From Methanobacteriota archaeon (lineage in GTDB: Archaea > Thermoplasmatota > Poseidoniia > Poseidoniales > Poseidoniaceae), in the NCBI GenBank assembly GCA_002720275.1, contig PBHR01000023.1:21600-85599 (forward strand): a DNA stretch of 64,000 bases. The letters are read 5' to 3'. Below are positions 1 through 64,000 of this stretch, in pieces; positions within the stretch are counted from its first letter, which is position 1; each line of letters opens with the position of its first letter. The notes under the pieces are model-generated. The model worked only from the letters and a program-made list of their open reading frames with translations, had not been told where the DNA came from and made no database searches. The translations under genes and the position numbers were made by a program.

Positions 1-391
1 AAATATTAGCATCATTTTCTTTTTCAATATTATAAATTTCAGACCCTGAAGAAAAATTAACATCAAATACTTCATCGGTGATATAAACATCAGAAATAAA
101 ATTTCGCTCTTCATAACCCTCTGCATTAAATTGAAGTCTAACACTATGATTTGCCATTACCTGAATTTTTTCTCCATAAGAAATAAAATTTTGTTGGAGA
201 ATAGTTCCTGTCCAACCCTCAATCACTGAAACTTCAACAGAACTAATTAATTGACCAGTGTCATTATCTAAGAAATTAAATGATAATTCTACAAAATCGT
301 CTGGGTTTTGTGATTCTGCAATTGTTCCTGGAATTATACAAGAAAATACACTTAAAAATAAGCATAAAATCATTATAATTTCTTTCTTCAC
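1..391 (-). CDS. partial CDS (N-terminal part; continues past window start): secreted or lipoprotein-like protein, unknown function
   Basis: Not in the ORF track. The minus-strand frame is open from GTG at 391 (GGTGG just upstream; alternative ATG at 373) to position 1. It translates as VKKEIIMILCLFLSVFSCIIPGTIAESQNPDD..., a hydrophobic signal-like N-terminus with a Cys after it. Confidence 0.4.
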   Translation of the reverse strand, partial: MKKEIIMILCLFLSVFSCIIPGTIAESQNPDDFVELSFNFLDNDTGQLISSVEVSVIEGWTGTILQQNFISYGEKIQVMANHSVRLQFNAEGYEERNFISDVYITDEVFDVNFSSGSEIYNIEKENDANI

Positions 392-399
392 GTAACCAC

Positions 400-1365
400 C
401 TAATCAGAATAAAGTATACAAGAACCATCATAATCAATTTCTAATGGGATGATTTTATTTTTAGGATACACAGACTTGACTTTTTCTAATGTGTCACGAC
501 TTCCACCAAAAAGGATGAAACCACCGCCACCTGCCCCCAATAATTTTGCACCTTCAACTCCACAATCAAATAATCTTTGAAACATTAAATTAATTTCATC
601 ATTTGAAATATTTGGACTTAATTCCTTTTTACAAATCCATGTTTCTTGTAATAATTTTGCTAATCCCGATAAATCTTGCTCTATAATCATTTTTTTAGCA
701 TCCTTTGCTTGAATTACCAATAAATCTAAATTATTTCTATTTTGATTAGTTCTACTATTTTGATCCTTAAGAATATCATTTGCTAACCTTGTAATTCCGG
801 TGTATATTAATGAAAAGTTTCCTTTCAATGATGTTTCATCTGATAAGTTTTCCACAAATACTGTTCCATCTTGATTAAAAATAATATGATTACATCCACC
901 GAATGCTACCGCATACTGATCTTGTTTACCAATTGTTTGTCCTAATATCTCAATTTCAATCTTACATGCTTCTTCTGCTAATTGTTGAGGGTTAGGCGAT
1001 CTACCCGCAAAACAATGCAAAGCATGTAACAAACCAACCGTAACAGAAGAAGATGATCCTAAACCACTCCCCTTACTAGGAATATCTGCAATTGTTGTGA
1101 TTTCAACTCCTTTTGTAACTCCAGTCATTCTCATGGCTTCTTTGACTAATTGATGATTTAAGTTTTCAAAATCATCAACAATTTCCATTTCAGAATAAGA
1201 AACTCTAACTGTATCATCAAATCTTGAATTCACTGTAACATATACATATTTATTCAAAGCAACAGATGTTACACAACCTCCCTCTTCTGATGTTGAATAA
1301 TAAGCTTCTAGATCTGAACCACCACCACAAAATGAAACTCTTAACGGTGTTCGGCTCACTATCAT
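400..1365 (-). CDS. GHMP-family sugar kinase (COG2605-like; heptose-phosphate or fucose kinase type)
   Basis: Has the RTPLRVSFCGGGSD N-terminal motif, the GHMP motif PSKGSGLGSSSS and a C-terminal GAGGGGF. I moved the start to the internal ATG at 1365 (MIVSRTPLRVSF), which is preceded by GGAGGT; the track ORF extends to 1431. Confidence 0.8.
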   Translation of the reverse strand: MIVSRTPLRVSFCGGGSDLEAYYSTSEEGGCVTSVALNKYVYVTVNSRFDDTVRVSYSEMEIVDDFENLNHQLVKEAMRMTGVTKGVEITTIADIPSKGSGLGSSSSVTVGLLHALHCFAGRSPNPQQLAEEACKIEIEILGQTIGKQDQYAVAFGGCNHIIFNQDGTVFVENLSDETSLKGNFSLIYTGITRLANDILKDQNSRTNQNRNNLDLLVIQAKDAKKMIIEQDLSGLAKLLQETWICKKELSPNISNDEINLMFQRLFDCGVEGAKLLGAGGGGFILFGGSRDTLEKVKSVYPKNKIIPLEIDYDGSCILYSD

Positions 1366-1469
1366 TAGACCTCCGACAATGCTCCTATTCAAGAAAGACA
1401 CCCCTATTAGTTCAATAATTTTGCTTTTCAAGAGAGGGCAAGGGTTATTGATAGCCGTCTAAGCCGACT

Positions 1470-2423
1470 ATGTGGAAGAGCATGAATTCACTGATAACAA
1501 TGAACGATTTAACTAATGAAGACATTCATAGAATACTATTAGATGCTGAAAAATTATTGCCTGTTGCAAAAGGTAACTTCCATCTACCGTTATTAGAAGG
1601 AAAAATTCTTGGAAATCTATTTTTTGAGCCATCTACTAGAACTAGAATGTCATTTGAAACAGCAATGAAAAGGTTAGGAGGAGACGTAATTAATTTAGGT
1701 GCAGTAGCATCTTCATCAGTAGTTAAAGGTGAAACATTACATGATACTATTAGAATGGTCGATGGTTATTCGGATATTATAGCATTAAGGCACCCACGAC
1801 AAGGAGCTGCTCAATATGCATCTGATTGTGCAAATGTACCAATTGCAAATGCTGGTGATGGTGCTGGGCATCACCCAACTCAAACTATGCTTGACTTATT
1901 TACAATTAAACAAGCACATGGAAAAATTGAAAATCTAAATGTAGTTTTAGTTGGTGATTTAAGGTTTGGAAGAACTGTTCATTCTCTTTCATATGCTTTA
2001 GTTAGATTCGGATGCAAATTAACCTTGGTTAGTCCTGAGAGTCTAAGGTTACCAGAAGAAATTGTTAATGAATTAAAAACCCAAGGTGGAGAATTAACAA
2101 TTACTGAAGATTTAAAACCACAATTAAAAGATGCTGATGTAGTTTATATGACTAGAATTCAAAAAGAAAGGTTTCCCGATGAAGATGAATATGTAAGAGT
2201 TGCAGGTATATACAAATTAGTGGCAAATGATTTGTCTTCTGTAAAAAATGACATGATTGTTATGCATCCACTTCCTCGTGTTGATGAAATAAATCCTGAT
2301 GTTGATTCTACCAGACATGCAGCATATTTTGAACAAGCATTCAATGGAGTAGTAACTAGAATGGCATTACTTTGCAACATGTTAAATGTTCCAATACCAG
2401 AAAAAATAGGAGGTGAACAATAA
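1470..2423 (+). CDS. pyrB: aspartate carbamoyltransferase catalytic subunit
   Basis: Contains the STRTR, HPTQ and HPLPR motifs at the typical length, and is followed by pyrI with a TAATG overlap. The start could be the internal Met (MNSLI). Confidence 0.95.
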   Translation: MWKSMNSLITMNDLTNEDIHRILLDAEKLLPVAKGNFHLPLLEGKILGNLFFEPSTRTRMSFETAMKRLGGDVINLGAVASSSVVKGETLHDTIRMVDGYSDIIALRHPRQGAAQYASDCANVPIANAGDGAGHHPTQTMLDLFTIKQAHGKIENLNVVLVGDLRFGRTVHSLSYALVRFGCKLTLVSPESLRLPEEIVNELKTQGGELTITEDLKPQLKDADVVYMTRIQKERFPDEDEYVRVAGIYKLVANDLSSVKNDMIVMHPLPRVDEINPDVDSTRHAAYFEQAFNGVVTRMALLCNMLNVPIPEKIGGEQ

Positions 2424-2902
2424 TGACTGCTGATGAACAAGCCATGAGAAGAGTAACTGCAATTAGGAATGGTACAGTAATTGATCATATTCCTGGAGGA
2501 ATGGTATTACAAGCATTGCAAATTTTCAATGTAGATGGTAGACACTCAAATCCAATTTCCTTAGTAATGAATGTACCCTCTAGAAAACTTGGAACTAAAG
2601 ACATATTAAAAATTGAAGATAGAGAATTAACCCAAGAAGAATTAGACCGATTAGCATTAATTGCACCCATGGCTTCAGTTTCAATAATTAGAAATTATTC
2701 TGTTGCAGAAAAATTATCAATTCAACTTGGTGATGAAATGATTAATGTTGCACATTGTGTTTATTCTAATTGTATTAGCAATGCTGAAAGAGAACCTTTG
2801 CCTCATAGACTTAAAGTGTTAAATACATCTCCAATGACTCTGCAATGCCATTATTGTGGAAGAAATCAAAATTTAGACCGACTTGTTAAAAATTTACTGT
2901 GA
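2423..2902 (+). CDS. pyrI: aspartate carbamoyltransferase regulatory subunit
   Basis: Has the AIRNGTVIDHIP motif and C-terminal Zn-binding Cys pairs (CxxxxC ... CxxC). GGAGGTGA lies 6 nt upstream of the ATG. Confidence 0.9.
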   Translation: MTADEQAMRRVTAIRNGTVIDHIPGGMVLQALQIFNVDGRHSNPISLVMNVPSRKLGTKDILKIEDRELTQEELDRLALIAPMASVSIIRNYSVAEKLSIQLGDEMINVAHCVYSNCISNAEREPLPHRLKVLNTSPMTLQCHYCGRNQNLDRLVKNLL

Positions 2903-2906
2903 GAGT

Positions 2907-3677
2907 ATGCGTATTATTTCTTGGAATGTAAATGGTATTCGAGCAGCAATACGTAAGGGTTTTGATGACTTCGTAAATAATCTAAAACCTGACATTTTAA
3001 TGCTACAAGAAATTCGTTGCTTAGAAGAGCAACTCCCTACCAATTGGTCACCACCTCTTGAAATGAATTATGCATGGCATCCAGCAATTAGAAAAGGTTA
3101 CTCAGGAGTTGCTACATTATCACATAAAGATTTTGCAATTCTTGGTAAAGGTAAAAATAACGAAAAAGATGAAGAGGGGAGGGTTTTAATTACCAAACAT
3201 CAAAATTTAACATTAATTAATACATATTTACCTAGTGGAAGTTCAAAAATTGAAAGGCAAAATTTCAAAGAAAATTGGATGGAAACATATCTAATCTGGT
3301 TAAATGAATATGTGAATCAGGAGTCTCCGGTAATTGTTGCAGGTGATCTTAATATTGCACATACAGAAAATGACATTTGGAACCCTTCTGGAAACAAAAT
3401 GACCTCGGGGTTTTTACCTAATGAAAGAGAATGGTTCGATAGATTGCTTCAAACTGGATGGGTTGATATATGCAGACAAAAATTTGGGGATAGAAAAGGC
3501 CCATACTCTTGGTGGTCAAATAGAGGAAGGGCAAGGATACTTGATAGAGGTTGGAGAATCGATTATTTTTTGGCAAATAAAGCTGCAGCAAAATTAGTTG
3601 TCAATGCTGAAATAAATAGAGAAGGTGGACTAATTGTTAGCGATCACGCACCGGTAATCATTGACCTAAATTTATGA
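2907..3677 (+). CDS. xth: exodeoxyribonuclease III / AP endonuclease (EEP fold)
   Basis: Contains MRIISWNVNGIRA, LQE, GDLNIAH and SDHAP motifs. ATG at 2907 is chosen because the track start at 2883 overlaps the end of pyrI. Confidence 0.9.
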   Translation: MRIISWNVNGIRAAIRKGFDDFVNNLKPDILMLQEIRCLEEQLPTNWSPPLEMNYAWHPAIRKGYSGVATLSHKDFAILGKGKNNEKDEEGRVLITKHQNLTLINTYLPSGSSKIERQNFKENWMETYLIWLNEYVNQESPVIVAGDLNIAHTENDIWNPSGNKMTSGFLPNEREWFDRLLQTGWVDICRQKFGDRKGPYSWWSNRGRARILDRGWRIDYFLANKAAAKLVVNAEINREGGLIVSDHAPVIIDLNL

Positions 3678-4676
3678 ATGATCTACTAACCATTTTTTCA
3701 TAATACAAGCCTTGCAAATTTCTTGGCTAGTGATTTCTCCACACTTTTCACAATTATTTGCACTTTTATTACTCAAATCAGAAAGTTGCTGATTATTATT
3801 TTTTGCAAACATTTCCTTAATTGAATCTGATGAATGTACTAAACCATGACGGGTTCCAGGAACTGCATCTTCCATCTTAGCTACAATATCTCTATGCAAT
3901 ATTCTTAATGCTTGATGCGAATGTGGGCATTCGTCATCATGAAAAGGTAAATCTAATGTCATAGCGTAAGCTTGTACTTCTTGTTCTGGAATCCATCTAA
4001 TCGGAACAATACGTGGTGCCATCCCTTTAATTGGGGCCCAAGTATGTGGTGCTAGCCTAATAGTACGCTCTAAATCTCCTTTTTGTAAATTCATTAAAAC
4101 AGTCTGTGCCATATCATCCAAATTATGACCAAATGCCACATAATCAGCATTCATTTCTGAAGCTAATTTATTAATTCCCTTCCTTCTAAATACACCACAA
4201 AATGAACAGGGAGACATTCCTTTAACTTCTTCATTTTTTTTACTAATTTTTGGCATTACTTTTACAACATTATCCATATCATCGAACCCTAAAGATTTGT
4301 AACTTAAGGACTTAAATTCAATTCCAAGGTTATTTGCTAATTTTTCGGCACATTCCATTGAAGGTTTCCTATATCCTTCTATACCTTCATTTACACAACC
4401 AGCTATTAGTTTGACATCTTTTCTATTTTTTAAAAAATGATGTAAAGTTTCTAAAAGAACTGCAGAATCTTTACCACCGCTTACTGCTACCATAATTGTA
4501 GTCGATTCTTTATTTTCTCCCTTGGGAAGAATTAATTGTTTCCTTAATTCCTTACCGATTCTTTTTCTTACACTTCTAATTAAACAACTAGAACAATAAT
4601 GTTGTCCTGAATATTCTTGATATAAGATTGCAGGTTTTCGGCAACGAGAACACTGTGAGATATCAATCGCGGACAC
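3672..4676 (-). CDS. tRNA 2-thiolation PP-loop ATPase, TtuA/NcsA (Ncs6/Ctu1) family
   Basis: Has the PP-loop SGGKDS, N- and C-terminal CxxC...CxxC zinc fingers, and an internal CSFCG cluster typical of the Fe-S TtuA/Ncs6 family. Confidence 0.8.
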   Translation of the reverse strand: MSAIDISQCSRCRKPAILYQEYSGQHYCSSCLIRSVRKRIGKELRKQLILPKGENKESTTIMVAVSGGKDSAVLLETLHHFLKNRKDVKLIAGCVNEGIEGYRKPSMECAEKLANNLGIEFKSLSYKSLGFDDMDNVVKVMPKISKKNEEVKGMSPCSFCGVFRRKGINKLASEMNADYVAFGHNLDDMAQTVLMNLQKGDLERTIRLAPHTWAPIKGMAPRIVPIRWIPEQEVQAYAMTLDLPFHDDECPHSHQALRILHRDIVAKMEDAVPGTRHGLVHSSDSIKEMFAKNNNQQLSDLSNKSANNCEKCGEITSQEICKACIMKKWLVDHS

Positions 4677-4717
4677 AATAGCCGCATTGAATATGACGCT
4701 TCAATTCATCGGAAAGA

Positions 4718-5386
4718 TTATTCTTTAGTAAAATAGAATAATTGATTATAATTTTTTAATTCGAAATCAGTACATTTTAATTCATTAATATTTTTCCAAA
4801 TTTCAAACCTTGAACTAATTAATGGTAAATGATAATACCTAGACACCTTTGAAGAATCCGGTAAAGTCCAAGAAACCCAAACTACATCTTCGTTTTCTTC
4901 ATCAAGATCTCCATTGATAACTGAAGGTGCCGAAGGGTCCCAACATGAAATCAAAATCTTACCCTCCTTTTTTGTGACTCTTGAAAATTCATTTAAAGCA
5001 ATTTTATTCAAATCAAACGGCAAATGATGCAATACTGCTATAGAGATTATTGCATCAAATTCATCATCTAAAAATTGTAAATCACACACATCAGAAACAA
5101 AAATATTTTCTCCAGGCCTACCAAGTTCTTTCTCCGCCTCAATAGTTGCATTTACCATACTCACAGAAATGTCAATTGCTGAAACTTCGAATCCTAAATC
5201 AGTTGCTAACCTAACATGCCTTCCATTTCCACATCCAGCAATTAATAATTTCAATGGTTTTTTTAAATTATCAGAGGCAAATCCCTTTAACCAATCAACA
5301 ACGAAATCCCATGTGCTTGTACGTTTTTTCCCAAAATCAGAACCTATGGAGTCATAAGCAAATTTGACTGATTTTCTTGGGTCCAT
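4718..5386 (-). CDS. class I SAM-dependent methyltransferase, Trm9-like (tRNA wobble-uridine methyl-esterification type)
   Basis: Contains GCGNG (SAM motif I), FDAIISIAVLHH, ILISCW and RYYHL. These are colinear with the yeast Trm9 pattern (Y..I...F...R...W, GCGNGK, ISIAVVHH, LIYCWA, RYYHL) as I recall it. Confidence 0.65.
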   Translation of the reverse strand: MDPRKSVKFAYDSIGSDFGKKRTSTWDFVVDWLKGFASDNLKKPLKLLIAGCGNGRHVRLATDLGFEVSAIDISVSMVNATIEAEKELGRPGENIFVSDVCDLQFLDDEFDAIISIAVLHHLPFDLNKIALNEFSRVTKKEGKILISCWDPSAPSVINGDLDEENEDVVWVSWTLPDSSKVSRYYHLPLISSRFEIWKNINELKCTDFELKNYNQLFYFTKE

Positions 5387-5444
5387 AATACTCGCTAAGA
5401 TAATTTGGATTTGATTGCTTTGGACAATCTAATTAATTTAAATT

Positions 5445-5487
5445 AAAATTATTCAATTGGAATATTAATTTCCCAATTGGAAAATTC
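5445..5487 (+). promoter_or_regulatory. composite CAATTG element, copy A (two CAATTG boxes 20 bp apart around ATTAATT)
   Basis: Sequence is aaaattattCAATTGgaatATTAATTtccCAATTGgaaaattc, with boxes at 5454-5459 and 5474-5479. It is near-identical in architecture to copies at 37902-37944 and 55843-55885, and lies ~120 bp upstream of the Roadblock gene. Confidence 0.6.
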
Positions 5488-5603
5488 AAAAAATAAGAAA
5501 ATAGGTTTTGGAAATAGAAATTAATCACATAAATCAATATTCAAACTAAAAAATCCCCCCAAATCTCTTGAACTAGTCTGCACACTGAGGCATCTAGAGG
5601 CGT

Positions 5604-5948
5604 ATGTTACAACGGTTGTTATCGTCATTTTGTAATATCCCAAGTGTTCGATTTGCTGCAATTATCGATAATATTGGGAATGAATTGATGCAAACTTATA
5701 GTAGTAAAAGACAAGACGTTTCATTTATGGACTTTGGCGGCCTGTTGCATACAATTGATATGAGTTCGAAATTATGTGATATGGGAGATGCTAATCAATG
5801 CTGGATTGAATCGGAAAACGGGACTATTTTTTTATGTGCATTACCAGATAGGAAATACATTGGTATTTTAACAGATGAAAATCCGAATATAGGCCGAATA
5901 AGTTACGAGTTAAATACAAAAAAAGAAGCAATCGCTCAATTAATTTAG
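5604..5948 (+). CDS. Roadblock/LC7 (MglB-like) domain protein
   Basis: This 114-aa protein is colinear with the Robl_LC7 pattern: ...IPSVRFAAIIDNIGNEL...CWIESENGTIFLCALPDRKYIGILTDENPNIGRISYEL. Confidence 0.7.
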   Translation: MLQRLLSSFCNIPSVRFAAIIDNIGNELMQTYSSKRQDVSFMDFGGLLHTIDMSSKLCDMGDANQCWIESENGTIFLCALPDRKYIGILTDENPNIGRISYELNTKKEAIAQLI

Positions 5949-5962
5949 GTTAGGTGGAAGAA

Positions 5963-8900
5963 ATGTTTAGTTTACCCTTGGGAAGTGAAGAAAAAAAGAA
6001 TGTGGCATCTGATTTAGAAATAAACAGCAGTGAAATTGATTATGGAGTAATAAGTTATTATTTACCTAAAACTAAAACACCTTGTGGTTACAGGTTAATT
6101 GCTGGAAGTGAAATTGTTGGATGTTTGGCAAAATCAGGAAAAAAGAAAAATTATATTGGTGCTAAAGAAGCAATAGACGAACTTAAAAAAGTCAGTAAAA
6201 AGAATAAATTAAGAACTTTAAGATCTACTTGGTCACAAAAAGAATTTGCCGAAGTTGCTCTTTTAGTACCTGCAGCATTCTATGATATTAATTCCCTTGC
6301 AGGAATCTCAACAAAACAATCATTTTCAAGCGGGTTTGATTCATTACAAGCAAGTTCATTTGTTGATACTCTTACAGAAAGATCTTCCGTAATAGGTGCT
6401 TTAGCTTCTGAAAAAGGTATGCCGATTCATTCAAAAGGAGAATTACCTGGAAAAATTGAAGATGTTGCTACTACAATCAAATCTGAATTAGATCGTTCAT
6501 CAAAAGTAGTAAATAAACTAGAATTACCAACATTAAATAGAATTTCAATGCATATGCAAGATGGTTCTTTACTAATGATGAGAATTGAGGGTTTAGACAT
6601 AGTTGCTTGGGTTTCAGAAGGTGCAGATCATGATGCAATAATAATAGATTCAATAGCAAAATTAGATTCTATGCAGGATACAAATATTGCTGATGATGAC
6701 GGAAGTATGCTTGAAGAAGGACTTAGTAGCCTTGAGCGTAAAGGAGGTTTGGATAATTTACTTTCTATGTTATCTAGAGGAAACTCTGAGTCAATTAGTG
6801 GATACATTAGGGTTGAAAATGATGAGGATCTTTTAGATATTTTGATCAGCAAAGGAATCCCAGTTGGTGCACGTTCAAAAAAGCAATTATCTGTAAAAGA
6901 TGTCGCATATAAGTCTACAGCACCTAAAGCAAAATTAACATTATTTTCGCTTCCAAAAATTGAACGGATGAGCACTCATTTGAATACAACAAAAAAATTT
7001 AGCCTCAATTCTTTCTGTAATCATATTTCTAAATCTAGAACAAGATCAAAAGATAGAGAAAAACAAATTAACAAACGATTAATGAAAATGTTTGGTTTTG
7101 CCATTGGTATTGAAGATTTAACAGAAAGCCTTGGAGAATGGACATTAAAAGAAAAGAAAAATGCTGGCGCGAAATTAGTTCCTAAAGCACAAAGTGGAAA
7201 AATGCTAATGCCAACATCTGTCGTAGATTCTAAAGAATTTGATAAAATTAAACAAGAACAAGCACGCCTAATTAAAGAAGTTGCTAAAATGGAACGACAG
7301 CGTGACGATGTAAAAGCATCATTTGATGCTTCAAAAATAGAAGTTGATGGAATGAGGGCAAGAATTTCTGAAATGCAAAAATTAAATTCTGGAAGTGTTG
7401 ATCAAATCTCACAATTAAAAATAGATTTAAGAGAGGCAACTAACGGTCAAGAATTAGCATTAAACCGCAATGAAAGTTTAACTCAAAGAATTAAAGAATT
7501 AGAAAAACAAGTAGAACATAGAATTGAAGAATTATCCCAAGCAGTAGGTGAATCTGAAAGTAGGGAAAAATTACAAAAAATGGTTAGTGATCTTTCTGAG
7601 CAAGAAATCAGATTAAAATCAGAAGTTGAAGCAGGAGATATAAGATTAAGACAGTTGAGGGCATCAATTGATGCAGATGACAGAAGACATAGAATGGTTG
7701 CAGATCAACTTGAAGCGCAAAGAGAAAGACATCGGCAAGCAACTGCAATTTCAAATGAATTAGAAAGAAGAATTGAAAGTCAAAATAAAGAGTTATTAGA
7801 TTTAGATGCTGAAGCAACATCACATAGGAAACTAATGGGAGAAGAAAGAGCACATTTCTTAGATTCTGAAAGGCGTTTAGGTCATTTACACGCTGAAGTT
7901 AAAGAATTACATGAAGAAAGGCGTAGATTAATGAGAGAATTAGGTGACTTAAGTGGTAGAAGAGCCGAAGCTGAAACTGAAGTCAATAATTTAATTTCAA
8001 CCGCTGAATCATTAAAAGATGCACATGATGCAGCATTATCTGATATAGATGAAGCAAATACAATAAGAGCAAAATTACGTGATGAACCTTTAGCACAAGC
8101 ATTATTGGGACAAGATCATGGTTTTTCATCACTCGCACCAATAATGCAAAGACTAGATCGAATGAGAGAGTTAGGTTATAGTTTAACATTAATGGATAGA
8201 GCAATAGAAAGAGGATTAACAATAATTCAACACAATGTAGACAATGTTGCAAAAACTCCAAGATATCTATTATCAACTGAAGTTATGGATTTATTACAAT
8301 CACAAACACCAGAAACTGCAAGTACAATTAGAGGTCTCACAAATTGGTCTGTACGCCAACGTTTGGAAAGTAAATTAAAAGAAATCGTTCAATTAGTTGT
8401 TTTAGACTTAGAAGGGTTATTAGATGAATTCGAACGATCTACCACATTATTGAGAAAAATGAGACAAATGATTACTCAACTTGAAGAATTAGGAGTTCCA
8501 AAAGACACCCTCTACAGACTTGAAGCACTTTGTAATAGACCTGAAGCATTGCCACATATAGCAAATAATCTACGGGAGACAATTCAATCGGCACTAGATT
8601 CAATATACTTAGAAGCTGATCAAGGTGATGCGGGAGTTGCGGTAGTAATGGAAAAAACTGCAAGTTCCTTAGATGAAGCAATGAAACAATTAGATGAAAC
8701 TGGTTTAACATTTGGCTCGAAAAAACCTACACAACTTTGGATTTTCCAAGAAAATGGGCTTCTACCCCATGAAGATATTAAATTAGAGTCTGAGAGACCT
8801 TCAGTATCTGAAGAAATAATCAGAGAACTAAACCCTCATAATGCAAGTAATGCTGAGAGTATTGAAGTTAGTAAAGATGCCGTAAATGATGAAGACGGAT

Positions 8901-9115
8901 GGACTTCTATGGAAATTGATACAACTAAAGAAAATCAAGTATCAAATAATACTGAAACAGACGTTTCAATTGAAGAAAATAGTAGGATTGCAATTGATGC
9001 TGAATTAGCAAAATTAGATCATGCATGGGAACGTAGAAACATTAATTCAGAAGTAGAAGAGGAAGAAGACCCTCTAAATGAATTAAATAATGAAGTTGAA
9101 AAATTCGATATTTGA
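5963..9115 (+). CDS. giant protein with an N-terminal region containing a Roadblock-like domain, a ~285-aa coiled coil, a helical C-terminal domain and an acidic tail
   Basis: The long ORF is not interrupted by any competing frame. Residues ~135-237 (VIGALASEKGMPIHSKG...ISMHMQDGSLLMMRIEGLDIVAWVSEGAD) look Roadblock-like, and residues ~426-710 are heptad-rich in E/R/K/L. I prefer ATG 5963 (AGGTGG 5 nt upstream) over the track's GTG 5954. Confidence 0.75.
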   Translation: MFSLPLGSEEKKNVASDLEINSSEIDYGVISYYLPKTKTPCGYRLIAGSEIVGCLAKSGKKKNYIGAKEAIDELKKVSKKNKLRTLRSTWSQKEFAEVALLVPAAFYDINSLAGISTKQSFSSGFDSLQASSFVDTLTERSSVIGALASEKGMPIHSKGELPGKIEDVATTIKSELDRSSKVVNKLELPTLNRISMHMQDGSLLMMRIEGLDIVAWVSEGADHDAIIIDSIAKLDSMQDTNIADDDGSMLEEGLSSLERKGGLDNLLSMLSRGNSESISGYIRVENDEDLLDILISKGIPVGARSKKQLSVKDVAYKSTAPKAKLTLFSLPKIERMSTHLNTTKKFSLNSFCNHISKSRTRSKDREKQINKRLMKMFGFAIGIEDLTESLGEWTLKEKKNAGAKLVPKAQSGKMLMPTSVVDSKEFDKIKQEQARLIKEVAKMERQRDDVKASFDASKIEVDGMRARISEMQKLNSGSVDQISQLKIDLREATNGQELALNRNESLTQRIKELEKQVEHRIEELSQAVGESESREKLQKMVSDLSEQEIRLKSEVEAGDIRLRQLRASIDADDRRHRMVADQLEAQRERHRQATAISNELERRIESQNKELLDLDAEATSHRKLMGEERAHFLDSERRLGHLHAEVKELHEERRRLMRELGDLSGRRAEAETEVNNLISTAESLKDAHDAALSDIDEANTIRAKLRDEPLAQALLGQDHGFSSLAPIMQRLDRMRELGYSLTLMDRAIERGLTIIQHNVDNVAKTPRYLLSTEVMDLLQSQTPETASTIRGLTNWSVRQRLESKLKEIVQLVVLDLEGLLDEFERSTTLLRKMRQMITQLEELGVPKDTLYRLEALCNRPEALPHIANNLRETIQSALDSIYLEADQGDAGVAVVMEKTASSLDEAMKQLDETGLTFGSKKPTQLWIFQENGLLPHEDIKLESERPSVSEEIIRELNPHNASNAESIEVSKDAVNDEDGWTSMEIDTTKENQVSNNTETDVSIEENSRIAIDAELAKLDHAWERRNINSEVEEEEDPLNELNNEVEKFDI

Positions 9116-9126
9116 GGTGAAAAATC

Positions 9127-9378
9127 ATGAAAGAAGAGCTTAACAAGCTCACATTAATTGGGAGAACGGAGATCAAAGGTAAAAGATATCCAATTTTTTT
9201 AGAACGGTTCGGTTTACTTTTTTCAATAATTTTAACTATTTTTTTAACATTTACAATTTGGAATGAATTTGAAGAATACATTTGGTTAAATGTTTTATTA
9301 AGTATTTGTTTTGCACCTTTATTTGCTTTATCAATGGCAGAAATAATAGGTAGATTAATTCAATATTTACAGAATTAA
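9127..9378 (+). CDS. small membrane protein (two predicted TM helices)
   Basis: GAGGTGA lies 6 nt upstream of the ATG, directly after the stop of the giant gene. There are two hydrophobic stretches (LLFSIILTIFLTFTIW and LNVLLSICFAPLFALSMAEII). Confidence 0.6.
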   Translation: MKEELNKLTLIGRTEIKGKRYPIFLERFGLLFSIILTIFLTFTIWNEFEEYIWLNVLLSICFAPLFALSMAEIIGRLIQYLQN

Positions 9379-10571
9379 TATTCTTCTTGAACTGGTGAAT
9401 TATCAATAGGCCTTTTTTGGTATAATGATTCTATTACACCACTAATTCTTTGCCATGGTAGAATATACCTTAATCCCGCTAACAATAATAAGAATAATAA
9501 TGCAGAGATTACCAAACCATAAGTTAATTCTAATTCAATTGACTCTTGAATCTGATAAGCCCACTGACCATCTCCTGGCAATGCAGCAACAATAGACAAT
9601 AATAGAGTATGGAAACCTAAGGCGATTATTGTTGTGATTCCACAAAGAGTCATTAATGCAATAGTTTGTATCATATGCCCATTTAACAAATTATAAAATT
9701 GTGTAACGTATTCTGGATCCTTTTTACAAGTTTCTGGTAATCTAAATGCATATTCAAGATAACGAATAACCCCCATAGAGGACTCTTGGAAAATTATCAG
9801 CAATAATGAAAGTTGTAAAAGACTAAACTGATTAGGGCTAATTAATCCCAAAATTGTAGGTTCCCCTGCCAAAGAGGGTATTTTCTTTAATCCGCCACTT
9901 GAAGCTGCAAATAATAAATCTTCAACGACTTGGAACGTTAATAATGCATGTAAAATTAAAAATAATAACATAATGCCAGTTGACCAAGCAATAGCACCTT
10001 TAGAAAGACCCCAAATCCCTCGAATTCCCATTACTAAAGGTATAATGTATATTCCAATCAAAATAATTTCTAATACAACTATAACGCCCTTGAATAGAGA
10101 CTCTACTGATTCATCTGGAGGAATCCACCAGTCTCCTTTACCAAAATTAGCAAATAACCATTTCATCAAAAAGGGGCCAAATAGCCACAATACAAATGCC
10201 AATAATAAACCTAAACGAATCCTACGTTGAATAATCGGATTTTGAAATGTTAATGCAGCCATCCCTCCACCAATTATAACACTCAAAACCATTATTGGAT
10301 AAAATCTGCCAAGACCGTTTGCTTCTTCACCTGTTAGCCATGCTGGTAACGGCATTTCCAAATTGGCTGAGGTTAATTGTTTATCAAAAAATTCAATTGC
10401 CATGGCATGATCTATTGAATCTACAATATACAAGTCTACCATTTTCAGATACATCCAAAGTAATGCAATCGTACTAATTAATTGTAAAGTTACTACTTGC
10501 CATTGTATTCTTAATAACCTCAAATGTAACGTTCGCATTCCTTCTTGTTGAGGTTGTACATCATCTGCCAT
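9375..10571 (-). CDS. polytopic integral membrane protein, unknown function
   Basis: Contains many hydrophobic segments. GAGGTGAT lies 5 nt upstream of the ATG, immediately downstream of the DUF58 gene, which suggests operon coupling. Confidence 0.7.
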   Translation of the reverse strand: MADDVQPQQEGMRTLHLRLLRIQWQVVTLQLISTIALLWMYLKMVDLYIVDSIDHAMAIEFFDKQLTSANLEMPLPAWLTGEEANGLGRFYPIMVLSVIIGGGMAALTFQNPIIQRRIRLGLLLAFVLWLFGPFLMKWLFANFGKGDWWIPPDESVESLFKGVIVVLEIILIGIYIIPLVMGIRGIWGLSKGAIAWSTGIMLLFLILHALLTFQVVEDLLFAASSGGLKKIPSLAGEPTILGLISPNQFSLLQLSLLLIIFQESSMGVIRYLEYAFRLPETCKKDPEYVTQFYNLLNGHMIQTIALMTLCGITTIIALGFHTLLLSIVAALPGDGQWAYQIQESIELELTYGLVISALLFLLLLAGLRYILPWQRISGVIESLYQKRPIDNSPVQEEY

Positions 10572-10582
10572 TTTATATCACC

Positions 10583-11836
10583 TCAAATATCCTTCACTTG
10601 CAATAATGCCTGAGATAATTCTACATCGGGCATCCAATCAATTACAGAGGCTCCAAAACCTGCTAAACCTGTTAATCTATTTTGTCGTTCAAGTTTTAAA
10701 ACTTCATAACTCATACGAGGAATTCTACTAACCAATCTTTCAAAGTCTAAACTTGAAGGGGATAAAATGGTAACCTCATGACCTCTTCCAACAAGATCCC
10801 TAACTGCATTTGGAACTGTCCCATCCCCTTCAATACTACTGATTATGAAAACTGGAGAGCCTCTACTAAATCTTGGTGATAATGAATTTGTAACAGCTTG
10901 AAGAGGCATTGAACCTTTAGGTACAACCCCAGCCAAACTACTTAATATCTTGAAATATTGCTTATCTCCCGTATCTGCTGGAAGATAAGAAACTCCATCA
11001 TCGTAAATTGCTAAAGCGACACTATCTCTTCTTTTAATGAAGAAAGAAGCCAAAGAAGCTGCTGCTACTGCGCCCATTTCAAGTGGATTTTTTAGAACTG
11101 TTCCAATTCTACTAATATCTCTACTATCTAAAATTATGAATAAATCTGTCACCGCATCACGACATTTTTCATTTACCATCAACTCTCCAGTTCTAGCAAA
11201 CGCTTTCCAATTTATATTCTTAAACGGATCACCTGTAACATATTCCCTTAAACTATAAAATTCTGAACCTGGGCCTGGAGTTCTTAATGTTGAAGCACCA
11301 GTGTACATTTTTGGAGTACGACTTCGAATAAATGCTTCTTCAACATCCCTCACTTGTGGAAATACAATTAGGTCACTATGATGACTAACAAACATTTCTT
11401 GTGCAAATAAATTAAATGTGTTCCTAAATCTAATACTAATGGGCCCTATTGAATAATGACCTCTAAGTGGACACCTTAATGAATATCTGATTCTAGTACT
11501 TTGACCCGGGCCTAAATTAACTCTCATATAATTTAAACCACTTCTTAATTTCATTTCATGAGGGACATTATCATAAATCTCTAACTGCTGAGTACGCCTC
11601 ATTGAACGGTTAGTAATTCTTAATTCAACAAACAAATCATCTCCTTTATACAAATTATCTGCTGATAAAATTCTTTGAACCTCAACATTGCCATGGCCTT
11701 TAATCCAACCATTTAATACTGTAAAAGCAACAAAAGTTAATCCTATTACCATTAACTGAAAATTAGAAATCATCATTCCAATTAATACTAATGAAATACC
11801 TCCCGTAATACTGAATGCTGCTTTTCTTGTCCACAT
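10583..11836 (-). CDS. DUF58 family protein (vWA-like, usual MoxR partner)
   Basis: Has the hallmark LREYVTGDPFKNINWKAFARTGELMVNEK motif and two N-terminal TM helices. Confidence 0.8.
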   Translation of the reverse strand: MWTRKAAFSITGGISLVLIGMMISNFQLMVIGLTFVAFTVLNGWIKGHGNVEVQRILSADNLYKGDDLFVELRITNRSMRRTQQLEIYDNVPHEMKLRSGLNYMRVNLGPGQSTRIRYSLRCPLRGHYSIGPISIRFRNTFNLFAQEMFVSHHSDLIVFPQVRDVEEAFIRSRTPKMYTGASTLRTPGPGSEFYSLREYVTGDPFKNINWKAFARTGELMVNEKCRDAVTDLFIILDSRDISRIGTVLKNPLEMGAVAAASLASFFIKRRDSVALAIYDDGVSYLPADTGDKQYFKILSSLAGVVPKGSMPLQAVTNSLSPRFSRGSPVFIISSIEGDGTVPNAVRDLVGRGHEVTILSPSSLDFERLVSRIPRMSYEVLKLERQNRLTGLAGFGASVIDWMPDVELSQALLQVKDI

Positions 11837-11842
11837 ATTTCA

Positions 11843-13492
11843 TCAACCCTTTTGCCATGCTTTAATTCTTTTAACAATCGCAACCGTTTGCTCAAGATCA
11901 TATTTTTTATTTTCAAATACAAATTTAACTAAAACCGGATCCTTAATCATCTCTTGTAATTCTTGAGCGGGCATACGATCAAATTCCTCACGAGATAATG
12001 CGTTTAAATTTCTAACCCTCGATAAAAATACTTGTTTTATTTTATTTGTTCTCGTGTAATAACCATACCTTTTTGCATCCCCAAATCCATAATAAATTAT
12101 ATTAAAAATATGCCTCCAAGGTTCAGGATCTGTTTTCTTAATTAACACTGCTTCAAATGCTAAAAATAGCAATATAAACAACAATAACATTCCAATTCCA
12201 TCGCCTGTCAAATAAACTAACAAAAAGTAAATTAAATTATAAGCATCCGTAAATAAAACATTTTGGCTATGTCTACTTTCATCAAAAATCACCATTGCGT
12301 CACTACTCGCTACAATCGCTTCTTTATTTGTGAAATTATTCGCAGTTAAAACGGATTCTGCAATAACATCTAAAGCCCACTTTCTATTATCATTCTCTGG
12401 GATATTTGTAATTGATTTGCCATCCTCGTCAAATTCTCCAGAATTTGCAGATTCAAAACTATATACTGCATTAATTAAAGCACTACCGTCACTAATAAAA
12501 TAAATTCTTCCAGCACTAGAATCTGAACAATCGGAAGAATCACAGGTTTCAATATAAACATCAAAGGGTCCTTGTGAATCTGCCTCTGATTGCGCTGTTT
12601 CAGTTTCAAGAGTTATTTTTCCATCATTATTCAAATCTAAATAAGATTGAGGACTAGAACGACCTACTGCTTCATAGTAAGAAAAATCACCTGAAAATTC
12701 AATTGACTCAAATGCAGACGGGGCATTAAGTAATAAATTGTAATCATGATGATACTCTATCATTTTACTTGTTGAATTATAATGATGAGCACATAAACCT
12801 GCTTCTTCTTTTGTAGCAAATGTAATTTCACTTTCGGCCCATCTTGAACATGGATGCATTCCTGTTCCTGTAGGATCTGTTCCCTGATGCCACCTTGAAT
12901 GACCAATATGAAATTCATCTGAATTTTCCCAATCTGTATGGTTTTGACTTATGTTCATCCATACATAGTTGTAATCTAATTCAACTGCATATTCGTCATC
13001 ATAGAGCCTATGGTTACTATAACTAATTCCAACTGCATCTGCAAGGCCACTTGAATAACCAAAATCATCTAAAACAATTACCGTACCACCTCTAGAAACA
13101 AAGTTCATAATAGCTGAAATTTCTGAAGTACTATACCCTTCGGGTTCACTAAAACTAATAAATGAAGAATCAGAACCTATTGAAGGTAATGAAAATGTAT
13201 CTTTTTCTACACCACTTATTACAAATGTAGAATTTGTCGGGTTTTCTATTTCATTTAACAATAAAGGACTTGAAACCAAACTTTTCGTATTAATTCCTAA
13301 ATCAGATATTTCTTTCCTAAATTCTGAAATGTCATCCCAATCGTTATCATAAGCAGAAAGTTGCTTTGTATTTCCTAAATTTACATAACTTGAGAGTAAA
13401 AGAAAAAGAAGAAATAATAGAGCCACATAAAAACTAGAAATTAATGCACGGCGTTGATATTTTCTGAAACTCTTTCTAACCAACATTAGCAC
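11843..13492 (-). CDS. membrane-anchored protein with a large extracytoplasmic domain (DUF4350-like)
   Basis: Has an N-terminal TM, a ~400-aa N-x-S/T-rich domain, a C-proximal TM pair and a cytoplasmic tail. Its position directly upstream of DUF58 matches the archaeal DUF4350-DUF58 arrangement. The family call is tentative. Confidence 0.55.
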   Translation of the reverse strand: MLMLVRKSFRKYQRRALISSFYVALLFLLFLLLSSYVNLGNTKQLSAYDNDWDDISEFRKEISDLGINTKSLVSSPLLLNEIENPTNSTFVISGVEKDTFSLPSIGSDSSFISFSEPEGYSTSEISAIMNFVSRGGTVIVLDDFGYSSGLADAVGISYSNHRLYDDEYAVELDYNYVWMNISQNHTDWENSDEFHIGHSRWHQGTDPTGTGMHPCSRWAESEITFATKEEAGLCAHHYNSTSKMIEYHHDYNLLLNAPSAFESIEFSGDFSYYEAVGRSSPQSYLDLNNDGKITLETETAQSEADSQGPFDVYIETCDSSDCSDSSAGRIYFISDGSALINAVYSFESANSGEFDEDGKSITNIPENDNRKWALDVIAESVLTANNFTNKEAIVASSDAMVIFDESRHSQNVLFTDAYNLIYFLLVYLTGDGIGMLLLFILLFLAFEAVLIKKTDPEPWRHIFNIIYYGFGDAKRYGYYTRTNKIKQVFLSRVRNLNALSREEFDRMPAQELQEMIKDPVLVKFVFENKKYDLEQTVAIVKRIKAWQKG

Positions 13493-13559
13493 CCAGCGCT
13501 AAGCGCTAACCGTGCGACGGTATTGACTGCCTTAATACGCTTACTGGGTCGTGATTACA

Positions 13560-13805
13560 CTACCTTCTTAAAAAAATAGACCCTTCTAACCTATCAATTT
13601 CACTCGGAGGTACTTGAACAATATTATCTTTAGCAGTCCAAGGTAATTTAGTTGAATCGAGTCCTTTTTCTAATTTAACACAAATAAATTCAACATTACC
13701 ATCATCATAATTTATATGTATTTCAGTAACAACGCCAAGTAATTCTTTACTTTTATCAAATACTTCCCTGCCTACGAGTTCATATCCGAAAACTGTAACA
13801 CTAAT
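13560..13805 (-). CDS. PRC-barrel domain protein with a putative non-canonical ATT start
   Basis: Not in the ORF track. An 84-codon frame is open directly after the CDC48 TGA and in the same frame, with no ATG/GTG/TTG anywhere in it. It translates as ...ISVTVFGYELVGREVFDKSKELLGVVTEIHINYDDGNVEFICVKLEKG..., a PRC-barrel pattern. GAGGTGA overlaps the CDC48 stop, 4 nt before the ATT at 13805-13803. Confidence 0.55.
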   Translation of the reverse strand: MSVTVFGYELVGREVFDKSKELLGVVTEIHINYDDGNVEFICVKLEKGLDSTKLPWTAKDNIVQVPPSEIDRLEGSIFLRR

Positions 13806-13814
13806 ATTCTCACC

Positions 13815-16067
13815 TCAAACTGATTCCATGCCTCTTTGTGTATCCTTACCTCTACGAACAGTACTTAAACCACTAACTAGTAAAGATTCCATTTTCTTAT
13901 AATATTCTAACATATCATCGGTCACAGTAGGCCTAACCATATTCAAAGCCTTTTCAAAATGTGCCTTTGTCACCGTTTTCTTAGACTCCCTCATTGCTGT
14001 CAATGCTGCTTCTCTACATACTGATTCAACATCAGCACCAGTAAATCCTTCCATTTTTTTAGATATGTCTCCAATATTAAATTTACCTAAAGGCATCCCC
14101 TCACAATGAATTTTGAAAATTTCTCTTATCGCCTTAGCATCTGGAGGAGGTACATGTAAAACTCTTTCAAACCTACCACTTCTAATCAATGCAGGATCTA
14201 TCATCTCGGGTCTATTTGTAGCAGCAACAACAATAACACCATCCAAAGATTCTATTCCATCCATACTAGCAAGTAATTGATTTACCACCCTGTTACCAGA
14301 CTGAGTTCCACCCCCATCCATCCCTCTAGAGGACCTTGAATGAGCAATACTTTCGAATTCATCCAAGAAAATTATAGATGGTGATGCTTGTTTAGCCTTC
14401 TTGAAAATTTCACGAATTCCTCTTTCTGATTCACCGACCCATTTACTAATCATCTCAGGTCCTTTAATTGAAATGAAATTCGCTTTAGCCTCATTTGCTA
14501 TTGCCTTAGCTAGCAATGTTTTTCCTGTTCCTGGTGCCCCAAATAATACAATTCCTCTAGGTGGTTTAATTCCAAAATGATCAAATAATTCGGGTTTTGT
14601 TAATGGCCATTCGACACTTTCTTTAAGTCTATTTTTAATTTCTTCCAATCCGCCAACTTTATCCCAACCTATTTCAGGAATCTCAACATAAATTTCTCTT
14701 AAAGCACTAGGTTCAACTTCCCTTATTGCTAATTTAAAATCATCCATAATTACTTCCATTTTTTCAAGGACCTCTGGAGGAATTACTTCGGCATCCAAAT
14801 CAATCTCTGGAAGATATCTTCTTAATGCCTTCATCGCAGCTTCTCTAACTAATGCTGAAACATCTGCTCCCACAAAGCCATAAGTATTTTCTAAAATCCA
14901 TTCAATATCAAAATCATCACTTAGGGGCATTCCCCTCGTGTGTACATCTACGATTTCAGCTCTACCATTTCTATCTGGAACTCCAACTTCTATTTCTCTA
15001 TCAAATCTACCTGGTCTACGTAAAGCAGGATCTATTGCATCTCTACGATTTGTTGCACCAATAACAACAATATTATCACGGCCTTGCATTCCGTCCATCA
15101 ATGTTAACAATTGAGCAACTACTCTTCGTTCAACTTCTCCTGTTACATCTTCTCTTTTTGGTGCAATACTATCTAATTCATCAACAAAAACTATTGCAGG
15201 GGAATTTTCAGCAGCATCATCAAAAATTTCTCTAAGTTGTTTTTCAGATTCACCATAATATTTACTTATTATTTCAGGGCCATTAATTGATTTAAAATGA
15301 GCATTTGTTTCTGTTGCTACAGCTTTAGCAATCATAGTTTTACCCGTTCCAGGAGGGCCATGAAGCAAAACTCCTTTTGGAGGACTAATACCTAATCTAC
15401 GAAATAATTCCGGATGTTTTAAAGGCAACTCAATCATTTCTCTAACTTTTTGTAATTGATTTCCTATTCCTCCAATGTCTTCATAAGTTATTCCTTCTGA
15501 GTCTGCAGAAGATTCTTCATCAACCTGTTCATCTTTAATGACGATTTCAGTTTCTGGTAAAACTTGAACTATCCCCTTAGGGGTCGTAGAACGAACTGCA
15601 AATGGCAATGTCTCTGCAAATAAGGTAATTCCTGGAATAAATATTCTATCTCCTGCAACTACTGGTCTCTTGTTCAAACCTCTTCTTGCAAAACCTTCAA
15701 TATTTGGACCAAATTGCATTGCTGATGGTTTATTTTTACTTTGTTTATTTACCATAACCGGTGAAAGTACTAACTTTTTACAAGGAATTGCTTCTACCTT
15801 TCTAATTTCGACTTTGTCTCCTAAAGATACTCCCGCATTTTTCCTAACGATTCCGTCAATTCTTACAATATCCATTTTACTATCTTCGGGTCGACTTCTC
15901 CAATATGTCGCTGCAGTCATTCCCGTTTCCCCTTTAATTTCAATAATATCTCCCGGTTTTAGGCCAAGTTCATTGTCACTTGAAATTCTCGCTCTTCCAA
16001 AACCTACATCACTTGGTATTGCTTTAGCTATTCTTAACTTTAGAACATCCGAACCTTTAGTAGCCAT
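13815..16067 (-). CDS. cdc48: CDC48/VCP-type AAA+ ATPase (two AAA domains)
   Basis: Has an N-terminal CDC48 N-domain-like region, two Walker A motifs (GPPGTGKT and GAPGTGKT) and two DExx Walker B motifs, in 750 aa. Confidence 0.95.
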
Positions 16068-16176
16068 AATGACCTCTCCGACATTACTCGTTAATTTTAG
16101 GAATCCCTTAAACCCACTGTTTTCTAAAAGCCATAATTACATCAAGTTCATCATTGTGAGTTGTTTCGGACGTGCC

Positions 16177-17805
16177 ATGCCCGCTGTACTTGAAACCGGT
16201 TTAGACTTCGTTGAATCTAATAACGAAACCAATTTGCCATGTGTTAAAGGATATAATATTATTAATGGACAATTAAAAGTCGCAAGTGATCAAAAAACAT
16301 TTGAAAGTATTAATCCTGCAAATAAAAATGATTGTTTAGGAGTTTTTCCATTATCAACAAAACAAGATATTGATGACGCTATTTCCGCAGCAAGTACTGC
16401 TTTTACAAAATGGTCAAACACTCCTGCCCCCACTAGAGGTCAAATTATTGGAAATATGGGGCGATTGTTAATGGATTACAAGGAGGATTTAGTTCGCTTA
16501 CAATCTCGTGAAATTGGTAAAACAATCAAAGAATGTGGTGGAGAAATTCAGGAAGCGATTGATACTTGCCTATTCTTCCAATCAGAAGGGCGCAGACTCT
16601 ATGGACAAACTGTCAATTCTGAATTGCCTAACAAAGAATTATTCACATATCGAAGGCCTTTGGGGGTTTGCGGAATCATCAATGCTTGCAACTTCCCCTC
16701 CGCTGTTCCATTCTGGAAAATGATTCCAGCAATTATGTGTGGAAACACCTGTGTTTGGAAGTCTCCACAAGATGCACCCCTTCTTTCATTTGCATTGGCT
16801 AGAATTATGCATCAAGCTGGACTACCTAATGGTGTAATAAATTTAGTTCATGGAAAAGGTAGTGGAGCTGGACAACACATTATTGATGCTGTAGATGAAG
16901 GTAAAATAAACAAAATTAGTTTTACTGGAAGTACAGAAGTGGGTAAAAAGATTGGCGAGGTTTGTGGAAGAAATCTAGTATCGTGTTCATTAGAACTTGG
17001 TGGTAAAAACCCGCTTGTTGTAATGCCCTCTGCGGACATGGAAAATGCTGTTCAAGGGGCTTATTGGGCTTCTTTTGGAACTGCTGGACAAAGATGTACA
17101 AGTTTAGGGAATCTGATTCTGCATGAAGATATTTATGATAAGTTTATGGCTAAATTTATGGAAAAAGTTATTGCCACACCTATTGGAGATTCTTCTAAAT
17201 TTGAAGGTATGATATATGGACCAATGCTTTCTGAAAAATATGCATCTGATTTCCTTAAAACCATAGAAAAAGTAGAGAAAGATGGAGCAAGGAAATTATT
17301 TGGTGAAGGGAGAATAACAAATGATCTTTGCCCAGGAGCATTTCATGGAGATGCATCTAAAGGAATTTACATGTGGCCACATGTATATGTTGATGTTACA
17401 GAAGAGATGGACTGTTTCTATGAAGAGATTTTTGGACCAGCAGTAACTATTGTAAAAGCAAAGGATTTTGATCATGCTTTACATTTAGCTAATGCATCTC
17501 CTTACGGACTTTCAAGTGCAATTTATACTAATGATCGACTTGAAGCTTACAGATTTAAAAATGAAATTAAGGCTGGAATGACTAGTATAAATAATTCAAC
17601 AACTGGTGCAGAAGCACACTTACCGTTTGGAGGAGTGAAAAACTCAGGGAATGGTACTAGAGAATCAGGGATATGGGTTATTGAAGCATATTCATATTGG
17701 CATGCAGTTAATGACGAATTGAGTGGCAAACTACAATTAGCTCAAATGGATGTTGATGAAATTGAAATGTCTAAAAAAGAAGTTGATTGGGCAGAGTTAG
17801 CATAA
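16177..17805 (+). CDS. NAD(P)+-dependent aldehyde dehydrogenase
   Basis: Contains ELGGKNP, the catalytic GQRCTS and EIFGPA motifs. The start is set to ATG 16177 (alternative GTG 16156) because the upstream part of the 711-aa track ORF is antisense to cdc48. Confidence 0.9.
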   Translation: MPAVLETGLDFVESNNETNLPCVKGYNIINGQLKVASDQKTFESINPANKNDCLGVFPLSTKQDIDDAISAASTAFTKWSNTPAPTRGQIIGNMGRLLMDYKEDLVRLQSREIGKTIKECGGEIQEAIDTCLFFQSEGRRLYGQTVNSELPNKELFTYRRPLGVCGIINACNFPSAVPFWKMIPAIMCGNTCVWKSPQDAPLLSFALARIMHQAGLPNGVINLVHGKGSGAGQHIIDAVDEGKINKISFTGSTEVGKKIGEVCGRNLVSCSLELGGKNPLVVMPSADMENAVQGAYWASFGTAGQRCTSLGNLILHEDIYDKFMAKFMEKVIATPIGDSSKFEGMIYGPMLSEKYASDFLKTIEKVEKDGARKLFGEGRITNDLCPGAFHGDASKGIYMWPHVYVDVTEEMDCFYEEIFGPAVTIVKAKDFDHALHLANASPYGLSSAIYTNDRLEAYRFKNEIKAGMTSINNSTTGAEAHLPFGGVKNSGNGTRESGIWVIEAYSYWHAVNDELSGKLQLAQMDVDEIEMSKKEVDWAELA

Positions 17806-17881
17806 GTATTTAGAAACATGCATTAAAGACCTACTTCTTAATCGCTAGCATATCCCCCCTCCGGGGCACGGTGGCGTTTTC

Positions 17882-18694
17882 ATGGGTGAAGGTCTCAAAC
17901 TTCCGGTATTGAATGGATTCGGACGAACAAATAGGATAGATAATTGGTGGAGTCAACCACTAATTATGGGAATAGGACTTACATTGACGTTAATTTATAC
18001 ATTTTGGAGATTGTTTATTTATGACCTTGAAATTTCATATCACCTAAATGGAAGTACTGTTGTTTCGCCATTATTTTCACCAAATATCCTAGAATGGAAC
18101 ATTTTTGGTTTAAGTGAATGGGCAAAAACGGCTCCAAGTTGGATTAATGCAGCGATTTTAATTATTTGGATTCCTTTTGGATTTAGAGGAACATGTTACT
18201 ATATGCGCAGAGTATATTACAGAACATTTTTCGCTAGCCCTACCGCATGTTGGGTTGATGAACCACAAATAAATAAATCTCTAGGATATAAAGGCGAAAA
18301 AATGGTTTTCATAATTAATAACTTACATAGGTATTTTCTTTATGCAGCAATGGTAATTCTCTTAATCAAATGGTGGGATGTAACTCATACAATGACGTTT
18401 AATGACGGTTTAGGAATTTCAATCGGGACTTTAGTAATGGCCATAGAAGCATTTTTACTCACTATGTATGTTACATCTTGTCATGCATTAAGGCATTTAG
18501 CTGGTGGTGTTTTAGACAGATGGACTACAGGAATTAGTCGTATGAGAGGGATTCTTTTCAAAAAAATTAGTATTTTCAATAAGTCTCATGGATTTTGGTT
18601 TTGGACCTCTTTAATTTTCGTTTTTCTTGGTGATTTATGGGTTTTGGCCGTTAATAAAGGTCTCTTTAATGACATAGCAATAATTGTTATCTGA
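17882..18694 (+). CDS. sdhC: probable succinate dehydrogenase/fumarate reductase membrane anchor (single large cytochrome b type)
   Basis: A multi-pass membrane protein with His residues in or near its hydrophobic segments and a GTCYYMRRVYYRTFF motif. It lies immediately upstream of sdhA-sdhB. Confidence 0.6.
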   Translation: MGEGLKLPVLNGFGRTNRIDNWWSQPLIMGIGLTLTLIYTFWRLFIYDLEISYHLNGSTVVSPLFSPNILEWNIFGLSEWAKTAPSWINAAILIIWIPFGFRGTCYYMRRVYYRTFFASPTACWVDEPQINKSLGYKGEKMVFIINNLHRYFLYAAMVILLIKWWDVTHTMTFNDGLGISIGTLVMAIEAFLLTMYVTSCHALRHLAGGVLDRWTTGISRMRGILFKKISIFNKSHGFWFWTSLIFVFLGDLWVLAVNKGLFNDIAIIVI

Positions 18695-18703
18695 GGTTTT
18701 AAA

Positions 18704-20557
18704 ATGACTATAAATTATAAGCAACATGAATTTGATGTAATAATCATTGGTGCAGGTGGTGCTGGATTAAGGGCTGCAATTGAATCTGCAAGGTCAGGGG
18801 TGAAAACCGCAATTATCACTAAATCATTGCTTGGAAAGGCACATACAGTAATGGCCGAGGGCGGATGTGCAGCATCATTACAAAACGCAGATCCGAGAGA
18901 CAATTGGAAAGTTCATTTCCATGACACAATGAAAGGAAGTAAATGGCTAGCAAATTGGAAAATGGCAGAATTACACGCAAAAGAGGCTCCTGACCGTGTT
19001 AGGGAACTTGAACAATGGGGGGCAGTATTTGATCGTACTCCTAAGAATTTGATTAATCAGCGAAATTTTGGAGGGCATACATTTCCAAGGTTAGCCCATG
19101 TGGGTGATGCAACGGGATTAGAAATTATTAGAACATTACAAGAAAAGGGAATTCATTCAGGAATTGATATTTTCATGGAATACACTGTATGTGAATTATT
19201 CAAAAATGAGGAGGGTGACTGCACAGGATGCATTGCATATAATCGAGTTGATGGGGAAATTCATGCCTTTTCGGCAAAATCAATAGTTTTAGCAACCGGG
19301 GGAATCACTAGATGTTGGAGTGTTTGTTCTGGTTCATGGGAATATACAGGAGATGGACATGCTCTTGCTTTAATGGCTGGTGCTGAATTAAGAGATATGG
19401 AATTTGTTCAGTTTCATCCAACTGGAATGATTTGGCCTCCATCTGTAAAAGGTATTCTGGTTACTGAAGGAGTTAGAGGTGAAGGTGGTAGATTACTAAA
19501 TTCAGAAAATGAGCGATTTATGTTTAACTATGTACCTGAAATGTTTGCTGGAGACCATGCTGAAACTATTGAAGAGTCAGATCAATGGGTTAAAGAAGTT
19601 GTTTCTGGAAAATTAGCAACTGTAAGAAGACCTCCCGAACTTTTGACTAGAGATGTCGTAGCAAAAGCAATTAATTCCGAAGTAAAAGCTGGAAGAGGAT
19701 CACCAAATGGAGGTGCTTTTTTAGACATATCACATAGAGGTGAAGAAGCTATTTTGAAAAAATTGCCTTCAATGCATCATCAATTCAAAGAACTAGCAGG
19801 TGTCGACATATCTAAAGAACCTATGGAAGTTGGACCAACTGCTCATTATGTTATGGGGGGCGTTAGAGTAAATGCAGAAACACAAGAAACTTGCGTACCT
19901 GGTTTATTTGCATGCGGAGAAGTTGCATCTGGGTTACATGGTGCAAATCGTTTAGGAGGCAATTCTCTTTCTGATTTGATTGTTTTTGGGAAAAGAGCCG
20001 GGGAATTTGCTGCTAAAAAATCAAAAGAATTAGAACAACCAAAAATAAATGAAAAAGAAATTATTAAAGCAGCAAAGAAGATGTTAGCGCCAATAATGAG
20101 TGAAAATGGAGAAAATCCTGGAAAAATATATGATGAGTTGCGAGAAATGATGCAAAATAATGTAGGAATAATTCGAACTGAAAAAGAAATGAAATTAGCA
20201 TTAGAAAAATTAGATGAATTTGAAGAAAGACAAAAAAATACTTTTTCAGGTTCTTCAAGAATATATAATTCTGGATGGCACCAAGCCCTTGATTTAATCA
20301 ATATGATTCTTGTGTCAAAAGCCGCAACATTAGCTGCTTTAACTAGAACAGAAAGTCGCGGTGGGCATACTAGAGATGACTTTCCAACTCCTGATGATGA
20401 TTACTGGGGTCAAACATTAAACATTATTTCACTTGAAGATGGTAAATTAACCATTAAACAAGAAGAAAAAGAAGAAATGAGAGCGGATTTAAAATTAGTA
20501 ATTAAAGAAATTAAAGATTTAATTGCAAAAAGAGCAGCAGAACAAGGTGGTGATTAA
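18704..20557 (+). CDS. sdhA: succinate dehydrogenase/fumarate reductase flavoprotein subunit
   Basis: Has the FAD-binding DVIIIGAGGAGLRAA motif, the covalent-FAD His context AHTVMAEGG, and the HPTG and RLGGNSL motifs. Confidence 0.95.
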   Translation: MTINYKQHEFDVIIIGAGGAGLRAAIESARSGVKTAIITKSLLGKAHTVMAEGGCAASLQNADPRDNWKVHFHDTMKGSKWLANWKMAELHAKEAPDRVRELEQWGAVFDRTPKNLINQRNFGGHTFPRLAHVGDATGLEIIRTLQEKGIHSGIDIFMEYTVCELFKNEEGDCTGCIAYNRVDGEIHAFSAKSIVLATGGITRCWSVCSGSWEYTGDGHALALMAGAELRDMEFVQFHPTGMIWPPSVKGILVTEGVRGEGGRLLNSENERFMFNYVPEMFAGDHAETIEESDQWVKEVVSGKLATVRRPPELLTRDVVAKAINSEVKAGRGSPNGGAFLDISHRGEEAILKKLPSMHHQFKELAGVDISKEPMEVGPTAHYVMGGVRVNAETQETCVPGLFACGEVASGLHGANRLGGNSLSDLIVFGKRAGEFAAKKSKELEQPKINEKEIIKAAKKMLAPIMSENGENPGKIYDELREMMQNNVGIIRTEKEMKLALEKLDEFEERQKNTFSGSSRIYNSGWHQALDLINMILVSKAATLAALTRTESRGGHTRDDFPTPDDDYWGQTLNIISLEDGKLTIKQEEKEEMRADLKLVIKEIKDLIAKRAAEQGGD

Positions 20558-21316
20558 ATGTCATTAAAAGGTAAAAAACAATCATTCAAAATCCAACGCG
20601 GGAATTTAGAAAATGTATCAATGGTTGAATTTAATATTGAATTAGATGAAGGGATGGTTGTTTTAGATTGTGTTCATAAAATTCAACACGAAGAACAAGC
20701 GGATTTAGCAGTTAGATGGAATTGTAAAGCAGGTAAATGTGGTTCATGCTCAGCAGAAATAAATGGACGACCAAGACTAATGTGCATGACTAGAATGAGT
20801 GATGTTGTATCAGAAACACCAGAAAACGTCCCTATTGAAATTCGACCAATGAAATCCTTTCCGATAATTAAAGATCTAGTGACTGATGTTTCATGGAATT
20901 ATGAGGTTGCACAAAAAATCAAACCAATAAACGGACCTAAAGAAAAAGATTGGGAATTCAATCAGATGGAAGCAGATAGAATACAACACTTCAGAGAATG
21001 CATTGAATGTTTTCTATGTCAAAATACATGCCATGTATTACGTGATCATGATTTATTTGATGATTTTGCAGGCCCTAGAAATTTAGTAAGATTGGCACAA
21101 TTTGAAATGCACCCCTTAGATACAGAAGATAGGATTCCCGAAATAAAAAAGGATTTTGGAGTTGAATATTGTAATATTACAAGATGTTGTACAGAAGTAT
21201 GTCCTGCTGGAATAAAAATCACAGATGATGCAATAATACCATTAAAGGAACGGGTTGTTGATAGATACTATGACCCAATTAAGATGGTATGGAGAAAACT
21301 AACTGGAAGAAATTAA
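20558..21316 (+). CDS. sdhB: succinate dehydrogenase/fumarate reductase iron-sulfur subunit
   Basis: Has a 2Fe-2S Cys cluster (CKAGKCGSCSAEINGRPRLMC) plus CIECFLCQNTC and CTEVCP clusters. Its start abuts the sdhA stop. Confidence 0.95.
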   Translation: MSLKGKKQSFKIQRGNLENVSMVEFNIELDEGMVVLDCVHKIQHEEQADLAVRWNCKAGKCGSCSAEINGRPRLMCMTRMSDVVSETPENVPIEIRPMKSFPIIKDLVTDVSWNYEVAQKIKPINGPKEKDWEFNQMEADRIQHFRECIECFLCQNTCHVLRDHDLFDDFAGPRNLVRLAQFEMHPLDTEDRIPEIKKDFGVEYCNITRCCTEVCPAGIKITDDAIIPLKERVVDRYYDPIKMVWRKLTGRN

Positions 21317-21402
21317 GAATGTAAAAAAAACCCGATTTAGCTCACTAAAAGGGGTTGTGGTGGTACGGCTGCCCGTTTATTTATAGTACGCTAATAGTTC
21401 AA

Positions 21403-21672
21403 CTAATCTTGGTGTTCAATACCTTGTTTCTTAACATTAGCTTTCCAAACCATATCTGGTAACCAATCTGGACCATTTGCTGGCTTAGGCACTTGTTTTC
21501 TTTCGCCTGTGAAAACGTGTATACGTTTTGTTCCACGTTCTCTTAAACGAATGTCAATCTTTCCTCTAGAAGCCGCTTTTAAAGCAGCACCACGAGGTTG
21601 CGCACTTGCAAACACTTGACTTGTGTCTGCTCCTCCTTCCATTAGTACGAAGTACTTCTTGTTTTTTGCCAT
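21403..21672 (-). CDS. chromosomal protein MC1 family (non-histone archaeal chromatin protein)
   Basis: The 89-aa protein MAKNKKYFVLMEGG...QPRGAALKAASRG...IRLRERGTKRIHVF...PDWLP is colinear with Methanosarcina MC1 as I recall it (RNFVLR...QPRQAALKAANRG...IRLRERGTKKVHVF...PDWMP). The upstream 70 codons of the track ORF are rejected. Confidence 0.8.
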   Translation of the reverse strand: MAKNKKYFVLMEGGADTSQVFASAQPRGAALKAASRGKIDIRLRERGTKRIHVFTGERKQVPKPANGPDWLPDMVWKANVKKQGIEHQD

Positions 21673-21705
21673 GAGATATTCCTCGCTGGCACTCAAACAA
21701 AGGAC

Positions 21706-21713
21706 TTTATAAA
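21706..21713 (-). promoter_or_regulatory. candidate TATA box for the MC1 gene
   Basis: TTTATAAA lies 33 nt upstream of the MC1 ATG. The sequence is palindromic, so its orientation is not informative. Confidence 0.35.
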
Positions 21714-21850
21714 GTAATCTGTAAAAAAAGGGATACTGTAGCCTATTTTCAACATGTTTCAGAGTTACGGATACCCTTGAATTATGACTTGTATTACCGA
21801 AGTCAATATGTAGGACGGCCTCACCTCCGAGGTCTGTGGCAGAATTACTA

Positions 21851-22453
21851 ATGAAGCGGACTTGCAAAAATGGAATTCTCAAAGTCTTTTATGGGGACCT
21901 ATCAAAACACGAGGCTGACTTAATCGCTACTCCTTCAGATAATAGACTATCTGGGAGAGAAGGAATAGATGCAAAAGTGTATGACGTTGCTGGTGAAGAA
22001 TTAAGAGAAGCATGTAAAGAAATTGCAATAGAACAAAGAAAATTAAATTTATCTCCTTGCCCAGTATCTTCTGCAAAATTTAACAATTCGTTTAACCTCA
22101 AATCGAAATATTTGTTGCATGTTGTAAGTCCTGATTGTAGACGTCCAGTACAAGATCAAAATAGAAGAGAACTATTACCAAAAACATATGAATCTATGTT
22201 TTCAGCAATTCAAAGTAAAAAAGATGTGAAAATAGTAGCTGCAGCACCATTTTCAATGGATATTTTTTCTTATCCTCATAGAGAGGGGGCGAAAATGACT
22301 TTCAGTTTACTACTAGAATGGCTAAATAGTGAAGAATGTAATATTGAGGAATATCACATGATCGTATTGAACAAGAATTTTATTGATGCCATGCGCACAG
22401 TGTATAGAGAAACCGAAGATCAACTTCCAGGAAGAGATACTACAGATGAATAA
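21851..22453 (+). CDS. macro domain protein (ADP-ribose binding/hydrolase-like)
   Basis: VFYGDLSKHEADLIATPSDNRLSGREGIDAKVYDVAGEELREAC matches the macro-domain pattern GDIT...DAIVNAAN..L.GGGGVD.AI..AAG..L..EC. ATG 21851 is preferred to the track's GTG 21836. Confidence 0.6.
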   Translation: MKRTCKNGILKVFYGDLSKHEADLIATPSDNRLSGREGIDAKVYDVAGEELREACKEIAIEQRKLNLSPCPVSSAKFNNSFNLKSKYLLHVVSPDCRRPVQDQNRRELLPKTYESMFSAIQSKKDVKIVAAAPFSMDIFSYPHREGAKMTFSLLLEWLNSEECNIEEYHMIVLNKNFIDAMRTVYRETEDQLPGRDTTDE

Positions 22454-22533
22454 TTAAAAAACTTCTAAAAATTAATATTTTTTTTCTAAAACGATAAGAA
22501 ACCTCAAGAACGTTTGACAAAATCAACATAAAC

Positions 22534-23103
22534 ATGTCTAGCTCATATGAAAGAGAATTAAGACGCGTTTTAAGTGGTGATGAGAAAACTATCAATGCAA
22601 TTTCTCGAAGTTGCAACCCGTTAGAAAAATTACAAATTTTTTCTGTAACAAATAAACCATTCCTAGTAGTTAGGGCGGCCGGAAGTGGAATGGAAGGAAG
22701 CGGAGATTTAGTAGCATTAAGGGGAGACATATGTTTTCCAATTGAAGTTAAATCTACAAAATCAAAAAAATTATACCTTTCAGGTAGAACGAAAACACAA
22801 TACCTATCAATGGTTAAAGAAGGGGAAAAAACGGGACTGATGCCATTATATGCTCATCGATTAAAAGGTGTGAGAGGTGATTCTTGGAGACTCTTTAGAG
22901 TTGAAACTAGTAACTTGAAAGGAAAATTAATGATACTTGCTAGAAGAATACCAAAACTACCAATCTCAAATCAGGGTAATCCAATGATTGATTGGGATCA
23001 AGGTCTTCCACTACATAAATTCCTTTCTTATCTATGCCAAGAAAGAAAAGATGATTTTAACCCAATAGAATCCATTACACAAAATATGGCAACAAAAACA
23101 TGA
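22534..23103 (+). CDS. hjc: Holliday junction resolvase Hjc-like nuclease with a C-terminal extension
   Basis: Contains YERELRRVL, VVRAAGSG, GDLVALRG and FPIEVKSTK, i.e. the archaeal Hjc E...D...E-x-K layout. At 189 aa it is longer than typical Hjc. Confidence 0.55.
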   Translation: MSSSYERELRRVLSGDEKTINAISRSCNPLEKLQIFSVTNKPFLVVRAAGSGMEGSGDLVALRGDICFPIEVKSTKSKKLYLSGRTKTQYLSMVKEGEKTGLMPLYAHRLKGVRGDSWRLFRVETSNLKGKLMILARRIPKLPISNQGNPMIDWDQGLPLHKFLSYLCQERKDDFNPIESITQNMATKT

Positions 23104-24661
23104 GGAATAATATTAAAAATAACCCTAATGAACTCCATCCTGAGATTTTTCCAACTAAATTCTCCACACTCAAAGGATGCCATTTTTTAAATCCCAATAT
23201 TTCCCTTAAACGATTTACTTTTTCAATAGAACCATGCATCATATCCTTGAATAAATGACCACCATCAAAAGGCAAGATAGGAATTAAATTTGTCAATCCG
23301 AGTAAAATATTAACCCAAATCAACCAAAAGCAAAATTCTACAATTAAAATCATATTTGATGTACCAAGTATTCCTCCTAATCCCTTTGAATCAGCTACTA
23401 ACATACTTTCTTCAAAAGGATTCATTGCAGTTCCTTTATTTTCGAATGGCTGAAACAACAGTTGAATGACATGAAATGGGGTAATTATTATTTTTTCCAA
23501 TAATGTTCCCGAGGAGCCAGGGGCAAAGGGGCCTACTAAGCCATCTATTCCGTGTGTGCTGCTTACAAGTCCGCTAACTCCTAAAAATGCATCACCTGGT
23601 TCAATAATTTGACCCATTTGTTCTAAAAAGGCACGATTTTCTTCCAATACTATCTGAAAATCATCTTTTCCTATTTCTCCATCTTTATCCAAGTCATCTC
23701 TATTATCTGAAGTATTCCAAACATAATAATTATATTCATAAGCATCACCAAATGTAACATTTAAAATAATAACTTCATCAATATTATTTATTGGAATAAT
23801 TGTCAACTTAACTTCATCACCAGCTGAATAATTATCCATGACCCTATCAAAAGATTCCTTGTCAGGTATTAGATTTTGATCGATTTTCATAATTATATCA
23901 TAGGCATTTAACGGATATTCAACACCAGATGAAGTAGTAGACGAATGTGCTCCTGATTCTTCATGTTCAATTATACCTTTAGCGTACATCCCTTGATTAA
24001 TTGCAGTGAATTGATGTGAAGCAAAAATTAAAATTATAAAACAGATTAAAGCTAAAAATAAGTTTGTTGAGGGGCCTGCAGCAAACATCCTTTGTCTTTC
24101 TTTTCTTGGAGCCCTTGTTAATTCATCATATTCTGGTTCTGCAAAAGCACCTAAGGGTAGTGGACCTAACAATAGTAAGCCAAAACTACGAAGCCGCATA
24201 CCATGAGCTCTAGCTTGCAATCCATGACCAAATTCATGTATTACTAATGAAACAATAAATGCAAAAATACCCCAACCAAGAGGTATTACAGGATTTAATC
24301 CGGGAACTGCAATCATTGTACTAACGGGCATAGGATCTTTTGTGGGCCCTGTAATAATAAAAAGAAGAATCGCAAGGAATAAAAAAAGAATAATAAATAC
24401 CATTGAAGCTCTACAAACCCATAACGATATTTCACCGTAAATTCTCCAAAATTTTCTTGGCTTAGAAACCCTCTCTAACAACTTAATACCTTTCTGAGTT
24501 CTTAACATTAAAATAAAACCTAAAGCCTTAGTAGCATTAATTTTATCTAAATATCCATTTCTCTGAATTCTCGATAAAATTATCAACCAACATATAAATG
24601 AAAAAATAAGTAGAGGGAATAAAAAATCATACGCTTTAATCTCCAACCACTCATTGGCCAT
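23075..24661 (-). CDS. site-2 protease family (M50) intramembrane metalloprotease with an inserted soluble domain
   Basis: Has HEFGHG (HExxH) in a TM segment and a second motif NLIPILPFDGGH, plus multiple TM helices. Confidence 0.85.
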   Translation of the reverse strand: MANEWLEIKAYDFLFPLLIFSFICWLIILSRIQRNGYLDKINATKALGFILMLRTQKGIKLLERVSKPRKFWRIYGEISLWVCRASMVFIILFLFLAILLFIITGPTKDPMPVSTMIAVPGLNPVIPLGWGIFAFIVSLVIHEFGHGLQARAHGMRLRSFGLLLLGPLPLGAFAEPEYDELTRAPRKERQRMFAAGPSTNLFLALICFIILIFASHQFTAINQGMYAKGIIEHEESGAHSSTTSSGVEYPLNAYDIIMKIDQNLIPDKESFDRVMDNYSAGDEVKLTIIPINNIDEVIILNVTFGDAYEYNYYVWNTSDNRDDLDKDGEIGKDDFQIVLEENRAFLEQMGQIIEPGDAFLGVSGLVSSTHGIDGLVGPFAPGSSGTLLEKIIITPFHVIQLLFQPFENKGTAMNPFEESMLVADSKGLGGILGTSNMILIVEFCFWLIWVNILLGLTNLIPILPFDGGHLFKDMMHGSIEKVNRLREILGFKKWHPLSVENLVGKISGWSSLGLFLILFLMFLLPYFV

Positions 24662-24752
24662 GACACCCCGTCTTCGTTATTACTCTTGAATTAAAGTATT
24701 GTAACAATAAATAGCCGATGTTATTATTGAGTATTACAATTAGCAGATTACA

Positions 24753-25292
24753 ATGCATACAAAAATGCTAGAACAACTTTGCTTAGATGAAATTGGGGAA
24801 ATACCTAATGAAATTATATTATGGCATTTAGAAGATGGGTTTGCTGAATATTTAATTAAATTTGAAAATAATATAGCATTAATTACAATGAGTATGTATG
24901 ATGTTGAAGAAGATGGTATAGGATATCTTTTAGAACAAAGATTATACATTTCACCACAAAATTACATTAGTGGTAGTATTGATTCACATTCAATTAATTC
25001 TGAGCAAATATTATTAAAAATTACAGAAAATCAAGAAATCTACTTTACTGATAACGGAAAAAACATTCAAAATTTAATTGAGGTCTTAGAATCATGGGTT
25101 ATTGAAATTAATTCTAAACAATCTTCTGATAGTTTACGTTCTAGATTTTCAAGTTTAAGAAGAGAAAAACAAGCAATAATTTCTAAGTTTGACCAATTAA
25201 ATTTTGAAGCAATAAAAAGTGATATGGACTACCTAGAGCAAAAACTAAAAAATACGCAACGAAAATTAGCCGGGAATGAAATTGAAGATTAA
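24753..25292 (+). CDS. hypothetical protein (C-terminal coiled-coil-like segment)
   Basis: The ORF has no competing frame. I recognised no motif. Confidence 0.45.
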   Translation: MHTKMLEQLCLDEIGEIPNEIILWHLEDGFAEYLIKFENNIALITMSMYDVEEDGIGYLLEQRLYISPQNYISGSIDSHSINSEQILLKITENQEIYFTDNGKNIQNLIEVLESWVIEINSKQSSDSLRSRFSSLRREKQAIISKFDQLNFEAIKSDMDYLEQKLKNTQRKLAGNEIED

Positions 25293-26282
25293 TTACTCTG
25301 ATTCTCTTATATCTTCGCTATGATTTTTCATTGATTCATCTGAATGAGAAACCATTTCCGGAGATTTTTGTAAAAAGGCATTCACTAAACCCTCTAAAAT
25401 AATTGGTATTATTAATAAAATAAATATTGTTCCTGTTAATGAAAGCCATGTTTTTGAGGGGATATATGTTGTCCCAGGAGATGAGTCTGTTGTTGCACCT
25501 AACGTCATTAATTTAACAGAACCAAACCAAGGAATCTCTGCCCCTGCAATCCCTTCAACCCATTCTTTTGATACCGCTTCTACTCGCTTTCCTGAAGCAT
25601 CGCTAAGACCTCCGCCTGTTGTATTATTAGTTGCAATCCCTCCTTGATCAACATTGCAATTATTATTATCTCCTAATGTAAGATATCCTTCATGATTAGG
25701 AACCCAATCAACTATACGAAGATATTGAGCATGTGCCCCATTATCTGATAAATCACAATTAAATTCTTTAAAATCCCAACTAATTTTTGTTGAATTTCGA
25801 ATACTTGTTCCGGCAACATCCCAAGTTAATACACAAGTGCCGAGTTCAGAATCTAAATCATCAATTAAAAATTTATCATAACTACCATTTTCACAACTAT
25901 CATTAATTCTATCTGGGGTTTCAGTAAAATTTGCTCTTGCAAAAAGTATTGCACGATGGATAATTGGTGTTTTATCCTCTCCATTTTTATCATACACAAT
26001 TACATCACCAGGTAATCCATGACTATGATACACTTTTGAACCTGAATCAACCTCTAAAGCTTCTGCATATGTCACTATTTTTCTACTATGAGGTGCATGA
26101 ACTAAAATCAAATCACCTGCATCAATTGCTCCAATTTGACCCTCTGGATCATGCATCATTGAATCCGATTCTACAACTACAACGGGAGGGGAATTACCTG
26201 TTGAAGAATACATTGCTAATAATAATAACAAAATCACACTAACTGCAAGAATTAATTCTTTTAACAACGGCCACGCCTTCAA
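25293..26282 (-). CDS. signal peptidase I, archaeal/ER type (S26B), with a large insertion
   Basis: Has an N-terminal TM, a catalytic Ser box VVESDSMMH, a His box IIHRAI, the GDNN box (LTLGDNNNCNVDQ) and a C-terminal TM. It starts at TTG, with GAGGGA upstream. Confidence 0.7.
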   Translation of the reverse strand: MKAWPLLKELILAVSVILLLLLAMYSSTGNSPPVVVVESDSMMHDPEGQIGAIDAGDLILVHAPHSRKIVTYAEALEVDSGSKVYHSHGLPGDVIVYDKNGEDKTPIIHRAILFARANFTETPDRINDSCENGSYDKFLIDDLDSELGTCVLTWDVAGTSIRNSTKISWDFKEFNCDLSDNGAHAQYLRIVDWVPNHEGYLTLGDNNNCNVDQGGIATNNTTGGGLSDASGKRVEAVSKEWVEGIAGAEIPWFGSVKLMTLGATTDSSPGTTYIPSKTWLSLTGTIFILLIIPIILEGLVNAFLQKSPEMVSHSDESMKNHSEDIRESE

Positions 26283-26297
26283 GTAAATCCCTCACTT

Positions 26298-26732
26298 TTA
26301 TCTGCGTTTCATTTTAATTCCTTTTTCTAAGAGGAATTCTCTAAGTTTATCTAAATAGCGAGTTCCTAAAATCTTTCCAGCCTCTTGTGCTTCGGCCATT
26401 TCTTTCCTTAATTCAGAAGGTGATGAAATTTGCATGTATTCTCTAAGAAAATTATATCTTCCTCGCAAGTAAAAAAATTCGGGCCACAAAAATATTGCAA
26501 CTATAATTCCAATAATTCCAGTAATCCAAGCTAAAGCATTCTGCTCAGGACCCCATTGATTATATGTTCCTGTAATAATGAAAACAAGAGTAAATAACAT
26601 CATTCCTAAAGAGACTACAAACACTGTAGTCATGATTGTCAAATGATGTTCCCTAAGAGATTCCCATTTTTTTGAAACTCTTTCTCGCATACTTGATTTG
26701 GCGTTTTTAGACATTCGACTCAACCTACTCAA
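26298..26732 (-). CDS. small membrane protein (two TM helices), unknown function
   Basis: Has hydrophobic segments TTVFVVSLGMMLFTLVFIITG and ITGIIGIIVAIFLWPEFF. The start is TTG 26732 or ATG 26714. It lies in the same operon orientation as the signal peptidase gene. Confidence 0.5.
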   Translation of the reverse strand: MSRLSRMSKNAKSSMRERVSKKWESLREHHLTIMTTVFVVSLGMMLFTLVFIITGTYNQWGPEQNALAWITGIIGIIVAIFLWPEFFYLRGRYNFLREYMQISSPSELRKEMAEAQEAGKILGTRYLDKLREFLLEKGIKMKRR

Positions 26733-26780
26733 GAAGCAACATAACTTAACATAATCTGATGTTTTTTCAAAACCTTTATC

Positions 26781-27242
26781 TCAAATAATAATAAATTCAA
26801 TATTTGCTTCATTTAACATCGATTTAGATAAATCGAATTCATCATTCCATCTTTCTGGGATTTTAACTCCACTAGGAATTACTATTTTCTTTATTCCTGC
26901 TTGAATTAATGACCTAGAACAACGATTGCATGGTGGCCAAGTAACATATGCTGTACACCCTTTTAATGAAACTCCAATTCTTGCTGCATGCATTATTGCA
27001 TTTTCTTCTGCGTGACAAATTAAAGGATACTTTTTTTCTCTTTCATTTAATCTTTCATCAGTATCTTCTATCCCTCTAGGGAATCCATTAAATCCTGTTG
27101 AACGAATCTCTCGATCTTCTCCGACAATAATACAACCGACTTTAGTTGATGGGTCTTTACTCCACTCTGAAATATGTTTAGCTAATTCTAAAAACCGTAA
27201 ATCCCATTTCACTGTTTCTTCACCGACACTCGTAGATGCCAT
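26781..27242 (-). CDS. dCMP deaminase (cytidine/deoxycytidylate deaminase family)
   Basis: Contains the Zn motifs CHAEENAI and PCNRCSRSLIQAGI. Confidence 0.9.
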   Translation of the reverse strand: MASTSVGEETVKWDLRFLELAKHISEWSKDPSTKVGCIIVGEDREIRSTGFNGFPRGIEDTDERLNEREKKYPLICHAEENAIMHAARIGVSLKGCTAYVTWPPCNRCSRSLIQAGIKKIVIPSGVKIPERWNDEFDLSKSMLNEANIEFIII

Positions 27243-27275
27243 GCCTAATTTTTACTTTCGGAATAATTTTCAGTT

Positions 27276-28499
27276 TTATTTTGATAAAATAGTCATAGAT
27301 TTTTCATCATCTAATTCTAAAATGGATAAAATATTCCCAATTAAATAAAGACTGCCGATGCAGAGCAAGGTCCCATTTTTTGTTAATAATTTACCTTTGT
27401 TTAAAGCATTCAAAGGTAGAGGTTCAAGATGTATTTTTGTTTCATTTGATCTAGGTGAAATGTTTTCTAATAATTTTTCAACATTTATTGATTCTGTTCT
27501 ACCTCCTTGAGGCTCAGTTAAAATTATATTTTCAATTGGGTTAATTTTAATGTAATCAATTATAGGATTTAAAAAACCTTCAAAATCTGTTTGTTCAGTA
27601 CACCCTAAAATGATGTTTTGAACATTCTTATCATTTGATGAGATTTCATCAAAGGCTCTAGAAATACCGCTAGGATTATGTGCACAATCTAATAAAATTT
27701 CCAATCCATTGGAATCTTCAATTCTTTGCATCCTTCCTGGCCAAATAGTACGTTTTGCAGGTTCTTCACATTTGAAAATTAAGCCCATCTTTTCCATAGC
27801 TAAATTAGCTAAACCTATTGCTTCATCTTTCATATTTTCATTTTGTAATGGTTTATACCACTCAATTAGTTCAGGTAAATTAACAGATTCTGAAATTACT
27901 TTACGAACCTTTTCATCTTTGTTCCACATTGAAATTAAAGGCATTCCATCTCTTGCAATTGCAGATTTTTCAGTTGCTATTTCTAATATCGTGCTTCCCA
28001 GAGTTTTTGTATGTTCTAATGAAATTTGTGTTAAAATACAACAATCTGCATTTACCAACCTTGTAGCATCTAATCTTCCACCAAGACCTGTTTCAATTAT
28101 TGCACGTTCAATTTTAGATGACGAAAAATGAATCATTGCAATAAGAAAAGTTGCTTCATAAAATGTTGGTATAATTTTTGGTTCTATTTCACAAACTGAA
28201 TATAATTTTTCAATATTGGCTACAAATATAGAGTTAGAAATTTGTAATCCATTAATTCTTACTCGTTCTTCCACATTACATAGATGGGGTGAAGAAAATA
28301 ATCCTGTTTTTATACCATTAAGTGTAAATGTGTTTGATAAAATAGAACAAATAGTACCTTTACCATTACTACCCGCAACATGAATTGATGGGAAGTCATT
28401 TTGAGGATTCTTTAATCTTTGTAATAATTTCTTAGTATTTTCTAATCCTAGTTTCATTCCCTGTTTTCGCAAAGATTCTAACCATTCAATTGCATCCAT
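27276..28499 (-). CDS. folC: folylpolyglutamate synthase / dihydrofolate synthase (Mur ligase family)
   Basis: Has the P-loop HVAGSNGKGT, the FSSPHL motif, ETGLGGRLDATN-like ETGLGGRLDATR, and CAHNP. Confidence 0.85.
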   Translation of the reverse strand: MDAIEWLESLRKQGMKLGLENTKKLLQRLKNPQNDFPSIHVAGSNGKGTICSILSNTFTLNGIKTGLFSSPHLCNVEERVRINGLQISNSIFVANIEKLYSVCEIEPKIIPTFYEATFLIAMIHFSSSKIERAIIETGLGGRLDATRLVNADCCILTQISLEHTKTLGSTILEIATEKSAIARDGMPLISMWNKDEKVRKVISESVNLPELIEWYKPLQNENMKDEAIGLANLAMEKMGLIFKCEEPAKRTIWPGRMQRIEDSNGLEILLDCAHNPSGISRAFDEISSNDKNVQNIILGCTEQTDFEGFLNPIIDYIKINPIENIILTEPQGGRTESINVEKLLENISPRSNETKIHLEPLPLNALNKGKLLTKNGTLLCIGSLYLIGNILSILELDDEKSMTILSK

Positions 28500-28599
28500 T
28501 CTCTAACAAGTCACCCAATACAATTGAGATATTGAGGTTTCTGACTATAACGTATGATAACTTAGGCAGACTGATAGAGGAGACTACTAAAGCAGGTTC

Positions 28600-30687
28600 A
28601 TGGAGGGAGAATCTTTGCGTCCTACTTCTCAAATCAAAGAAATGTTAGGAGCAATGAAAGATCAATGGCAATCAATGCTTGGAATGGCTGTAATGTTTGT
28701 AATTACAATTTTAATTGGAATCATCATTCAACCATTTTATGATAAGCCTGAATTTCGAGCATTTGGTGAAGCTGGAGCAAGTCAAGCCAGAAATATTTTA
28801 CTTGAATTTGTGATGATTCTAATTTTTACAGCTCTAATAATTTTCTTGGCAAAATGGAAAAAAGATTGGATAATAAAGTATGGAATTCTAGGTATTTTAT
28901 TTATTGCGCTATGCTATGCTACAATTCCACTAACTAATCTAGTGATTTCCGAAACTCCAGAACCTTTAGAATTTGATTCAACGCCAACAATATATGAAAT
29001 AATACATCAACATAATGATGGTTTTTATGCATCACAAAAACTCGTAAATAAAACTACAGGTGACATTACAGGATATGCATTTTATTCTTTTTCTAATGCT
29101 TACAATGATTCTGGAATTGCCCCAATAAATATGTTACATCAAGGTATTGTTTTTGAATCAAATAAAGAAGCCTTGAAGTTTTCAAAATTTTCAGACGGCA
29201 TAATTGTGTGTGATGGCGAACAATTTATGAAAATTGACAATGATTTTGATGTTTCTACAAAATTAAATAAAAATATTGATTGTATGTTTGGGTTCAGTTC
29301 TAATCATAGTGATTGGTATCTCAATACAAATAATAAATTAAGGCAAATAGGTACAAATGAAAGTTATAGTATTCCTAATTTCATCATTAATGAAAGTACA
29401 ATTAGTGTTTGGAGCACAAATAATAATCAGTTAATTTGGATTACTGAAAACCGATTTGCACTACTAAATCTACCAAATGAACATAGTAATTTAACTATTG
29501 AATTTGAAGAATCATATCAATCAAAAATCACTACTGCGACATTTGGATCTTCTTTATGGCAAGACTCTGCTGTTGAACAAAAATTGTTAATTTTAGGTGA
29601 TGAAAATGGAAACCTAACTGCTTGGAACATTGATACTGAAAATAATTCTATTCCCGAAATGGAAACAAGACTAAATCTAGGTTCTGATTTTTTTAATGGC
29701 TCTATTAAATCAGTTTTATTAGCTAATTTTAACAATTATGCACAAGATGAATTATTCGTAGTCGATCAAAGTAATTTTAGAATGTTCAGAGGAAGTAGTT
29801 TAGTTGAACAAATAAATATGTCAATCGATTTTGAAGATCGCACAAATTTAGCATTATCAAATACATCAATCAATTCTGTAGATTCTGTAGTTATTATACA
29901 AACAAGTAACGAATGGAAATATGTAAACATTAGTGAAAACCAATTTCAACTTGTAAATGAGTGGGCTTTCTTGATTGGATTTTGTTTGTCTATTCTACTT
30001 ATGATTCTGCTTTACATTAGACCTGAGTGGTATGTAGTAAATCTAGTTGGAATCTTAGTTGGTGGGGGCGTAGTTGCAATGTTAGGAATTTCATTTGTTC
30101 CATGGCTAATTATTATTTTTATGATTGTGGCTGCGATATATGATGCATGGGCCGTGTACAAATCAAAACACATGCTTGATTTGGCAGATACAATGGTTAA
30201 CCTAAAATTGCCAATATTGTTAGTTGCCCCACAAGAGAAAAATTATTCATTCCTTGATGAACAAGATACTATGAGAGATCGGGAAAAATTAATACCAAAG
30301 CCTATTGTAATTCAAAAAGCGGGAATTAGTAAGTCCTCAGAAGATAAAAGCGTTAAGATGGATAAACCTCGTAAAAAGAAAGATCGTGGAAAAGATGCGA
30401 TGTTTATGGGCTTAGGAGACGTCATTTTTCCTGGTATTTTAGTAATCTCAGCAATTACCTGGCTACCTGAAGGAACGATTATTTTAGGAGTGGATGCTAC
30501 ATTTTGGATTGGAATTCTAACAATGATAGGAGGTTTGTGTGGTTATTTCATTTTAATGGGTTATGTTGCATTAGGAAAACCTCAAGCAGGATTGCCTCTA
30601 CTAAATAGTGGAGCAATCCTTGGGTATCTAATCTCTACAATTCTTCTACTTGGAATTGGTGCTTTAGAATTCAATATTTCATTTTAA
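28600..30687 (+). CDS. presenilin/signal-peptide-peptidase-like (A22 family) intramembrane aspartyl protease with a ~340-aa ectodomain insertion
   Basis: Has the YD motif (VAAIYDAWAVY) and the GxGD motif (FMGLGDVIFPG) in adjacent TM helices, a PAL-like GLPLL motif and about 9 TM segments. A long N-x-S/T-rich beta-type region sits between TM3 and TM4. Confidence 0.7.
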   Translation: MEGESLRPTSQIKEMLGAMKDQWQSMLGMAVMFVITILIGIIIQPFYDKPEFRAFGEAGASQARNILLEFVMILIFTALIIFLAKWKKDWIIKYGILGILFIALCYATIPLTNLVISETPEPLEFDSTPTIYEIIHQHNDGFYASQKLVNKTTGDITGYAFYSFSNAYNDSGIAPINMLHQGIVFESNKEALKFSKFSDGIIVCDGEQFMKIDNDFDVSTKLNKNIDCMFGFSSNHSDWYLNTNNKLRQIGTNESYSIPNFIINESTISVWSTNNNQLIWITENRFALLNLPNEHSNLTIEFEESYQSKITTATFGSSLWQDSAVEQKLLILGDENGNLTAWNIDTENNSIPEMETRLNLGSDFFNGSIKSVLLANFNNYAQDELFVVDQSNFRMFRGSSLVEQINMSIDFEDRTNLALSNTSINSVDSVVIIQTSNEWKYVNISENQFQLVNEWAFLIGFCLSILLMILLYIRPEWYVVNLVGILVGGGVVAMLGISFVPWLIIIFMIVAAIYDAWAVYKSKHMLDLADTMVNLKLPILLVAPQEKNYSFLDEQDTMRDREKLIPKPIVIQKAGISKSSEDKSVKMDKPRKKKDRGKDAMFMGLGDVIFPGILVISAITWLPEGTIILGVDATFWIGILTMIGGLCGYFILMGYVALGKPQAGLPLLNSGAILGYLISTILLLGIGALEFNISF

Positions 30688-30741
30688 TTGAATAATCTTG
30701 CGTAGGTTTGAAGCCAAAAGGCAGATTCGGATAACCAGAGC

Positions 30742-32025
30742 ATGTTAGATATTAGCGACTTCAGAGATAATGCAAACGTCATTAAAGCCGATCATGACAA
30801 ACGGGGTTTACCTCATGATAATATTGATGAAGTTATTAAATTAGACGAGGAGTGGAGAAAAGCAGTATACGAACAAAGTTTAGCAAGAAAGGAAAGAAAT
30901 GATACAGCAAAATTAATTTCGGACGCCAAAAAGTCAGGAAATAATGATGAAATGCAAAAACTTCTTTCAAATGTTAAAAGTTTGGGAAATAAAATTGATG
31001 AGTTAGATAAGTTAGCCAATGAATTAAAAGAAAATCGAGATTTAATAAGAATGTCAATTCCAAACATCTTACATGAAGATGTTCCAATAGGTGACGATGA
31101 TGAAGGAAATACATTACATTCTGAACATGGGAATAAACCACACTTCTCATTTAAACCAAGAACTCATAATGAACTACTAGAAATGAATAATTGGGCAGAA
31201 CTGCCTAGAGCAGCAAAAATAGCAGGTAGTAGGTTTTATTTCCTTAAAGGTGATTTAGCAAGATTGGAAATGGCTTTACAATCTTATTCAGTAGATTTTA
31301 TGACAAAAAAGAATTTTACTTTAATGCATCCTCCAACAATGATGAATCGTAAAGCATACGAAGGAGTAACTGATTTGGCTGATTTTGAAACCGTAATGTA
31401 TGGAGTAGAGCCAGATGGATACTATATGATTGCGACAAGTGAACACCCACTAACTGCAATGTTTATGGATGAAATAATTGAGCCTAGTTTACTTCCAATT
31501 AAATTAGTTGGTGTTTCTCCTTGTTTTAGGCGTGAAGTAGGAGCTCATGGACAATCAGACAAGGGGATTTGGAGAGTTCATCAATTTACAAAAATAGAGC
31601 AAATTATCATTAGTCATCCAGAAGAGTCATGGGAGTATCATGAAGATATGCTAAAAAATTGTATTGATTTATGGAATTCCCTTAATATTCATTACCGTGT
31701 TGTAAATATTTGTACTGGTGATATGGGAACTGTTGCGAGTAAAAAATATGATTTAGAAGCATGGTTACCGGGGCCAAATGAATTCAAAGAAATTGTTTCT
31801 TGCTCAAATTGTACTGATTATCAAGCTAACAGATTAAAAATGAGATATAGAACTCCTGAAGGAAATTCATCAGTGCATACATTAAATTCAACAGCAGTAG
31901 CTACAAGTAGAGCACTCGTTGCAATTATGGAGCAAAATCAATTAGAAGATGGTAGAATCAAAATTCCTGATGTATTACAACCCTATATGAATGGGCAAGA
32001 TATGCTAGAGCCAGCACCTTTCTGA
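30742..32025 (+). CDS. serS: seryl-tRNA synthetase
   Basis: Has an N-terminal coiled-coil arm and class II motifs (FRRE-type CFRREVGAHG, TSEHPL, the GDMG segment, and the C-terminal NSTAVATSRALVAIMEQ). Confidence 0.95.
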   Translation: MLDISDFRDNANVIKADHDKRGLPHDNIDEVIKLDEEWRKAVYEQSLARKERNDTAKLISDAKKSGNNDEMQKLLSNVKSLGNKIDELDKLANELKENRDLIRMSIPNILHEDVPIGDDDEGNTLHSEHGNKPHFSFKPRTHNELLEMNNWAELPRAAKIAGSRFYFLKGDLARLEMALQSYSVDFMTKKNFTLMHPPTMMNRKAYEGVTDLADFETVMYGVEPDGYYMIATSEHPLTAMFMDEIIEPSLLPIKLVGVSPCFRREVGAHGQSDKGIWRVHQFTKIEQIIISHPEESWEYHEDMLKNCIDLWNSLNIHYRVVNICTGDMGTVASKKYDLEAWLPGPNEFKEIVSCSNCTDYQANRLKMRYRTPEGNSSVHTLNSTAVATSRALVAIMEQNQLEDGRIKIPDVLQPYMNGQDMLEPAPF

Positions 32026-32034
32026 TGTGAAAAA

Positions 32035-32385
32035 ATGCAATTGAAAATTCTCCATAATCCACGTTGTTCAAAATCAAGGCAAGGGAAGAGATTATTAGAA
32101 GAGAAAAATATTACATTTGAAACTATATTATATCTTGATGAACAAATATCAAAGATAGAAATGGGAAAAATTGTGAATAATTTTTCAGACTCACCAATTT
32201 TACTTGTGAGAACTAAAGAAAAATTATTCAAAGATTTAAAGATAAAGAAGGAAGATCTAAATGATAAAAAATACGTTGTAGATGTATTATCAAAATATCC
32301 AAAATTAATTGAAAGACCGCTACTTTTATCCGAAAAAAAGACAATTATAGGAAGACCTCCTGAAAATTTTTTAAAATTAATTTAA
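32035..32385 (+). CDS. arsC: ArsC-family protein (glutaredoxin-type arsenate reductase/Spx fold)
   Basis: ILHNPRCSKSRQ matches the ArsC HNPxCxxSR catalytic-Cys context, and the length is ~116 aa. Confidence 0.7.
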   Translation: MQLKILHNPRCSKSRQGKRLLEEKNITFETILYLDEQISKIEMGKIVNNFSDSPILLVRTKEKLFKDLKIKKEDLNDKKYVVDVLSKYPKLIERPLLLSEKKTIIGRPPENFLKLI

Positions 32386-32432
32386 ATCCATATTTAGTGA
32401 GACTCAAATAATTAAGCACATTCGCACTCTCT

Positions 32433-33851
32433 ATGCAGGTATATGAAAAATTGTATATCGATGGAAAATGGGTTACACCAAGTAGTACTACAAGTATTGA
32501 AGTTACAAACCCCACAAACGAACAAATTATTGGAAAAGTCCCTGCAGGAGGCACTTCTGATGTTGATTTAGCTGTAAGTGCTGCAAAAAAAGCATTTCCA
32601 ATATGGTCTAAAAGTAGTATTGAAGAGAGGATAAGCATTCTTAATTCATTATCAACTGAAATAAAAGAACGTACTGAAGAACTTGCACAAACAATTACTG
32701 CAGAAGTCGGAACTCCAATAGAATATAGTCGAATGGCAATGGTCGGAACTCCAAGAGTTGTTACAAGATCTTATGCTAAAATTCTTGAAAATTTTGAATG
32801 GGAAGAAGAAGTTCGAAATTCATTGATTGTAAAAGAACCCATTGGAGTATGTGCTTTTATTACTCCTTGGAATTTTCCCTTACACCAAATAATTGGAAAA
32901 GTAGCTCCTGCATTAGCAGCAGGTTGTACAATGATTCTTAAACCAAGTAAAGAAGCACCATTAAATGCATTTTTATTGGCAGAAATTATGGATAAAATTG
33001 GACTTCCAAAAGGGGTTTTCAATTTGGTTAGTGGACATGGTTCAGAAATAGGAGAATATATGTCAAAGCATTCTGATGTTGATATGGTTTCATTTACTGG
33101 TTCAACAAATGCGGGAATACGCGTTAGCCAAGCTGCAGCCCCTACAGTAAAAAGGGTAACATTAGAATTAGGTGGGAAAAGTGCAAATGTTGCTCTAAAA
33201 GATGCTGATCCAACATTAATTGGAAAAATGGCAATTAGCGGGTGTTATCAAAATTCTGGACAAACTTGCTCTGCATTAACAAGATTAATCATTCCATCAG
33301 AAATGAAAGAAGAAGTATGCGAAGTAATAGTAAGTAGGATAGCAAGATATACCGCTGGAGACCCATTAGACGAAAACACAAGATGTGGTCCCATGGTTAG
33401 TTTAAAGCAACAAGAGAGCGTAACAAATTATATTCAAACCGGAATTAATGAAGGGGCAACATTACTTTCTGGTGGTTTAGGAATGCCAGATAATTTAGAT
33501 TCAGGGTTTTTCGTAAAGCCTACTGTTTTTGCAGATGTTTCTCCTGAAATGACAATTTGGAAAGAAGAAATCTTTGGTCCGGTTCTAGTAATAGCAACAT
33601 ATGAATCAGAAGAAGATGCTCTTTCACTTGCTAATGATTCAATCTATGGGCTTTCTGGAGCTGTATGGTCTGCAAGTCAAGAAAAAGCCATTAATTTTGC
33701 AAAAGAAATGAGAACTGGTCAAGTTAGTGTAAATGGTGGACATTTCAATGTAAGTGCCCCATTTGGTGGATACAAAATGTCAGGAAATGGAAGAGAACTA
33801 GGATTACAAGGCTTAGAAGAATTCTTAGAAATTAAATCAATACAACTATAG
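32433..33851 (+). CDS. NAD(P)+-dependent aldehyde dehydrogenase
   Basis: Contains FTGST, ELGGKSA, catalytic GQTCSA and EEIFGPV motifs. Confidence 0.9.
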   Translation: MQVYEKLYIDGKWVTPSSTTSIEVTNPTNEQIIGKVPAGGTSDVDLAVSAAKKAFPIWSKSSIEERISILNSLSTEIKERTEELAQTITAEVGTPIEYSRMAMVGTPRVVTRSYAKILENFEWEEEVRNSLIVKEPIGVCAFITPWNFPLHQIIGKVAPALAAGCTMILKPSKEAPLNAFLLAEIMDKIGLPKGVFNLVSGHGSEIGEYMSKHSDVDMVSFTGSTNAGIRVSQAAAPTVKRVTLELGGKSANVALKDADPTLIGKMAISGCYQNSGQTCSALTRLIIPSEMKEEVCEVIVSRIARYTAGDPLDENTRCGPMVSLKQQESVTNYIQTGINEGATLLSGGLGMPDNLDSGFFVKPTVFADVSPEMTIWKEEIFGPVLVIATYESEEDALSLANDSIYGLSGAVWSASQEKAINFAKEMRTGQVSVNGGHFNVSAPFGGYKMSGNGRELGLQGLEEFLEIKSIQL

Positions 33852-33918
33852 ATGATTTAAAATCAATCAAATAATCGCAGGTTTATTGTGGGATGTATGT
33901 TCAGAGAGGCATGTTAGA

Positions 33919-35121
33919 ATGAAACAAAAGGCGACCTCGTTGTTTATTATTTTTGCAATGTGCAGCATTGCTTTTTCTGGATGTACTGAAACATTTGCTT
34001 CAAATCAACCACCTGAAATTTCATTAAAAATTAGCCCCAATGGCGCAATTAAAGCAGAGGAGACGATTACATTTGATGCAAGTGCAACAATAGATAGGGA
34101 TGGAGATACTCTAGTATTTTTATGGGACTTTGACGATAGTGATGGAATCCAAAGAGAAGAATCAGGAAGTGAAGTTACGTGGGAATATAATATTGAAGGA
34201 ACCTATGTAGTAACCTTGACAGTTGAAGATGGTCAATTTAGCCAAACAAAAACAACTGAAATTGAAGTGATTCCGAAAGATTCAGTTCGTCCTGAAGCAG
34301 ATGCAGGGTCTAGGATGGGAATTGATGATTGTGATGGCGAAGAAACTTCTGACTCTTCAAGAGAGTTTTATCTTTATTTCATTTGTGAAGAAAAGGAAAA
34401 TAATGACCGTGAAATTGATGCAACTATTGATATCTTGTTAGATGGTTCTGCTAGTGGCCACGATGATCCTAACCATTATTTATCAAAATACGAATGGGAT
34501 TTAGACGTTAATTTTGATGCCGATGGTGATGGAGATGCAACTAATGATGTTGATGCTACTGGAGAAACATATACTTGGAAAGACAGAGCCCCTGGAAAAT
34601 GGGAAGTGCAGCTAACTGTAACAGACGATAGAGGGTTAAAGGATTCTGATGAAGTTACAGTCTATGTTAACTATGTTGGAGAATGGACAGACTTTACAGT
34701 AGGTAGAAATGTATCTGGTGGTGATCCAACTCTTGAATTTGAATACAATGCTGTTTATGAAGAATCTCCTTCTGCTAATAGAGTAAAAAGTATTTCTTTT
34801 GAACTGACATATGAAAAGAAGGATCCAGATGGTTCAGCCTTTGGGACTGTCGCTACTGATCAAAATTTAGATATATACGTGTATAATAAAACAAAGGAGC
34901 CAAAAGATGTTGCAAATACATCTAGTGATACGCCTGAACAACGTCAAGGAGGTGCTAATTTTGAATGTGATACCGAAAATGATTTTTGTGTTCTTGAACA
35001 AATTTCAGGCTCTTATCATGTTAAAAAATATTATCCAGGGCCTTGGAGTGCGGAAATATTTAATACTGAACAAAATGAAGCAGATGTTAAAAAATTCACC
35101 ATACGCATAACTTTCAAATGA
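33919..35121 (+). CDS. secreted lipoprotein-like protein with PKD-type Ig-fold repeats
   Basis: Has a signal peptide ending in a lipobox-like FSGC (MKQKATSLFIIFAMCSIAFSGC). PKD signatures are present (ITFDASATIDRDGDTLVFLWDFDD...YVVTLTVEDG, WEVQLTVTDDRG). ATG 33919 is preferred to the track's TTG 33886. Confidence 0.7.
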   Translation: MKQKATSLFIIFAMCSIAFSGCTETFASNQPPEISLKISPNGAIKAEETITFDASATIDRDGDTLVFLWDFDDSDGIQREESGSEVTWEYNIEGTYVVTLTVEDGQFSQTKTTEIEVIPKDSVRPEADAGSRMGIDDCDGEETSDSSREFYLYFICEEKENNDREIDATIDILLDGSASGHDDPNHYLSKYEWDLDVNFDADGDGDATNDVDATGETYTWKDRAPGKWEVQLTVTDDRGLKDSDEVTVYVNYVGEWTDFTVGRNVSGGDPTLEFEYNAVYEESPSANRVKSISFELTYEKKDPDGSAFGTVATDQNLDIYVYNKTKEPKDVANTSSDTPEQRQGGANFECDTENDFCVLEQISGSYHVKKYYPGPWSAEIFNTEQNEADVKKFTIRITFK

Positions 35122-35186
35122 AATTTACAATAGTTTCTTTCATATATAGGTTTATTGTCGGACTGCTTGCTAAGGAGTGATAAAAG

Positions 35187-36467
35187 ATGCCGTCACAATG
35201 GGAAGATAAAAGCAAAACGCACCTAAACATGGTGTTTATTGGTCATGTAGATCATGGAAAATCGACGACAGTAGGACGTCTATTGTTAGATAGTGGTCAC
35301 ATTGAACAACACGTAATTGAAAAAAATGAAAAGCTTGCAAGTGAACAAGGAAAAGCAGGTTTTGGTCTAGCTTATGTAATGGATGGATTAAAAGAAGAAA
35401 GAGAAAGAGGAATTACAATTGATGTTGCTCATAAAGAATTCTTTACACCAAACTATTACTGGACTATCATAGATGCACCAGGCCACAGAGATTTCGTTAA
35501 GAATATGATCACTGGAGCAAGTCAAGCCGATGCTGCAGTACTACTTTGTGCTGCTAATGATGGTGTAAATGCACAAACTAAGGAGCATGCATTCCTAGCA
35601 CGTGTATTAGGTGTTTCACAATTAATTGTTAATGTAAACAAAATGGATATTTCTGGTGTTGATTGGTCAGAAGATAAGTATAAAAAAGCATGTGATGAAG
35701 TTAGTAATTTACTAAAAGTCGCTGGTTTTAATCCTGCAGATGTTCCAATGATTCCATGCTCTTCATTAAATGGGGATAATATTTTCAATAAATCAGATAA
35801 AACACCTTGGTACTCAGGACCTACTCTTTTCGAAGCTATTGATGCAGTAAGTATGCCACCAAAACCAATCGATAAACCATTAAGATTACCAATTCAAGAT
35901 GTTTACAAAATTGGCGGCATAGGAACAGTGCCAGTAGGAAAGGTTGAAACTGGGGTACTAAACTCTGGTAAAACCGTTGTTTTCAATCCAAGTGGTAAAA
36001 GTGCAGAGGTTAAATCAATTGAAATGCACCATACAATAGTAGATAAAGCTGAACCAGGAGATAATGTTGGTTTCAACTGCCGTGGACTTTCAATTCAAGA
36101 CATTAGAAGAGGAGATGTTGCAGGATATTCAGATAAAGCTCCTGTATACGTAAGACATGATGAAACATTTGTTGGCAATATCCAAATTATGGATATTCCT
36201 AAAGCGATCTCTGTTGGATATACTCCAGTATTCCACTGTCACACAAGCCAAGTAGCTGTTAAATTTGTAGAGTTAATGAAGAATCTAAAAGATGGTTCAA
36301 CTCCTTCTTTCTTAAAGACTGGAGATGCTGCAACCGTTAAGTTCCAACCTACAAAACCAATGGCTATTGAAACTAAAGATGATTTCCCTGAATTATGTAG
36401 ATTCGCAATCAGAGATATGGGTAAAACTGTTGCTGCTGGTATGTGTATCGCTATTCAAAAGAAATAA
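35187..36467 (+). CDS. tuf: translation elongation factor aEF-1 alpha
   Basis: Contains [17 protein letters not shown] and NKMD GTPase motifs, and is followed by rps10 as in archaeal str-type clusters. Confidence 0.97.
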
Positions 36468-36497
36468 TTTAGATAAGATAATGAAGGTGAGTTGGAA

Positions 36498-36827
36498 ATG
36501 GCCAGTGTCACCGTTATAAAATTGACTAGCGAGAAACATAAAGACGTTGATGAGGTTTGTACTCACATCAAGGCTATTTGTGATAATGCAGGTGTTGCTA
36601 TGAGAGGTCCTATACCACTACCAACACGTAGATTGGTAGTGCCATGTAGGAAATCACCAGATGGCGAAGGATGTGAAACATATGATCATTGGGAAATACG
36701 CATCCACAAAAGACTTCTAGAAGTTAAATTGGCTACAAATAAAGATGAAGTCGCTCTAAGACAAATTGCAAGAATTGCCATTCCTGATTCAGTAAGTATA
36801 GAATTAGCAATGAGAAGTGTTGTTTAG
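36498..36827 (+). CDS. rps10: 30S ribosomal protein S10 (uS10)
   Basis: Contains GPIPLPTRRL and DHWEIRIHKRL motifs. AGGTGA lies 7 nt upstream of ATG 36498 (the track uses TTG 36492). Confidence 0.9.
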   Translation: MASVTVIKLTSEKHKDVDEVCTHIKAICDNAGVAMRGPIPLPTRRLVVPCRKSPDGEGCETYDHWEIRIHKRLLEVKLATNKDEVALRQIARIAIPDSVSIELAMRSVV

Positions 36828-37726
36828 AGTTCTGCTAATTCTGCAAAACCTAAATCAATTAGCATATTAGCAAATGCTTCATCAAGTTGATGAATATCTC
36901 CAATTGTTAATATTAATTCTTTACCATCTGAATCTAAAAAAGGTTCTTCATCATCCTTAATTATTCTAATTCTTAAAATAGATTTGATTTCTGAATTTTG
37001 AACATCGTTATCAAGAGATTGTATAGATTGTTCTATTAAAGGTTCAGAAAAATTTTCTGCATTGGCTATTCTTTCTTCATCATCCTCGAAATCATCCATA
37101 ATTTCTTGTTCAGTTTCTGTTTCAACAAAAAATAATTCGGGTGCACCATCTTTAGTAAACTTTTCATCAATAAAATCGTCAAGTTGTGTAGTTCCCACTG
37201 GTACTTTAAGATCCTCATTATCAAAATTACCTAAAACACCAAATTGAATTTTTTCCCAATTAATTTCAGATTTAAACTTACGAATCAAATCCTCAACTTG
37301 TAAATAAAATGCCCTCTCATTTGAATCGTGTTTACCCCAATCCATAGATTCGATTCCTTGAAATTTGATTATTCCATCCCCGGGAAAGGGATTTGCATTA
37401 AATAAATTAGTAGTGGAATGTTCTAACATTGAAACTAAACGCTTTCTAGCTAATTCTGAGGCTGCTCTACGAATATTTGATTGTCTTTTAGCGGCAGCCT
37501 GAGTACGTAAACTCCAACCTTCAGCTTTACCTAATCGATTTACTTCTACTTCTAAAAAATTACACAACTCTGAAATTTTTTCCCAAAAGTCTTTTCGCGG
37601 AAGAGATACTGGACCACTTCTATTTATTTGTCTACGTAATACTGCATGAAGTTCTTCTTCGATTTGCTTAGCTAAATTAGCATCGATAGAATTGTCCATC
37701 TGCTCGTCTCCCCCCATGTCTGCCAA
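36824..37726 (-). CDS. acidic hypothetical protein (helical N-terminal half, D/E-rich C-terminal half)
   Basis: A clean ORF starting at TTG 37726 or ATG 37717. The N-terminal helical region is only vaguely GINS/Sld5-like, which is not enough to name it. Confidence 0.45.
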   Translation of the reverse strand: MADMGGDEQMDNSIDANLAKQIEEELHAVLRRQINRSGPVSLPRKDFWEKISELCNFLEVEVNRLGKAEGWSLRTQAAAKRQSNIRRAASELARKRLVSMLEHSTTNLFNANPFPGDGIIKFQGIESMDWGKHDSNERAFYLQVEDLIRKFKSEINWEKIQFGVLGNFDNEDLKVPVGTTQLDDFIDEKFTKDGAPELFFVETETEQEIMDDFEDDEERIANAENFSEPLIEQSIQSLDNDVQNSEIKSILRIRIIKDDEEPFLDSDGKELILTIGDIHQLDEAFANMLIDLGFAELAEL

Positions 37727-37782
37727 ACGTTAACAAAACATGACGGGTTATGAATTATTCATTAAACAACAAGGCTGAAATG

Positions 37783-37790
37783 TATAAAAC
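37783..37790 (+). promoter_or_regulatory. candidate TATA box for tRNA-Leu
   Basis: TATAAAAC begins 24 nt upstream of the mature tRNA 5' end, which is typical archaeal promoter spacing. Confidence 0.5.
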
Positions 37791-37806
37791 TTTGAGTATG
37801 AATGTT

Positions 37807-37888
37807 GCCGAGGTAGGAAAGCGGTCAACTCCGGGGGATTCAAGATCCTCTCCCTAGCGGTTCGCAGGTTCGAATCCTGCCCTCGGCA
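37807..37888 (+). tRNA. tRNA-Leu (anticodon CAA)
   Basis: Folded by hand. The acceptor is GCCGAGG/CCTCGGC, the anticodon stem GGGGA/TCCTC with loop TTCAAGA, and the T arm GCAGG-TTCGAAT-CCTGC, with a 13-nt variable arm (class II). CCA is not fully encoded. Confidence 0.85.
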
Positions 37889-37901
37889 CCTTTAAATTAA
37901 T

Positions 37902-37944
37902 AAAAAAATTCAATTGCAAAATTAATTTTTCAATTAGAAAATTT
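37902..37944 (+). promoter_or_regulatory. composite CAATTG element, copy B
   Basis: Sequence is aaaaaaattCAATTGcaaaATTAATTtttCAATTAgaaaattt, with boxes at 37911-37916 and 37931-37936 (20-bp spacing). It lies ~60 bp upstream of the P-type ATPase GTG. Confidence 0.6.
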
Positions 37945-38004
37945 CCAAAGGTAAACACCACTAATACAGAGAATTATTAATGATATGATTGTAGTGGGAG
38001 TTAT

Positions 38005-41000
38005 GTGTCAGACTCGAATAATGACGATGATTTTTTATTTCTTCAAGAGGATGAGAAAATAACCTCAACTCCAATAATCAAACCCAAAAAAGTTAAAATA
38101 AAAAATGAAGAAAATTCAGAAAGTGATGCAGTTTTAATTAATGAAAAGAAAACAAAAAAGAATTATGATTATTCTAAATTATTAGCCAAATTAACTAAGT
38201 TTTCGTATCAATTATTAATTTTCGCAATATTATGGCGACTAATAATATTTTATGATTTAGAATATCTACAAACAGAAAATTTGGAAAATAGTAGTGTATT
38301 AGACTATCCGACGTGGGCGATATACACTTTTTCCATCCTTTCTATTATGTTGTTTTTGACTTCCACATTCGCTTTTTCTGAATTCATATTTGGTTATAAT
38401 TTAAATGATCCTCAGGATAATTTTTCTGAAGATAACAATTCAAAAGAAGTCGATTCAGGCCTATATTCTTCATTAGGGGGTGTTTGGAATGTTGGGTGGG
38501 AAATTTTTGGAATAGATTGCCCTGATTGTGCATTAAAAATAACTAAATCTCTCAATTCATTAAAAGGAATTGAAAATACTGAAGTATCTATTACAACAAC
38601 ATTGGTACATTTTGAAATAGATCTTGAATTACAAACAATTTCTAAAGTAAATCGTATACTATGTGATTTAGGATATGCCCCCAATGCAAAGTGGTGGGAG
38701 CTTGCGGGCGTCTCTTCAAAAAGTACCCTTGCAAAATTAAATTTAAATGAAAATAAATTATTAAATCGTATAAACATTCAAGCAGGAGTACTTGAAAGTA
38801 GAATTGAAGAAGATAAAATATTTATCAGATTACCAACAAAAGTTGAGGGGGAATTAACAAAAGAATTCCAGAAGGCAATAGATGAGGCCCTTAATCAAAA
38901 AATAACATTAAAGCCTAAAGGGGGTGAATGGGGTTTACGTCCAGATCAAAAACAATTACTTGATGGGATTGTTGGATTAATTTTTCTACCAATAGTATTC
39001 TTAATTCAATTTTTAGTTGAGAAAAATGGAAACATAAATTCAGTAGAATATCAACTACAATACTTAATTGCTTTACCTGTAATCATTATTAGTTCTAACC
39101 AACTTAGAAAAAAGGCTATTGAAAGCGTTAAAAGATTGCAATTAAGTTTTGAAACATTAATTTCAATGGCTGTTTTAGGTGCTATGTTTCTGCATGCCTG
39201 GTTTGAAGCATTGCTAATAATTGTTTTAATTGCGTTAGCCAATAATTTGGAAACTTCTGCGATTAAAAAGGCAAGGGAATCTATGCAAGGAGGATTGAAT
39301 AGAATTCCAAATGAAGCAAGATTAGTTAAAAAATCAACTGATGTTTCAAAAATCGTAAAAATTAAATCATTCAAACTTTCTTTAGATTCTAATAATAAAC
39401 TCAAGAAAAAAAGTAATTCGGAAATGGTACCCGTGGGATTATTAAATATTGGAGATCATATAGAGATTAGAACTGGTGAAATTATCCCCATAGATGGAAA
39501 TATCATTTCGGGAGAAGGTTTAGTAGATAAATCAGCACTTACGGGAGAAGCATTACCAATTAACCTCAATAAAGGTGATTTTATTGAAGCGGGGTTAATC
39601 CTAACTCGTGGGCCTATAGTCGTAGAAACAAGCGCAACAGGAGTAAATACTCGTTTAAGTGAATTAATTGAAACAACGAAGTTATATCAAGAATCACCAA
39701 CTCGCTTACATTCTATCTTAGAATTATTCACAAATATTTGGGTTCCATTAGTGCTCTTTGGATCAATGTTTGTTGCATTAATGATACCCGAGTCCGTAAT
39801 TGGGGAAGGGAACAGAATCAAAATTATATTATTATTGTGGGTTACTGCTTGTCCTTGCGCATTATTAATTTGTGCACCAATTCCGCATTCAATTTCAATT
39901 TCAATGGCTTCAAATAAGGGAGTAATTGCTAAAGGTGGAGATGTATTAGAAAGGATAGCGAAAGTAAATCTTGCATTACTAGATAAAACAGGAACTTTGA
40001 CAGAAGGACGTCCACAAATTACACAGATAGTGTCAACAAAAGGTTCTAAAATAAAAACTATTATCGGAATTGCTTCTGGTTTAGAATTATCCTCTAATCA
40101 CCCATATGCATCAGCAATTATTGATAAAAGTAATGAAGAAAATATTCAACCATATAAAATTCAAAATTTAATTGATGGAGAGGGTGGCATCACTGGAAAA
40201 TATGATGGAGAAACTGTGGCTATTGGAAATATAAATTGGATTAAAAAACAAGGGTTCAAGATTCCTAAAGACCTCCTAGAAAAATTAGAAAATACTGAAG
40301 TCACTGGAATTTCAATATTAACAAAAGGAACTAATGCCATTGCTGCCTTTGGATTTGCTTCAGACGCACTAAACCCAAATTCCTCAAAATTAATTTCAAA
40401 TTTAAGTAAACAGGACATAAAAGTAGAATTACTGAGTGGAGATAATCAAGAGTCTGTAAATAAAACAGCGAATGACTTAGGTATCCCTGTAGAGATTTGT
40501 AGAGGGGGTTTAACTCCTGAACAAAAAGTAGATTGGGTTGAACAAAGATCTACAACACACATCACACTTATGGCTGGCGATGGGTTTAATGATGCAGCAG
40601 CTATGGCTAAAGCAGACGTAGGAATTTCAGTTGGTAATAAAGAGCAATTAAATCTTGATTCTGCTGATGTAATGATACCTTCAGAAAGACCAGATCTTAT
40701 TTCATCATTATGTGAATTGTCTAGAAAAACAAGAAATATTGTAATTCAAAATTTGGTTATTTCAATTTCATTGACTTTATTGTTAGTGATGTCTGTAATT
40801 TCGGGTAAAAATGACCAGTTGTGGCTTAATGTTTTAGCACATGAGTTTTCAGTTCTATTGGTAATACTAAATGCGATGAGATTAGGTTCATATCAATTCG
40901 ATGAAATGTCAACTGATAAAAACGAAAATAAGAAATTTAATATCTTTTCTATAATTTCAAAAATTTTCAAGGAGCTTTATGATGATTCAAAAGAAGTTGT

Positions 41001-41019
41001 TAAAACAATATTAAATTAG
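38005..41019 (+). CDS. heavy-metal translocating P1B-type ATPase with a long N-terminal extension
   Basis: Has an HMA-like CxxC (GIDCPDCALKI), the TM6 CPC motif (ACPCALL), the phosphorylation site DKTGTLT, and GDGFNDAAAM. Confidence 0.9.
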   Translation: MSDSNNDDDFLFLQEDEKITSTPIIKPKKVKIKNEENSESDAVLINEKKTKKNYDYSKLLAKLTKFSYQLLIFAILWRLIIFYDLEYLQTENLENSSVLDYPTWAIYTFSILSIMLFLTSTFAFSEFIFGYNLNDPQDNFSEDNNSKEVDSGLYSSLGGVWNVGWEIFGIDCPDCALKITKSLNSLKGIENTEVSITTTLVHFEIDLELQTISKVNRILCDLGYAPNAKWWELAGVSSKSTLAKLNLNENKLLNRINIQAGVLESRIEEDKIFIRLPTKVEGELTKEFQKAIDEALNQKITLKPKGGEWGLRPDQKQLLDGIVGLIFLPIVFLIQFLVEKNGNINSVEYQLQYLIALPVIIISSNQLRKKAIESVKRLQLSFETLISMAVLGAMFLHAWFEALLIIVLIALANNLETSAIKKARESMQGGLNRIPNEARLVKKSTDVSKIVKIKSFKLSLDSNNKLKKKSNSEMVPVGLLNIGDHIEIRTGEIIPIDGNIISGEGLVDKSALTGEALPINLNKGDFIEAGLILTRGPIVVETSATGVNTRLSELIETTKLYQESPTRLHSILELFTNIWVPLVLFGSMFVALMIPESVIGEGNRIKIILLLWVTACPCALLICAPIPHSISISMASNKGVIAKGGDVLERIAKVNLALLDKTGTLTEGRPQITQIVSTKGSKIKTIIGIASGLELSSNHPYASAIIDKSNEENIQPYKIQNLIDGEGGITGKYDGETVAIGNINWIKKQGFKIPKDLLEKLENTEVTGISILTKGTNAIAAFGFASDALNPNSSKLISNLSKQDIKVELLSGDNQESVNKTANDLGIPVEICRGGLTPEQKVDWVEQRSTTHITLMAGDGFNDAAAMAKADVGISVGNKEQLNLDSADVMIPSERPDLISSLCELSRKTRNIVIQNLVISISLTLLLVMSVISGKNDQLWLNVLAHEFSVLLVILNAMRLGSYQFDEMSTDKNENKKFNIFSIISKIFKELYDDSKEVVKTILN

Positions 41020-41050
41020 CGACCATTTGATATATCTCAATAGTTTACCT

Positions 41051-41554
41051 ATGTTCAAGGTTGATATGTCAAAGATACGTGGTGATCCAAAACAAATTGC
41101 TCTAGCACATCCTACACGTGCAGCAATGTACAATATTTTGTGTTCAAAAGAAGAAATGGCTACTGTCGAATTAGAAAAAGAAATTAAAGTTACAAGATAC
41201 CACCTTTATCATCATTTAAAACAATTACAAGAAGCAGGATTAGTTGAAAATCACAGAGATCAAGGTAGAGCTAAATTTTGGAAAGTTATAGAAAAAATTG
41301 ATACTCCAAAAATTTCTTCTAGTAAATCTACAATTTCAAACGAGGCGATTTGGATTAATCAAATCCCCTCTGAAATTATTAAATTATTAGAAAGTGGAGG
41401 AGAATTGAAATTTATTCCAATTAGTTCTTCTGCTGTAGATGCAATTAATGCAAAAAATGCAATAAATTCAATTGCTAAAGAATTTGGAATAGATTTAGAT
41501 TTACCATTTACTTTTGTCCCAGGGGGCATAATTATAGTTTCCAAAGGGCGTTAG
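41051..41554 (+). CDS. ArsR/SmtB-family winged-helix transcriptional regulator with a C-terminal extension
   Basis: ALAHPTRAAMYNIL...ATVELEKEIKVTRYHLYHHLKQLQEAGLV matches the ArsR HTH pattern. The start is ambiguous (TTG 41027, ATG 41051 or ATG 41066). Confidence 0.75.
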   Translation: MFKVDMSKIRGDPKQIALAHPTRAAMYNILCSKEEMATVELEKEIKVTRYHLYHHLKQLQEAGLVENHRDQGRAKFWKVIEKIDTPKISSSKSTISNEAIWINQIPSEIIKLLESGGELKFIPISSSAVDAINAKNAINSIAKEFGIDLDLPFTFVPGGIIIVSKGR

Positions 41555-41556
41555 AG

Positions 41557-41979
41557 GTGGAAAAAGTGGCTGAGGAGGAAATTATTGAAGAAGCGAATAT
41601 TACAATTTCATCCAATGTAGATATACCTCCAACATACTGTCCTAAATGTGATGCATTACTTCCTGAAGGCCCTGGTGAAAAGAAATGTGGAAGTTGTTCA
41701 GCAAAAGTGAATGTGAAATTGCCTTCATTAGAACATGAATGGAAAAATGAACGTATTGCATGTCCTGCTTGCTCCAAAGTTTTAGTAGCAGGAATTGGAG
41801 CAAGACCTTGTAAACTAAAATGCTCATCTTGTAATCAAAAATTTACTCTGACTAAAAAAATAATGAAAAGTGAAATTGCTTGTCCTGGATGTGAAAGAAA
41901 GTTAAGAGTTAAACGGACACCAGGTGAAAAATTATTAAAGTGTCCTGCATGTGAAAAAGAAATAAAAATCAAATTTTAA
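41557..41979 (+). CDS. triple zinc-ribbon protein
   Basis: Contains three tandem ~35-aa modules, each with CPxC...C(x)xC: CPKC..CGSC, CPAC..CSSC and CPGC..CPAC. The GTG start is 3 nt after the ArsR stop. Confidence 0.6.
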   Translation: MEKVAEEEIIEEANITISSNVDIPPTYCPKCDALLPEGPGEKKCGSCSAKVNVKLPSLEHEWKNERIACPACSKVLVAGIGARPCKLKCSSCNQKFTLTKKIMKSEIACPGCERKLRVKRTPGEKLLKCPACEKEIKIKF

Positions 41980-42052
41980 TCAAAATCATGGATTTTAAAT
42001 TTTAGTCTTAAATTTAATACCTTGCAATAATTATTACCTGCTTTCTTTAATA

Positions 42053-44602
42053 ATGATAAGAAAACGTGTGTTTATCGGTGGGATGCACTTGAGCGTTAGC
42101 GATAGCAATAATAATGATATATCAACGGGCATGAATAATGTTACAAATAAGGAAAAACCAAACCTTGCAGCATTAAGAAATTCAATTACAGGAAATAGTG
42201 GTGCAAAAATGTCTCACACAATTACAGAATCTGAAAGAAGAAGAGGAGAACAAAAGATTAAACTTAACATTAACCGTGAAAAAAGATTGAGATTATTGGA
42301 ACAAAATGAAAGATTGCAACACATTAAGAAAAATGTTACAATGGAACTTGATTTACAACATCAACTAACTCTTGAACAACTTGAATCTGAATGGAGAAGA
42401 GAGATGGAATCAGATTTAACAAGATTACAGCAGGAAACCATGAAAAATAATGAACAAATTTTGCGTGATGAATTTGAACAGCGTTTAATTAGGGAGCAGG
42501 GTCAATTATTTGATCAAATTCGAACTGAAAAAGAAAGGAAGCTTGAGGAATTTAGAAATCACACAACTTCAAGATTAGAAAAAGAATTGAAAAATGAATA
42601 CCAAAAAAGATTAGATTTCCATAGAGAAAGATTAGAAATCGAGTTTAATCAAGCATTTTTTGAACAATCAAATGCAATAAATGATCAAATTAGAAAAGAT
42701 TTGGAAGAACAATTTAATATTGAAATTGAAACTGAAGAAGTCAGATTAGAAGGCCTTCATCAAGATAGGCTAGCAGAAAGGGAATCTCAACTAAGAGCTT
42801 CAATAAAAATTAGACTTGAGCAACAAGCAAAACAACGTATGGATGAAAGAGAAGCACAATTAAGAGCAGAATATGGTAGAAGAGGAAGGCAATTAGAAGA
42901 AGAAATTGCAATGCAAATCCAGTCAGAAATAGAAAGGGAAATGAGAGAACAAACTGGTTTACTAGAACAAGAAATGCGTGAAGATGTGGAAATGGCTCTT
43001 GCAAGAAGAAAAGAAGAGTTAAGAACTTTAATTGAAAGGGAATTAAGTGAATCATATTCAGAAAAGTTGGCAGATAGAAAATCAAGATTGCAAGAACGTT
43101 ATGATTTATTATTCCAACAAAATGTTGACGATATAGATTCGCAATTACGTTCAAATATTAAATCTGAGATGGATAGAAAAATTGATGATGAATTCCAATC
43201 ATACAAATTATCCAAGGAAGCAGAAATGCAAAATGAATTATCTAAATTTAGATATGAACAAGAAAGTTACTTGAGGGAAACATTATCTGATAATTATGAA
43301 GACAAACGCAAAGATTGGGTTAAGAAATTAGAACTTGAATATAATGCAAGAGAAGATGCTTCTAAAAAATCAATATTATCTGAAATTGATGCACAAATGC
43401 GTAATGAAAGAATTACCAGGGAAACTGATCTAGAATTATTACGTGAAGAAACCGGGCTTGAATTAGAAGTTGAAATGGAAGCAAGATTGGAAGAATTCCG
43501 TGGAAGAAAAATGGAAGAAGTTGCTACACATCTTGAGAAACAATTACTCAAACTTGAAGAAATTATGCGTAATAAAGCACTTATTGAAGTTAGAAGAAGA
43601 GAAGGTGAAATCCGTAAAGAAATTGAGTCTCAACTCGGAATTAAGAGAGAAGAAATTCGTGATAGGCTAAAAATGCTTAATGAACAAATGGATAAATTCA
43701 GAGAAATGGCTGAAGAAAAAATGCGGGACCAAATTAGAACTGACTTTGAGGCTGAAATTGGCGTAGAAGAAGGGAAGTTAGAAGAAGCTCAAGATGTTAT
43801 GGATCAACTAAAATCAGATGATGCACTACTCTCAAAACGTCAAGCTTGGTTAGGAGCAATCGCTGGAGAAAAAGTAGATCCATTGCAACAACAAGGTGGT
43901 TTATTAGGTGGAAAACTAGGTCAAAGTTTAGGTGGTCAAACATTGGCTGGAAATGTCCCAAAAACTACTCCGATTTTAGGTGGAGCACCGATAGGTTCTC
44001 AAAGACCTACTCTAAAACCTGTTAGGTCACCTATTATTGAAGAAAAACAGACTACTACAACAATACTTCCTAAACCGGTTCATACAACAATTAAACCAAA
44101 ACTAGAATCTGAAGAAATTTCTGAAAGTTCTGAAGATGATAAATCAGAGTTTAAAATTCCTAAATTAATTACTGAGGAAATAGATGAAAGTTCAATTACT
44201 GAAGAAGATGAACTAGAAATTTCAAAAGTACTAGAAGAAACATTAGATGATGCTGATCAAATCATAGAAATGTTATCTACAGAACTTGAAGAAAGAGAAC
44301 AAGTAATTGATGAAGTGATTAAAAAAGCAAATATCGGTAGTTTAAAGAAATTGGAAACTCCTACATTAAAACCGTCATCTGCAAAATTAAAACCTGTTAA
44401 AACAACTGTTTTAAAACCTGAAACAACAACATTAATGCCTTCTAAAGCACCAGTTCTAAAACCATCAGGTACAAGTCTAACACCTGCAAATAAAGTTTTA
44501 ATGCCTGAAAATAATAATGATGATGTAGAAAAAATACCTATGAAATCAATTACAGACATCGCTAAAGAGGAGATTGCACAACAAAAATTAGAAGAAGAAT
44601 AG
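42053..44602 (+). CDS. giant charged coiled-coil protein with a Gly-rich linker and a C-terminal LKP-repeat region
   Basis: About 530 aa are almost uninterrupted E/R/K/L/Q heptad-type sequence. This is followed by QQQGGLLGGKLGQSLGGQTLAG, then the repeats TLKPSSAKLKPVKTTVLKPETTTLMPSKAPVLKPSGTSLTP. Confidence 0.65.
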   Translation: MIRKRVFIGGMHLSVSDSNNNDISTGMNNVTNKEKPNLAALRNSITGNSGAKMSHTITESERRRGEQKIKLNINREKRLRLLEQNERLQHIKKNVTMELDLQHQLTLEQLESEWRREMESDLTRLQQETMKNNEQILRDEFEQRLIREQGQLFDQIRTEKERKLEEFRNHTTSRLEKELKNEYQKRLDFHRERLEIEFNQAFFEQSNAINDQIRKDLEEQFNIEIETEEVRLEGLHQDRLAERESQLRASIKIRLEQQAKQRMDEREAQLRAEYGRRGRQLEEEIAMQIQSEIEREMREQTGLLEQEMREDVEMALARRKEELRTLIERELSESYSEKLADRKSRLQERYDLLFQQNVDDIDSQLRSNIKSEMDRKIDDEFQSYKLSKEAEMQNELSKFRYEQESYLRETLSDNYEDKRKDWVKKLELEYNAREDASKKSILSEIDAQMRNERITRETDLELLREETGLELEVEMEARLEEFRGRKMEEVATHLEKQLLKLEEIMRNKALIEVRRREGEIRKEIESQLGIKREEIRDRLKMLNEQMDKFREMAEEKMRDQIRTDFEAEIGVEEGKLEEAQDVMDQLKSDDALLSKRQAWLGAIAGEKVDPLQQQGGLLGGKLGQSLGGQTLAGNVPKTTPILGGAPIGSQRPTLKPVRSPIIEEKQTTTTILPKPVHTTIKPKLESEEISESSEDDKSEFKIPKLITEEIDESSITEEDELEISKVLEETLDDADQIIEMLSTELEEREQVIDEVIKKANIGSLKKLETPTLKPSSAKLKPVKTTVLKPETTTLMPSKAPVLKPSGTSLTPANKVLMPENNNDDVEKIPMKSITDIAKEEIAQQKLEEE

Positions 44603-44661
44603 ATTATTTTTGATAAACGCTATTCCGTCTGATTCATAGATGAGAACCCATTGGCTCTGAC

Positions 44662-47070
44662 ATGCGTAAAGTAGGATATTGCATTTTTCTCTTATTTTTA
44701 ACTGCAACATGTTTACCTTTAGCAACGGCTTTGAATGCATCCGACTTCTCTGGTTCTGATGCAAATAATTGTTCAGAATTGCCTTGCACTGATGCTGGAG
44801 AAATACTAGTAGAATTGGATTCAAAGCCAATAAAAATGTGGAAGACTCCTGAAAATAATTATCTCATAATAAGTGAAAATGGTTTTATGAATTTATTCAG
44901 CCTTAGTTCAACAGGATTTGAAGAAGCATGGCAATTAGAAGTTGATTCAAATGGAAATATTTCTAGTGCTGCATATTTTTCAGAATTTAATTTAGTAGTT
45001 TTTGGAAATGAAACAGGTGCGCAAGTCGTAGATGTAGGCCCTGCTAGAGAAAAAGGACGATTTATTTACCAAGGTACACCCGTAGTAGATGTCGCTTGGG
45101 ATCCAACAGATGGAGCGGATTTAGATAGTGATGGGATTACAGATTTACCTCATATTTGGATAGCTGTAGAAGCAAGTAAAAGGGCTGTGCAATACGATAT
45201 TAACTTAGAATTACCTACTGCAAAACAAACAAATGAACATGCAAATCATATTGGATCAGTAATGGTTCTTGATGATGGAACAATTATTACAGGAGGAGAT
45301 GACGAAATTTTTGTTCACGAAATCAATCAAGCAGATTCGATGATTTTAACTGATACTTTAGAACCGGGATATTCTGGAACTTTTGATATCATAATGACAA
45401 ATGATGACCAAAGTAAAATATATTTTTCTGAATTTGATGGAAGAAAGATAATATCATACGATTACAATAAAAATGCATTACCAGGTCAACAATGGACCAC
45501 CACTAGCGTGACTGGTCAAGGAACTAACCCCAGCAATATTGGTTTTGAGCAAATCTCTTCAACTTTATATTCAATGGATGAAACATTAATTTTAGGGACT
45601 CAAGATAAATTATTTTTTATTAATGCAGAAACAATGGTAAAAGATCAAAATCAATTAAATTATCCACTCGGTGTAAATGCAATTGTAGATACTATTTATG
45701 GTGGTTTATTAGTAACAAGTGGTAAAAATGTGCATTTATTAGATTTTGATTCCGATAATGATGGTGTAACTGATACAAAAGATGCGTTTCCTGGAGATCC
45801 ATCTCAAGCGTATGATTTAGATGGTGATGGATGTGGCGATAACTTAGAAGGAAACTATCCTGATTATTTTCCTGATGATGAATTTGAATGCGTCGATACG
45901 GATGGTGACGGAGTAGGGGATAATGGAGATGATTTTCCCAATAATGAAAACGAATGGGAAGACTCTGATGGAGATGGATATGGAGACAATAGTGATGCGT
46001 TTCCTGATGAAGATAGTCAATGGGAAGATTCTGATGGTGATGGATTCGGAGATAACCCTGAAGGACAACAACCAGATGACTGTCCTGAACAATATGGTAC
46101 TTCAAGCATAGATCGTTACGGTTGTGTTGATGGAGATGGTGATGGTTATAGTAATCCAATTGAGGGTGAAGATAACACCAATGCTGACTTATTCCCTAAT
46201 GATGAAACTCAATGGAAAGATTGGGATGAAGATGGATTTGGAGATAATCCTGATGGCAATGGTGGAGATGATTGCCCATTAGATTTTGGAACCAGTAATA
46301 AAACACTTGAATATAATGAAGAAACAGGGCTTTGGCTTACCCCAAGTCACTTTGGTTGTAAAGATTTAGATGGTGATGGCTTTGCAGATAGTACAGACCA
46401 ATTCGATAACGACCCAAATGAATGGTTAGATGCAGATAACGATGGAGTGGGTGGAAATTCCGACTATAACGACAATGATGACTCATATTCAACATTAGAA
46501 GGAAAATGTGCTTTACAAGATCAAAATAACTTATCTGAAGATTGTGTAATTCCTGAAGATAATATTAAATCCGAAGAAGAATTAAAACAAGAACAACTCC
46601 AAGCATCAATAAAACAGGCCGGTTTGTATGGATCAATAGCATTTGTAGTAATAATAGCAGCAATTTTAATCGTAGGGCAAATATTCAAAGCTTTAAGTAC
46701 GAATAAAAGAATGAAGATTGAAAAAGACTCTATTGGAAATAAAGAAGTTATGGCTACTGAATCTGGTGAAGGGTTCGAATATGATTCTACATTTTCTGAA
46801 GACTCTGCATGGAGTGACGATCCTGTTGATGAATTAAACGTAAATTCGGAAGCAATGGATGCTGCTTTTGATGAAGATGAAGTTAAAACAGATCCATTAG
46901 AAGAAAATAATAATGACGAAGACAGTGATGATATTTCTGAACAACCAATAGAAACTCCTCCTGAACAACCAACAGAGGTTCCGCCAATTCCTGAATCTGG
47001 TTTACCTGAGGGTTGGACGATGGACCAATGGAAATGGTATGGAGCGGAATGGTTAGAAAAAAATAAATAA
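44662..47070 (+). CDS. type I membrane surface protein: signal peptide, beta-propeller-like region, thrombospondin type-3-like Ca-binding repeats, TM, and an acidic tail with a W-rich C-terminus
   Basis: Has a signal peptide (MRKVGYCIFLLFLTATCLPLATA), about 10 DxDxDGxGDxxDxFP(N/D)D repeats, a TM (LYGSIAFVVIIAAILIVGQIF), and a C-terminus reading LPEGWTMDQWKWYGAEWLEKNK. Confidence 0.75.
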   Translation: MRKVGYCIFLLFLTATCLPLATALNASDFSGSDANNCSELPCTDAGEILVELDSKPIKMWKTPENNYLIISENGFMNLFSLSSTGFEEAWQLEVDSNGNISSAAYFSEFNLVVFGNETGAQVVDVGPAREKGRFIYQGTPVVDVAWDPTDGADLDSDGITDLPHIWIAVEASKRAVQYDINLELPTAKQTNEHANHIGSVMVLDDGTIITGGDDEIFVHEINQADSMILTDTLEPGYSGTFDIIMTNDDQSKIYFSEFDGRKIISYDYNKNALPGQQWTTTSVTGQGTNPSNIGFEQISSTLYSMDETLILGTQDKLFFINAETMVKDQNQLNYPLGVNAIVDTIYGGLLVTSGKNVHLLDFDSDNDGVTDTKDAFPGDPSQAYDLDGDGCGDNLEGNYPDYFPDDEFECVDTDGDGVGDNGDDFPNNENEWEDSDGDGYGDNSDAFPDEDSQWEDSDGDGFGDNPEGQQPDDCPEQYGTSSIDRYGCVDGDGDGYSNPIEGEDNTNADLFPNDETQWKDWDEDGFGDNPDGNGGDDCPLDFGTSNKTLEYNEETGLWLTPSHFGCKDLDGDGFADSTDQFDNDPNEWLDADNDGVGGNSDYNDNDDSYSTLEGKCALQDQNNLSEDCVIPEDNIKSEEELKQEQLQASIKQAGLYGSIAFVVIIAAILIVGQIFKALSTNKRMKIEKDSIGNKEVMATESGEGFEYDSTFSEDSAWSDDPVDELNVNSEAMDAAFDEDEVKTDPLEENNNDEDSDDISEQPIETPPEQPTEVPPIPESGLPEGWTMDQWKWYGAEWLEKNK
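45742..46490 (+). repeat. intragenic tandem degenerate repeats encoding the TSP3-like Asp-rich calcium-binding motifs
   Basis: GATGGTGATGG / GATTCTGATGG(A/T)GATGG units recur (for example gaatgggaagactctgatggagatggatatggagac versus caatgggaagattctgatggtgatggattcggagat). They generate spurious His-rich antisense ORFs. Confidence 0.8.
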
Positions 47071-47073
47071 TAT

Positions 47074-47337
47074 CTACCTAAATTCAATCGGTAATGATTT
47101 TTTAATCTCGCCTAATTTAGAACCCAGAATTAATGATTTACCATCTGGATTTTTAAAAGAATTAACCAACAGCCAAAGAATTTTATTCCATTCACCCGGA
47201 TTAGCAACAAGTCTAATTTTCCCACAAGCGGCTTTTTCCAATAAAGATGATTCTAAACTTTGGTTGTCAAATAATCCTCTTACTATCTGAGAAGCATTAA
47301 TTGTAAATGTTTTGGGGTGATAAGCCATATTCTTCAA
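47074..47337 (-). CDS. small hypothetical protein translationally coupled to the upstream RHH gene
   Basis: TTG 47337 lies 1 nt after the RHH gene stop (alternative ATG 47328). I recognised no motif. Confidence 0.45.
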   Translation of the reverse strand: MKNMAYHPKTFTINASQIVRGLFDNQSLESSLLEKAACGKIRLVANPGEWNKILWLLVNSFKNPDGKSLILGSKLGEIKKSLPIEFR

Positions 47338-47338
47338 C

Positions 47339-47584
47339 TCAAAAAGGTGATAATTCTAATTTTTCAATAAGGTCATTTACATCAACATTGTCCAATTTTT
47401 CTAAATGATCTTGTAATTGTTTAGATTCTGCACTTAATCGACTTAATCTTTTCTCCATTAATAAATGTCCTAAAAGAGAATCTATATTTTTAAATTCCAT
47501 CATTGAACGCATTTGATTCAATTGTCTTCTTGTTTCAAGGCTTACACTTACCGAGGTCATTCCTTCCGCAGTCATGATTAACAT
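47339..47584 (-). CDS. ribbon-helix-helix (CopG/ParG/SegB-like) DNA-binding protein with a C-terminal coiled coil
   Basis: The N-terminal segment reads TSVSVSLETRRQLNQMRSMM-EFKNIDSLLGHLLME, a beta-strand then helix-turn-helix pattern typical of RHH. Confidence 0.55.
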   Translation of the reverse strand: MLIMTAEGMTSVSVSLETRRQLNQMRSMMEFKNIDSLLGHLLMEKRLSRLSAESKQLQDHLEKLDNVDVNDLIEKLELSPF

Positions 47585-47675
47585 TTGTTTTCGACAATTA
47601 ACAATACTTAATTTGATGCCTTATAATCTCACTAAAATGTAGATTTGAATGGTGAATTGAAAGTCTCGTTCTTAT

Positions 47676-48629
47676 TTATTCTCTATTTAATAAAAATTGG
47701 CTTGTTCTTGTGACTCCGTGTTTTTTCATTAAATCTTGTACTCGAAGATGAGCTTCTTTACCTAAAGTCCAATATTGGTGACTCCCCCTTCCTTTCGAAT
47801 CATTTCCTGGCCGATGTAACAAAACAGTAGGGCTCCCCTCAGAAGGTGCTTCAGCAATTTTTACTAACCTTTGAATCGCAGTATTAAACACTTGATCTGG
47901 GAAAAAACGAGCAACTTCATCACAAACCATCCGTGAAAGTGTACTTTTTGGTAAGACCATCGTCATAGCAATTCCAAATAATTTTAAATTCGGATTAATT
48001 CTTCTTTGTACTAACTTTATAGTATTCATTAACAAACTCATCCCTTCTAAAGCATAATATTCTGCTTGTACAGGAGTTAAAACCCAATTTGATGCGGCTA
48101 ATGCATTAATTGTCAAAAGACCCAAACTTGGTGGTGTATCTATTATAATGTAATCAAAATCATTAATAATATGCGCAATTCCTTCTTTAAGTCTAGTTTC
48201 TCGACCAATTTTCGTTGATAATTCTATATCCGCGCCAGATAAATGTATATTTGAAGGTAACAAATATAAATTATCTACTTTTAATTTCTCGGGTATTTTT
48301 TCACTTGAATTGGAAATAGCCCAAGCAGTTCGCATTGATTGTGTCAATTCTTCTGGTGAAATAATATAATCATCAATTAATGGTAATTCATCTCCCAGAT
48401 CATTCATCAAAACATCACTTACTGTTTTCTTCAATTTACTTTTATCAACACCAAAACTTGTTGATACATTTCCTTGGGGGTCTAAATCTATTAAAAGCAC
48501 CTTTGATGGTGGAATTCCATATTTTCGATTTCCTTCTGCAAGAACTGTTGCTAAATTTACTGAAGTAGTAGTTTTAGCACAACCTCCTTTTTGATTCGTA
48601 ACTGCAATGACCATCTTATATGGATCCAT
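47676..48629 (-). CDS. parA: ParA/Soj-type partition ATPase (deviant Walker A)
   Basis: Contains VTNQKGGCAKTTTSVNLA, LIDLDPQGN and IIIDTPPSLGLLTINAL...PVQAEYYALEG. It has an internal insertion and a C-terminal extension relative to typical Soj. Confidence 0.9.
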   Translation of the reverse strand: MDPYKMVIAVTNQKGGCAKTTTSVNLATVLAEGNRKYGIPPSKVLLIDLDPQGNVSTSFGVDKSKLKKTVSDVLMNDLGDELPLIDDYIISPEELTQSMRTAWAISNSSEKIPEKLKVDNLYLLPSNIHLSGADIELSTKIGRETRLKEGIAHIINDFDYIIIDTPPSLGLLTINALAASNWVLTPVQAEYYALEGMSLLMNTIKLVQRRINPNLKLFGIAMTMVLPKSTLSRMVCDEVARFFPDQVFNTAIQRLVKIAEAPSEGSPTVLLHRPGNDSKGRGSHQYWTLGKEAHLRVQDLMKKHGVTRTSQFLLNRE

Positions 48630-48656
48630 CTTAGATTCCCCCTCAATGCATAAAAA

Positions 48657-49661
48657 TTATGCTTGAATTACAGGAACTGGTACTTCTGATAAAATTTTAC
48701 GAAGAATATGCATACCAGTAATTCCACGTATTTTTGCTTCGGGTTTCAGTACAATTCTATGTGCTGCCACCTGTAAAGTAATTCCTTTAATGTCATCAGG
48801 AGTAACATAATCTCTTCCTGCAATTGCTGCAGCAGCACGGCCAGTCTTGAAAAGTGATTGGCTAGCACGTGGAGAGGCCCCTGTAATTACACGGTGATCT
48901 TCACGAGTTCTCTGTACTAATTCTACAATGTAAGAAAGTATCGCAGGATCTACATGTACTGTTTCAAGTGCTTTTTGCATTGCAACAACTTTCTTTGGAG
49001 AAGTAACCTGTTCAACATCATGATCATCTTTACCTCTAATTTTTCTACGTGCTAAAATTGCTTTTTCTTCTGCACGTTCTGGATAACCCATACTCATTTT
49101 CATCAAAAATCGATCCATTTGAGCTTCTGGCAGTGGATATGTTCCTTCCTGTTCAATTGGGTTTTGAGTTGCTAAAACTACAAATGGTGCTGGTAATTTG
49201 TGCGTTATTCCTTCAATAGTAACTTGTTTTTCCTCCATCGCTTCTAGTAATGCAGCTTGAGTTTTTGGAGGAGCCCTATTAATTTCGTCAGCCAATAGTA
49301 TATTTGTAAATAAAGGACCTGCCCTTAATTTAAATTCTCCAGATTTTTGATCATACATGTAAGTACCCATAATATCTGAAGGTAATAGATCTGGAGTGAA
49401 TTGTACACGTTTAAACTTACAACCTAATGCTTTGGCAAATGTATTTGAAAGCATAGTTTTACCCAAACCAGGGAAATCTTCCAATAGCATATTACCATTA
49501 GATAAAATTCCGACTGTGACTCTACGTAAATTTTCTTGTTTACCTATGATTACTTTTCCAACTTCATTCATTAACTGATTTGAGATATTACTCACGGTGT
49601 TAATTAATTCTCTAGACCGGGCATCACCACCTGCCGCGGATGCACTAAAACCTGCACTCAT
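48657..49661 (-). CDS. MoxR-family AAA+ ATPase
   Basis: Has Walker A (GLGKT), ADEINRAPPKTQAALLEAMEE, and ATQNPIEQEGTYPLPEAQMDRF. Confidence 0.9.
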   Translation of the reverse strand: MSAGFSASAAGGDARSRELINTVSNISNQLMNEVGKVIIGKQENLRRVTVGILSNGNMLLEDFPGLGKTMLSNTFAKALGCKFKRVQFTPDLLPSDIMGTYMYDQKSGEFKLRAGPLFTNILLADEINRAPPKTQAALLEAMEEKQVTIEGITHKLPAPFVVLATQNPIEQEGTYPLPEAQMDRFLMKMSMGYPERAEEKAILARRKIRGKDDHDVEQVTSPKKVVAMQKALETVHVDPAILSYIVELVQRTREDHRVITGASPRASQSLFKTGRAAAAIAGRDYVTPDDIKGITLQVAAHRIVLKPEAKIRGITGMHILRKILSEVPVPVIQA

Positions 49662-49744
49662 GATACTAACCTAAACACCGTGCTAAGATGTTTATACTTC
49701 AACCTTCGGTATCAATACTTCAACTAAAAATGGGTGGAAAAATA

Positions 49745-51679
49745 TTATCTTCCCCAAAAATGGTCCTTAATTCTATGAATTTCGATTAATTCCTGTAGAA
49801 TTTCATTTTCTGAGGCGCTTAAATCCATTTGTTGTAGTTTTGAAGCATGAGCGCTAGGAATATCGACTAAAAGTATATCCTCTTCATCTACTTGCCTTCC
49901 TATAGTTACTCCTTTAATTGCTAAAGCAACCTCTTCACCATTTTCTGCTATCTTCAAAGTCTCTTCTCCAGTCCTAATAGAACGTATTTGACCTACTCTT
50001 TTACCATCCAATTTTAATAAATTTTGACCAACTTGAATTCTACCTCCCAATACTTTAATTCCCACTACTGCAGGATTATTTCTTCTAAAAACATGATCCT
50101 TTAATAACTTAATTTTACCAGGATGAACTAAATTTTCTCTTTTTGATTCTGCTAATTCTCTTTTTCTAAATTCTAACCATTCTTCAAATTTTTCAATAAT
50201 ATGATAAATCACTTGGCCAGGAATTAACTTGACCTCATTATTTTTTTCCAATACTTCACTAGCTTCCCTACTCACATTTGTATTAAATGATAAAATTGCA
50301 CAATGTAAAGGATTAGAAGATACTTCAGCGGCTCGAATATCTTTTTTCTTTACTTCTCCAATAGTCGCTGAACGTATAGGAATACTAATTTTATCTAATT
50401 CGAATGCTAGTGCCTCTAATCCTCCTAAAGTATCTGATTTAATTACAACTCCCTCTTCTTCCAATTGTACTGAAATTTTTGATTCATTTTTTGCAGATTT
50501 AAATCGTGAAAATGCTTCGGGGCTAATCTCTTGTAAAATTATAGTTCTCTGTTTTTTAATTTCTGAAACTCTGTCCATTTTTCCATCTGCATTGGCTCGA
50601 GCGATGTCCGAAGTTAATTTTTGTACTTTTTGAAGTTTTAATGCTTCATTTTTAGGAAATACTCGCAAAGTTGTTCCAACTAAAACCTGTTCAAAATTTG
50701 GACCGTTTATCTTAATTCCTCCAGCTGCATTAACGGTTTCCACAGAATCCCATCTATCTCCTGCGTCACGCATTTCACTCATACCTCTAGGGGAAAACAT
50801 CCCTTTAATGTGAGACCAAAATGGACCTTCTTGAGACACTAACAATATTTCATCACCTTTTGATAATTGACCTTTATACAAAATTAAGTCCAATGTTTTC
50901 CCTAAACCTTGTTCATCTTTTAATTCAATAATCGTACCTTCTGCATCACCAACAACATCTTTCAATCTATCAACGAGAAATCTTTCTGCTAAACCTACTG
51001 TAATAGCCAATAAATCTTGAATCCCTTCACCTTCCTTAGCAGAGCAAGGTACAGCCGCAATAGTATCCGTAAAATCACTAATTTTTGAATATAAATCAAC
51101 ATTAAACCCATGTTCTGAAAGTTTTCCAACAAGTTCCCAAAACCTTTGTTCAAATAAGCCAAGAGTTTCTTTTGATTGGTTTTTCAATGATTGTGCAGTA
51201 CTTCTATTAAACTTGCATTCCCAACCATGAATCCTATCTACTTTATTTAATGCTAAAACAAAAGGGGTCTTTTGTTGCTTTAAAATACGAATTGATTCCA
51301 AGGTCTGAGGTTGGCACCCCTCCATAATATCAATAACTAAAATAGCAATATCAGCCAAAGCTCCTCCCCTGCTTCTTAATGCTGTAAATGAATGATGGCC
51401 TGGGGTATCAATAAACAATAAACCGGGTGAATCAAACTGTTTACCACCAAGTAATACACCACATACGTCATTAAGAAGTTCTGAAGGAATCTCTGTTGCA
51501 CCAATATGCTGAGTGATTCCACCCGCTTCTCTAGCCATTACAGAAGACTGTGAATCTATTCCTAATGAGCGAATATGGTCTAAAATACTAGTTTTGCCGT
51601 GATCAACATGCCCCAATACCGCAACTATTGGTTGTCTCTGTTTTACCTGATTACCGCTAGTCAAGACTGTAGCCCCCAA
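49745..51679 (-). CDS. infB: translation initiation factor aIF5B (IF2 homologue)
   Basis: Contains VLGHVDHGKTSILD, DTPGH and NKVD GTPase motifs in ~640 aa, and follows ndk as in many archaea. Confidence 0.95.
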   Translation of the reverse strand: MGATVLTSGNQVKQRQPIVAVLGHVDHGKTSILDHIRSLGIDSQSSVMAREAGGITQHIGATEIPSELLNDVCGVLLGGKQFDSPGLLFIDTPGHHSFTALRSRGGALADIAILVIDIMEGCQPQTLESIRILKQQKTPFVLALNKVDRIHGWECKFNRSTAQSLKNQSKETLGLFEQRFWELVGKLSEHGFNVDLYSKISDFTDTIAAVPCSAKEGEGIQDLLAITVGLAERFLVDRLKDVVGDAEGTIIELKDEQGLGKTLDLILYKGQLSKGDEILLVSQEGPFWSHIKGMFSPRGMSEMRDAGDRWDSVETVNAAGGIKINGPNFEQVLVGTTLRVFPKNEALKLQKVQKLTSDIARANADGKMDRVSEIKKQRTIILQEISPEAFSRFKSAKNESKISVQLEEEGVVIKSDTLGGLEALAFELDKISIPIRSATIGEVKKKDIRAAEVSSNPLHCAILSFNTNVSREASEVLEKNNEVKLIPGQVIYHIIEKFEEWLEFRKRELAESKRENLVHPGKIKLLKDHVFRRNNPAVVGIKVLGGRIQVGQNLLKLDGKRVGQIRSIRTGEETLKIAENGEEVALAIKGVTIGRQVDEEDILLVDIPSAHASKLQQMDLSASENEILQELIEIHRIKDHFWGR

Positions 51680-51691
51680 ACTAAGGGGCTA

Positions 51692-52144
51692 TCATCTACT
51701 TTCGTAAACCCATCGCTCACGATGAGGTATCCACTCATTAATTCCATCTGGAAACCACAGCCCTAATTCAAATGCTGCTGTATCTTGACCATCACTTCCA
51801 TGAACTAAATTATATCCCATATCCATTCCTAAATCGCCACGTATTGTTCCAGGAGATGCTTCTCTACCATTTGTAGGCCCGATGATTTTTCTTGCAACAG
51901 AAATTGCATCCTTACCTGACCAAGCCATTGCAACAACTGGAGATGAAGTTACGAATTTTATCAATCCAGGGTAAAATGGCCTTTCTTTATGTACTTCATA
52001 ATGTTTTGAAGCCAATTCTTCTGATGGAGTAAAACTTCTAAGCCCTACTAATCTCAATCCTTTTCTTTCAAAACGTGAGATAATATCTCCAACTAATCCT
52101 CTTTGAACACCGTCAGGCTTAATCATTACAAAAGTTGTCTCCAT
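51692..52144 (-). CDS. ndk: nucleoside diphosphate kinase
   Basis: Contains TFVMIKPDGVQRGLVG and NLVHGSD (active-site His) motifs. Confidence 0.95.
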   Translation of the reverse strand: METTFVMIKPDGVQRGLVGDIISRFERKGLRLVGLRSFTPSEELASKHYEVHKERPFYPGLIKFVTSSPVVAMAWSGKDAISVARKIIGPTNGREASPGTIRGDLGMDMGYNLVHGSDGQDTAAFELGLWFPDGINEWIPHRERWVYESR

Positions 52145-52166
52145 GATCTCACTTCAAATTAAAAAT

Positions 52167-52358
52167 CTATTTAATTCCACCTTTAACATAATGTCGTGTC
52201 CATTTAACCCTTCTAGGGTTTCTATTCAAATTAACCATGTTTTTTCTAGCCTTAGAACTTTTAAACCAAAGTACCGTTCCATCTCTTTTAACAAACATTA
52301 AACCCGTTCCAGGTTCAATCTCTTCTCCTGAGAAATTGCATATTCGGCGTTCAGGAAT
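52167..52358 (-). CDS. rpl24e: 50S ribosomal protein L24e (eL24) with a putative ATT start
   Basis: Not in the ORF track. The minus-strand frame reads (I)[56 protein letters not shown], which matches the L24e pattern. It sits in the expected slot between rps28e and ndk. No ATG/GTG/TTG precedes the conserved Cys, and GGAGGT lies 7 nt upstream of the ATT at 52358. Confidence 0.8.
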
Positions 52359-52359
52359 T

Positions 52360-52581
52360 TTAACGACCTCCTAATTTTCTTGCTTCACGTCCTGTATCCC
52401 TTAACATCAAAATATCACCAATTCTAATTGCTCCAACTACATTCCTTGTAATAATCCTACCAATGTCTCTAGGATTAGGTGCATCATTAACTCTAACTTT
52501 AACTTGAGTTGCTTCTCCAGTCATACCTGTTCTAGCTACAATTTCTACAACTTCTGCTGGCCAACCCAATTCTTCACTCAC
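52360..52581 (-). CDS. rps28e: 30S ribosomal protein S28e
   Basis: [23 protein letters not shown]...[30 protein letters not shown] is typical of S28e. It starts at GTG, with GAGGTG 6 nt upstream. Confidence 0.9.
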
Positions 52582-52591
52582 GAATTACACC

Positions 52592-52999
52592 TCAATTATT
52601 TGCATCTTTGATTTTACTAATTACTTTATCATATTTATCTTGAATAGCTTTTGGTATTTCTAACAAGGCGATGGATGCTGTTTTGACACCTTCAGGTAAA
52701 CCTGATTCTTTACCCAAATATTCTTGGTGTCTAACATACCCAAACGGTATTTCTTTTTCTTCACATATCATTGGTATATGAGCTAATAATTCAGGCGGAT
52801 TTATATCTTCTGCCATTACTATTAGTTTAGCAACGCCTCTTTCTGCAGCTTTAGTAACTTCGTTACTACCCCTACAAATGGCTCCTTCTTTGCAATCTGA
52901 TACCAAATCAAATATTGCGTCTTCTAAATCTTCTGGTGTTTCAAATTTCACATGCACAGTCACTGGATTCACAACCTCTTGGCACTTGCGCCACGACAT
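52592..52999 (-). CDS. rpl7ae: 50S ribosomal protein L7Ae (kink-turn binding)
   Basis: Contains VHVKFETPEDL...GSNEVTKAAERGVAKLIVMAEDINPPELLAHIPMICEEKEIPFGYV. The coordinates give the maximal ORF; the real start may be GTG 52963 (see findings). Confidence 0.9.
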   Translation of the reverse strand: MSWRKCQEVVNPVTVHVKFETPEDLEDAIFDLVSDCKEGAICRGSNEVTKAAERGVAKLIVMAEDINPPELLAHIPMICEEKEIPFGYVRHQEYLGKESGLPEGVKTASIALLEIPKAIQDKYDKVISKIKDANN

Positions 53000-53033
53000 G
53001 ATGGGTATAAACCCAACGCAGGAAAGTCTTTCT

Positions 53034-53963
53034 TCAATTTTCCATTAATTCATCAATTCCACGGCATAAAGCTGATGCTGAAGAAACTACTGATCGTGGA
53101 TTTTTTAGTGAATCTGAAGCAATTATTCCATCAACAAATTTATCTAATTTTGAAATTGCACCGCCTGTAAATAAACCGTGAGAACAAGCAGCAAATACCG
53201 CTTTTGCACCTTGATTCCGCAAAGCCTCACTCGCCCTACAAATTGTTCCACCGGTTGAAATCATATCATCCACAATAGTTACAACTGAATCATTAACATC
53301 CAAATCTTTAGCTTTATGAACAATCGTATGGGCATCAATTCTTGTTTTTTCTAAATATGAAAATTTGCATCCAATAGTTTCTGCCACAAAACTTGCTCTT
53401 TCTATTGCACCCTTATCTGGTGAAAGGATAAAATCAGGTTTAATTTCTGATTGTAAATATGTTGCGATTTCAGACATAGATGAAGCAAAAGACACTGGCA
53501 CAGGTAAATTCTCTAAAACCTCGGGGGCATGTAAATCTAAAACTGTTATACCATCACATTTTGAAGATAATAACATACCAATTGCCCTTGCAGAAACAGC
53601 CTCGCCCTGATTAAATCTTTTATCCTGTCTTGAATAGCCAAAATAAGGTATTGCTAAAAAAATTCCTGGGCCTGTGGGTTCACAATCAACACCTTTACCT
53701 CTGAGATCTTCAAGTTTACCTTGTCTAACATCATTTATTGCTTCTAATAGTAATAAAGTCTCAATAATACAGCTATCAGGAAATGTATTTGAAACTAAAA
53801 TTACTGATGTTGAACGAATTTTTTCTATACTTTTCTCAGGTACTCGAAAATAACCTTCACTGTCTGGAAAACGCCTTGCTTCCAAAGAATGGTGTTCGCA
53901 ACCTAGAATTTGAGCCATGCCTTCTGCAATATGCTTACAACTACTCCCAGAAACTACTAACAA
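53034..53963 (-). CDS. prs: ribose-phosphate pyrophosphokinase (PRPP synthetase)
   Basis: Has YFGYSRQDKRF and the PRPP-binding loop IVDDMISTGGTI. It starts at TTG. Confidence 0.9.
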   Translation of the reverse strand: MLVVSGSSCKHIAEGMAQILGCEHHSLEARRFPDSEGYFRVPEKSIEKIRSTSVILVSNTFPDSCIIETLLLLEAINDVRQGKLEDLRGKGVDCEPTGPGIFLAIPYFGYSRQDKRFNQGEAVSARAIGMLLSSKCDGITVLDLHAPEVLENLPVPVSFASSMSEIATYLQSEIKPDFILSPDKGAIERASFVAETIGCKFSYLEKTRIDAHTIVHKAKDLDVNDSVVTIVDDMISTGGTICRASEALRNQGAKAVFAACSHGLFTGGAISKLDKFVDGIIASDSLKNPRSVVSSASALCRGIDELMEN

Positions 53964-54057
53964 ATTGATTCCCTCAAACCGCCCGAGAGGTATCCCACAC
54001 TTGGAGTTATTTACTAATCAATTTTCATAATTAACATAATTCTTAGACAAATGAGAA

Positions 54058-54132
54058 TGGGCGAGGCAGGATTTGAACCTGCGGCCTCCCGGTTATCAGC
54101 CGGGTGCTCCAGCCAAGCTAAGCTACCCGCCC
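54058..54132 (-). tRNA. tRNA-Ile (anticodon GAU)
   Basis: Folded by hand on the minus strand. The acceptor is GGGCGGG/CTCGCCC, the anticodon stem CCCGG/CCGGG with loop CTGATAA, and the T arm GCAGG-TTCAAAT-CCTGC. It is 75 nt long and CCA is not encoded. Confidence 0.85.
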
Positions 54133-54214
54133 TAGGCAGTTTGCCCTAACATAAACATTTGATAACAATGACGGTAGAATAATTCTAAGAAGGACTTCCA
54201 TTACTCATTGATTA

Positions 54215-54988
54215 ATGGCAAATGGCAAAGATGCATTTTCCTATGCTTTATCTAGATTCATTTTTTCATCAATAGAGTTTTTTAATGAGGAAATAAAATC
54301 TTACTGGGAAAATATAATACCTGACCTTGACAAAATACCCACAGATACAGAAATAAATAATCCTGCTCAGAGGGTTAAACTTGTTTTTGGAAACAAAAAA
54401 TTTTCTTCTGAAGAAAAATCCCCAAAGGTTGTAATAATTAATGAACCTATTTCATTTAAACACACTGCAAAAATAATTCTAGAAGCTTCTTCTGGTGAAG
54501 ATTGTGCAAGACTACTGGCTATATCTCATACTATAGCACAAAGATTTTCCATACCAATTTATCTTATAATTTCAATAGAATGTCTAAATGAAAATTTAAA
54601 TTTTAAACCAGAACATATTCCTTTTCCTCCAAAATATATTATTCGTGAACAATCATGGAAACCAGATGAAATTTATCCAAACCATCCTGCATTAAGTTTC
54701 AAAAGAATAAATTATGGCAGTAATAAAGGACCTAGAGATAAAGCAAAAATATTAATTATTTCTCATGGAAAATATTCTCTATTTGTTAATAATTTAATTA
54801 AAGAATCTAAACATAATATTAGACACCTTGAAATCCAAACATTACGGCCTTTATCAAAAGAAATTCTAAATCAAGCAATGACTTCTGTTCAAAAAACCAT
54901 TTGTATAAACGAAACATATACTTGGATAAAAGAAAATGAATCAATTGATTCTTTATCTTTAAATGATTTAAATAATTTAATCAGTTAA
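54215..54988 (+). CDS. hypothetical protein
   Basis: A clean ORF. The C-terminal segment (ILIISHGKYSLFVNNLI...LEIQTLRPLSKEIL) faintly resembles a transketolase-C/2-oxoacid oxidoreductase domain, but that is insufficient to name it. Confidence 0.45.
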   Translation: MANGKDAFSYALSRFIFSSIEFFNEEIKSYWENIIPDLDKIPTDTEINNPAQRVKLVFGNKKFSSEEKSPKVVIINEPISFKHTAKIILEASSGEDCARLLAISHTIAQRFSIPIYLIISIECLNENLNFKPEHIPFPPKYIIREQSWKPDEIYPNHPALSFKRINYGSNKGPRDKAKILIISHGKYSLFVNNLIKESKHNIRHLEIQTLRPLSKEILNQAMTSVQKTICINETYTWIKENESIDSLSLNDLNNLIS

Positions 54989-54989
54989 A

Positions 54990-55592
54990 TTATTCATCTT
55001 CATCAATAAAGTTAGGATCATTAATTTGAATGTAACTTGGTAATGTTAATAATTTGGTTATTGTTCTTGACAAAACTACTTCATCTAAACTTTCTCTAGT
55101 TTTGGCAAAAGCATTAATTGGAATGTTAATTCTTTCTGGCAAACCAAATTCCCTCCTAATGCTTAGTCTTGTTTCAACAATTACTCCTCTATATGTTCGT
55201 TTTTTCTTTAACAAACCTACGATAACTCCTACTTCATTTCCTTGATTATCTTGAACTGCCCTGTCTTCCATTTCGTCTGGAGCGTATAAATTCTCATCGA
55301 TACGAACTGTGTTTCTCCAACGTCTTTGTAATTCCCTCATAGATTTAGATAATTTCACGGAACCATCATCCATTATACTATGTACTAATTCTTTAGACAA
55401 TGGTGCCATTTCTGCTGGTTTTCTCATAAATTCATCAGCTATATCAGATTCAACCACAATTCTCATAGATCTTACTCTATCAGTATTTGGATGATTTCTC
55501 TCGCCGACAATAACTCCTACTTTGGTATCGCCAACATACACATCTCTTCTCAATAATTCTTGTATTGTATATTCATTTCTCGCCATCTGCAT
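54990..55592 (-). CDS. protein with two PRC-barrel-like domains
   Basis: The pattern recurs twice: ELLRRDVYVGDTKVGVIVGE...MRIVVES and EDRAVQDNQGNEVGVIVGLL...GVIVETR. The start is ATG 55592 or 55586. Confidence 0.55.
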   Translation of the reverse strand: MQMARNEYTIQELLRRDVYVGDTKVGVIVGERNHPNTDRVRSMRIVVESDIADEFMRKPAEMAPLSKELVHSIMDDGSVKLSKSMRELQRRWRNTVRIDENLYAPDEMEDRAVQDNQGNEVGVIVGLLKKKRTYRGVIVETRLSIRREFGLPERINIPINAFAKTRESLDEVVLSRTITKLLTLPSYIQINDPNFIDEDE

Positions 55593-55842
55593 CCCTTTCC
55601 TTTTTCTCCTTAGCGCGGTCTTTAATCAATACAGTATATATACTATACGTAATAATCAATATTTAATTATACAATTAGAATACTTTAGAAAAATAAATGA
55701 TTTCAATTGAAAAATCTAATTTTTTGGCCGATAATAATAGTAAATATAAATTAATTTTGGAAGCCTATTTTTGTGCGATAATAAATAATTTTTCAATTGG
55801 GGTAATCATAAATAATATATGAAAAAAGAATGGTTGATTATT

Positions 55843-55885
55843 TAAATTTTTCAATTGAAAAATTAATTATTCAATTAGTTTTTTA
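55843..55885 (+). promoter_or_regulatory. composite CAATTG element, copy C
   Basis: Sequence is aaatttttCAATTGaaaaATTAATTattCAATTAgttttttaa-type, with boxes at 55852-55857 and 55872-55877 (20-bp spacing). Single or partial boxes also occur at 55672-55677, 55704-55709 and 55794-55799 in the same spacer. Confidence 0.6.
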
Positions 55886-55975
55886 AATAAATAAAGTGCT
55901 ACGAAAAAAGTCAAATCCAAAGAGGGAATTATTGATGTGCATCTTTTTAGTCGGTAGGTTTGCCGAGGGCGTTAT

Positions 55976-57457
55976 ATGCATTCCAATATTTCGAAATTGA
56001 AACACATAAGAGAATCTTCCGGGGATGCCAAAACAAATGGGCTTTCTGATGAAATAATTGAAACATACCTAGAATCATTTGAAGATTTAAAAGATGCAAT
56101 TAATGATGCGTATGAAATCCACAAAAAAATAACTAATGAATTTGGTGAAGAAATTACCAAAATGGAAGAATCTCAACTAATAAAATTATTACAAAAGGAC
56201 TACGTTAATTTCTATTCTGCACCTACTGTAAATCCATATGTCGCCATTGCAGCAAAAGGTCCATGGATTGTAACATCCCACGGTGCGGTCTTGCACGACA
56301 ATGGGGGTTATGGGATGCTTGGGATGGGCCATGGCCCGGAAAATGTAATTCAATCAATGCAACAAAATTGGGTAATGGCTAATGTAATGACGCCATCATT
56401 CAGTCAAAAAAGATTAGCTGATCGACTAAAAAAAGAAATAGGACATACAAGAAAAGAATGCCCATTTAAAAAATTTATTTGCATGAACTCAGGATCTGAA
56501 TCAATGACTGTAGGAATGAGAATATCTGATGTAAATGCATTAAGGATGACTAGCCCCGGTGGACGATACGAAGGTAAACCGACTAGAATGATCGCAATAG
56601 AAAGGGCATTTCATGGCAGAACTGATAGGCCTGCACAAATATCACATTCCTGTAAAGACGGTTATGATAAAAATTTGAACACATTTCAGAACAGAGAGAA
56701 CCTTAAATTAATTCCTGCTAATGACATAAATGCATTAAATGAGGCATTTATTCAAGCTGAAAATGATGGTGTTTTTATTGAACTACTTGCAATCGAACCA
56801 GTCCAAGGAGAGGGGGCACCAGGATTATGTATTGAACGCAATTTTTATGATGAAGCGAGACGTTTGACAAAAGAACATGGTTCTATGTTAATTATTGATT
56901 CTGTTCAAGCCGGCCTAAGAGGACAAGGATGCCTAAGCATCATAGATTATGAAGGGTTTCAAGACGCTGAAGCACCAGATATGGAAGCTTGGTCTAAAGC
57001 AATTAATGCAGGCCAATTTCCACTTTCTGTAGTAGGTATGACAAAAAAGGCTGCTGAATTATATGTTACAGGAATTTATGGTAATACAATGACCACTAAT
57101 CCACGTGCACTTGAAACTGCAGTAGCCGTACTAGATCGAATTACTCCTGAACTTCGTCAAAATATTCGCCATCGCGGAAAAGAATTGTTAAATGAACTCA
57201 AAAAATTAATGATGGACTTCCCAGAATCAATTATGTCTGTGGAAGGAACGGGCCTTCTTATTTGTGCCGAACTACATCCTGATAATTTGCCTGTTGTTGG
57301 ATTCAATTGTGTTGAAGAATGGTGTCGTTTAAATGGCCTTGGAGTCATTCATGGAGGCAAGAATGCACTACGTTTTACACCCCATTTTGCAATAACATCT
57401 GCTGAAATAAAATTAATTATCGATGTTGTTCGCAAAGCACTGATTCATTTTAAATAA
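55976..57457 (+). CDS. class III (omega/acetylornithine-type) PLP-dependent aminotransferase
   Basis: Contains NSGSESMTVGMRIS, a FHGRTDRP-type segment, IIDSVQAGLRGQG (the DEVQ-G-GRTG equivalent), and a Lys in WSKAINAG. Confidence 0.85.
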   Translation: MHSNISKLKHIRESSGDAKTNGLSDEIIETYLESFEDLKDAINDAYEIHKKITNEFGEEITKMEESQLIKLLQKDYVNFYSAPTVNPYVAIAAKGPWIVTSHGAVLHDNGGYGMLGMGHGPENVIQSMQQNWVMANVMTPSFSQKRLADRLKKEIGHTRKECPFKKFICMNSGSESMTVGMRISDVNALRMTSPGGRYEGKPTRMIAIERAFHGRTDRPAQISHSCKDGYDKNLNTFQNRENLKLIPANDINALNEAFIQAENDGVFIELLAIEPVQGEGAPGLCIERNFYDEARRLTKEHGSMLIIDSVQAGLRGQGCLSIIDYEGFQDAEAPDMEAWSKAINAGQFPLSVVGMTKKAAELYVTGIYGNTMTTNPRALETAVAVLDRITPELRQNIRHRGKELLNELKKLMMDFPESIMSVEGTGLLICAELHPDNLPVVGFNCVEEWCRLNGLGVIHGGKNALRFTPHFAITSAEIKLIIDVVRKALIHFK

Positions 57458-57526
57458 ATCTAAAAAAATTAGATTTAGCACGAAAACATACAGCATATTA
57501 TATGCTAAAGATTCTAGCGCCATATA

Positions 57527-58903
57527 ATGTATAAATTTGAACATCAAACCTATGTTGATGAAAATGTAGAAAATACATTTTCTTGGTTTGAACATGAAGG
57601 TTCATTCAGAAGATTAATGCCGCCATGGGAAGTTCTAAAAGAAATTAAAGCTGATAAATCGATAAATGAAGGTTCTATTAGAATCTTTAAAATTCCATTT
57701 GGGCCTTTCAAAATGAGTTGGGTTGCTAAACATACAATTTATAATCCTCCGAATCAATTCAAAGATATTATGCTCAAAGGGCCATTTTGGAGATGGGAGC
57801 ATGTTCATGACTTCATCCCTCAAGAAAATGGGACCCTAGTCAAAGATACTGTGGAATATCAAGTTCCATTGGGGGTATTTGGTTATTTTTTTGCGGGTAG
57901 AAGTGTTAAAAAAAGAATAAAAAATATGTTCATTTCTAGAGAGCTTAGATTGAAAAGAGATCTGGAAAACCATAAAATATTCAGATCTGAAAAACGAAAA
58001 AAAATATTGGTTGCTGGTTCTTCCGGAATGATTGGAACTCAATTAGTAGCATTCTTAGATACGGGAGGGCATGATGTTTGGAGGCTAGTTAGACGCGAAA
58101 CAAATTTGGATTCAAAAGAAATTAAATGGGATCCTGAAAAAAATGAATTGGATTCTGATAAAATTGAAGGTTTTGATGCAATTATACATCTCGGAGGAGC
58201 GGGGATAGGAGATAAGCGCTGGACTAAAAAACGTAAAAATTTAATTCAAAAGTCAAGAGAAAACACAACCACATTATTGTCTGAAACAATCTCTAAATTA
58301 AAAAATAAACCCGAAGTTTTTCTAATTGCAAGTGCAATAGGTTATTATGGAAATCGGGGAGATGAAGAATTAACTGAAAAAAGTAATCCAGGTGAAGGTT
58401 TTCTTACAGAAACAGTATTGGCTTGGGAAAAATATGCTGAAGCAGCAAAAAAAGTAGGTGTTAGAGTAATTAATATCAGAACAGGAATTGTTTTATCAGC
58501 AACAGGGGGTGCCCTAAATAAGATGTTATTGCCTTGGAAATTAGGAGCAGGGGGGCCTATCGGAGGAGGGAAACAATGGATGTCATGGATTTCATTAGAT
58601 GACCAAATATTTGCAATAAATCATCTTATTATGAACAAGGAATGTAATGGAGCATACAATTTAACCTCTATGAATCCTGTAAGACAAAAAGAGTTCTCAA
58701 AAACATTGGGGAAGGTACTTCGAAGACCCGCCTTTGCACCAATTCCAAAATTCCCAATGAGAATATTATTTGGAGAATTAGCAGGACCTCTCTTATTTGA
58801 AGGCCAAAAAGTTCTACCGGAAAGATTGTTAAAATCAGGATTTAAATTTACTCATGAAAATCTTGAAAATGCATTAAGAGATTGTTTAGGGAAATGGAGA
58901 TAA
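57527..58903 (+). CDS. fusion protein: SRPBCC (START/polyketide-cyclase-like) domain plus YfcH-type NAD-dependent epimerase (SDR39U1-like, DUF1731 C-terminus)
   Basis: The N-terminal ~150 aa form an SRPBCC-like domain. This is followed by the Rossmann motif ILVAGSSGMIGTQLV and the C-terminal QWMSWISLDD...PERLLKSGFKF. Confidence 0.8.
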   Translation: MYKFEHQTYVDENVENTFSWFEHEGSFRRLMPPWEVLKEIKADKSINEGSIRIFKIPFGPFKMSWVAKHTIYNPPNQFKDIMLKGPFWRWEHVHDFIPQENGTLVKDTVEYQVPLGVFGYFFAGRSVKKRIKNMFISRELRLKRDLENHKIFRSEKRKKILVAGSSGMIGTQLVAFLDTGGHDVWRLVRRETNLDSKEIKWDPEKNELDSDKIEGFDAIIHLGGAGIGDKRWTKKRKNLIQKSRENTTTLLSETISKLKNKPEVFLIASAIGYYGNRGDEELTEKSNPGEGFLTETVLAWEKYAEAAKKVGVRVINIRTGIVLSATGGALNKMLLPWKLGAGGPIGGGKQWMSWISLDDQIFAINHLIMNKECNGAYNLTSMNPVRQKEFSKTLGKVLRRPAFAPIPKFPMRILFGELAGPLLFEGQKVLPERLLKSGFKFTHENLENALRDCLGKWR

Positions 58904-58904
58904 A

Positions 58905-59369
58905 ATGAGTAAATATTATAATTTCTTGATTGGAACTAATCTGCCAGAATTTTCCATGCCCAATGAAGAGGGTTTATCTATATCAAATAATGAATTAATT
59001 GGGCATTGGACTGTTCTTTTTATTTATCCCAAGGATAATTCACCAGGTTGTACTTTAGAATCATGTCATTTTAGAAACAAATATGATTATTTTCAGGAAA
59101 ATAACATATTACTTTTTGGAATTTCAACAGACACAATAGAATCACATAAAAAGTTCAAAGAAAAAAATAGATTGCCATACTCCTTACTAAGCGACAAAGG
59201 TGCAGTTTTTATTAAAAAATTAAAACTTAAAAAAATACTCAATTTCATTAGGCCAAGAGTGACTTTAATAATTGATAAAGAAGGAATTATTCGTAACGTA
59301 CATTCAAGTCAAATAAATATGAAAGGACACATTACTAAAACGATTAAAGCTTTTGAGAGATTAAAATGA
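58905..59369 (+). CDS. bcp: thiol peroxidase, Bcp/PrxQ-type peroxiredoxin
   Basis: Has the YPKDNSPGCTLESC peroxidatic-Cys context and FGISTD. Confidence 0.85.
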   Translation: MSKYYNFLIGTNLPEFSMPNEEGLSISNNELIGHWTVLFIYPKDNSPGCTLESCHFRNKYDYFQENNILLFGISTDTIESHKKFKEKNRLPYSLLSDKGAVFIKKLKLKKILNFIRPRVTLIIDKEGIIRNVHSSQINMKGHITKTIKAFERLK

Positions 59370-60079
59370 ATCAGAAAACAATTTCTTTGGAAGGGGAACC
59401 TAACTTTCTAAAAGAATTAATTCAAAATAGGATTTCTGACAGAATGATTCATAAAATTAGTAATGATTCTAATTCATCTTTTGCTATTTATTTTGAAACA
59501 GGGGAAAAATTCGAAACGGAAATCTCTAAACCATCAATTATAATTAGACCATGGAATGAGCAAATTACTCCATTTAATCTAGAAAAATGCATAGAATTGC
59601 ATGTCAGAGATTTATTGTGTATTGATCCTGAAGGCAAATGGGGCCCAAGTGATATTTTTGAATGGATAAAATGCCTTGATTCTGGTTCCCCAATATTTCT
59701 AGAAAAATATCCAATACGATATTGGACCTCTAAACACGATGTTATTTCACTTATTGAAACACTTATTGAACTTCCAAAAATACCAACATTAATTACTGAA
59801 GTTTGCGGAAGGAGGCCGTGGATTGCAAATGATATCTTTTCTGAGTTGAAAATGTTATGGAGAAGAGTTGATAATTCAAAAACAAATAAAATTGACATTG
59901 TAGATTTGGAGGTTAAAGATATACCCAATACTAACAATAAAAATAATTCAAATAGTCCGAACCTTTCTGAGTTGCACAATTTATTAAAATTGCAAAATGG
60001 GAAAGGGTGGGTTACCTCAACCCCAATAAGAATCTCGTTGATGGAATGCCTCGAAGAAACAATTGATTTCCAAAATTAA
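59366..60079 (+). CDS. hypothetical protein
   Basis: Overlaps the bcp stop by 4 nt (ATGA), which suggests coupling. I recognised no motif. Confidence 0.5.
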   Translation: MNQKTISLEGEPNFLKELIQNRISDRMIHKISNDSNSSFAIYFETGEKFETEISKPSIIIRPWNEQITPFNLEKCIELHVRDLLCIDPEGKWGPSDIFEWIKCLDSGSPIFLEKYPIRYWTSKHDVISLIETLIELPKIPTLITEVCGRRPWIANDIFSELKMLWRRVDNSKTNKIDIVDLEVKDIPNTNNKNNSNSPNLSELHNLLKLQNGKGWVTSTPIRISLMECLEETIDFQN

Positions 60080-60136
60080 AACTATCCAAAATAATCATAA
60101 TGGGAAGTTATGAGGATTTATTAACGGGGAGAAAGT

Positions 60137-60421
60137 ATGACGGATGAAATAATATCTTCATCAGAACTTTTAGCAAGTTTGTATGCTTTTTCAATTAGTT
60201 TAATAGTCGGTTTTGCAATAGCAAAATTTCTTACGGGGAAAACCCCTCAAATCAAAATATATATCTTTCACATTCACCATTGGATTTGGGCAACAACAAT
60301 TCTAATTCTCCTATTTTTTTGGGATCAAACAGAAGCTTGGATGATTGGATTAGTAACTGGTGTTGCAATCGAAGGGCTGACTTATGATGATTGGTCCATT
60401 TTTATTAAAAAAGAGGAATGA
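60137..60421 (+). CDS. small membrane protein (about 3 TM helices)
   Basis: Hydrophobic segments run throughout the 94 aa. Confidence 0.5.
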   Translation: MTDEIISSSELLASLYAFSISLIVGFAIAKFLTGKTPQIKIYIFHIHHWIWATTILILLFFWDQTEAWMIGLVTGVAIEGLTYDDWSIFIKKEE

Positions 60422-61489
60422 TTAATCTAAATTTTTTAACAGTATTCGATGGAAGTGATGTACTCCTGTTTCTTTTTCTGGTGAATACCTACCTCGTTCA
60501 TAAGATTCAGAAGTTACACCCCGTTGGACTCCTTCTACAATTTGTTGGTCTTCTTCCTCAACTTTATCTAAATCACCACCTGCCCCCTCAAAAATTAAAT
60601 CTTTATTACCAATATAACCACGATAAATTATTTTTGATTTGTCTGAATTCAAAGGAACTACAATATTTACTGATAAACCCCATGGATAAAAATTAAACAT
60701 CATATTTGGATATAACCAAAAATAATATGCTGCAATATTTTTACCATAATCTATGGATTCTTTAGGCAAATTAAAACATAACTCACCTGGTTTAGCAAAC
60801 CCTATTTGTAACACCCCATTTGAAAATAATTCTGTTTTATAAGAGTCATTTTCAATAATATTATTTAAATCTCCATGAACAAATGGAATATGAAACCCTT
60901 CCAAATAATTATCAACATATAATGCCCAATTTGCTTTAACTGAGTATGTTCGATCTTTACTAGAATCATATTTGAATTTTTCAATATTCATCCATCCAAT
61001 TCTATCGTCTAGAAATTCGATGAACTCATCAAAATTTTGTTCGCTCTTATTTGCAAAAAGTAAATTTTTCCAATTCATTAATTTAAATTTTTTCAAATTA
61101 TCTTTATGTGTCGGGAAATTTTTTACATTTTCAAACTTAGGCATATTTTTAAATTGACCTTGTAAATCAAAAGTTCGACCATGATATGGGCATTGAATTC
61201 GGGATTTTTTACATTTTTCTTCGACTAATAACATTGCCCTATGAGTACATACGTTTGAAATACAAGCATAATTTTCATCTTTAGTTAATATTACTTCGTC
61301 ATTTATTATATCACCCATTCGTTCTAATGGAATAATATTCACATTATCAAATTCTGAACTATGTACAGCAAAATGCCAATGATTAGAGAATGAAGCCTTT
61401 ATTTTTTCAAATAGTTCAGGATTAGTATAATAATCTGAATGTAAAGTTAATGCTCGAGATATATCTTCATCAACATAATCTCTCGCCAT
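60422..61489 (-). CDS. Rieske [2Fe-2S] non-heme iron oxygenase, alpha-subunit type
   Basis: Has the Rieske motif CTHRAMLL...CPYHGRTF and a mononuclear-iron motif, NYLEGFHIPFVH. Confidence 0.85.
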   Translation of the reverse strand: MARDYVDEDISRALTLHSDYYTNPELFEKIKASFSNHWHFAVHSSEFDNVNIIPLERMGDIINDEVILTKDENYACISNVCTHRAMLLVEEKCKKSRIQCPYHGRTFDLQGQFKNMPKFENVKNFPTHKDNLKKFKLMNWKNLLFANKSEQNFDEFIEFLDDRIGWMNIEKFKYDSSKDRTYSVKANWALYVDNYLEGFHIPFVHGDLNNIIENDSYKTELFSNGVLQIGFAKPGELCFNLPKESIDYGKNIAAYYFWLYPNMMFNFYPWGLSVNIVVPLNSDKSKIIYRGYIGNKDLIFEGAGGDLDKVEEEDQQIVEGVQRGVTSESYERGRYSPEKETGVHHFHRILLKNLD

Positions 61490-61523
61490 ATTACATGTAG
61501 AAAGTCTTGTAATAAATAATCAA

Positions 61524-62159
61524 CTAATGACAGGATACCCCATATTTTTTCAAACGCCAGTAGTTGTATGGCCATGGAGTCAAGAATCCCGCAATCAACA
61601 TTGGAATGATTACTTCCGGCGTCAACATTGCACCGCCTGTCAACACAAAATCGGTAATGTTCATAGCTGCTTCCATCGCTACCATCGAAATAAATGACAT
61701 ACCCATTGCAGTTCGCAATGAATCTTTGAAAGGAAGCTGTTTGAGCAAAATTACGGTTTCTAAAGCAATGGAAGTAAGGAGACCATTCATGATCGCAAGC
61801 ATCATTATCGCCATAGTAGACCATCCTGAATCAATCCAAATAAATTGGAAAAAAGCGATTGTCCCGAAGTCCCCAATGCTACAACCAATTAAGCACCATT
61901 TTGTATTATGAGCGCTTTGTTTCCATACAGCTTTATCGGACCAATCAAAACCACTTTTTCCAATTGAAAATCCGGATAAAGCAACTATTTCTTCTAAATT
62001 TGAAGTTGTAATTTCTTCAGAATGCTCAATTTTGGCTATTCTTGAAACGTGTGATACTTCAGCCTTACTTATCCCACTTTCTTTCAAAAAATTATCAGTA
62101 AGTCTTGAAGAACAACCCCCACAAGTCATCCCATCTACAAATAATTCCGTGGTTGCCAT
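61524..62159 (-). CDS. HMA (MTCxxC) metal-binding domain fused to a DUF4396-like membrane domain
   Basis: The N-terminus reads FVDGMTCGGCSSRL. The membrane part contains WCLIGCSIGDFG, typical of DUF4396. Confidence 0.7.
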   Translation of the reverse strand: MATTELFVDGMTCGGCSSRLTDNFLKESGISKAEVSHVSRIAKIEHSEEITTSNLEEIVALSGFSIGKSGFDWSDKAVWKQSAHNTKWCLIGCSIGDFGTIAFFQFIWIDSGWSTMAIMMLAIMNGLLTSIALETVILLKQLPFKDSLRTAMGMSFISMVAMEAAMNITDFVLTGGAMLTPEVIIPMLIAGFLTPWPYNYWRLKKYGVSCH

Positions 62160-62242
62160 GGTGCTTCGAACAATTCAACCATAATAAATTTACAACTTTT
62201 CATGATAGCCTCTAAAAATGATTGCTTACCCGAATCTACAAT

Positions 62243-64000
62243 ATGTATAATCCATTTGACAAATTTACTGAAGCCTCAGTAAAAAAACCAATCACTGCAA
62301 TACTAATTTTCATATTGATCTTCTTTGGTGGGATTTTCTTAATGGTAAATTACATCAGTGCTGATGTATCTCGTTCATCTTTTTATCCAGATAATGAAGT
62401 CACAAGATTACTAACTGAAATTGATAATGAATATAATGAACAAGAACTTGACTTGTTAAGGGCCCTGACACCACTAGAATCTAATGGGTTGGATAATCCA
62501 TCAAATTGGGAAAGATTAGCTAATGTTGAATCAATAATGATTAGTGACAATTCATCATTAAAGTATCAAGAACCAATATTTGGTGGTCAATCAGTAGCAG
62601 GCCCTGCAAGTTTAGCAATGATTTACTCCACGGTTGTGTACCCCGAAGAGACGGCATTATGGGTTAATGAAACTAAAACTACTTTTGATGCTTTTATTAA
62701 TACATTAGAAAATGGAAATGATTCTGAAATTAATAATGCTTTGAATCTATCTATTGAAAAAGTAGATTCGATACCCCTACCTCCTGAAATTACCTCCGAA
62801 TCATTAAATTCATGGGATGTAAACAACACTGAATGGGTTGATCCATTAATGAATGGAGTGAATTCAACACAACTACTTTCAGATTTTGATGATTATTTAT
62901 CGTCAATAAATTTGTTAGTAAATAATAATTCCGTAGGTCCAGAAATTGAACAAAAATGGATTTATAGTGTTTCTTTAGATGTTAGGATTAAATTAAACAT
63001 ACTAAATGTCATTCAAGAAATCGATTATGCTGGTTCAATATTAGGATCTATTCCAACTTATGATGATAAGGGCTCTGAAATTGAGTTTTCTCAAAGAGCC
63101 TCTGCTGCAACAATAGGGGTAATAAATCTAGCAATATCAACATCAGATTTAGATACTGAAGAAATTATAGATATTTCAAAATCTTTGGAGAATAATCTTA
63201 GTACAGAACTTTCATTAGATGATGATTCAAAAGTCATTATTTTCGGTTTCAATCGTTTCACTGAAGCATCGGCAAGCGCATCAAGTAAAGAAAGCCCAAT
63301 GCTTACAAGTTTGGCAATATTATTACTTGGAATTATTTTATGGACTAGATTTCGTTCAATTAGAGAAACTATGATGGTAATTACATGTACAGCACTGACA
63401 ATTCCAATTACTTTCGGAGTTGCTTCATTTTTATTCAAAGTAACATTTAATCCAGCTATGTTTTCTATCCCAGTTCTTGTACTTGCAATTGGTGTAGATT
63501 ATGGATTACATGTTGTAGCAAGATATAGAGAAGAAGCGGTTCACGAAGCAAGAAAAGTTGGTATTGACGAACATTCTCAACCACTTTCAGTTCTAGAAAA
63601 ATCAAGTAGGAAAAAAGCAATTTTAAATGGTTCATTACTTACCTCTGCGGCATTAATTGTCGCAATTACTACTGATGTAGTAGGATTTATGTCATTTAAT
63701 ATTAGTAATCAAAAGTTCTTACGAGATTTTGGAACTACAATTGCTATTGGATTATTATTTGTATACCTCTCATCAATTACTGTTTTACCAGCATTATTAT
63801 CCTTAATACCACCTAAATCTAAAACTGTAATTACTAGGAAGCCTTTTCCAATTTCCAACATACAATCAATTGAAGAAACTAGTTTTTCAAAATTTATTGG
63901 AAACGTGGTAGATAAAAAAGCAAAAGTTGTTTGGATTATTGTAATATTAATGACAATTCCTATGCTTTGGGGAATGACATTACTGAAGCCTGGTTTTGAT
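62243..64000 (+). CDS. partial CDS (continues past window end): RND-superfamily / MMPL-type membrane exporter
   Basis: Not in the ORF track because no stop lies within the window. The frame is open from ATG 62243 to 64000. It has an N-terminal TM, a large periplasm-like domain, then a TM bundle (ILWTRFRSIRETMMVITCTALTIPITFGV...LVLAIGVDYGLHVVARYREE) typical of MMPL/RND proteins. Confidence 0.75.
   Translation, partial: MYNPFDKFTEASVKKPITAILIFILIFFGGIFLMVNYISADVSRSSFYPDNEVTRLLTEIDNEYNEQELDLLRALTPLESNGLDNPSNWERLANVESIMISDNSSLKYQEPIFGGQSVAGPASLAMIYSTVVYPEETALWVNETKTTFDAFINTLENGNDSEINNALNLSIEKVDSIPLPPEITSESLNSWDVNNTEWVDPLMNGVNSTQLLSDFDDYLSSINLLVNNNSVGPEIEQKWIYSVSLDVRIKLNILNVIQEIDYAGSILGSIPTYDDKGSEIEFSQRASAATIGVINLAISTSDLDTEEIIDISKSLENNLSTELSLDDDSKVIIFGFNRFTEASASASSKESPMLTSLAILLLGIILWTRFRSIRETMMVITCTALTIPITFGVASFLFKVTFNPAMFSIPVLVLAIGVDYGLHVVARYREEAVHEARKVGIDEHSQPLSVLEKSSRKKAILNGSLLTSAALIVAITTDVVGFMSFNISNQKFLRDFGTTIAIGLLFVYLSSITVLPALLSLIPPKSKTVITRKPFPISNIQSIEETSFSKFIGNVVDKKAKVVWIIVILMTIPMLWGMTLLKPGFD

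Follow-up and report, generated by a model that had tools for sequence, protein, structure and literature searches.

A paired CAATTG palindrome conserved as DNA and confined to the archaeal order Poseidoniales

The element, its copies and its anatomy

The window analyzed here, the 64,000-nucleotide stretch C23:21600-85599, belongs to an assembly (G000) of 1.8 Mb in 53 contigs, with 34% G+C and an estimated completeness of 82%. It holds three copies of the element under study, none of them assigned to a strand. Copy A (5445-5487), with CAATTG boxes at 5454-5459 and 5474-5479, lies in the divergent spacer between a methyltransferase gene (4718-5386, minus strand) and the Roadblock operon (5604 onward, plus strand). 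Copy B (37902-37944) pairs CAATTG at 37911-37916 with CAATTA at 37931-37936. Directly upstream of it is a plus-strand tRNA-Leu(CAA) gene (37807-37890); the element starts 20 bp past this tRNA, and 69 bp separate its end from the GTG start of an HMA P-type ATPase gene, whose operon also encodes a 175-residue winged-helix protein of the ArsR/SmtB family (41027-41554, plus strand). Copy C (55843-55885; CAATTG at 55852-55857, CAATTA at 55872-55877) forms the distal end of an array of boxes in a divergent, 383-bp spacer between a class-III aminotransferase gene and the upstream side of the minus-strand gene for P0001 (54990-55592, 200 aa). P0001, which we read by inspection as a tandem PRC-barrel protein, matches no family in Pfam or NCBIfam and is present in 40 of the 41 genomes of the order, at 48-99% identity. 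The same spacer carries two further, single CAATTG palindromes within 55700-55800 (likewise unassigned to a strand): ATTTCAATTGAAAAAT at 55704 and TTTTCAATTGGGG at 55794. Among all intergenic regions of the genome that are at least 150 bp long, it has the most boxes and the highest A+T content (0.76).

The three positions are as the original prediction gave them, as are the ATTAATT between the boxes of every copy, the exact 20-bp spacing from box to box in all three, and the proximity of the next plus-strand start codon, at 125, 69 and 99 bp from copies A, B and C, respectively. The pattern CAATTG-N14-CAATTR has five matches in the window, where 0.10 are expected, and none of 100 dinucleotide shuffles reaches five. 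These matches are copies A (counted on both strands), B and C and a minus-strand locus at 10374-10399, inside a CDS. The last of these, a match to CAATTG-N14-CAATTA, is no member of the element: its inner sequence is off-consensus, and it is therefore a chance match. Scoring the full 1.8-Mb assembly against a 30-bp consensus gives five sites with at most 4 mismatches, none with 5-6, and a background that sets in at 7. The two additional sites are at C8:1700, in the spacer leading from a GatD/asparaginase-like gene to a PccB-type carboxyltransferase gene, and at C30:4247, inside an RsmB/F-like methyltransferase gene. A reversed-pattern control has no match in any of the ~190 genomes searched. 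Shuffles, mismatch gap and empty controls together rule out chance and base composition as the source of the copies; the objection that an AT-rich composition might generate the motif fails on the window count and on the bimodal genome-wide distribution of mismatches.

The anatomy of the element emerges from 77 pooled site sequences of G000 and its relatives. Its core is the 26-bp palindrome CAATTGrAAAATyrATTTTyCAATTG, in which the CAATTG cores are essentially invariant. The outer flanks mirror the inner arms, with A at a frequency of 0.88 at position -5, T at 0.88 at position +32, and A/T-rich sequence between. Because these flanks, which were absent from every search pattern, repeat the inner arms, the true unit is the 18-bp palindrome ATTTTyCAATTGrAAAAT, present twice with a 2-bp spacer and spanning 38 bp in total; a search for paired 18-bp palindromes accordingly finds the unit ATTTTYCAATTGRAAAAT twice, separated by 2 bp. 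Setting 18-bp units 2 bp apart generates the 20-bp spacing of the boxes, and with their centers 20 bp, or about two helical turns, apart, the two units face the same side of the helix. The composite element of ~43 bp that was originally proposed agrees with this 38-bp paired unit. The "same orientation" then ascribed to its copies has little meaning, because the whole element is symmetric, a near-perfect palindrome.

At symmetric positions, complementary pairs occur no more often than expected from independent columns in 16 of 17 position pairs. Invariance of the cores and absence of covariation argue for a protein that reads each half-site, rather than for an RNA or DNA stem. Rfam reports two tRNAs only in the window, and no family at the element.

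At no more than 1 mismatch, single 18-bp boxes occur five times in G000, in every case within the five paired sites; at 2 mismatches there are 11, against 0-10 in controls, which is a weak enrichment in an AT-rich genome. In the GC-richer relative G018, single 10-bp boxes number 38, against 1 in the control, and are scattered over the entire chromosome. The literature searched holds no description of a CAATTG element in archaea or of a transcription-factor motif for Marine Group II, and the element is apparently undescribed.

Conservation and placement among genes

Of the Poseidoniales (Marine Group II) genomes sampled, 16 of 25 contain the element; the 126 sampled from elsewhere in the phylum have none, and it is confined to this order. 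Matches to a loose form of the pattern extend beyond the eight genomes of the genus (G000-G007), each of which has them, to many other genera of the family and to a second family. Orthologues of copy A are present in G001 (L035), G018 (L010) and G016 (L061); those of copy B, in six genomes of the genus and in G026, G034 and G040; those of copy C, throughout the genus, with degenerate boxes in most genera of the order. The spacing and the CAATTG cores, whose loss from orthologous spacers would have spoken against the original prediction, are kept there, and the element is therefore real.

The surroundings of copies B and C allow its placement to be specified further. Aligning the spacer between tRNA-Leu and the ATPase gene from six genomes of the genus leaves only two conserved islands, the copy B element and a GAAwTATTmATG block. 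The distance from tRNA to element is 19-24 bp in the six genomes; from the end of the element to the ATPase start it is 59-69 bp in most genomes and 36 bp in one. The block GAATTATTAATG (37970-37981, plus strand), conserved in the alignment and located ~25-30 bp before the ATPase start codon, is probably the TATA-type promoter core of a leaderless or short-leader mRNA. The interval between the copy B element and this TATA block varies from 21 to 36 bp among relatives. The box array upstream of the PRC-barrel-like gene is conserved in the 30 relatives' loci examined, and its first box lies at a similar distance from the block TATATATA (~25 bp, judged by eye in several genera).

Approximately 70 sites from 25 genomes, classed by their flanking ORFs, resolve into ~12 distinct intergenic loci. 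Two are divergent (copies A and C). Five are tandem: from tRNA-Leu to the ATPase, from GatD to PccB, from a formyltransferase-like gene to an SDR gene, from a carboxyltransferase to an enoyl-CoA hydratase, and from a giant protein to a PPTase. Five are convergent: UbiA-like/YjeF, the orthologue of C39_26392/SLOG protein, SerRS/BCCP, PIN/TatA, and one more. Convergent spacers make up ~11% of the intergenic space of G000, so that 5 of ~12 loci constitute an excess at convergent gene ends (binomial p ~0.008). The proposal of a shared promoter module at plus-strand gene starts does not survive this distribution, since the five convergent loci lack a promoter and other sites are intragenic. That of an operator upstream of genes survives in part: some copies do resemble upstream operators and keep recurrent distances on the promoter side, whereas others are gene-end or intragenic sites.

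The distances to neighboring genes tell a similarly mixed story. Copy A lies 62-80 bp from the divergent gene in three genera, as against 125-226 bp from the Roadblock gene. Four genomes have the PccB site ~5-7 bp past the upstream stop codon, and in a fifth the two overlap, while anything from 25 to 73 bp separates the site from the PccB start; because only the distance to the stop stays constant, this site is anchored to the upstream stop and not to the downstream start. Many sites follow stop codons by 0-36 bp. The genes that flank the sites have no clear common functional theme; acyl-CoA and lipid genes are loosely overrepresented, namely two carboxyltransferases, BCCP, enoyl-CoA hydratase, SDRs and a PPTase.

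In relatives, paired sites also lie within genes: uvrB and the RsmB-like, geranylgeranyl reductase, PPTase and Mur-ligase-like genes. The uvrB genes of relatives (uvrB is missing from the 82%-complete G000 assembly) have a paired site ~130-200 bp past the start and, in several genera, a second one ~185 bp before the stop. Over the nine codons of the first site (AIEKLISQL), synonymous-codon identity among 18 genomes is 0.82, compared with 0.40 at 106 other conserved columns, and among 109 sliding windows the one covering the site ranks first. The Walker A motif next to it, absolutely conserved as protein, has a synonymous identity of merely 0.12-0.47. At the site in the RsmB-like gene, synonymous-codon identity within the genus is 0.88 against 0.61, and the site forms an invariant island amid an otherwise variable stretch of protein. 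The freezing of synonymous codons under the sites in both genes establishes that selection acts on the DNA itself. The element is real, paired, order-confined and conserved as DNA.

Chromosomal neighborhood and viral copies

In the complete genome of the relative G018 (2.064 Mb), the pattern YAATTR-N14-YAATTR yields only 4 sites, all of them between 1.857 and 1.970 Mb (a clustering with a probability of ~6.6e-4 for four random points) and at 27-140 kb from the main orc1/cdc6 gene, which lies at 1.8295 Mb. Four of the five sites of G013 are on the contig that bears orc1. Sites are also grouped in G016 (3 within 63 kb), G040 (3 within 35 kb), G026 (4 within ~40 kb) and G000 itself (3 of 5 within 50 kb). 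The cluster corresponds to a conserved syntenic region of 100-130 kb near orc1/cdc6 that comprises the Roadblock operon, SerRS, the ATPase, the PRC-barrel spacer and uvrB. Since it is largely one inherited syntenic region, its recurrence amounts to about one observation. GC skew, AT skew and strand bias, sampled in G018 as 40 segments of 20 kb, show no clear switch by which to place the origin. Every genome tested has two Orc1/Cdc6 genes. Those of G000, at C39:24084-25367 and C5:66886-68073, are accompanied by neither a box array nor a long spacer, and no ORB array was found beside them. Among ~60 proteins scanned beside the sites, none is ParB-, ParA-, SegAB- or kleisin-like.

The element also occurs on viral DNA. 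In IMG/VR, the strict palindrome is present on four contigs and a looser form on 23. About eleven of the contigs combine an element-like sequence with little similarity to the host and many additional CAATTG boxes (as many as 18 in 14 kb, at 50% G+C); some of these contigs are 77-101 kb long. Magrovirus-like contigs carry the element in a replication module. In one viral group the site follows the gene for the primase large subunit, in a module that also encodes a nuclease, a DNA methylase and an ERCC4 nuclease.

What the element may do

The paired palindromes almost certainly dock a DNA-binding protein, putative and specific to the order, and the layout of two palindromes suggests that it is probably a tetramer or a dimer of dimers; the dimer-of-dimers idea of the original prediction fits this layout. 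Each copy would be a high-affinity docking site for this sequence-specific protein, its two palindromes occupied cooperatively by a pair of dimers or by a single tetramer or hexamer. We favor, at a probability of roughly 0.55, the reading that the putative binder controls transcription. Copies A, B and C and the PccB site would serve it as upstream operators or activator sites, located ~60-100 bp ahead of the start codons; bound inside genes or at convergent gene ends, it would instead form a roadblock or boundary. Several observations count against transcriptional control: the sites at convergent 3' ends, the anchoring of the PccB site to a stop codon, the variable distance to the TATA block and the lack of a theme among the genes. 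The regional clustering of paired sites is another; a simple regulon does not predict it.

Searches for the binder itself were made in several directions. Among the small ORFs of the window, a Pfam scan gave no convincing candidate for a linked regulator (it found an MC1-like chromatin protein at 21403-21882, Hjc, ArsC and others). Comparison of the host with the box-rich viral pieces brought out no small DNA-binding protein common to both, the common proteins being only replication proteins and a DNA methylase. A BirA-type biotin repressor was considered because PccB, a second carboxyltransferase, BCCP and the class-III aminotransferase flank sites; it was rejected, the sole biotin-protein ligase of G000 (C34:15030-16511) having a methyltransferase-like N-terminus and, by reading, no HTH.

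Among characterized systems, the closest formal analogue of the element, as judged by layout, is a pair of bacterial ARG boxes. These are two 18-bp AT-rich palindromes 2-3 bp apart, with centers separated by 20-21 bp, to which hexameric ArgR binds cooperatively; the CAATTG element likewise pairs AT-rich 18-bp palindromes at a distance of 2 bp. The sequences differ (TGAAT..ATTCA as against TTYCAATTGRAA here), as does the host, here an archaeal order, and CAATTG sites are also intragenic and at convergent gene ends. A link to arginine genes was not found: the flanking genes are the P-type ATPase, the Roadblock operon, an aminotransferase of uncertain subtype, PccB, uvrB and others. The intragenic roadblock operators of CcpA (cre), CodY and PurR provide a parallel for a palindrome that is conserved within coding sequence and constrains synonymous codons. 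Those operators are bacterial and their regulators are known, whereas the protein at the CAATTG element is putative.

That the element is a classical metal-responsive operator of the 12-2-12 type, bound by the ArsR/SmtB-family protein that the ATPase operon encodes, is suggested by the 26-bp core, which is a 12-2-12 inverted repeat, and by the paired site that precedes the regulator-encoding HMA-ATPase operon in G000, G001, G003, G005, G006, G007, G026, G034 and G040. Regulator and sites nevertheless fail to keep company across genomes. The gene is absent (E<=1e-3) from G009, G013, G020 and G024, both genomes of each of the genera g3 and g7, yet there are five sites in G013, two or more in G024 and two in G009; conversely, G016 and G018 have the gene and no paired site near it. 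Most sites, moreover, are unrelated to metal genes. Because sites occur without the gene, and the gene without a nearby site, this protein, which had been put forward as a candidate regulator, is disfavored as the binder, and its operator is a very improbable identity for the element. Another possibility is that the palindrome works through its structure, as a hairpin in RNA or DNA, serving either as a bidirectional terminator or as an mRNA-stabilizing, REP-like palindrome at gene 3' ends. The sites that closely follow stop codons or lie between convergent genes are what such a hairpin would lead one to expect, as are the T4-T5 runs on both strands of the element and the fact that copy B contains the first T5 run past the tRNA. 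But the symmetric positions do not co-vary, which makes a hairpin unlikely, and a stem does not require invariant CAATTG cores. Sites inside essential coding sequences and in the divergent promoter spacers of copies A and C, where there is no upstream gene to terminate, the low copy number and the lack of an Rfam match all weigh in the same direction, and leave this explanation with very little probability.

Two further explanations look to the chromosome as a whole. If the element were a chromosome-organizing site comparable to parS/ParB, matS/MatP or an insulator, a few strong palindromes near the initiator gene would be occupied by a structural protein that organizes, segregates or insulates the domain around them, and viruses would have copied the sites so as to exploit this machinery. 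The parallel with the bacterial parS and matS sites is that these too are few and strong, indifferent to coding context, so that intragenic and convergent-gene placement is normal for them, and gathered in one region near an initiator gene. The cluster of all four G018 sites within reach of orc1/cdc6, the regional clusters in G013, G016, G040, G026 and G000, and the sites on viral contigs are in its favor. Set against these are the reduction of the clustering to about one inherited observation, the location of other conserved sites (PccB, SDR, RsmB-like) on different contigs, the chromosome-wide spread of single boxes in G018, the missing ParB-, ParA- or kleisin-like neighbor, and G018 skew and strand-bias profiles in which no origin can be placed; some CAATTG copies also have a reproducible promoter-proximal geometry that parS and matS do not. 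We consider it doubtful. Improbable, in turn, is a derivative of the origin recognition box, bound by an Orc1/Cdc6 paralogue either at an origin in the PRC-barrel spacer or genome-wide, in the manner of Sulfolobus Orc1-2. The sequence TTCCAATTGGAA resembles the Pyrococcus mini-ORB TTCCAGTGGAA, in which TTCC and GAA cores are invariant (PMC1904270), and Pyrococcus has ~30 dispersed mini-ORBs as well as an ORB cluster within the dp1 coding sequence (PMC1904270). The TTCC...GGAA dyad core of the element is similar to that of ORBs, mini-ORBs and the damage regulon of Sulfolobus Orc1-2, with which it also has in common a dispersed distribution with some intragenic copies and a presence on viruses with replication modules; the two Orc1/Cdc6 genes of every genome tested and the exceptional richness of the PRC-barrel spacer in boxes and A+T speak for this explanation as well. 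However, the likeness is a lead from sequence only. The center of TTCCAATTGGAA is even (AATT) and that of the ORB, TTCCA-N-TGGAA with an adjacent G-rich element, is odd, so that the spacing of the half-sites differs, and the G-string is wanting. Orc1 binds its asymmetric ORB as a monomer, whereas the CAATTG site is fully symmetric and paired. ORB arrays are usually found beside orc1/cdc6; the CAATTG array is instead upstream of the PRC-barrel gene, and the orc1/cdc6 genes of G000 have none adjoining them.

Control of transcription by an order-specific protein thus remains the reading that we prefer. We regard as possible, if rather unlikely, a broader proposition: that the copies are boundary or chromosome-organizing sites of an archaeal system not yet described, rather than ordinary operators. 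An order-specific protein would then bind a few very strong sites in the 100-130-kb domain next to orc1/cdc6, insulating transcription units (uvrB being bracketed by two sites), organizing or segregating the domain, or both, and magroviruses would copy the sites to plug into the host system.

In the surface ocean, Marine Group II archaea rank among the most abundant microbes. To our knowledge they have never been cultured, and their gene control and chromosome organization are essentially uncharted. The element provides a sharply defined, order-wide DNA signal, held in common with viruses, that dictates codons in essential genes. Its 38-bp duplex is a handle with which the binding protein could be retrieved, whether from environmental lysates or from metagenomic genes after their expression. 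If that protein is a global regulator, the list of sites would be the first regulon for Marine Group II; if it is a boundary or organizing factor, the sites would belong to a new kind of archaeal chromosome system.

Promoter-like blocks before the ATPase and aminotransferase genes

The paired site at 37902-37944 (copy B; two CAATTG-centred 18-bp palindromes, boxes 20 bp apart) separates a tRNA-Leu gene from the gene of an HMA P-type ATPase. Beyond it, a GAAwTATTmATG block is conserved at 37970-37981 and in the orthologues, ~25-30 bp upstream of the GTG or ATG start of the ATPase gene; this placement suggests a TATA box serving a leaderless mRNA. A similar block, GGAATTATTGATG, lies at 55926-55938, upstream of the aminotransferase gene. 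Within the genus, copy B and the tRNA-Leu gene are always adjoined by an ORF for a 300-aa acidic protein (36824-37726, minus strand; 66-93% identity) that has no match in Pfam or NCBIfam. About 20 kb downstream of the ATPase operon, the ORF at 61524-62159 (minus strand) encodes a fusion of DUF4396 with an HMA (heavy-metal-associated) domain. Elsewhere in the window, the ORF at 21403-21882 (minus strand) encodes ~75 additional N-terminal residues followed by a domain that Pfam assigns to MC1 non-histone chromosomal proteins (E 1e-26).

Boxes upstream of the PRC-barrel-like gene

The 200-aa PRC-barrel-like gene (54990-55592, minus strand) is universally conserved, and in every genome examined its long upstream spacer holds 3-7 CAATTG boxes (55593-55975 in the window; orthologous loci L091-L120). 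At the loci outside the source genus, another motif, (T)GTCGCATAAT, is repeated in the spacer as well, often between two CAATTG boxes 32-33 bp apart.

Genes beside paired sites, and a biotin-protein ligase ORF

Acyl-CoA and lipid genes are in loose excess beside sites (L052, L064, L059, L001 and L017; position 1700 of contig C8 in the source genome, G000), an excess that may be due to chance. The set comprises two carboxyltransferases, BCCP, enoyl-CoA hydratase, two SDRs, PPTase, geranylgeranyl reductase and a UbiA-like gene. The genome's single biotin-protein ligase domain is found within a 494-aa ORF (contig C34, 15030-16511), whose N-terminal half looks like a HemK/PrmC-type methyltransferase (GCGTG motif) and not a BirA-type HTH.

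uvrB and magrovirus-like contigs

The source assembly lacks uvrB, for which tblastn gave no match. In relatives (L057, L060, L062, L049 and L070), two paired sites ~2.04-2.24 kb apart bracket uvrB, each close to one of its ends; in the source genus (G003-G007) a third lies inside the geranylgeranyl reductase gene, ~1.37 kb away from the N-terminal site of uvrB. The paired element also occurs in magrovirus-like IMG/VR contigs, together with a 3-5-fold excess of CAATTG boxes (L028-L031, L079 and L084-L090); in one group of such contigs it follows the primase large-subunit gene.

Follow-up and report, generated by a model that had tools for sequence, protein, structure and literature searches.

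A three-gene operon of the Poseidoniales looks like a membrane-tethered scaffold and not like a member of any described system. Our tentative reading is that this Poseidoniales-specific operon encodes a membrane-associated, Roadblock-based coiled-coil scaffold, for which we infer a mechanism below. The preliminary description of the three-gene locus was confirmed as an observation and partly supported in its interpretation. Within the window, by which we mean the whole 64-kb stretch of DNA analysed, the cluster comprises:

5387-5603, + strand: presumed promoter region, an AT-rich intergenic stretch of 217 nt 5' of gene 1
5604-5948, + strand: gene 1, a single-domain divergent Roadblock/LC7 protein of 114 aa
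5963-9115, + strand: gene 2 (the giant), a multidomain protein of 1050 aa read from ATG 5963
9127-9378, + strand: gene 3, a protein of 83 aa with two hydrophobic segments

Operon organization and conservation

The three genes share a strand and are separated by spacers of 11-14 nt with Shine-Dalgarno-like sequences. All three frames of the tight cluster first described are present in the ORF map (5604-5948, 5954-9115 and 9127-9378), where the giant frame (+ strand) opens at an upstream GTG (5954) and has 1053 aa. Because all homologues of the giant begin with MF.LP.G, we take ATG 5963 as its real start and not GTG 5954. Counted to this ATG, the spacer after gene 1 is 14 nt, and a Shine-Dalgarno-like AGGTGG lies 5 nt upstream of it, so the short spacer and ribosome-binding site reported ahead of the giant stand with the start re-set. 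The one reported for gene 3 is also found, as a GAGGTG that overlaps the stop codon of gene 2, 7 nt ahead of the gene 3 ATG. Gene 3 in turn overlaps, by its stop codon, the 3' end of a minus-strand convergent gene (9375-10571). On the far side of the AT-rich intergenic region, which presumably acts as the promoter, lies a methyltransferase gene divergent from gene 1.

When 1.84 billion proteins were searched exhaustively by profile, 48 matched, all of them with the architecture of the giant or fragments thereof. Judged from these sequences, the giant family is confined to the Poseidoniales (Marine Group II) and is present across the order. Homologues range from 1020 to 1089 aa and all have the same layout. 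The three genes co-occur in related genomes: every one of the 11 related loci spanning the entire cluster contains them all, at identities as low as about 37%; a twelfth, cut by a contig end, still holds the giant and the membrane protein. In close relatives gene order is weak evidence, because the wider neighbourhood is syntenic there too. The trio is nevertheless kept in relatives at 53% and 37% identity despite different flanking genes, and one locus (L005) is without the upstream methyltransferase and nuclease genes and has an extra 205-aa gene downstream, with the trio intact. A pattern scan of the genome collection retrieved close relatives only, the derived patterns being too specific. 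Searches of the literature on archaeal and Poseidoniales Roadblock proteins and on PATAN/DUF4388 yielded no description of this three-gene system.

These data bear on whether the genes are mere neighbours without joint function, the giant being an SMC/Rad50-like or defence-related coiled-coil protein. Synteny of the whole neighbourhood in close relatives would agree with this, as would weak matches of the giant to NCBIfam SMC and Rad50 models and to the PADLOC model JetC. However, the trio stays intact where flanks differ, its genes lie 11-14 nt apart and one ribosome-binding site overlaps a stop codon, and the housekeeping surroundings (pyrBI, TtuA, Cdc48) and order-wide conservation are unlike a defence island. 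Together with the nature of the SMC/Rad50 matches, which are restricted to the coiled coil and reach 36 bits against cutoffs of 567-1087, this makes the explanation very improbable.

Roadblock domains

The family profile of gene 1 (A7) gave five matches in total in the PDB, all to Roadblock proteins: 9hef (E 2.2e-5), 7f8m (1.4e-4), 7yh1 (3.4e-4), 3leq (4e-3) and 9jue (0.03). They span residues about 3-105 of 114; Rv3364c, among these matches, carries the PDB label protease inhibitor. Against Pfam Robl_LC7 (PF03259) the gene 1 product matches over its full length at E 0.12 (12.6 bits), its best orthologue reaches 16.7 bits and a distant orthologue E 0.006, all below the gathering cutoff of 23 bits. 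JGI annotates the orthologues as 'Roadblock/LC7/MglB family'. The identity proposed for the small protein, a divergent Roadblock/LC7 protein, is confirmed at the sequence level by a profile that matches solved Roadblock structures exclusively.

The N-terminal part of the giant is divided into three domains:

6035-6277, + strand: domain 1 (aa ~25-105), a four-stranded beta unit, then helix-strand-helix
6353-6640, + strand: domain 2 (aa ~131-226), a divergent Roadblock/LC7 domain
6713-7135, + strand: domain 3 (aa ~251-391), a beta-alpha-beta-beta-beta-alpha-beta unit plus helices

Sequence matches of moderate significance indicate that the giant carries its own Roadblock domain (aa ~131-226), at the place where one had been suspected. 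The best PDB match of the giant family profile (A6) is CvnB5 (3leq; E 4.3e-4, positions 133-226), and six LAMTOR4 sequences follow at E 1.1-1.6 (residues 131-215). Robl_LC7 matches homologues at the same position, most strongly P0039 (E 6e-4, 19.9 bits) and the others at E 0.05-0.11, among them P0042 (0.05) and P0041 (0.06), and it matches the family consensus at E 0.013 (15.7 bits). The giant of the window itself has no Pfam Robl_LC7 match, and all scores for giant, homologues and consensus lie below the 23-bit cutoff. Profile searches thereby back both Roadblock assignments.

Structure prediction was less informative for this region. AF2 models of the full giant, built with 11 homologues, and of its N-terminal 423 residues reached pLDDT 58 and 60, respectively, and the Roadblock region has pLDDT <50 in both. 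Foldseek with the full model, which is poor here, returned Roadblock2, p14/MP1 and a Thorarchaeota Roadblock protein (probability 0.57-0.77, E 0.15-0.85); the N-terminal model gave no Roadblock fold matches, and neither gave a PDB match at E <= 0.001. Matches to the tri-longin proteins Mon1/Ccz1 (E 0.05, TM <0.1) were judged unreliable. In hhalign comparisons, the gene 1 profile had no significant alignment with any of the giant's three N-terminal domains, nor did these domains with one another. The two Roadblock domains of the operon have no detectable mutual similarity (hhalign probability <1%), which, like the sub-cutoff Pfam scores and the poorly modelled Roadblock region of the giant, counts against the scaffold reading.

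Domains 1 and 3 have no match in Pfam, NCBIfam or the PDB. Domain 1, preceded by an almost invariant MFxLPxG peptide, has pLDDT 55-80, and a shallow N-terminal profile found nothing in the PDB. Domain 3 is predicted confidently (pLDDT 80-91) and has invariant G262, G280, G298 and P300; Foldseek found nothing significant for it. A DUF4388-like segment had been suggested here, but DUF4388/PATAN (Pfam PF14332) is unsupported in 20 family members and the consensus: there was no match at E <= 10 in 11 close members, at E <= 1 in nine distant ones, or at E <= 10 for the domain-3 consensus. The likeness is a by-eye pattern of glycines and hydrophobic residues only.

Coiled-coil rod and C-terminal domain

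The remainder of the giant consists of:

7223-8077, + strand: coiled-coil rod (aa ~421-705, about 285 residues)
8078-8782, + strand: C-terminal all-helical domain (aa ~706-940)
8783-9115, + strand: acidic tail, low-confidence in AF2, with two conserved short helices

The coiled coil of ~285 aa is borne out by heptad periodicity and by AF2. Hydrophobic periodicity of 3.5 residues across residues 421-700 has z 2.3-8.4 in all overlapping 56-residue windows but one (449-504, z 1.5), against z <= 2.4 in the N-terminal 420 residues. Helix is almost continuous over 427-710 in GTG numbering (427-498, 502-529, 535-663 and 671-710). The rod has three conserved breaks and conserved charged motifs such as ELMEERRxLLRELGDL, and if extended would measure about 40 nm. 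Its SMC, Rad50 and JetC matches cover residues 408-707, those to the SMC/Rad50 models residues 427-707; the only match to PADLOC defence models was of coiled-coil type (JetC, E 0.038, 9.7 bits). Both identities were rejected, since the matches involve the coiled coil only and no P-loop: the giant has no Walker A motif and no ATPase head. As far as these searches reach, it belongs to no SMC, S-layer or other known family.

The C-terminal helical domain is the most conserved part of the giant. In close homologues its columns average 92% identity, and the divergent family members that a C-terminal search retrieved are 48-58% identical in this domain. Across alignment A5, in which the distant full-length members have 30-38% overall identity, most invariant columns fall within it. 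It has no Pfam or NCBIfam match and no detectable relatives outside the family, and its profile found nothing in the PDB (best E 3). The tail has a net charge of about -10 to -12 per 56 aa and conserved helices IDxELAxLD and, at the C-terminus, LxELExELxDxE[LI]. AF2, conservation and charge profile thus agree on the helical domain and acidic tail, and the overall domain order is as first described.

A segmented heptad rod of ~285 residues with three conserved breaks, flanked by non-coiled head and tail in a family found across the order, is also what might be expected of a cytoskeletal or intermediate-filament-like protein that self-assembles, in the manner of crescentin, FilP or Scy. The Roadblock head and the gene 1 protein would then regulate assembly, and the membrane protein would serve as attachment. 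Yet the giant has no sequence relation to any filament family. Moreover, conservation peaks in the globular helical C-terminal domain and not in the rod, a pattern better suited to a binding module than to a lattice former, and we regard filament formation as unlikely.

Membrane mini-protein

The gene 3 product has two hydrophobic segments, read directly from the sequence, and a basic N-terminus. Across related loci it is 31-60% identical and shares the motif P[LF]xALxxAExIGRxIQ, in keeping with the small membrane protein originally described. In Pfam and NCBIfam scans of all three proteins, nothing came up besides a sub-threshold Robl_LC7 match and coiled-coil noise.

GTPase partners and known Roadblock systems

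A Walker A scan of all six frames found no small GTPase gene in the 64-kb window, extending the observation that no MglA/Arf/Rag-like gene is adjacent to the operon. GxxxxGK[ST] occurs in Cdc48 (twice), in chance matches and in two inferred translation-GTPase ORFs:

35187-36467: EF-1alpha-like ORF, inferred from a GHVDHGK[ST] motif and not from a family search
49745-51679: aIF5B-like ORF, inferred from the same motif in the same way

The motif is found nowhere in the giant, as had been noted by eye, and no related locus examined contains a small GTPase. The operon might still encode an MglB-like regulator, modelled on MglA/MglB polarity or Rag/Ragulator, in which the Roadblock pair serves a Ras-like GTPase encoded elsewhere as its GAP, GEF or docking platform and the giant localises the activity. 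Small GTPases are the best-known partners of Roadblock domains, and CvnB5, LAMTOR4 and Asgard Roadblock proteins are among the top matches. Also in favour, orphans are frequent among MglB-family genes (328 of 749), and none of them had been characterised as of 2014 (PMC4316618). On the other hand, some Roadblock proteins act without a GTPase, dynein LC7 and Rv3364c among them, and no small GTPase is encoded in the window or the related loci. The archaeal MglA group, moreover, occurs almost exclusively in methanogenic Euryarchaeota (PMC4316618), which argues against an MglB-like role; on balance we find it somewhat unlikely. Because Roadblock genes without an adjacent GTPase are common (PMC4316618), the missing partner is also less remarkable than first stated.

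Comparison with known systems gives similarities at the level of parts. As in the polarity module of Myxococcus, where the Roadblock proteins MglB and MglC go with the GTPase MglA, one Roadblock/LC7 protein of the operon is small and single-domain, a second and different Roadblock domain is encoded next to it, suggesting a hetero-pair, and there is an association with coiled-coil partners of polar or scaffold type. Unlike that module, the operon has no mglA-like gene beside it or anywhere in the 64 kb, places its second Roadblock domain inside a 1050-aa protein and includes a membrane mini-protein, and sequence similarity is at superfamily level only. In eukaryotic Ragulator (LAMTOR1-5), a small subunit anchors a scaffold of Roadblock hetero-pairs to a membrane, much as we propose for the operon, and LAMTOR4 and p14/MP1 are among the weak sequence and fold matches of the giant, respectively. 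However, its anchor is a lipidated wrap-around subunit where the operon would use a two-pass membrane protein, no Rag-type GTPase accompanies the operon, and the giant also carries a long coiled coil together with a conserved, unrelated helical domain; nothing we found points to shared ancestry other than in the Roadblock fold.

CvnB5 of Streptomyces matches both proteins and is the best match of the giant's Roadblock domain, and conservons also combine a membrane component with a Roadblock protein. They differ in having four genes, including sensor-kinase-like CvnA, DUF742 protein CvnC and MglA-like GTPase CvnD, none of which is present here. Asgard Roadblock proteins (7f8m, 7yh1, 9jq8) are archaeal, single-domain and full-length matches to gene 1 (E 1e-4 to 3e-4), but they stand alone and have been discussed with regard to the small GTPases of Asgard archaea, and we know of no fusion of one to a coiled-coil giant. 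SMC/Rad50 proteins share a long heptad-repeat region that gives weak model matches, whereas the giant also lacks a hinge.

A putative membrane-associated scaffold

Roadblock domains work as dimers, and on this basis the gene 1 protein may pair with the Roadblock domain of the giant, resembling LAMTOR2/3 or MglB/MglC-type pairs. The giant would dimerise through its coiled coil, and the two-pass gene 3 protein, both ends of which are predicted to be cytoplasmic by the positive-inside rule, would fasten the giant by its Roadblock end to the membrane. A cargo or partner may bind at the far end, as much as about 40 nm from there, to the conserved C-terminal domain and the terminal peptide. Because no GTPase is encoded with the operon, such a platform would act without one or use one encoded elsewhere.

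A bolder version, which we consider distinctly unlikely, makes a GTPase-independent Roadblock hetero-pair the membrane-proximal foot of a ~40 nm tether whose distal domain captures a cellular structure. Candidates would be the nucleoid, the division or archaellum machinery, or vesicles. If true, this would amount to a prokaryotic device for tethering or polarity with no counterpart described so far, made from the fold on which eukaryotic Ragulator and dynein also draw.

Marine Group II are among the most abundant archaea of the surface ocean; to our knowledge none has been cultured, so that nothing is known of their cell biology. The giant is one of the larger proteins of Poseidoniales genomes, with no homologue elsewhere among the 1.84 billion representative proteins, and its operon joins Roadblock, a widespread regulatory and scaffold fold, to a rod and to an end domain under strong constraint. 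Should the operon prove to encode a membrane-tethered scaffold, it would offer a first handle on cell organisation in Marine Group II and an example in which Roadblock pairs work with no linked GTPase.

Operon structure and neighbourhood

The three tightly spaced ORFs recognized in the preliminary description are all present on the forward strand, in a window of low GC content (~33%).

5604–5948, +: gene 1, ORF of 114 aa, divergent small Roadblock protein
5954–9115, +: gene 2, ORF of the giant, 1050 aa from the ATG at 5963
9127–9378, +: gene 3, ORF of 83 aa, membrane mini-protein

All homologues of the giant begin with MF.LP.G, which places its true start at the ATG at 5963, from which residues are numbered here. 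This ATG lies 14 nt beyond the gene 1 stop codon, and the Shine–Dalgarno motifs claimed earlier were found: AGGTGG sits 5 nt upstream of the giant ATG, while GAGGTG, the ribosome-binding site of gene 3, overlaps the gene 2 stop codon. The giant is not a chance ORF: its 1050 codons lie in AT-rich DNA, and many metagenomes contain it with both its length and its sequence conserved.

Upstream of the operon are archaeal housekeeping genes (GHMP kinase, pyrB/pyrI, an Exo_endo_phos family protein, TtuA and a methyltransferase). Downstream of the operon, a convergent cluster on the other strand encodes a family-less 398-aa protein, DUF58 and DUF4350-like proteins (9375–13492, −) and then Cdc48 (13815–16067, −). 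Gene 3 shares 4 nt at its 3' end with the 3' end of the 398-aa gene, and synteny between the cluster and the operon is preserved across all related loci. Some relatives (loci L004, L005 and L006) carry a PRC-barrel gene of ~80 aa between DUF4350 and Cdc48; the 322-nt gap there in the window contains no ORF of at least 30 aa.

Roadblock proteins and the GTPase question

Pfam Robl_LC7 matched the gene 1 product over the whole model but scored below the cutoff for acceptance (E 0.12), and a profile of close orthologues matched four Roadblock structures among noise. With orthologues of 39% and 29% identity added from related loci, the gene 1 profile (A7) gave five PDB matches in total, all full-length to Roadblock/LC7 proteins: Rv3364c (E 2.2e-5), a Thorarchaeota Roadblock (E 1.4e-4), 7yh1 (E 3.4e-4), CvnB5 (E 4e-3) and 9jue (E 0.034). 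We therefore accept the proposed Roadblock identity of the 114-aa protein, as a divergent member by profile similarity, although the Pfam cutoff is not reached.

The second Roadblock domain, proposed at about residues 135–237 of the giant, also gained support. Pfam Robl_LC7 matched residues 132–215 of the distant homologue P0039 (E 6e-4; model positions 4–89 of 91), the same place in two further distant homologues, P0042 (E 0.05) and P0041 (E 0.06), and the giant-family consensus (E 0.013). The best PDB match of the giant-family profile (A6) was CvnB5 (3leq; E 4.3e-4, positions 133–226); LAMTOR4 came next, over the same region. Judged from these sequence matches, of moderate significance, domain 2 of the giant is a divergent Roadblock domain. 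In fold comparisons, Foldseek gave weak Roadblock-type hits for the full AF2 model (E 0.15–0.85) and none for the model of the N-terminal part.

No small GTPase is encoded in the 64-kb window or the related loci, which extends the earlier remark that none is adjacent. Such an absence is not in itself unusual, because 328 of 749 MglB-family genes are uncoupled, none of these having been characterised by 2014 (PMC4316618); the feature is less exceptional than first supposed. A rival reading, in which a GTPase partner is encoded in trans, we regard as rather unlikely.

The gene 3 product has a basic N-terminal stretch, two hydrophobic segments and, C-terminally, the conserved motif P[LF]xALxxAExIGRxIQ. 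Across the family its identity is 31–60%. The paired segments agree with its description as a two-pass mini-protein.

Layout of the giant

AF2 modelling with 11 homologues, together with an alignment including distant homologues, gave the following layout.

Start of protein: N-terminal peptide, almost invariant in the alignment
~25–105: domain 1, beta-rich (pLDDT 55–80)
~125–240: domain 2, poorly modelled by AF2
~251–391: domain 3, beta-alpha-beta-beta-beta-alpha-beta plus helices (pLDDT 80–91)
Between domain 3 and the long helix: linker
Rod: near-continuous helix of ~285 residues, interrupted briefly at three conserved points
~706–940: C-terminal domain, all-helical
Tail: acidic, low-confidence, carrying two short helices that are conserved, the second of them the C-terminal LxELExELxDxE[LI]

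The helical domain and acidic tail thus appear as previously described, and the claimed coiled coil of ~285 aa corresponds to the rod, essentially the only region with significant 3.5-residue hydrophobic periodicity (z 2.3–8.4 in every overlapping 56-residue window except one). The suggested DUF4388-like (PATAN) segment falls in domain 3, for which searches of Pfam, NCBIfam and the PDB gave no match, leaving that assignment unsupported. MFxLPxG (window 5963–5983, residues 1–7) is almost invariant, with P5 and G7 invariant, among members otherwise ~30% identical, which suggests a role in docking or processing.

No part of the giant is more conserved than the C-terminal helical domain, whose mean column identity is 92% among close homologues and which is 48–58% identical to divergent members recovered by its own profile. 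Most of the invariant columns also fall within it when distant full-length members (30–38% identical overall) are aligned. Neither the C-terminal profile search nor the PDB profile search detected relatives outside the family. The giant might instead be a filament-forming rod protein, which we consider unlikely.

Distribution and linkage

A word-indexed search returned just 11 full-length relatives of the giant (53–95% identity), and a search restricted to the C-terminal domain added more divergent ones, one of them named Candidatus Poseidoniaceae. An exhaustive HMMER search, in which the N-terminal profile was run against 1.84 billion representatives, recovered 48 proteins at E <= 0.001, of which 12 are full-length (1020–1089 aa) and align from residue 1, the rest being shorter and mostly fragments. 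Genome matches are Marine Group II/Poseidoniales MAGs.

Linkage of the trio is conserved: all 11 related loci covering the full cluster have the Roadblock, giant and membrane protein genes in this order and equally closely spaced. The trio is kept in L001 (giant 53% identical) and in L005 (37%), where two of the upstream genes are missing and an additional gene lies downstream; in a twelfth locus, L006, the giant precedes the membrane protein and the contig end cuts the cluster. In L005 the giant gene (8054–11311) is interrupted within 9860–10060 by one in-frame TAA replacing a Glu of the intact homologue P0038 (QMIDH*TRAHQ versus QMIDHETRAHQ), so that it is called as two genes of 628 and 436 aa. 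The stop codon reflects either a nonsense mutation at strain level or an error in sequencing.

Matches of the giant to SMC, Rad50 or JetC models were confined to the rod and far below cutoffs, and the giant contains no Walker A motif, consistent with the reported absence of GxxxxGK[ST]; these identities were rejected. That the genes are unrelated neighbours, or that the giant is an SMC or defence protein, is highly improbable.

Other genes of the window

A second long ORF without a Pfam family (42053–44602, +; 849 aa) sits in sequence strongly enriched in purines (AT skew 0.275, GC skew 0.26); ~550 E/R/K/Q-rich, helical, coiled-coil-like residues are followed by a Gly-rich segment and then a tail rich in Pro, Thr and Lys. 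The 802-aa ORF at 44662–47070 (+), also family-less in Pfam, is probably a surface protein, judging by the hydrophobic, signal-like segment at its N terminus, numerous acidic DxDxDG-type (calcium-binding-like) repeats, a C-terminal hydrophobic anchor and an acidic tail. The listed 711-aa ORF at 15670–17805 (+; TTG start) is over-extended, with an aldehyde dehydrogenase domain from residue 204, orthologues of 511–542 aa and a 5' part overlapping Cdc48 on the opposite strand. A 159-aa ORF (21403–21882, −) bears a chromatin protein MC1 domain at residues 75–159 and has either an N-terminal extension or a TTG start called too far upstream. In a 695-aa ORF (28600–30687, +), the presenilin/signal-peptide-peptidase domain forms only the C-terminal third (449–681), after a long N-terminal part of no assigned family.

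A possible membrane-held Roadblock assembly

Roadblock/LC7 domains form homo- or heterodimers that serve as platforms, as in MglB, LAMTOR2/3 and 4/5, Rag C-terminal domains and dynein LC7. From such platforms and the anatomy of the trio, we hypothesize that the gene 1 product would pair with domain 2 of the giant, that the rod would dimerise the giant, and that the two-pass protein would hold the assembly at the membrane. At the distal end of the rod, ~40 nm long, a partner may be captured by the highly constrained C-terminal domain together with the terminal peptide. Taken as a whole, this mechanism is tentative, and we place it somewhat short of even probability.

The component parts, Roadblock platforms and coiled-coil tethers, are already of known type. 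The nearest analogues are MglB/MglC, Ragulator and the conservon protein CvnB, but none of these systems has the operon's architecture and each includes a GTPase. In this architecture, the giant joins a Roadblock domain, flanked by two family-less domains, to a long rod and a conserved orphan domain, and the same operon also encodes another Roadblock protein and a small membrane protein. The arrangement occurs in a single archaeal order, and we found no described counterpart in the literature. The operon is real, conserved and uncharacterised, and its hosts are an ecologically important uncultured group.

Follow-up and report, generated by a model that had tools for sequence, protein, structure and literature searches.

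On the minus strand of the window, by which we mean the whole stretch of 64,000 nucleotides, a cdc48 gene is directly followed by a small PRC-barrel gene. The upstream member of the pair is an open reading frame at 13815..16067 coding for a double AAA+ ATPase of the CDC48/VAT type, 750 amino acids long. It obtains 961 bits against TIGR01243 (NCBIfam cut-off 803), and its Pfam domains, CDC48_N, CDC48_2 and two AAA, place it in the CDC48/VAT class. The TGA stop of cdc48 is found at 13815..13817, and its G and A are also the first two bases of a Shine-Dalgarno (SD) sequence, GAGGTGA, at 13810..13816. A 4-nt spacer, GAAT (13806..13809), identified by SD spacing and congener comparison, separates the SD from an ATT at 13803..13805, the putative start codon according to the orthologue alignment and the NCBI models. 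The PRC-barrel gene, recognised by PF05239, dN/dS and a fold model, covers 13560..13805 on the same strand, i.e. 81 codons and a TAG stop.

Read on the minus strand, the junction is ATG GAA TCA GTT TGA GGT GAG AAT ATT AGT GTT ACA GTT TTC GGA TAT GAA, and translation of 13560-16067 gives ...GMESV*GENISVTVFGYELVGREVFDKSKELLGVV...IFLRR*. The translation bears out the first-pass annotation, which had described 84 open codons in the cdc48 frame between the TGA and the TAG at 13562-13560, and the strong SD that it placed 4 nt before an ATT is indeed there (GAGGTGA 13816-13810, ATT 13805-13803). It had also found none of these codons to be ATG, GTG or TTG, and a stop-to-stop scan of the 84-codon frame in the window genome agrees. 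The assignment of the frame to the PRC barrels holds as well: the 84 residues match the Pfam PRC profile (PF05239) with an E-value of 4.2e-7 and 30.3 bits (cut-off 21.2).

The host genome is a 1.8-Mb MAG of 53 contigs, 82% complete and with about 33% GC, and the window lies on its contig C23. Proteins at least 90% identical to the host L24e carry the name "[Candidatus Poseidoniales archaeon]" at NCBI, and the public records of close relatives are titled Euryarchaeota/Methanobacteriota archaeon IN961, UBA596 and EAC30. A genome search found the PRC protein in 60 out of 61 related genomes from 23 genera. For the comparison we used eight genomes of the same genus (G000-G007, the host being G000) and 52 genomes of 22 other genera.

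All eight orthologues of the genus score above the PF05239 cut-off and have exactly 81 codons. Over the 28 pairs within the genus, dN/dS lies between 0.05 and 0.41, while dS reaches and exceeds 1. Absence of purifying selection on the PRC region, which the first-pass annotation had named as evidence against its proposal, is therefore not seen. All residues that are invariant across the order are kept (F6, E9, D17, G24, G36, L54-P55-W56, P66, L79). These observations bear on the idea that, having lost its start codon, the PRC gene of this genus is only a remnant that decays or is no longer translated. The missing canonical start and the presence of a second PRC-barrel gene in the genome would fit a remnant, but the constant length, the low dN/dS at dS up to above 1, the retained invariant residues and the conserved SD with its spacing make it very improbable. 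Purifying selection acts on the PRC gene, which is real and lacks a canonical start; an ATT behind a conserved SD occupies the start position of its orthologues.

We aligned the regions downstream of cdc48 among the orthologous loci, a check proposed in the first-pass annotation. ATT or ATC is kept within the genus, ATG-type codons are found elsewhere, and the frame relation to cdc48 varies. In the genus, the start position of the PRC gene is ATT in seven out of eight genomes and ATC in one (G003). The SD, GAGGTGA, is identical in all eight and is followed by 4-5 nt and then by the ATT or ATC. Among the 52 genomes of the 22 other genera, 45 have ATG as the aligned N-terminal codon, four have TTG, two GTG and one CTG, so that 51 out of 52 have ATG, TTG or GTG. 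This codon sits 3-5 codons 5' of the invariant Phe, and GGTG-type SDs are present at the same place in many other genera. The N-termini read M/L-PTTFGRE in other genera versus I-S-V/I-T-V-FGYE in this genus.

Within the PRC reading frame, canonical codons are absent from G000 and G002; in the other congeners they are at codon 21 at least and are not conserved. As the invariant F6 and E9 are located upstream of every in-frame canonical codon in the congeners, no canonical start could give the conserved N-terminus. GC at the PRC locus is lowest in this genus, 34-37% versus 38-61% in other genera, which fits changes from ATG to ATT by AT-biased mutation.

The first-pass annotation had also suggested an assembly error. 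Such an error, or one of sequencing, might have removed an ordinary ATG from this MAG or displaced the reading frame. The genome is fragmented (53 contigs, 82% complete), and many N positions occur elsewhere in it. However, the eight separate assemblies of the genus agree on the arrangement and on ATT/ATC, yet differ at many synonymous sites, and the public titles of three of them give different isolate names (IN961, UBA596, EAC30). A genus-wide ATT in place of ATG is found also in the genes for S27e and a TPR-repeat protein, see below. This excludes an error for practical purposes, and we regard it as the least probable of the explanations considered.

The ATT is not the only near-cognate codon at the beginning of the frame. 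Codon 3 is ATT in six out of eight species, and residues 1-4 are disordered in the AlphaFold2 model, both of which would be compatible with a start at another non-canonical codon (GTT, ACA or ATT; codons 3-5). However, codon 3 is GTT in G000 and G001, and only codon 1 is ATT/ATC in all eight genomes. Codon 1 lies 4-5 nt behind the SD, which is the modal spacing, and falls within one codon of the Met/Leu start of the orthologues. As for a separate leaderless transcript, a scan for sigma-70/terminator consensus sequences, which does not cover archaeal promoters, finds nothing above shuffled sequence. Production of the protein from a later codon or from a leaderless transcript is thus rated as highly unlikely.

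The distance between the two genes differs within the genus. In G000, G001, G002, G004 and G006 the spacer from TGA to ATT is 9 nt (GGTGAGAAT or GGTGATCAT), and the PRC gene is in the cdc48 frame. In the other three genomes the spacer is 10 nt (GGTGAGATAA-ATT in G005 and G007, GGTGAGTTAA-ATC in G003), the PRC gene is shifted to the +1 frame relative to cdc48, and the codon immediately 5' of the ATT/ATC is an in-frame TAA. From this TAA to the invariant Phe, the three genomes contain only ATT/ATC, AGT/AGC, ATT, ACT/ACA and GTT. TGA-GGTGA is common to all eight genomes, and the 1-nt indel among congeners falls in the spacer between SD and start (GAAT, TCAT, GATAA, GTTAA). The bases that separate TGA from ATT vary by "non-synonymous" replacement (GAG AAT to GAT CAT) and by indel, so this stretch behaves like a non-coding spacer.

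These data bear on the second proposal of the first-pass annotation, low-level read-through of the cdc48 UGA giving a CDC48-PRC fusion as the source of the PRC domain. The frames do coincide in the five genomes with the 9-nt spacer, with only GGT GAG AAT between the stop and the ATT, and one ENA gene model, which takes the TGA as Trp, reads MESVWGENITITVFGYE... In G003, G005 and G007, however, the +1 frame and the in-frame TAA before the ATT/ATC make a fusion impossible. At 27 loci across the order, the PRC frame is offset from that of cdc48 by 0, +1 or +2, with 5-113 nt between the two genes, i.e. the downstream frame is not kept. The variation of the three codons between TGA and ATT, by replacement and by indel, also speaks against read-through. 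In the host genome, TGA is a common stop, ending 375 out of 1240 long ORFs (30%), and no tRNA with a UCA anticodon, which would read UGA, was found. Folding of the stop/start region gives no stable RNA structure downstream, and there are no Rfam elements at 13300-14000. Read-through is therefore refuted as a conserved mechanism and is a most improbable source of the PRC domain, but a trace of it may occur in the five in-frame species. The in-frame relation in these five is a geometric by-product, as TGA (3), GGTGA (5) and 4 nt add up to 12 and the offsets vary.

The features around the ATT make a plausible ribosome-binding site. The 16S rRNA of the congener G003 ends with ..GGATCACCTCCT, and 7 nt of it are complementary to GAGGTGA. 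For the SD-led genes among 461 unambiguous ATG genes of the host, the spacing peaks at 4 and 6 nt, 4 being the commonest. The region around the stop and the start has a minimum free energy of -4.1 kcal/mol, weaker than 198 out of 200 shuffles (z=+1.9); being less structured than shuffled sequence, the start site is accessible. For the 67-nt spacer downstream, folding shows no significant structure either (z=0.31). An unusual initiator tRNA is ruled out, as the one in the genome is normal: its anticodon is CAU, and the anticodon stem has GGG/CCC.

Judging from these sequence comparisons, it is very likely that a stand-alone PRC protein of 81 residues starts at AUU behind its own SD, which overlaps the cdc48 UGA. 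The GAGGTGA would place the ribosome so that, after 4 nt, the AUU could be read as a near-cognate codon by the ordinary Met-tRNAi (CAU), pairing at two out of three positions. The resulting 81-residue protein would begin with Met. The N-terminal peptide expected from such a start is (M)SVTVFGYELVGR, or (M)SITVFGYELVGR in congeners, while a read-through fusion would instead give the junction peptide GMESVxGENISVTVFGYELVGR. The history of the start is probably that the ancestor of this low-GC genus of Poseidoniales swapped ATG for ATT, which was then kept in the eight species, one of which now has ATC. We know of no documented use of ATC as a start codon in archaea, which counts against initiation at this position.

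Initiation at AUU was the first of the explanations listed in the first-pass annotation, and it is strongly supported by comparison with 59 related genomes; the coupling of termination and re-initiation that was proposed with it is only plausible. Ribosomes finishing cdc48 might help to initiate the PRC gene, and re-initiation is plausible since stop and start are only 9-10 nt apart, but here it is indistinguishable from de novo SD-directed initiation. Among candidate ATT starts in the host (see below), seven out of eight are within 20 nt of the end of an upstream gene, compared with 68 out of 86 (79%) SD-led ATG genes. A special link of ATT starts to translational coupling was therefore rejected; ATG starts occur in the coupling context as well. 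Overlap of an upstream stop codon with the SD of the next co-directional gene has been described (PMC2784483), and together with so short a spacer it is characteristic of pairs that are translationally coupled. The cdc48-PRC pair does not differ in kind from such cases, and only its downstream ATT start sets it apart.

To see how common near-cognate starts are, we counted codons located 4-6 nt behind an SD of at least 6 nt and at most 8 codons from an upstream in-frame stop, using a crude whole-genome gene caller. In the host genome this gives 86 ATG, 12 TTG, eight ATT and eight GTG, and at most three of any other codon. A plain tally of codons after every GGTGA was discarded, as intragenic GGT-GAN yields a 3-nt periodicity.

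Several of these starts can be followed through the genus. The gene for ribosomal protein S27e (PF01667) begins TAA-GGTGATAAT-ATT, with the same geometry as the PRC gene. Six genomes of the genus contain this gene, all of them with ATT as its start; in 24 other genomes the start is ATG or GTG. The L24e gene is within the window (52167-52358, minus strand); at one and the same codon position it has ATT in G000 and G001, TTG in G004 and G006 and ATG in the four other congeners, and outside the genus its start is ATG, GTG or TTG. A TPR-repeat gene has ATT in seven out of seven congeners, with an in-frame stop immediately before it in three. The start of GGGP synthase is ATA in G000, G004 and G005 and ATG in G003 and G007. 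For the PRC gene, the weak codon might serve to hold the protein below the level of CDC48. The use of ATT by two ribosomal proteins suggests that, with a strong SD in front, AUU initiates without great loss of efficiency in this lineage, and the change from ATG to ATT may for this reason be nearly neutral.

Initiator tRNA is carried by aIF2-gamma, and the gene for this factor starts with CTG in seven out of seven congeners; the corresponding codon is ATG in other genera of the family. Three further genera (L100, L114, L121) have an in-frame stop 1-5 codons before the CTG and no canonical start in between. For aIF1 a near-cognate start was ruled out: its gene was found in six genomes of the genus and begins with a normal ATG in each.

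In bacteria, the genes infC (IF3) and pcnB of E. coli start at AUU. Like these, the PRC gene is a conserved gene without ATG, GTG or TTG, with an AUU behind an SD and a third-position mismatch that the initiator tRNA would tolerate. Unlike in bacteria, start selection in archaea involves aIF1, aIF1A and aIF2 and not IF3, and for a PRC-barrel protein no autoregulatory logic is evident. Moreover, the PRC start does not stand alone: the genus has fixed several near-cognate starts, among them those of two ribosomal protein genes. The AUU of infC in bacteria and the poor start context of eIF1 in eukaryotes are feedback sensors of start-codon stringency. One could speculate that the start repertoire of this genus is widened, with AUU, AUC, AUA and CUG used regularly in several percent of the SD-led genes (S27e, L24e and GGGP synthase among them), and that the CUG of aIF2-gamma is a feedback sensor of start stringency, the archaeal counterpart of infC-AUU and of the eIF1 context; we consider this proposal rather unlikely.

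Near-cognate starts that are genus-wide, stable for a long time and used by aIF2-gamma and by ribosomal protein genes, which are highly expressed, suggest that initiation at AUU and CUG can be reasonably efficient in some archaea. In the literature, near-cognate starts in archaea are seen as something that aIF1 discriminates against (PMC6237735), and ribosome profiling of Haloferax left near-cognate sites aside, limiting false positives (PMC7261190). The fixed near-cognate starts contrast with this view of such archaeal starts as marginal (e.g. PMC7261190). Conserved AUU starts in Marine Group II were not described in the literature that we searched.

For the PRC gene itself the result is mainly a matter of annotation, as gene callers restricted to ATG, GTG and TTG miss or truncate it. 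The first-pass annotation had stated that the ORF track misses the gene. This is true for such callers but not for NCBI nr, which holds exactly MSVTVFGYELVGRE... (MSVTVFGYE..., 81 aa) for the contig of the window and for two congeners (MAK05212.1, MAO69832.1). The ENA/JGI models of the same cluster are 60-71 aa long, truncated, or take the TGA as Trp, giving MESVWGENITI... For work on the Cdc48-PRC pair in Marine Group II archaea, the 81-aa protein is the appropriate one, not a fusion. Since NCBI already models the ATT start and Cdc48-PRC pairs have been published, the novelty is modest.

The pairing of the two genes is conserved beyond the genus. The order cdc48-then-PRC is found in 27 out of 27 Poseidoniales loci with enough flanking sequence, and the PRC gene is always directly downstream. 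The two genes form a conserved pair and are very probably co-transcribed. According to Zhao et al. (bioRxiv 10.1101/2023.03.28.534520), many archaeal PRC-barrel genes adjoin Cdc48 genes, with a function that has not been tested. As in the neighbourhoods that they describe, a stand-alone PRC gene is here located beside a gene for a Cdc48-family ATPase; the tight stop/SD overlap and the non-canonical start, in contrast, are not treated by Zhao et al. for Cdc48-PRC pairs. The first-pass annotation had pointed to the functional interest of a CDC48-linked PRC barrel, and the link is real, albeit already published in that study. The conserved, tightly coupled pairing suggests that the PRC protein may act as a partner or adaptor of CDC48.

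The AlphaFold2 model of the PRC protein (pLDDT 84, pTM 0.73) is a seven-stranded barrel, and together with the Foldseek search it places the protein in the small all-beta PRC-barrel fold. The best Foldseek matches, 8ONW and 8QZO, are the PRC domains of CdpB1/CdpB2 from A. fulgidus, with a query-normalised TM-score of 0.77-0.78, a target-normalised one of 0.82, an rmsd of about 2 Å and 18% identity. The next structural matches are MTH1859 (1PM3), reaction-centre H subunits and RimM. The single-domain PRC-barrel fold is common to this protein and to CdpB1/CdpB2 (8QZO, 8ONW; Haloferax CdpB). However, the identity to CdpB is only 18%, and the PRC protein resembles the uncharacterised MTH1859 (1PM3) to about the same degree, the profile E-values being alike (1.5e-7 for CdpB versus 4e-7 for MTH1859). 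No link of the PRC gene to SepF or FtsZ genes was seen. Division is not the role of every stand-alone PRC barrel (Zhao et al., bioRxiv 10.1101/2023.03.28.534520), and the protein is therefore filed here simply as a PRC barrel.

The host has two PRC-barrel genes, like the CdpB1/CdpB2 pair. The second one is located on another contig (G000 C7:20238-20537), between L15e and an RNase Z-like gene.

Two ribosomal protein genes start at ATT in the genome that holds the window (G000), as does the 81-codon PRC-barrel gene directly downstream of cdc48. The first encodes ribosomal protein L24e (PF01246) and lies within the window, at 52167-52358 on the minus strand. Its ATT begins 1 nt past the TAA stop of an upstream S28e-like gene, with 7 nt between the motif AGGAGGT and the ATT, and within the 63-residue protein no canonical start precedes codon 24. 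Across the genus the same position is occupied by ATT in two genomes, TTG in two and ATG in four. The second gene, for ribosomal protein S27e, is located outside the window (contig C43:10818-11003, minus strand; loci L034-L039). Here TAA-GGTGATAAT precedes the ATT, i.e. the geometry matches that of the cdc48-linked PRC gene. All six genomes of the genus with the S27e gene have ATT, and in other genera the start is ATG or GTG.

A TPR-repeat protein gene (contig C22:20711-21712, minus strand; loci L182-L188) also starts at ATT, a codon found in all seven congeners that carry the gene, and in three of these seven an in-frame stop immediately precedes it. In G000, 25 codons separate this ATT from the first canonical start downstream. 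For the GGGP synthase gene of the PcrB family (contig C32:7496-8332, minus strand; loci L163-L168) the start in G000 and in congeners G004 and G005 is ATA, preceded by GGGGGTGAT, while G003 and G007 have ATG at the start position.

The aIF2-gamma gene (G000 contig C5:65079-66380, minus strand; loci L093-L122) has CTG at its putative start position, and no ATG, GTG or TTG is present upstream of the GHVDHGKT P-loop. The CTG is found in 7/7 congeners and aligns with the ATG of other genera in the family. At loci L100, L114 and L121, which represent three further genera, an in-frame stop lies 1-5 codons upstream of the CTG, and no canonical start is found between the two. Translation of aIF2-gamma, an initiation-factor gene, may begin at this CUG.

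Scattered N positions occur inside genes on many G000 contigs (C13, C31, C32 and others), for instance in an HflX-like gene (C13:4432-5832), and therefore start-codon calls are limited in such genes.

In another genus, the PRC gene beside cdc48 in genome G046 (locus L016) has CTG, compared with TTG in its congener G038 (L018); an alternative start in G046 is an in-frame GTG within the SD, three codons upstream of the CTG.

The GC-richer 67-nt spacer at window 13493-13559, between the PRC gene and a DUF4350-like gene, is no more stably folded than its shuffled versions (z=0.31) and has no Rfam match; it contains a terminator-like hairpin, which is only weak. A second PRC-barrel gene, of 99 amino acids, is located on G000 contig C7 (20238-20537, plus strand), with the L15e ribosomal protein gene on one side and a gene for a metallo-beta-lactamase resembling RNase Z on the other. 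A second copy of this kind is present in 7/8 congeners.

Follow-up and report, generated by a model that had tools for sequence, protein, structure and literature searches.

Which codon starts the translation of a conserved archaeal gene whose reading frame offers no canonical start ahead of its conserved core? In reviews, the start codons given for archaea are limited to AUG, GUG and UUG (PMC7531240). The frame for ribosomal protein L24e that raises this question lies in the window, a stretch of 64,000 nucleotides of contig PBHR01000023.1. The genome to which it belongs measures 1.8 Mb in 53 contigs, has 34.5% G+C and comes from an uncultured Marine Group II archaeon of the Poseidoniaceae, the family that also includes the published MG-II chromosome CM001443. 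Few archaea of the surface ocean are more abundant than those of Marine Group II, which, to our knowledge, are known only from assembled genomes. The reading that is favoured here, with a probability of about 0.85, is that the L24e gene is intact and expressed, and that its translation would start at an AUU codon (52358-52356); the evidence for it is comparative, drawn from genomes, metagenomes and RNA contigs.

The S28e-L24e junction

A compact minus-strand operon of the window contains, in this order, the genes for PRPP synthase, L7Ae, S28e, the L24e frame, ndk and aIF5B. The arrangement L7Ae-S28e-L24e-ndk is conserved, with four Pfam matches in order here and the same order on public contigs. 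The features of the junction are the following:

52999..52592, minus strand: L7Ae gene (Pfam match)
52581..52360, minus strand: S28e gene, the cistron upstream of L24e (Pfam PF01200, 88 bits)
52373-52371, minus strand: in-frame TAG bounding the L24e frame on its upstream side (direct reading)
52371-52366, minus strand: Shine-Dalgarno (SD) sequence GGAGGT, the Gly-Gly codons near the S28e end (direct reading)
52362-52360, minus strand: S28e stop TAA, 1 nt upstream of the ATT
52358..52167, minus strand: L24e coding sequence read from the ATT, 63 codons and a TAG stop (Pfam PF01246)
52358-52356, minus strand: proposed L24e initiation codon ATT, aligned with the start codons of relatives
52298-52296, minus strand: first in-frame ATG of L24e, codon 21, the start taken by Prodigal-type callers
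52169-52167, minus strand: L24e stop TAG, the end of the frame
52144..51692, minus strand: nucleoside diphosphate kinase (ndk), the downstream neighbour (Pfam PF00334, 177 bits)

The first-pass annotation, made from the letters alone, had seen an L24e-like frame between rps28e and ndk, and this frame is real: its match to Pfam PF01246 reaches 72.5 bits (cut-off 27), with residues 5-57 aligned to profile positions 4-55, its neighbours are confirmed, and it is the single L24e copy in the whole genome. The upstream in-frame TAG and the lack of a canonical start before the conserved Cys, both claimed there, were found again. The codons after the TAG read GAG GTC GTT AAA ATT CCT GAA CGC CGA ATA TGC, and no ATG, GTG or TTG occurs in the frame from this TAG to 52298-52296. 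The first in-frame ATG had been placed 17 codons downstream of the ATT, which is a miscount, as it is codon 21 and lies 20 codons after it.

The GGA GGT of S28e had been proposed as an SD located 7 nt upstream of the ATT, at a distance typical of other genes. The motif stands at 52371-52366, and its spacer to the ATT (CGTTAAA) is indeed 7 nt long, inside the 6-9 nt over which GGAGG is placed in the canonical genes of this genome. The modal spacers of these canonical genes are 7 nt for GGAGG, 6 for GAGGT, 5 for AGGTG and 4 for GGTGA. An Rfam scan of 51000-54000 at a permissive threshold detected no RNA element at the S28e-L24e junction.

Many archaeal L24e proteins, such as those of Haloarcula and Methanocaldococcus, carry a four-cysteine zinc ribbon, while the protein encoded here keeps Cys-7 alone of the four (CNFS ... 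KSSKA). Eukaryotic L24e also lacks the zinc-ribbon cysteines, and the Poseidoniales protein resembles eukaryotic L24 in this respect; therefore, their absence does not exclude membership in the L24e family. The one-cysteine form (CNFS ... KSSKA) is present in all Poseidoniales sequences examined (loci L002-L111).

The start codon in related genomes

The junction was read in 30 relatives found by whole-genome search and in 80 further Poseidoniales species, taken from collections with one genome per species. In about 105 related Poseidoniales genomes the codon aligned with the ATT is ATG, rarely GTG or TTG: by far the largest number have ATG, a few have GTG, and TTG stands in two members of the same genus (G004 and G006) and in one other species. 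The residues that follow the aligned start codon are PERR[IV]C... (or AERR/VERR) in every relative. The ATT, which had been suggested as the probable initiator, is thus homologous to the codon at which L24e starts in all the relatives examined. Among the Poseidoniales genomes examined, ATT occupies this position only in the window genome (G000) and in GCA_002692465.1 (G001), a separate species of the same genus.

None of the four codons between the upstream TAG and the ATT, that is, GAG, GTC, GTT and AAA, is a one-base neighbour of ATG, so that the ATT is the only plausible L24e initiator. Downstream, codon 6 (ATA) is ATC in G001, and this ATA has no SD at a usable distance.

In a tree built from the 1.3-kb locus, ATG lineages are basal in the genus, and a derived clade with good support has the form ((G000,G001) ATT, (ATG lineage, (G006,G004) TTG)), the ATG lineage inside it being known from metagenome contigs. 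It follows from this topology that ATG changed once to ATT and once, on the sister branch, to TTG. On the phylogeny of the locus, the ATG-to-ATT change is assigned to the last ancestor that this species shared with its sister species.

A third close lineage, represented by short metagenome contigs (loci L245-L250), encodes an identical 63-residue L24e with an ATG start; its SD is weaker and differently spaced (AGGTGG). The GGAGG upstream of L24e is conserved across the genus. A stronger SD that compensates for the ATT was considered and rejected, because most ATG- and TTG-starting relatives in the genus also carry GGAGG, the weaker AGGTGG being confined to that one close ATG lineage.

Other near-cognate starts in the genus

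A PRC-barrel gene of the window had been put forward as a second AUU-initiated case, and the comparison upholds it, with ATT or ATC at the position in 8/8 genus genomes:

13805..13560, minus strand: PRC-barrel gene with ATT start (frame 13814..13560; ATT 13805-13803; GAGGTGA 13816-13810)

Its start lies 9 nt behind the Cdc48 stop, and no ATG, GTG or TTG occurs in its whole frame. The codon is ATT in 7/8 genus genomes and ATC in the remaining one (G003), and in 3/8 it immediately follows an in-frame stop. In other genera, an ATG or TTG is found one codon downstream of that position.

Three scans of the genome were carried out. One applied a codon-bias model in search of coding signal ahead of the first canonical start, another looked for near-cognate codons preceded by an SD at the correct spacing, and the third compared stop-to-stop frames, as reciprocal best hits, with those of a complete genome of the sister family (G039, 52% G+C), keeping only cases in which at least 12 residues before the first canonical start are conserved. 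The codon-bias scan also returned many Ser/Pro/Thr-rich antisense shadow frames, which were discarded by eye, and the G039 comparison gave many false extensions, reaching 5-10 residues into leaders, which were dropped. Apart from antisense shadows and over-extended BLAST alignments, the scans repeatedly pointed to one small set of genes. The enrichment of ATT behind an SD is only about two-fold (12/790 versus 0.74% overall), a weak signal when taken alone.

Together with the frame comparisons in the genus, these scans showed predicted near-cognate starts in at least six further conserved genes, those for S27e, the PRC-barrel protein, a biotin carrier, GGGP synthase, aIF2-gamma and a TPR protein. 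Besides the PRC-barrel gene, they are the following (contig and positions in the window genome, strand, start region):

C43:10818-10994, minus strand: S27e, AAGGTGAtaat ATT (loci L142-L147)
C5:65079-66311, minus strand: aIF2-gamma, GGGGGAttaaaa CTG, behind GGGGGA (loci L172-L201)
C32:7496-8314, minus strand: GGGP synthase-like protein, GGGGGTGAtttt ATA (loci L202-L207)
C34:33157-33588, plus strand: biotin carrier, GGAGGTGAattt ATT (loci L259-L264)
C22:20711-21712, minus strand: TPR protein, candidate, GGAGGgttttaa ATT behind GGAGG

The S27e start is located 9 nt behind the L44e stop and is ATT in the 6/6 genus genomes from which it was recovered, while other genera have ATG (GTG in one genome). 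In G000 and G001 the whole S27e frame is devoid of canonical start codons; the other four genus genomes have an in-frame GTG inside the SD. The CTG of aIF2-gamma is likewise found in 6/6 genus genomes, in four of them with no canonical alternative upstream, and in two Thalassarchaeaceae genomes (G028 and G036) a CTG stands right after an in-frame stop. The first canonical codon of the aIF2-gamma frame is codon 97, 96 codons downstream and past the P-loop, the GTP-binding loop. These two genes are less clean cases in part of the genus, as an in-frame GTG or TTG lies within a few codons upstream in four genomes for S27e and in two for aIF2-gamma.

The ATA of the GGGP synthase-like gene follows GGGGGTGA, and the first ATG of this frame is codon 73; ATA is present in 4/6 genus genomes, and ATG occupies the same position in 2/6. 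The ATT of the biotin carrier follows GGAGGTGA and is shared by four genomes, with a CTG directly after a TAA in G003, and ATG in G002 and in other genera. A 17-codon upstream ORF (ATG GGA CTA ... AGG TGA) ends inside the SD of this gene. For the TPR protein, the comparison with G039, a single distant genome, revealed conserved residues upstream of its first TTG.

Two weaker ATT-start candidates, both behind GGAGG, are a family-2 glycosyltransferase (C4:19967-21001, minus strand), in which a start at the first GTG would remove part of the conserved VIPT strand, and an ABC ATPase (C32:30454-31311, plus strand).

The first-pass annotation had suspected relaxed start-codon selection in the lineage, and this is borne out by at least seven genes in the window genome versus none in the sister-family control. 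The mirror-image scan of G039 yielded no convincing near-cognate start, although it is less sensitive because leaders are longer there (median 17 versus 11 codons), which qualifies the contrast of 0 versus 7. As a separate observation in G039, the alanyl-tRNA synthetase frame on the minus strand of its contig C1 (about 1138800-1141540) opens just 28 codons before the conserved block, where the G000 protein has 74 more residues than that of G039; the first canonical start of this frame falls within the conserved part, and a frameshift or an assembly error is possible in this case.

Proposed initiation at AUU: Shine-Dalgarno pairing and reinitiation

A strong and correctly spaced SD precedes 7/7 of the near-cognate genes, versus 95/628 (15%) of the ordinary, cleanly startable genes, and two of the three genome scans did not use the SD as a criterion. 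Six of the seven are also located 1-31 nt behind a same-strand upstream stop, the seventh being the biotin carrier.

Such proximity bears on whether AUU works only by termination-reinitiation after S28e with relaxed codon checking, as the first-pass annotation had hinted, so that de novo initiation at this codon would fail. This stricter reading is somewhat less likely than not. The S28e stop lies 1 nt upstream of the AUU, the other near-cognate genes start 9, 9, 12, 13 and 31 nt behind a stop or, for the biotin carrier, behind the upstream ORF, and reinitiation in which the SD is important is documented for Haloferax (Huber et al. 2019, as reviewed in PMC7531240). The S28e-L24e pair also has the layout of a coupled pair, with a 1-nt spacer, an SD within the last codons of S28e and a single transcript. 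Two metatranscriptome runs gave a 221-base contig that runs from inside S28e into L24e (52285-52505) and is identical to the window over 52290-52420, AUU included; because it spans the junction, both genes are co-transcribed. However, plain SD-led initiation fits these data equally, as 71/95 (75%) of the canonical SD-led genes are just as close to an upstream stop, versus 30% of the genes without SD. Therefore, since three quarters of ordinary SD-led genes are equally stop-proximal, reinitiation and a strong SD are inseparable from sequence.

The translation machinery of the genome has the usual components. An unusual initiator tRNA was rejected as an explanation, as nothing odd was seen among the 33 tRNAs found, which include a normal initiator-like tRNA with anticodon CAU. 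Loss of aIF1 was also rejected: the factor is present in 6/8 genus genomes and in every other genus, and in the window genome its gene has an ATG start behind AAGGAG. In a Sulfolobus in-vitro system, aIF1 is reported to discriminate against AUU (reviewed in PMC4705826), from which it follows that initiation at AUU should be inefficient unless an SD or reinitiation compensates. The efficiency of the AUU is probably reduced, and the SD or the coupling may offset this reduction.

In the proposed mechanism, strong GGAGGU pairing 7 nt upstream would hold the small ribosomal subunit over the AUU, with which the ordinary initiator Met-tRNA (CAU) would pair with a third-position mismatch. Ribosomes that terminate at the S28e UAA, 1 nt upstream, would probably add to this by reinitiating. 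As the initiator Met-tRNA would be the one to read the AUU, L24e is expected to begin with Met. AT-biased mutation (34.5% G+C) could plausibly have driven the changes from ATG to ATT or ATA, and in this AT-rich lineage SD-anchored near-cognate initiation seems to be tolerated as a regular mode.

It could also be argued that the near-cognate starts of the genus are more than tolerated drift and serve as a layer of regulation built into it, which seems doubtful. If this were true, the conserved CUG of aIF2-gamma, the subunit by which the initiator tRNA is carried, and the AUU of S27e and L24e would make the output of these genes sensitive to start-codon stringency, and they would form an archaeal counterpart of the bacterial AUU loop of IF3/infC and of the eukaryotic poor-context loop of eIF1.

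Coding evidence downstream of the ATT

The 63 codons of L24e in G000 and G001 differ by 12 synonymous and 0 non-synonymous codon changes, so that the proteins are 100% identical. Seven of these synonymous changes, and again no non-synonymous one, fall in codons 2-20, the 19 codons between the ATT and the first ATG. Assuming that some three quarters of random changes alter the amino acid, the chance of 7/7 synonymous changes is around 10^-4. The amino acids of this segment are conserved across the order, and it makes up the first third of the Pfam domain (profile positions 4-23).

These data bear on the possibility that L24e starts at the ATG of codon 21 and is a 43-residue protein with its N-terminal third missing. 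The frame contains no other ATG, GTG or TTG, and the 43-residue product has been called on at least 48 public contigs. Nevertheless, such a start is unlikely, as it would leave outside the protein a segment with purely synonymous changes, order-wide conservation and a match to the L24e profile, and the internal ATG has no SD upstream.

Still less probable is that S28e and L24e are fused by a +1 frameshift at CGU-UAA-A, or that the gene is decaying. The L24e frame is indeed +1 relative to that of S28e, and the two overlap at the stop, but in all relatives S28e and L24e are separate proteins, encoded with the same geometry and an ATG start, the S28e stop is conserved, and no slippery motif is evident; decay is excluded by the strict purifying selection together with the single copy.

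Authenticity of the ATT

The ATT was judged on assembled contigs. Those from three metagenome runs, which belong to different studies and years, show zero differences across the S28e-L24e junction. Eight further public contigs have the ATT in two haplotypes that differ at synonymous sites; the contigs with a called 43-residue L24e, which come from Tara, JGI and other assemblies, GCA_002498135.1 among them, all show it. The first-pass annotation had named as a refutation a canonical start in relatives through a 1-nt difference, which would suggest a sequencing error, and this scenario is excluded by the ATT in a second species, in many independent assemblies and in RNA. That the true codon is ATG can be given almost no credence, for although one G-to-T difference would suffice and the close lineage L245-L250, with identical protein, has ATG, the ATT recurs in the sister species amid different synonymous sites, in contigs of independent runs, in RNA contigs and in eight further public assemblies.

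Consequences for annotation

It had been predicted that genes of this kind would be missed by standard gene callers. This is correct for Prodigal-type calls and does not hold for the NCBI annotation, which uses these starts. An exact-sequence look-up showed that NCBI holds, for contigs of this genome, products that begin with M at the proposed codons: L24e of 63 residues, recorded on the 90,884-base contig, S27e of 58, the PRC-barrel protein of 81, aIF2-gamma of 410 and GGGP synthase of 272. These M-initial products imply that the NCBI pipeline already uses such starts. Non-NCBI calls shorten L24e to 43 residues (on at least 48 contigs) and GGGP synthase to 200; presumably, Prodigal-type calling truncates aIF2-gamma too, and for S27e and the PRC-barrel protein it finds no canonical frame.

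Truncated or missed calls distort marker-gene sets and protein catalogues. The eight genomes of the genus (G000-G007) have an estimated completeness of 58-85%, and most other genera of the order reach at least 90%. Markers lost or truncated through non-canonical starts could contribute a little to the low completeness.

Literature searches on start codons in Poseidoniales found no paper. The genus provides a natural example, across species, of archaeal starts at AUU, AUC, AUA and CUG given a strong SD, and its junctions are ready test sequences in which SD pairing or reinitiation can be set against archaeal start-codon proofreading.

Comparison with known systems

Near-cognate initiation is already known from bacterial infC, and L24e is, on comparative evidence, a well-supported new archaeal case. 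Of greater interest than this single gene is the cluster seen across the genus, with aIF2-gamma and two ribosomal protein genes among its members. In E. coli, pcnB is also AUU-initiated. L24e resembles infC of E. coli, which encodes IF3: both are conserved, essential, translation-related genes in which an AUU is combined with an SD and a normal initiator tRNA (PMC4705826), and in both the AUU is conserved among relatives and is not a one-off. They differ in that the AUU of infC serves autoregulation by IF3, while the AUU of L24e is known from sequence comparison. The fidelity factor is also different, since the archaeal aIF1 is another protein than IF3, encoded here by a gene of its own with an ATG start. 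Moreover, in this one genus the habit takes in at least seven genes and makes use of four codons (AUU, AUC, AUA and CUG).

In Deinococcus deserti (PMC2830850), several genes with non-canonical initiation codons were also missed by standard annotation. That organism is a bacterium, and its starts were verified by N-terminal peptides, in contrast to the archaeal cases presented here, which are based on comparative genomics and RNA. The coupling described in Haloferax volcanii (Huber et al. 2019; PMC7531240) shares with S28e-L24e a start near a stop, an SD in the upstream gene and co-transcription; the start codons of that work are canonical, and relaxed codon choice is not among its results.

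The study of start-codon turnover by Belinky, Rogozin and Koonin (2017; PMC5622118) regards AUG as ancestral and favoured, and switches away from it as rare; its reconstruction, which covers 61,358 ancestral AUG starts, contains 1 switch from AUG to AUU and 2 from AUG to CUG. Against this rate, several such switches would have taken place in one genus, among a few hundred SD-led genes.
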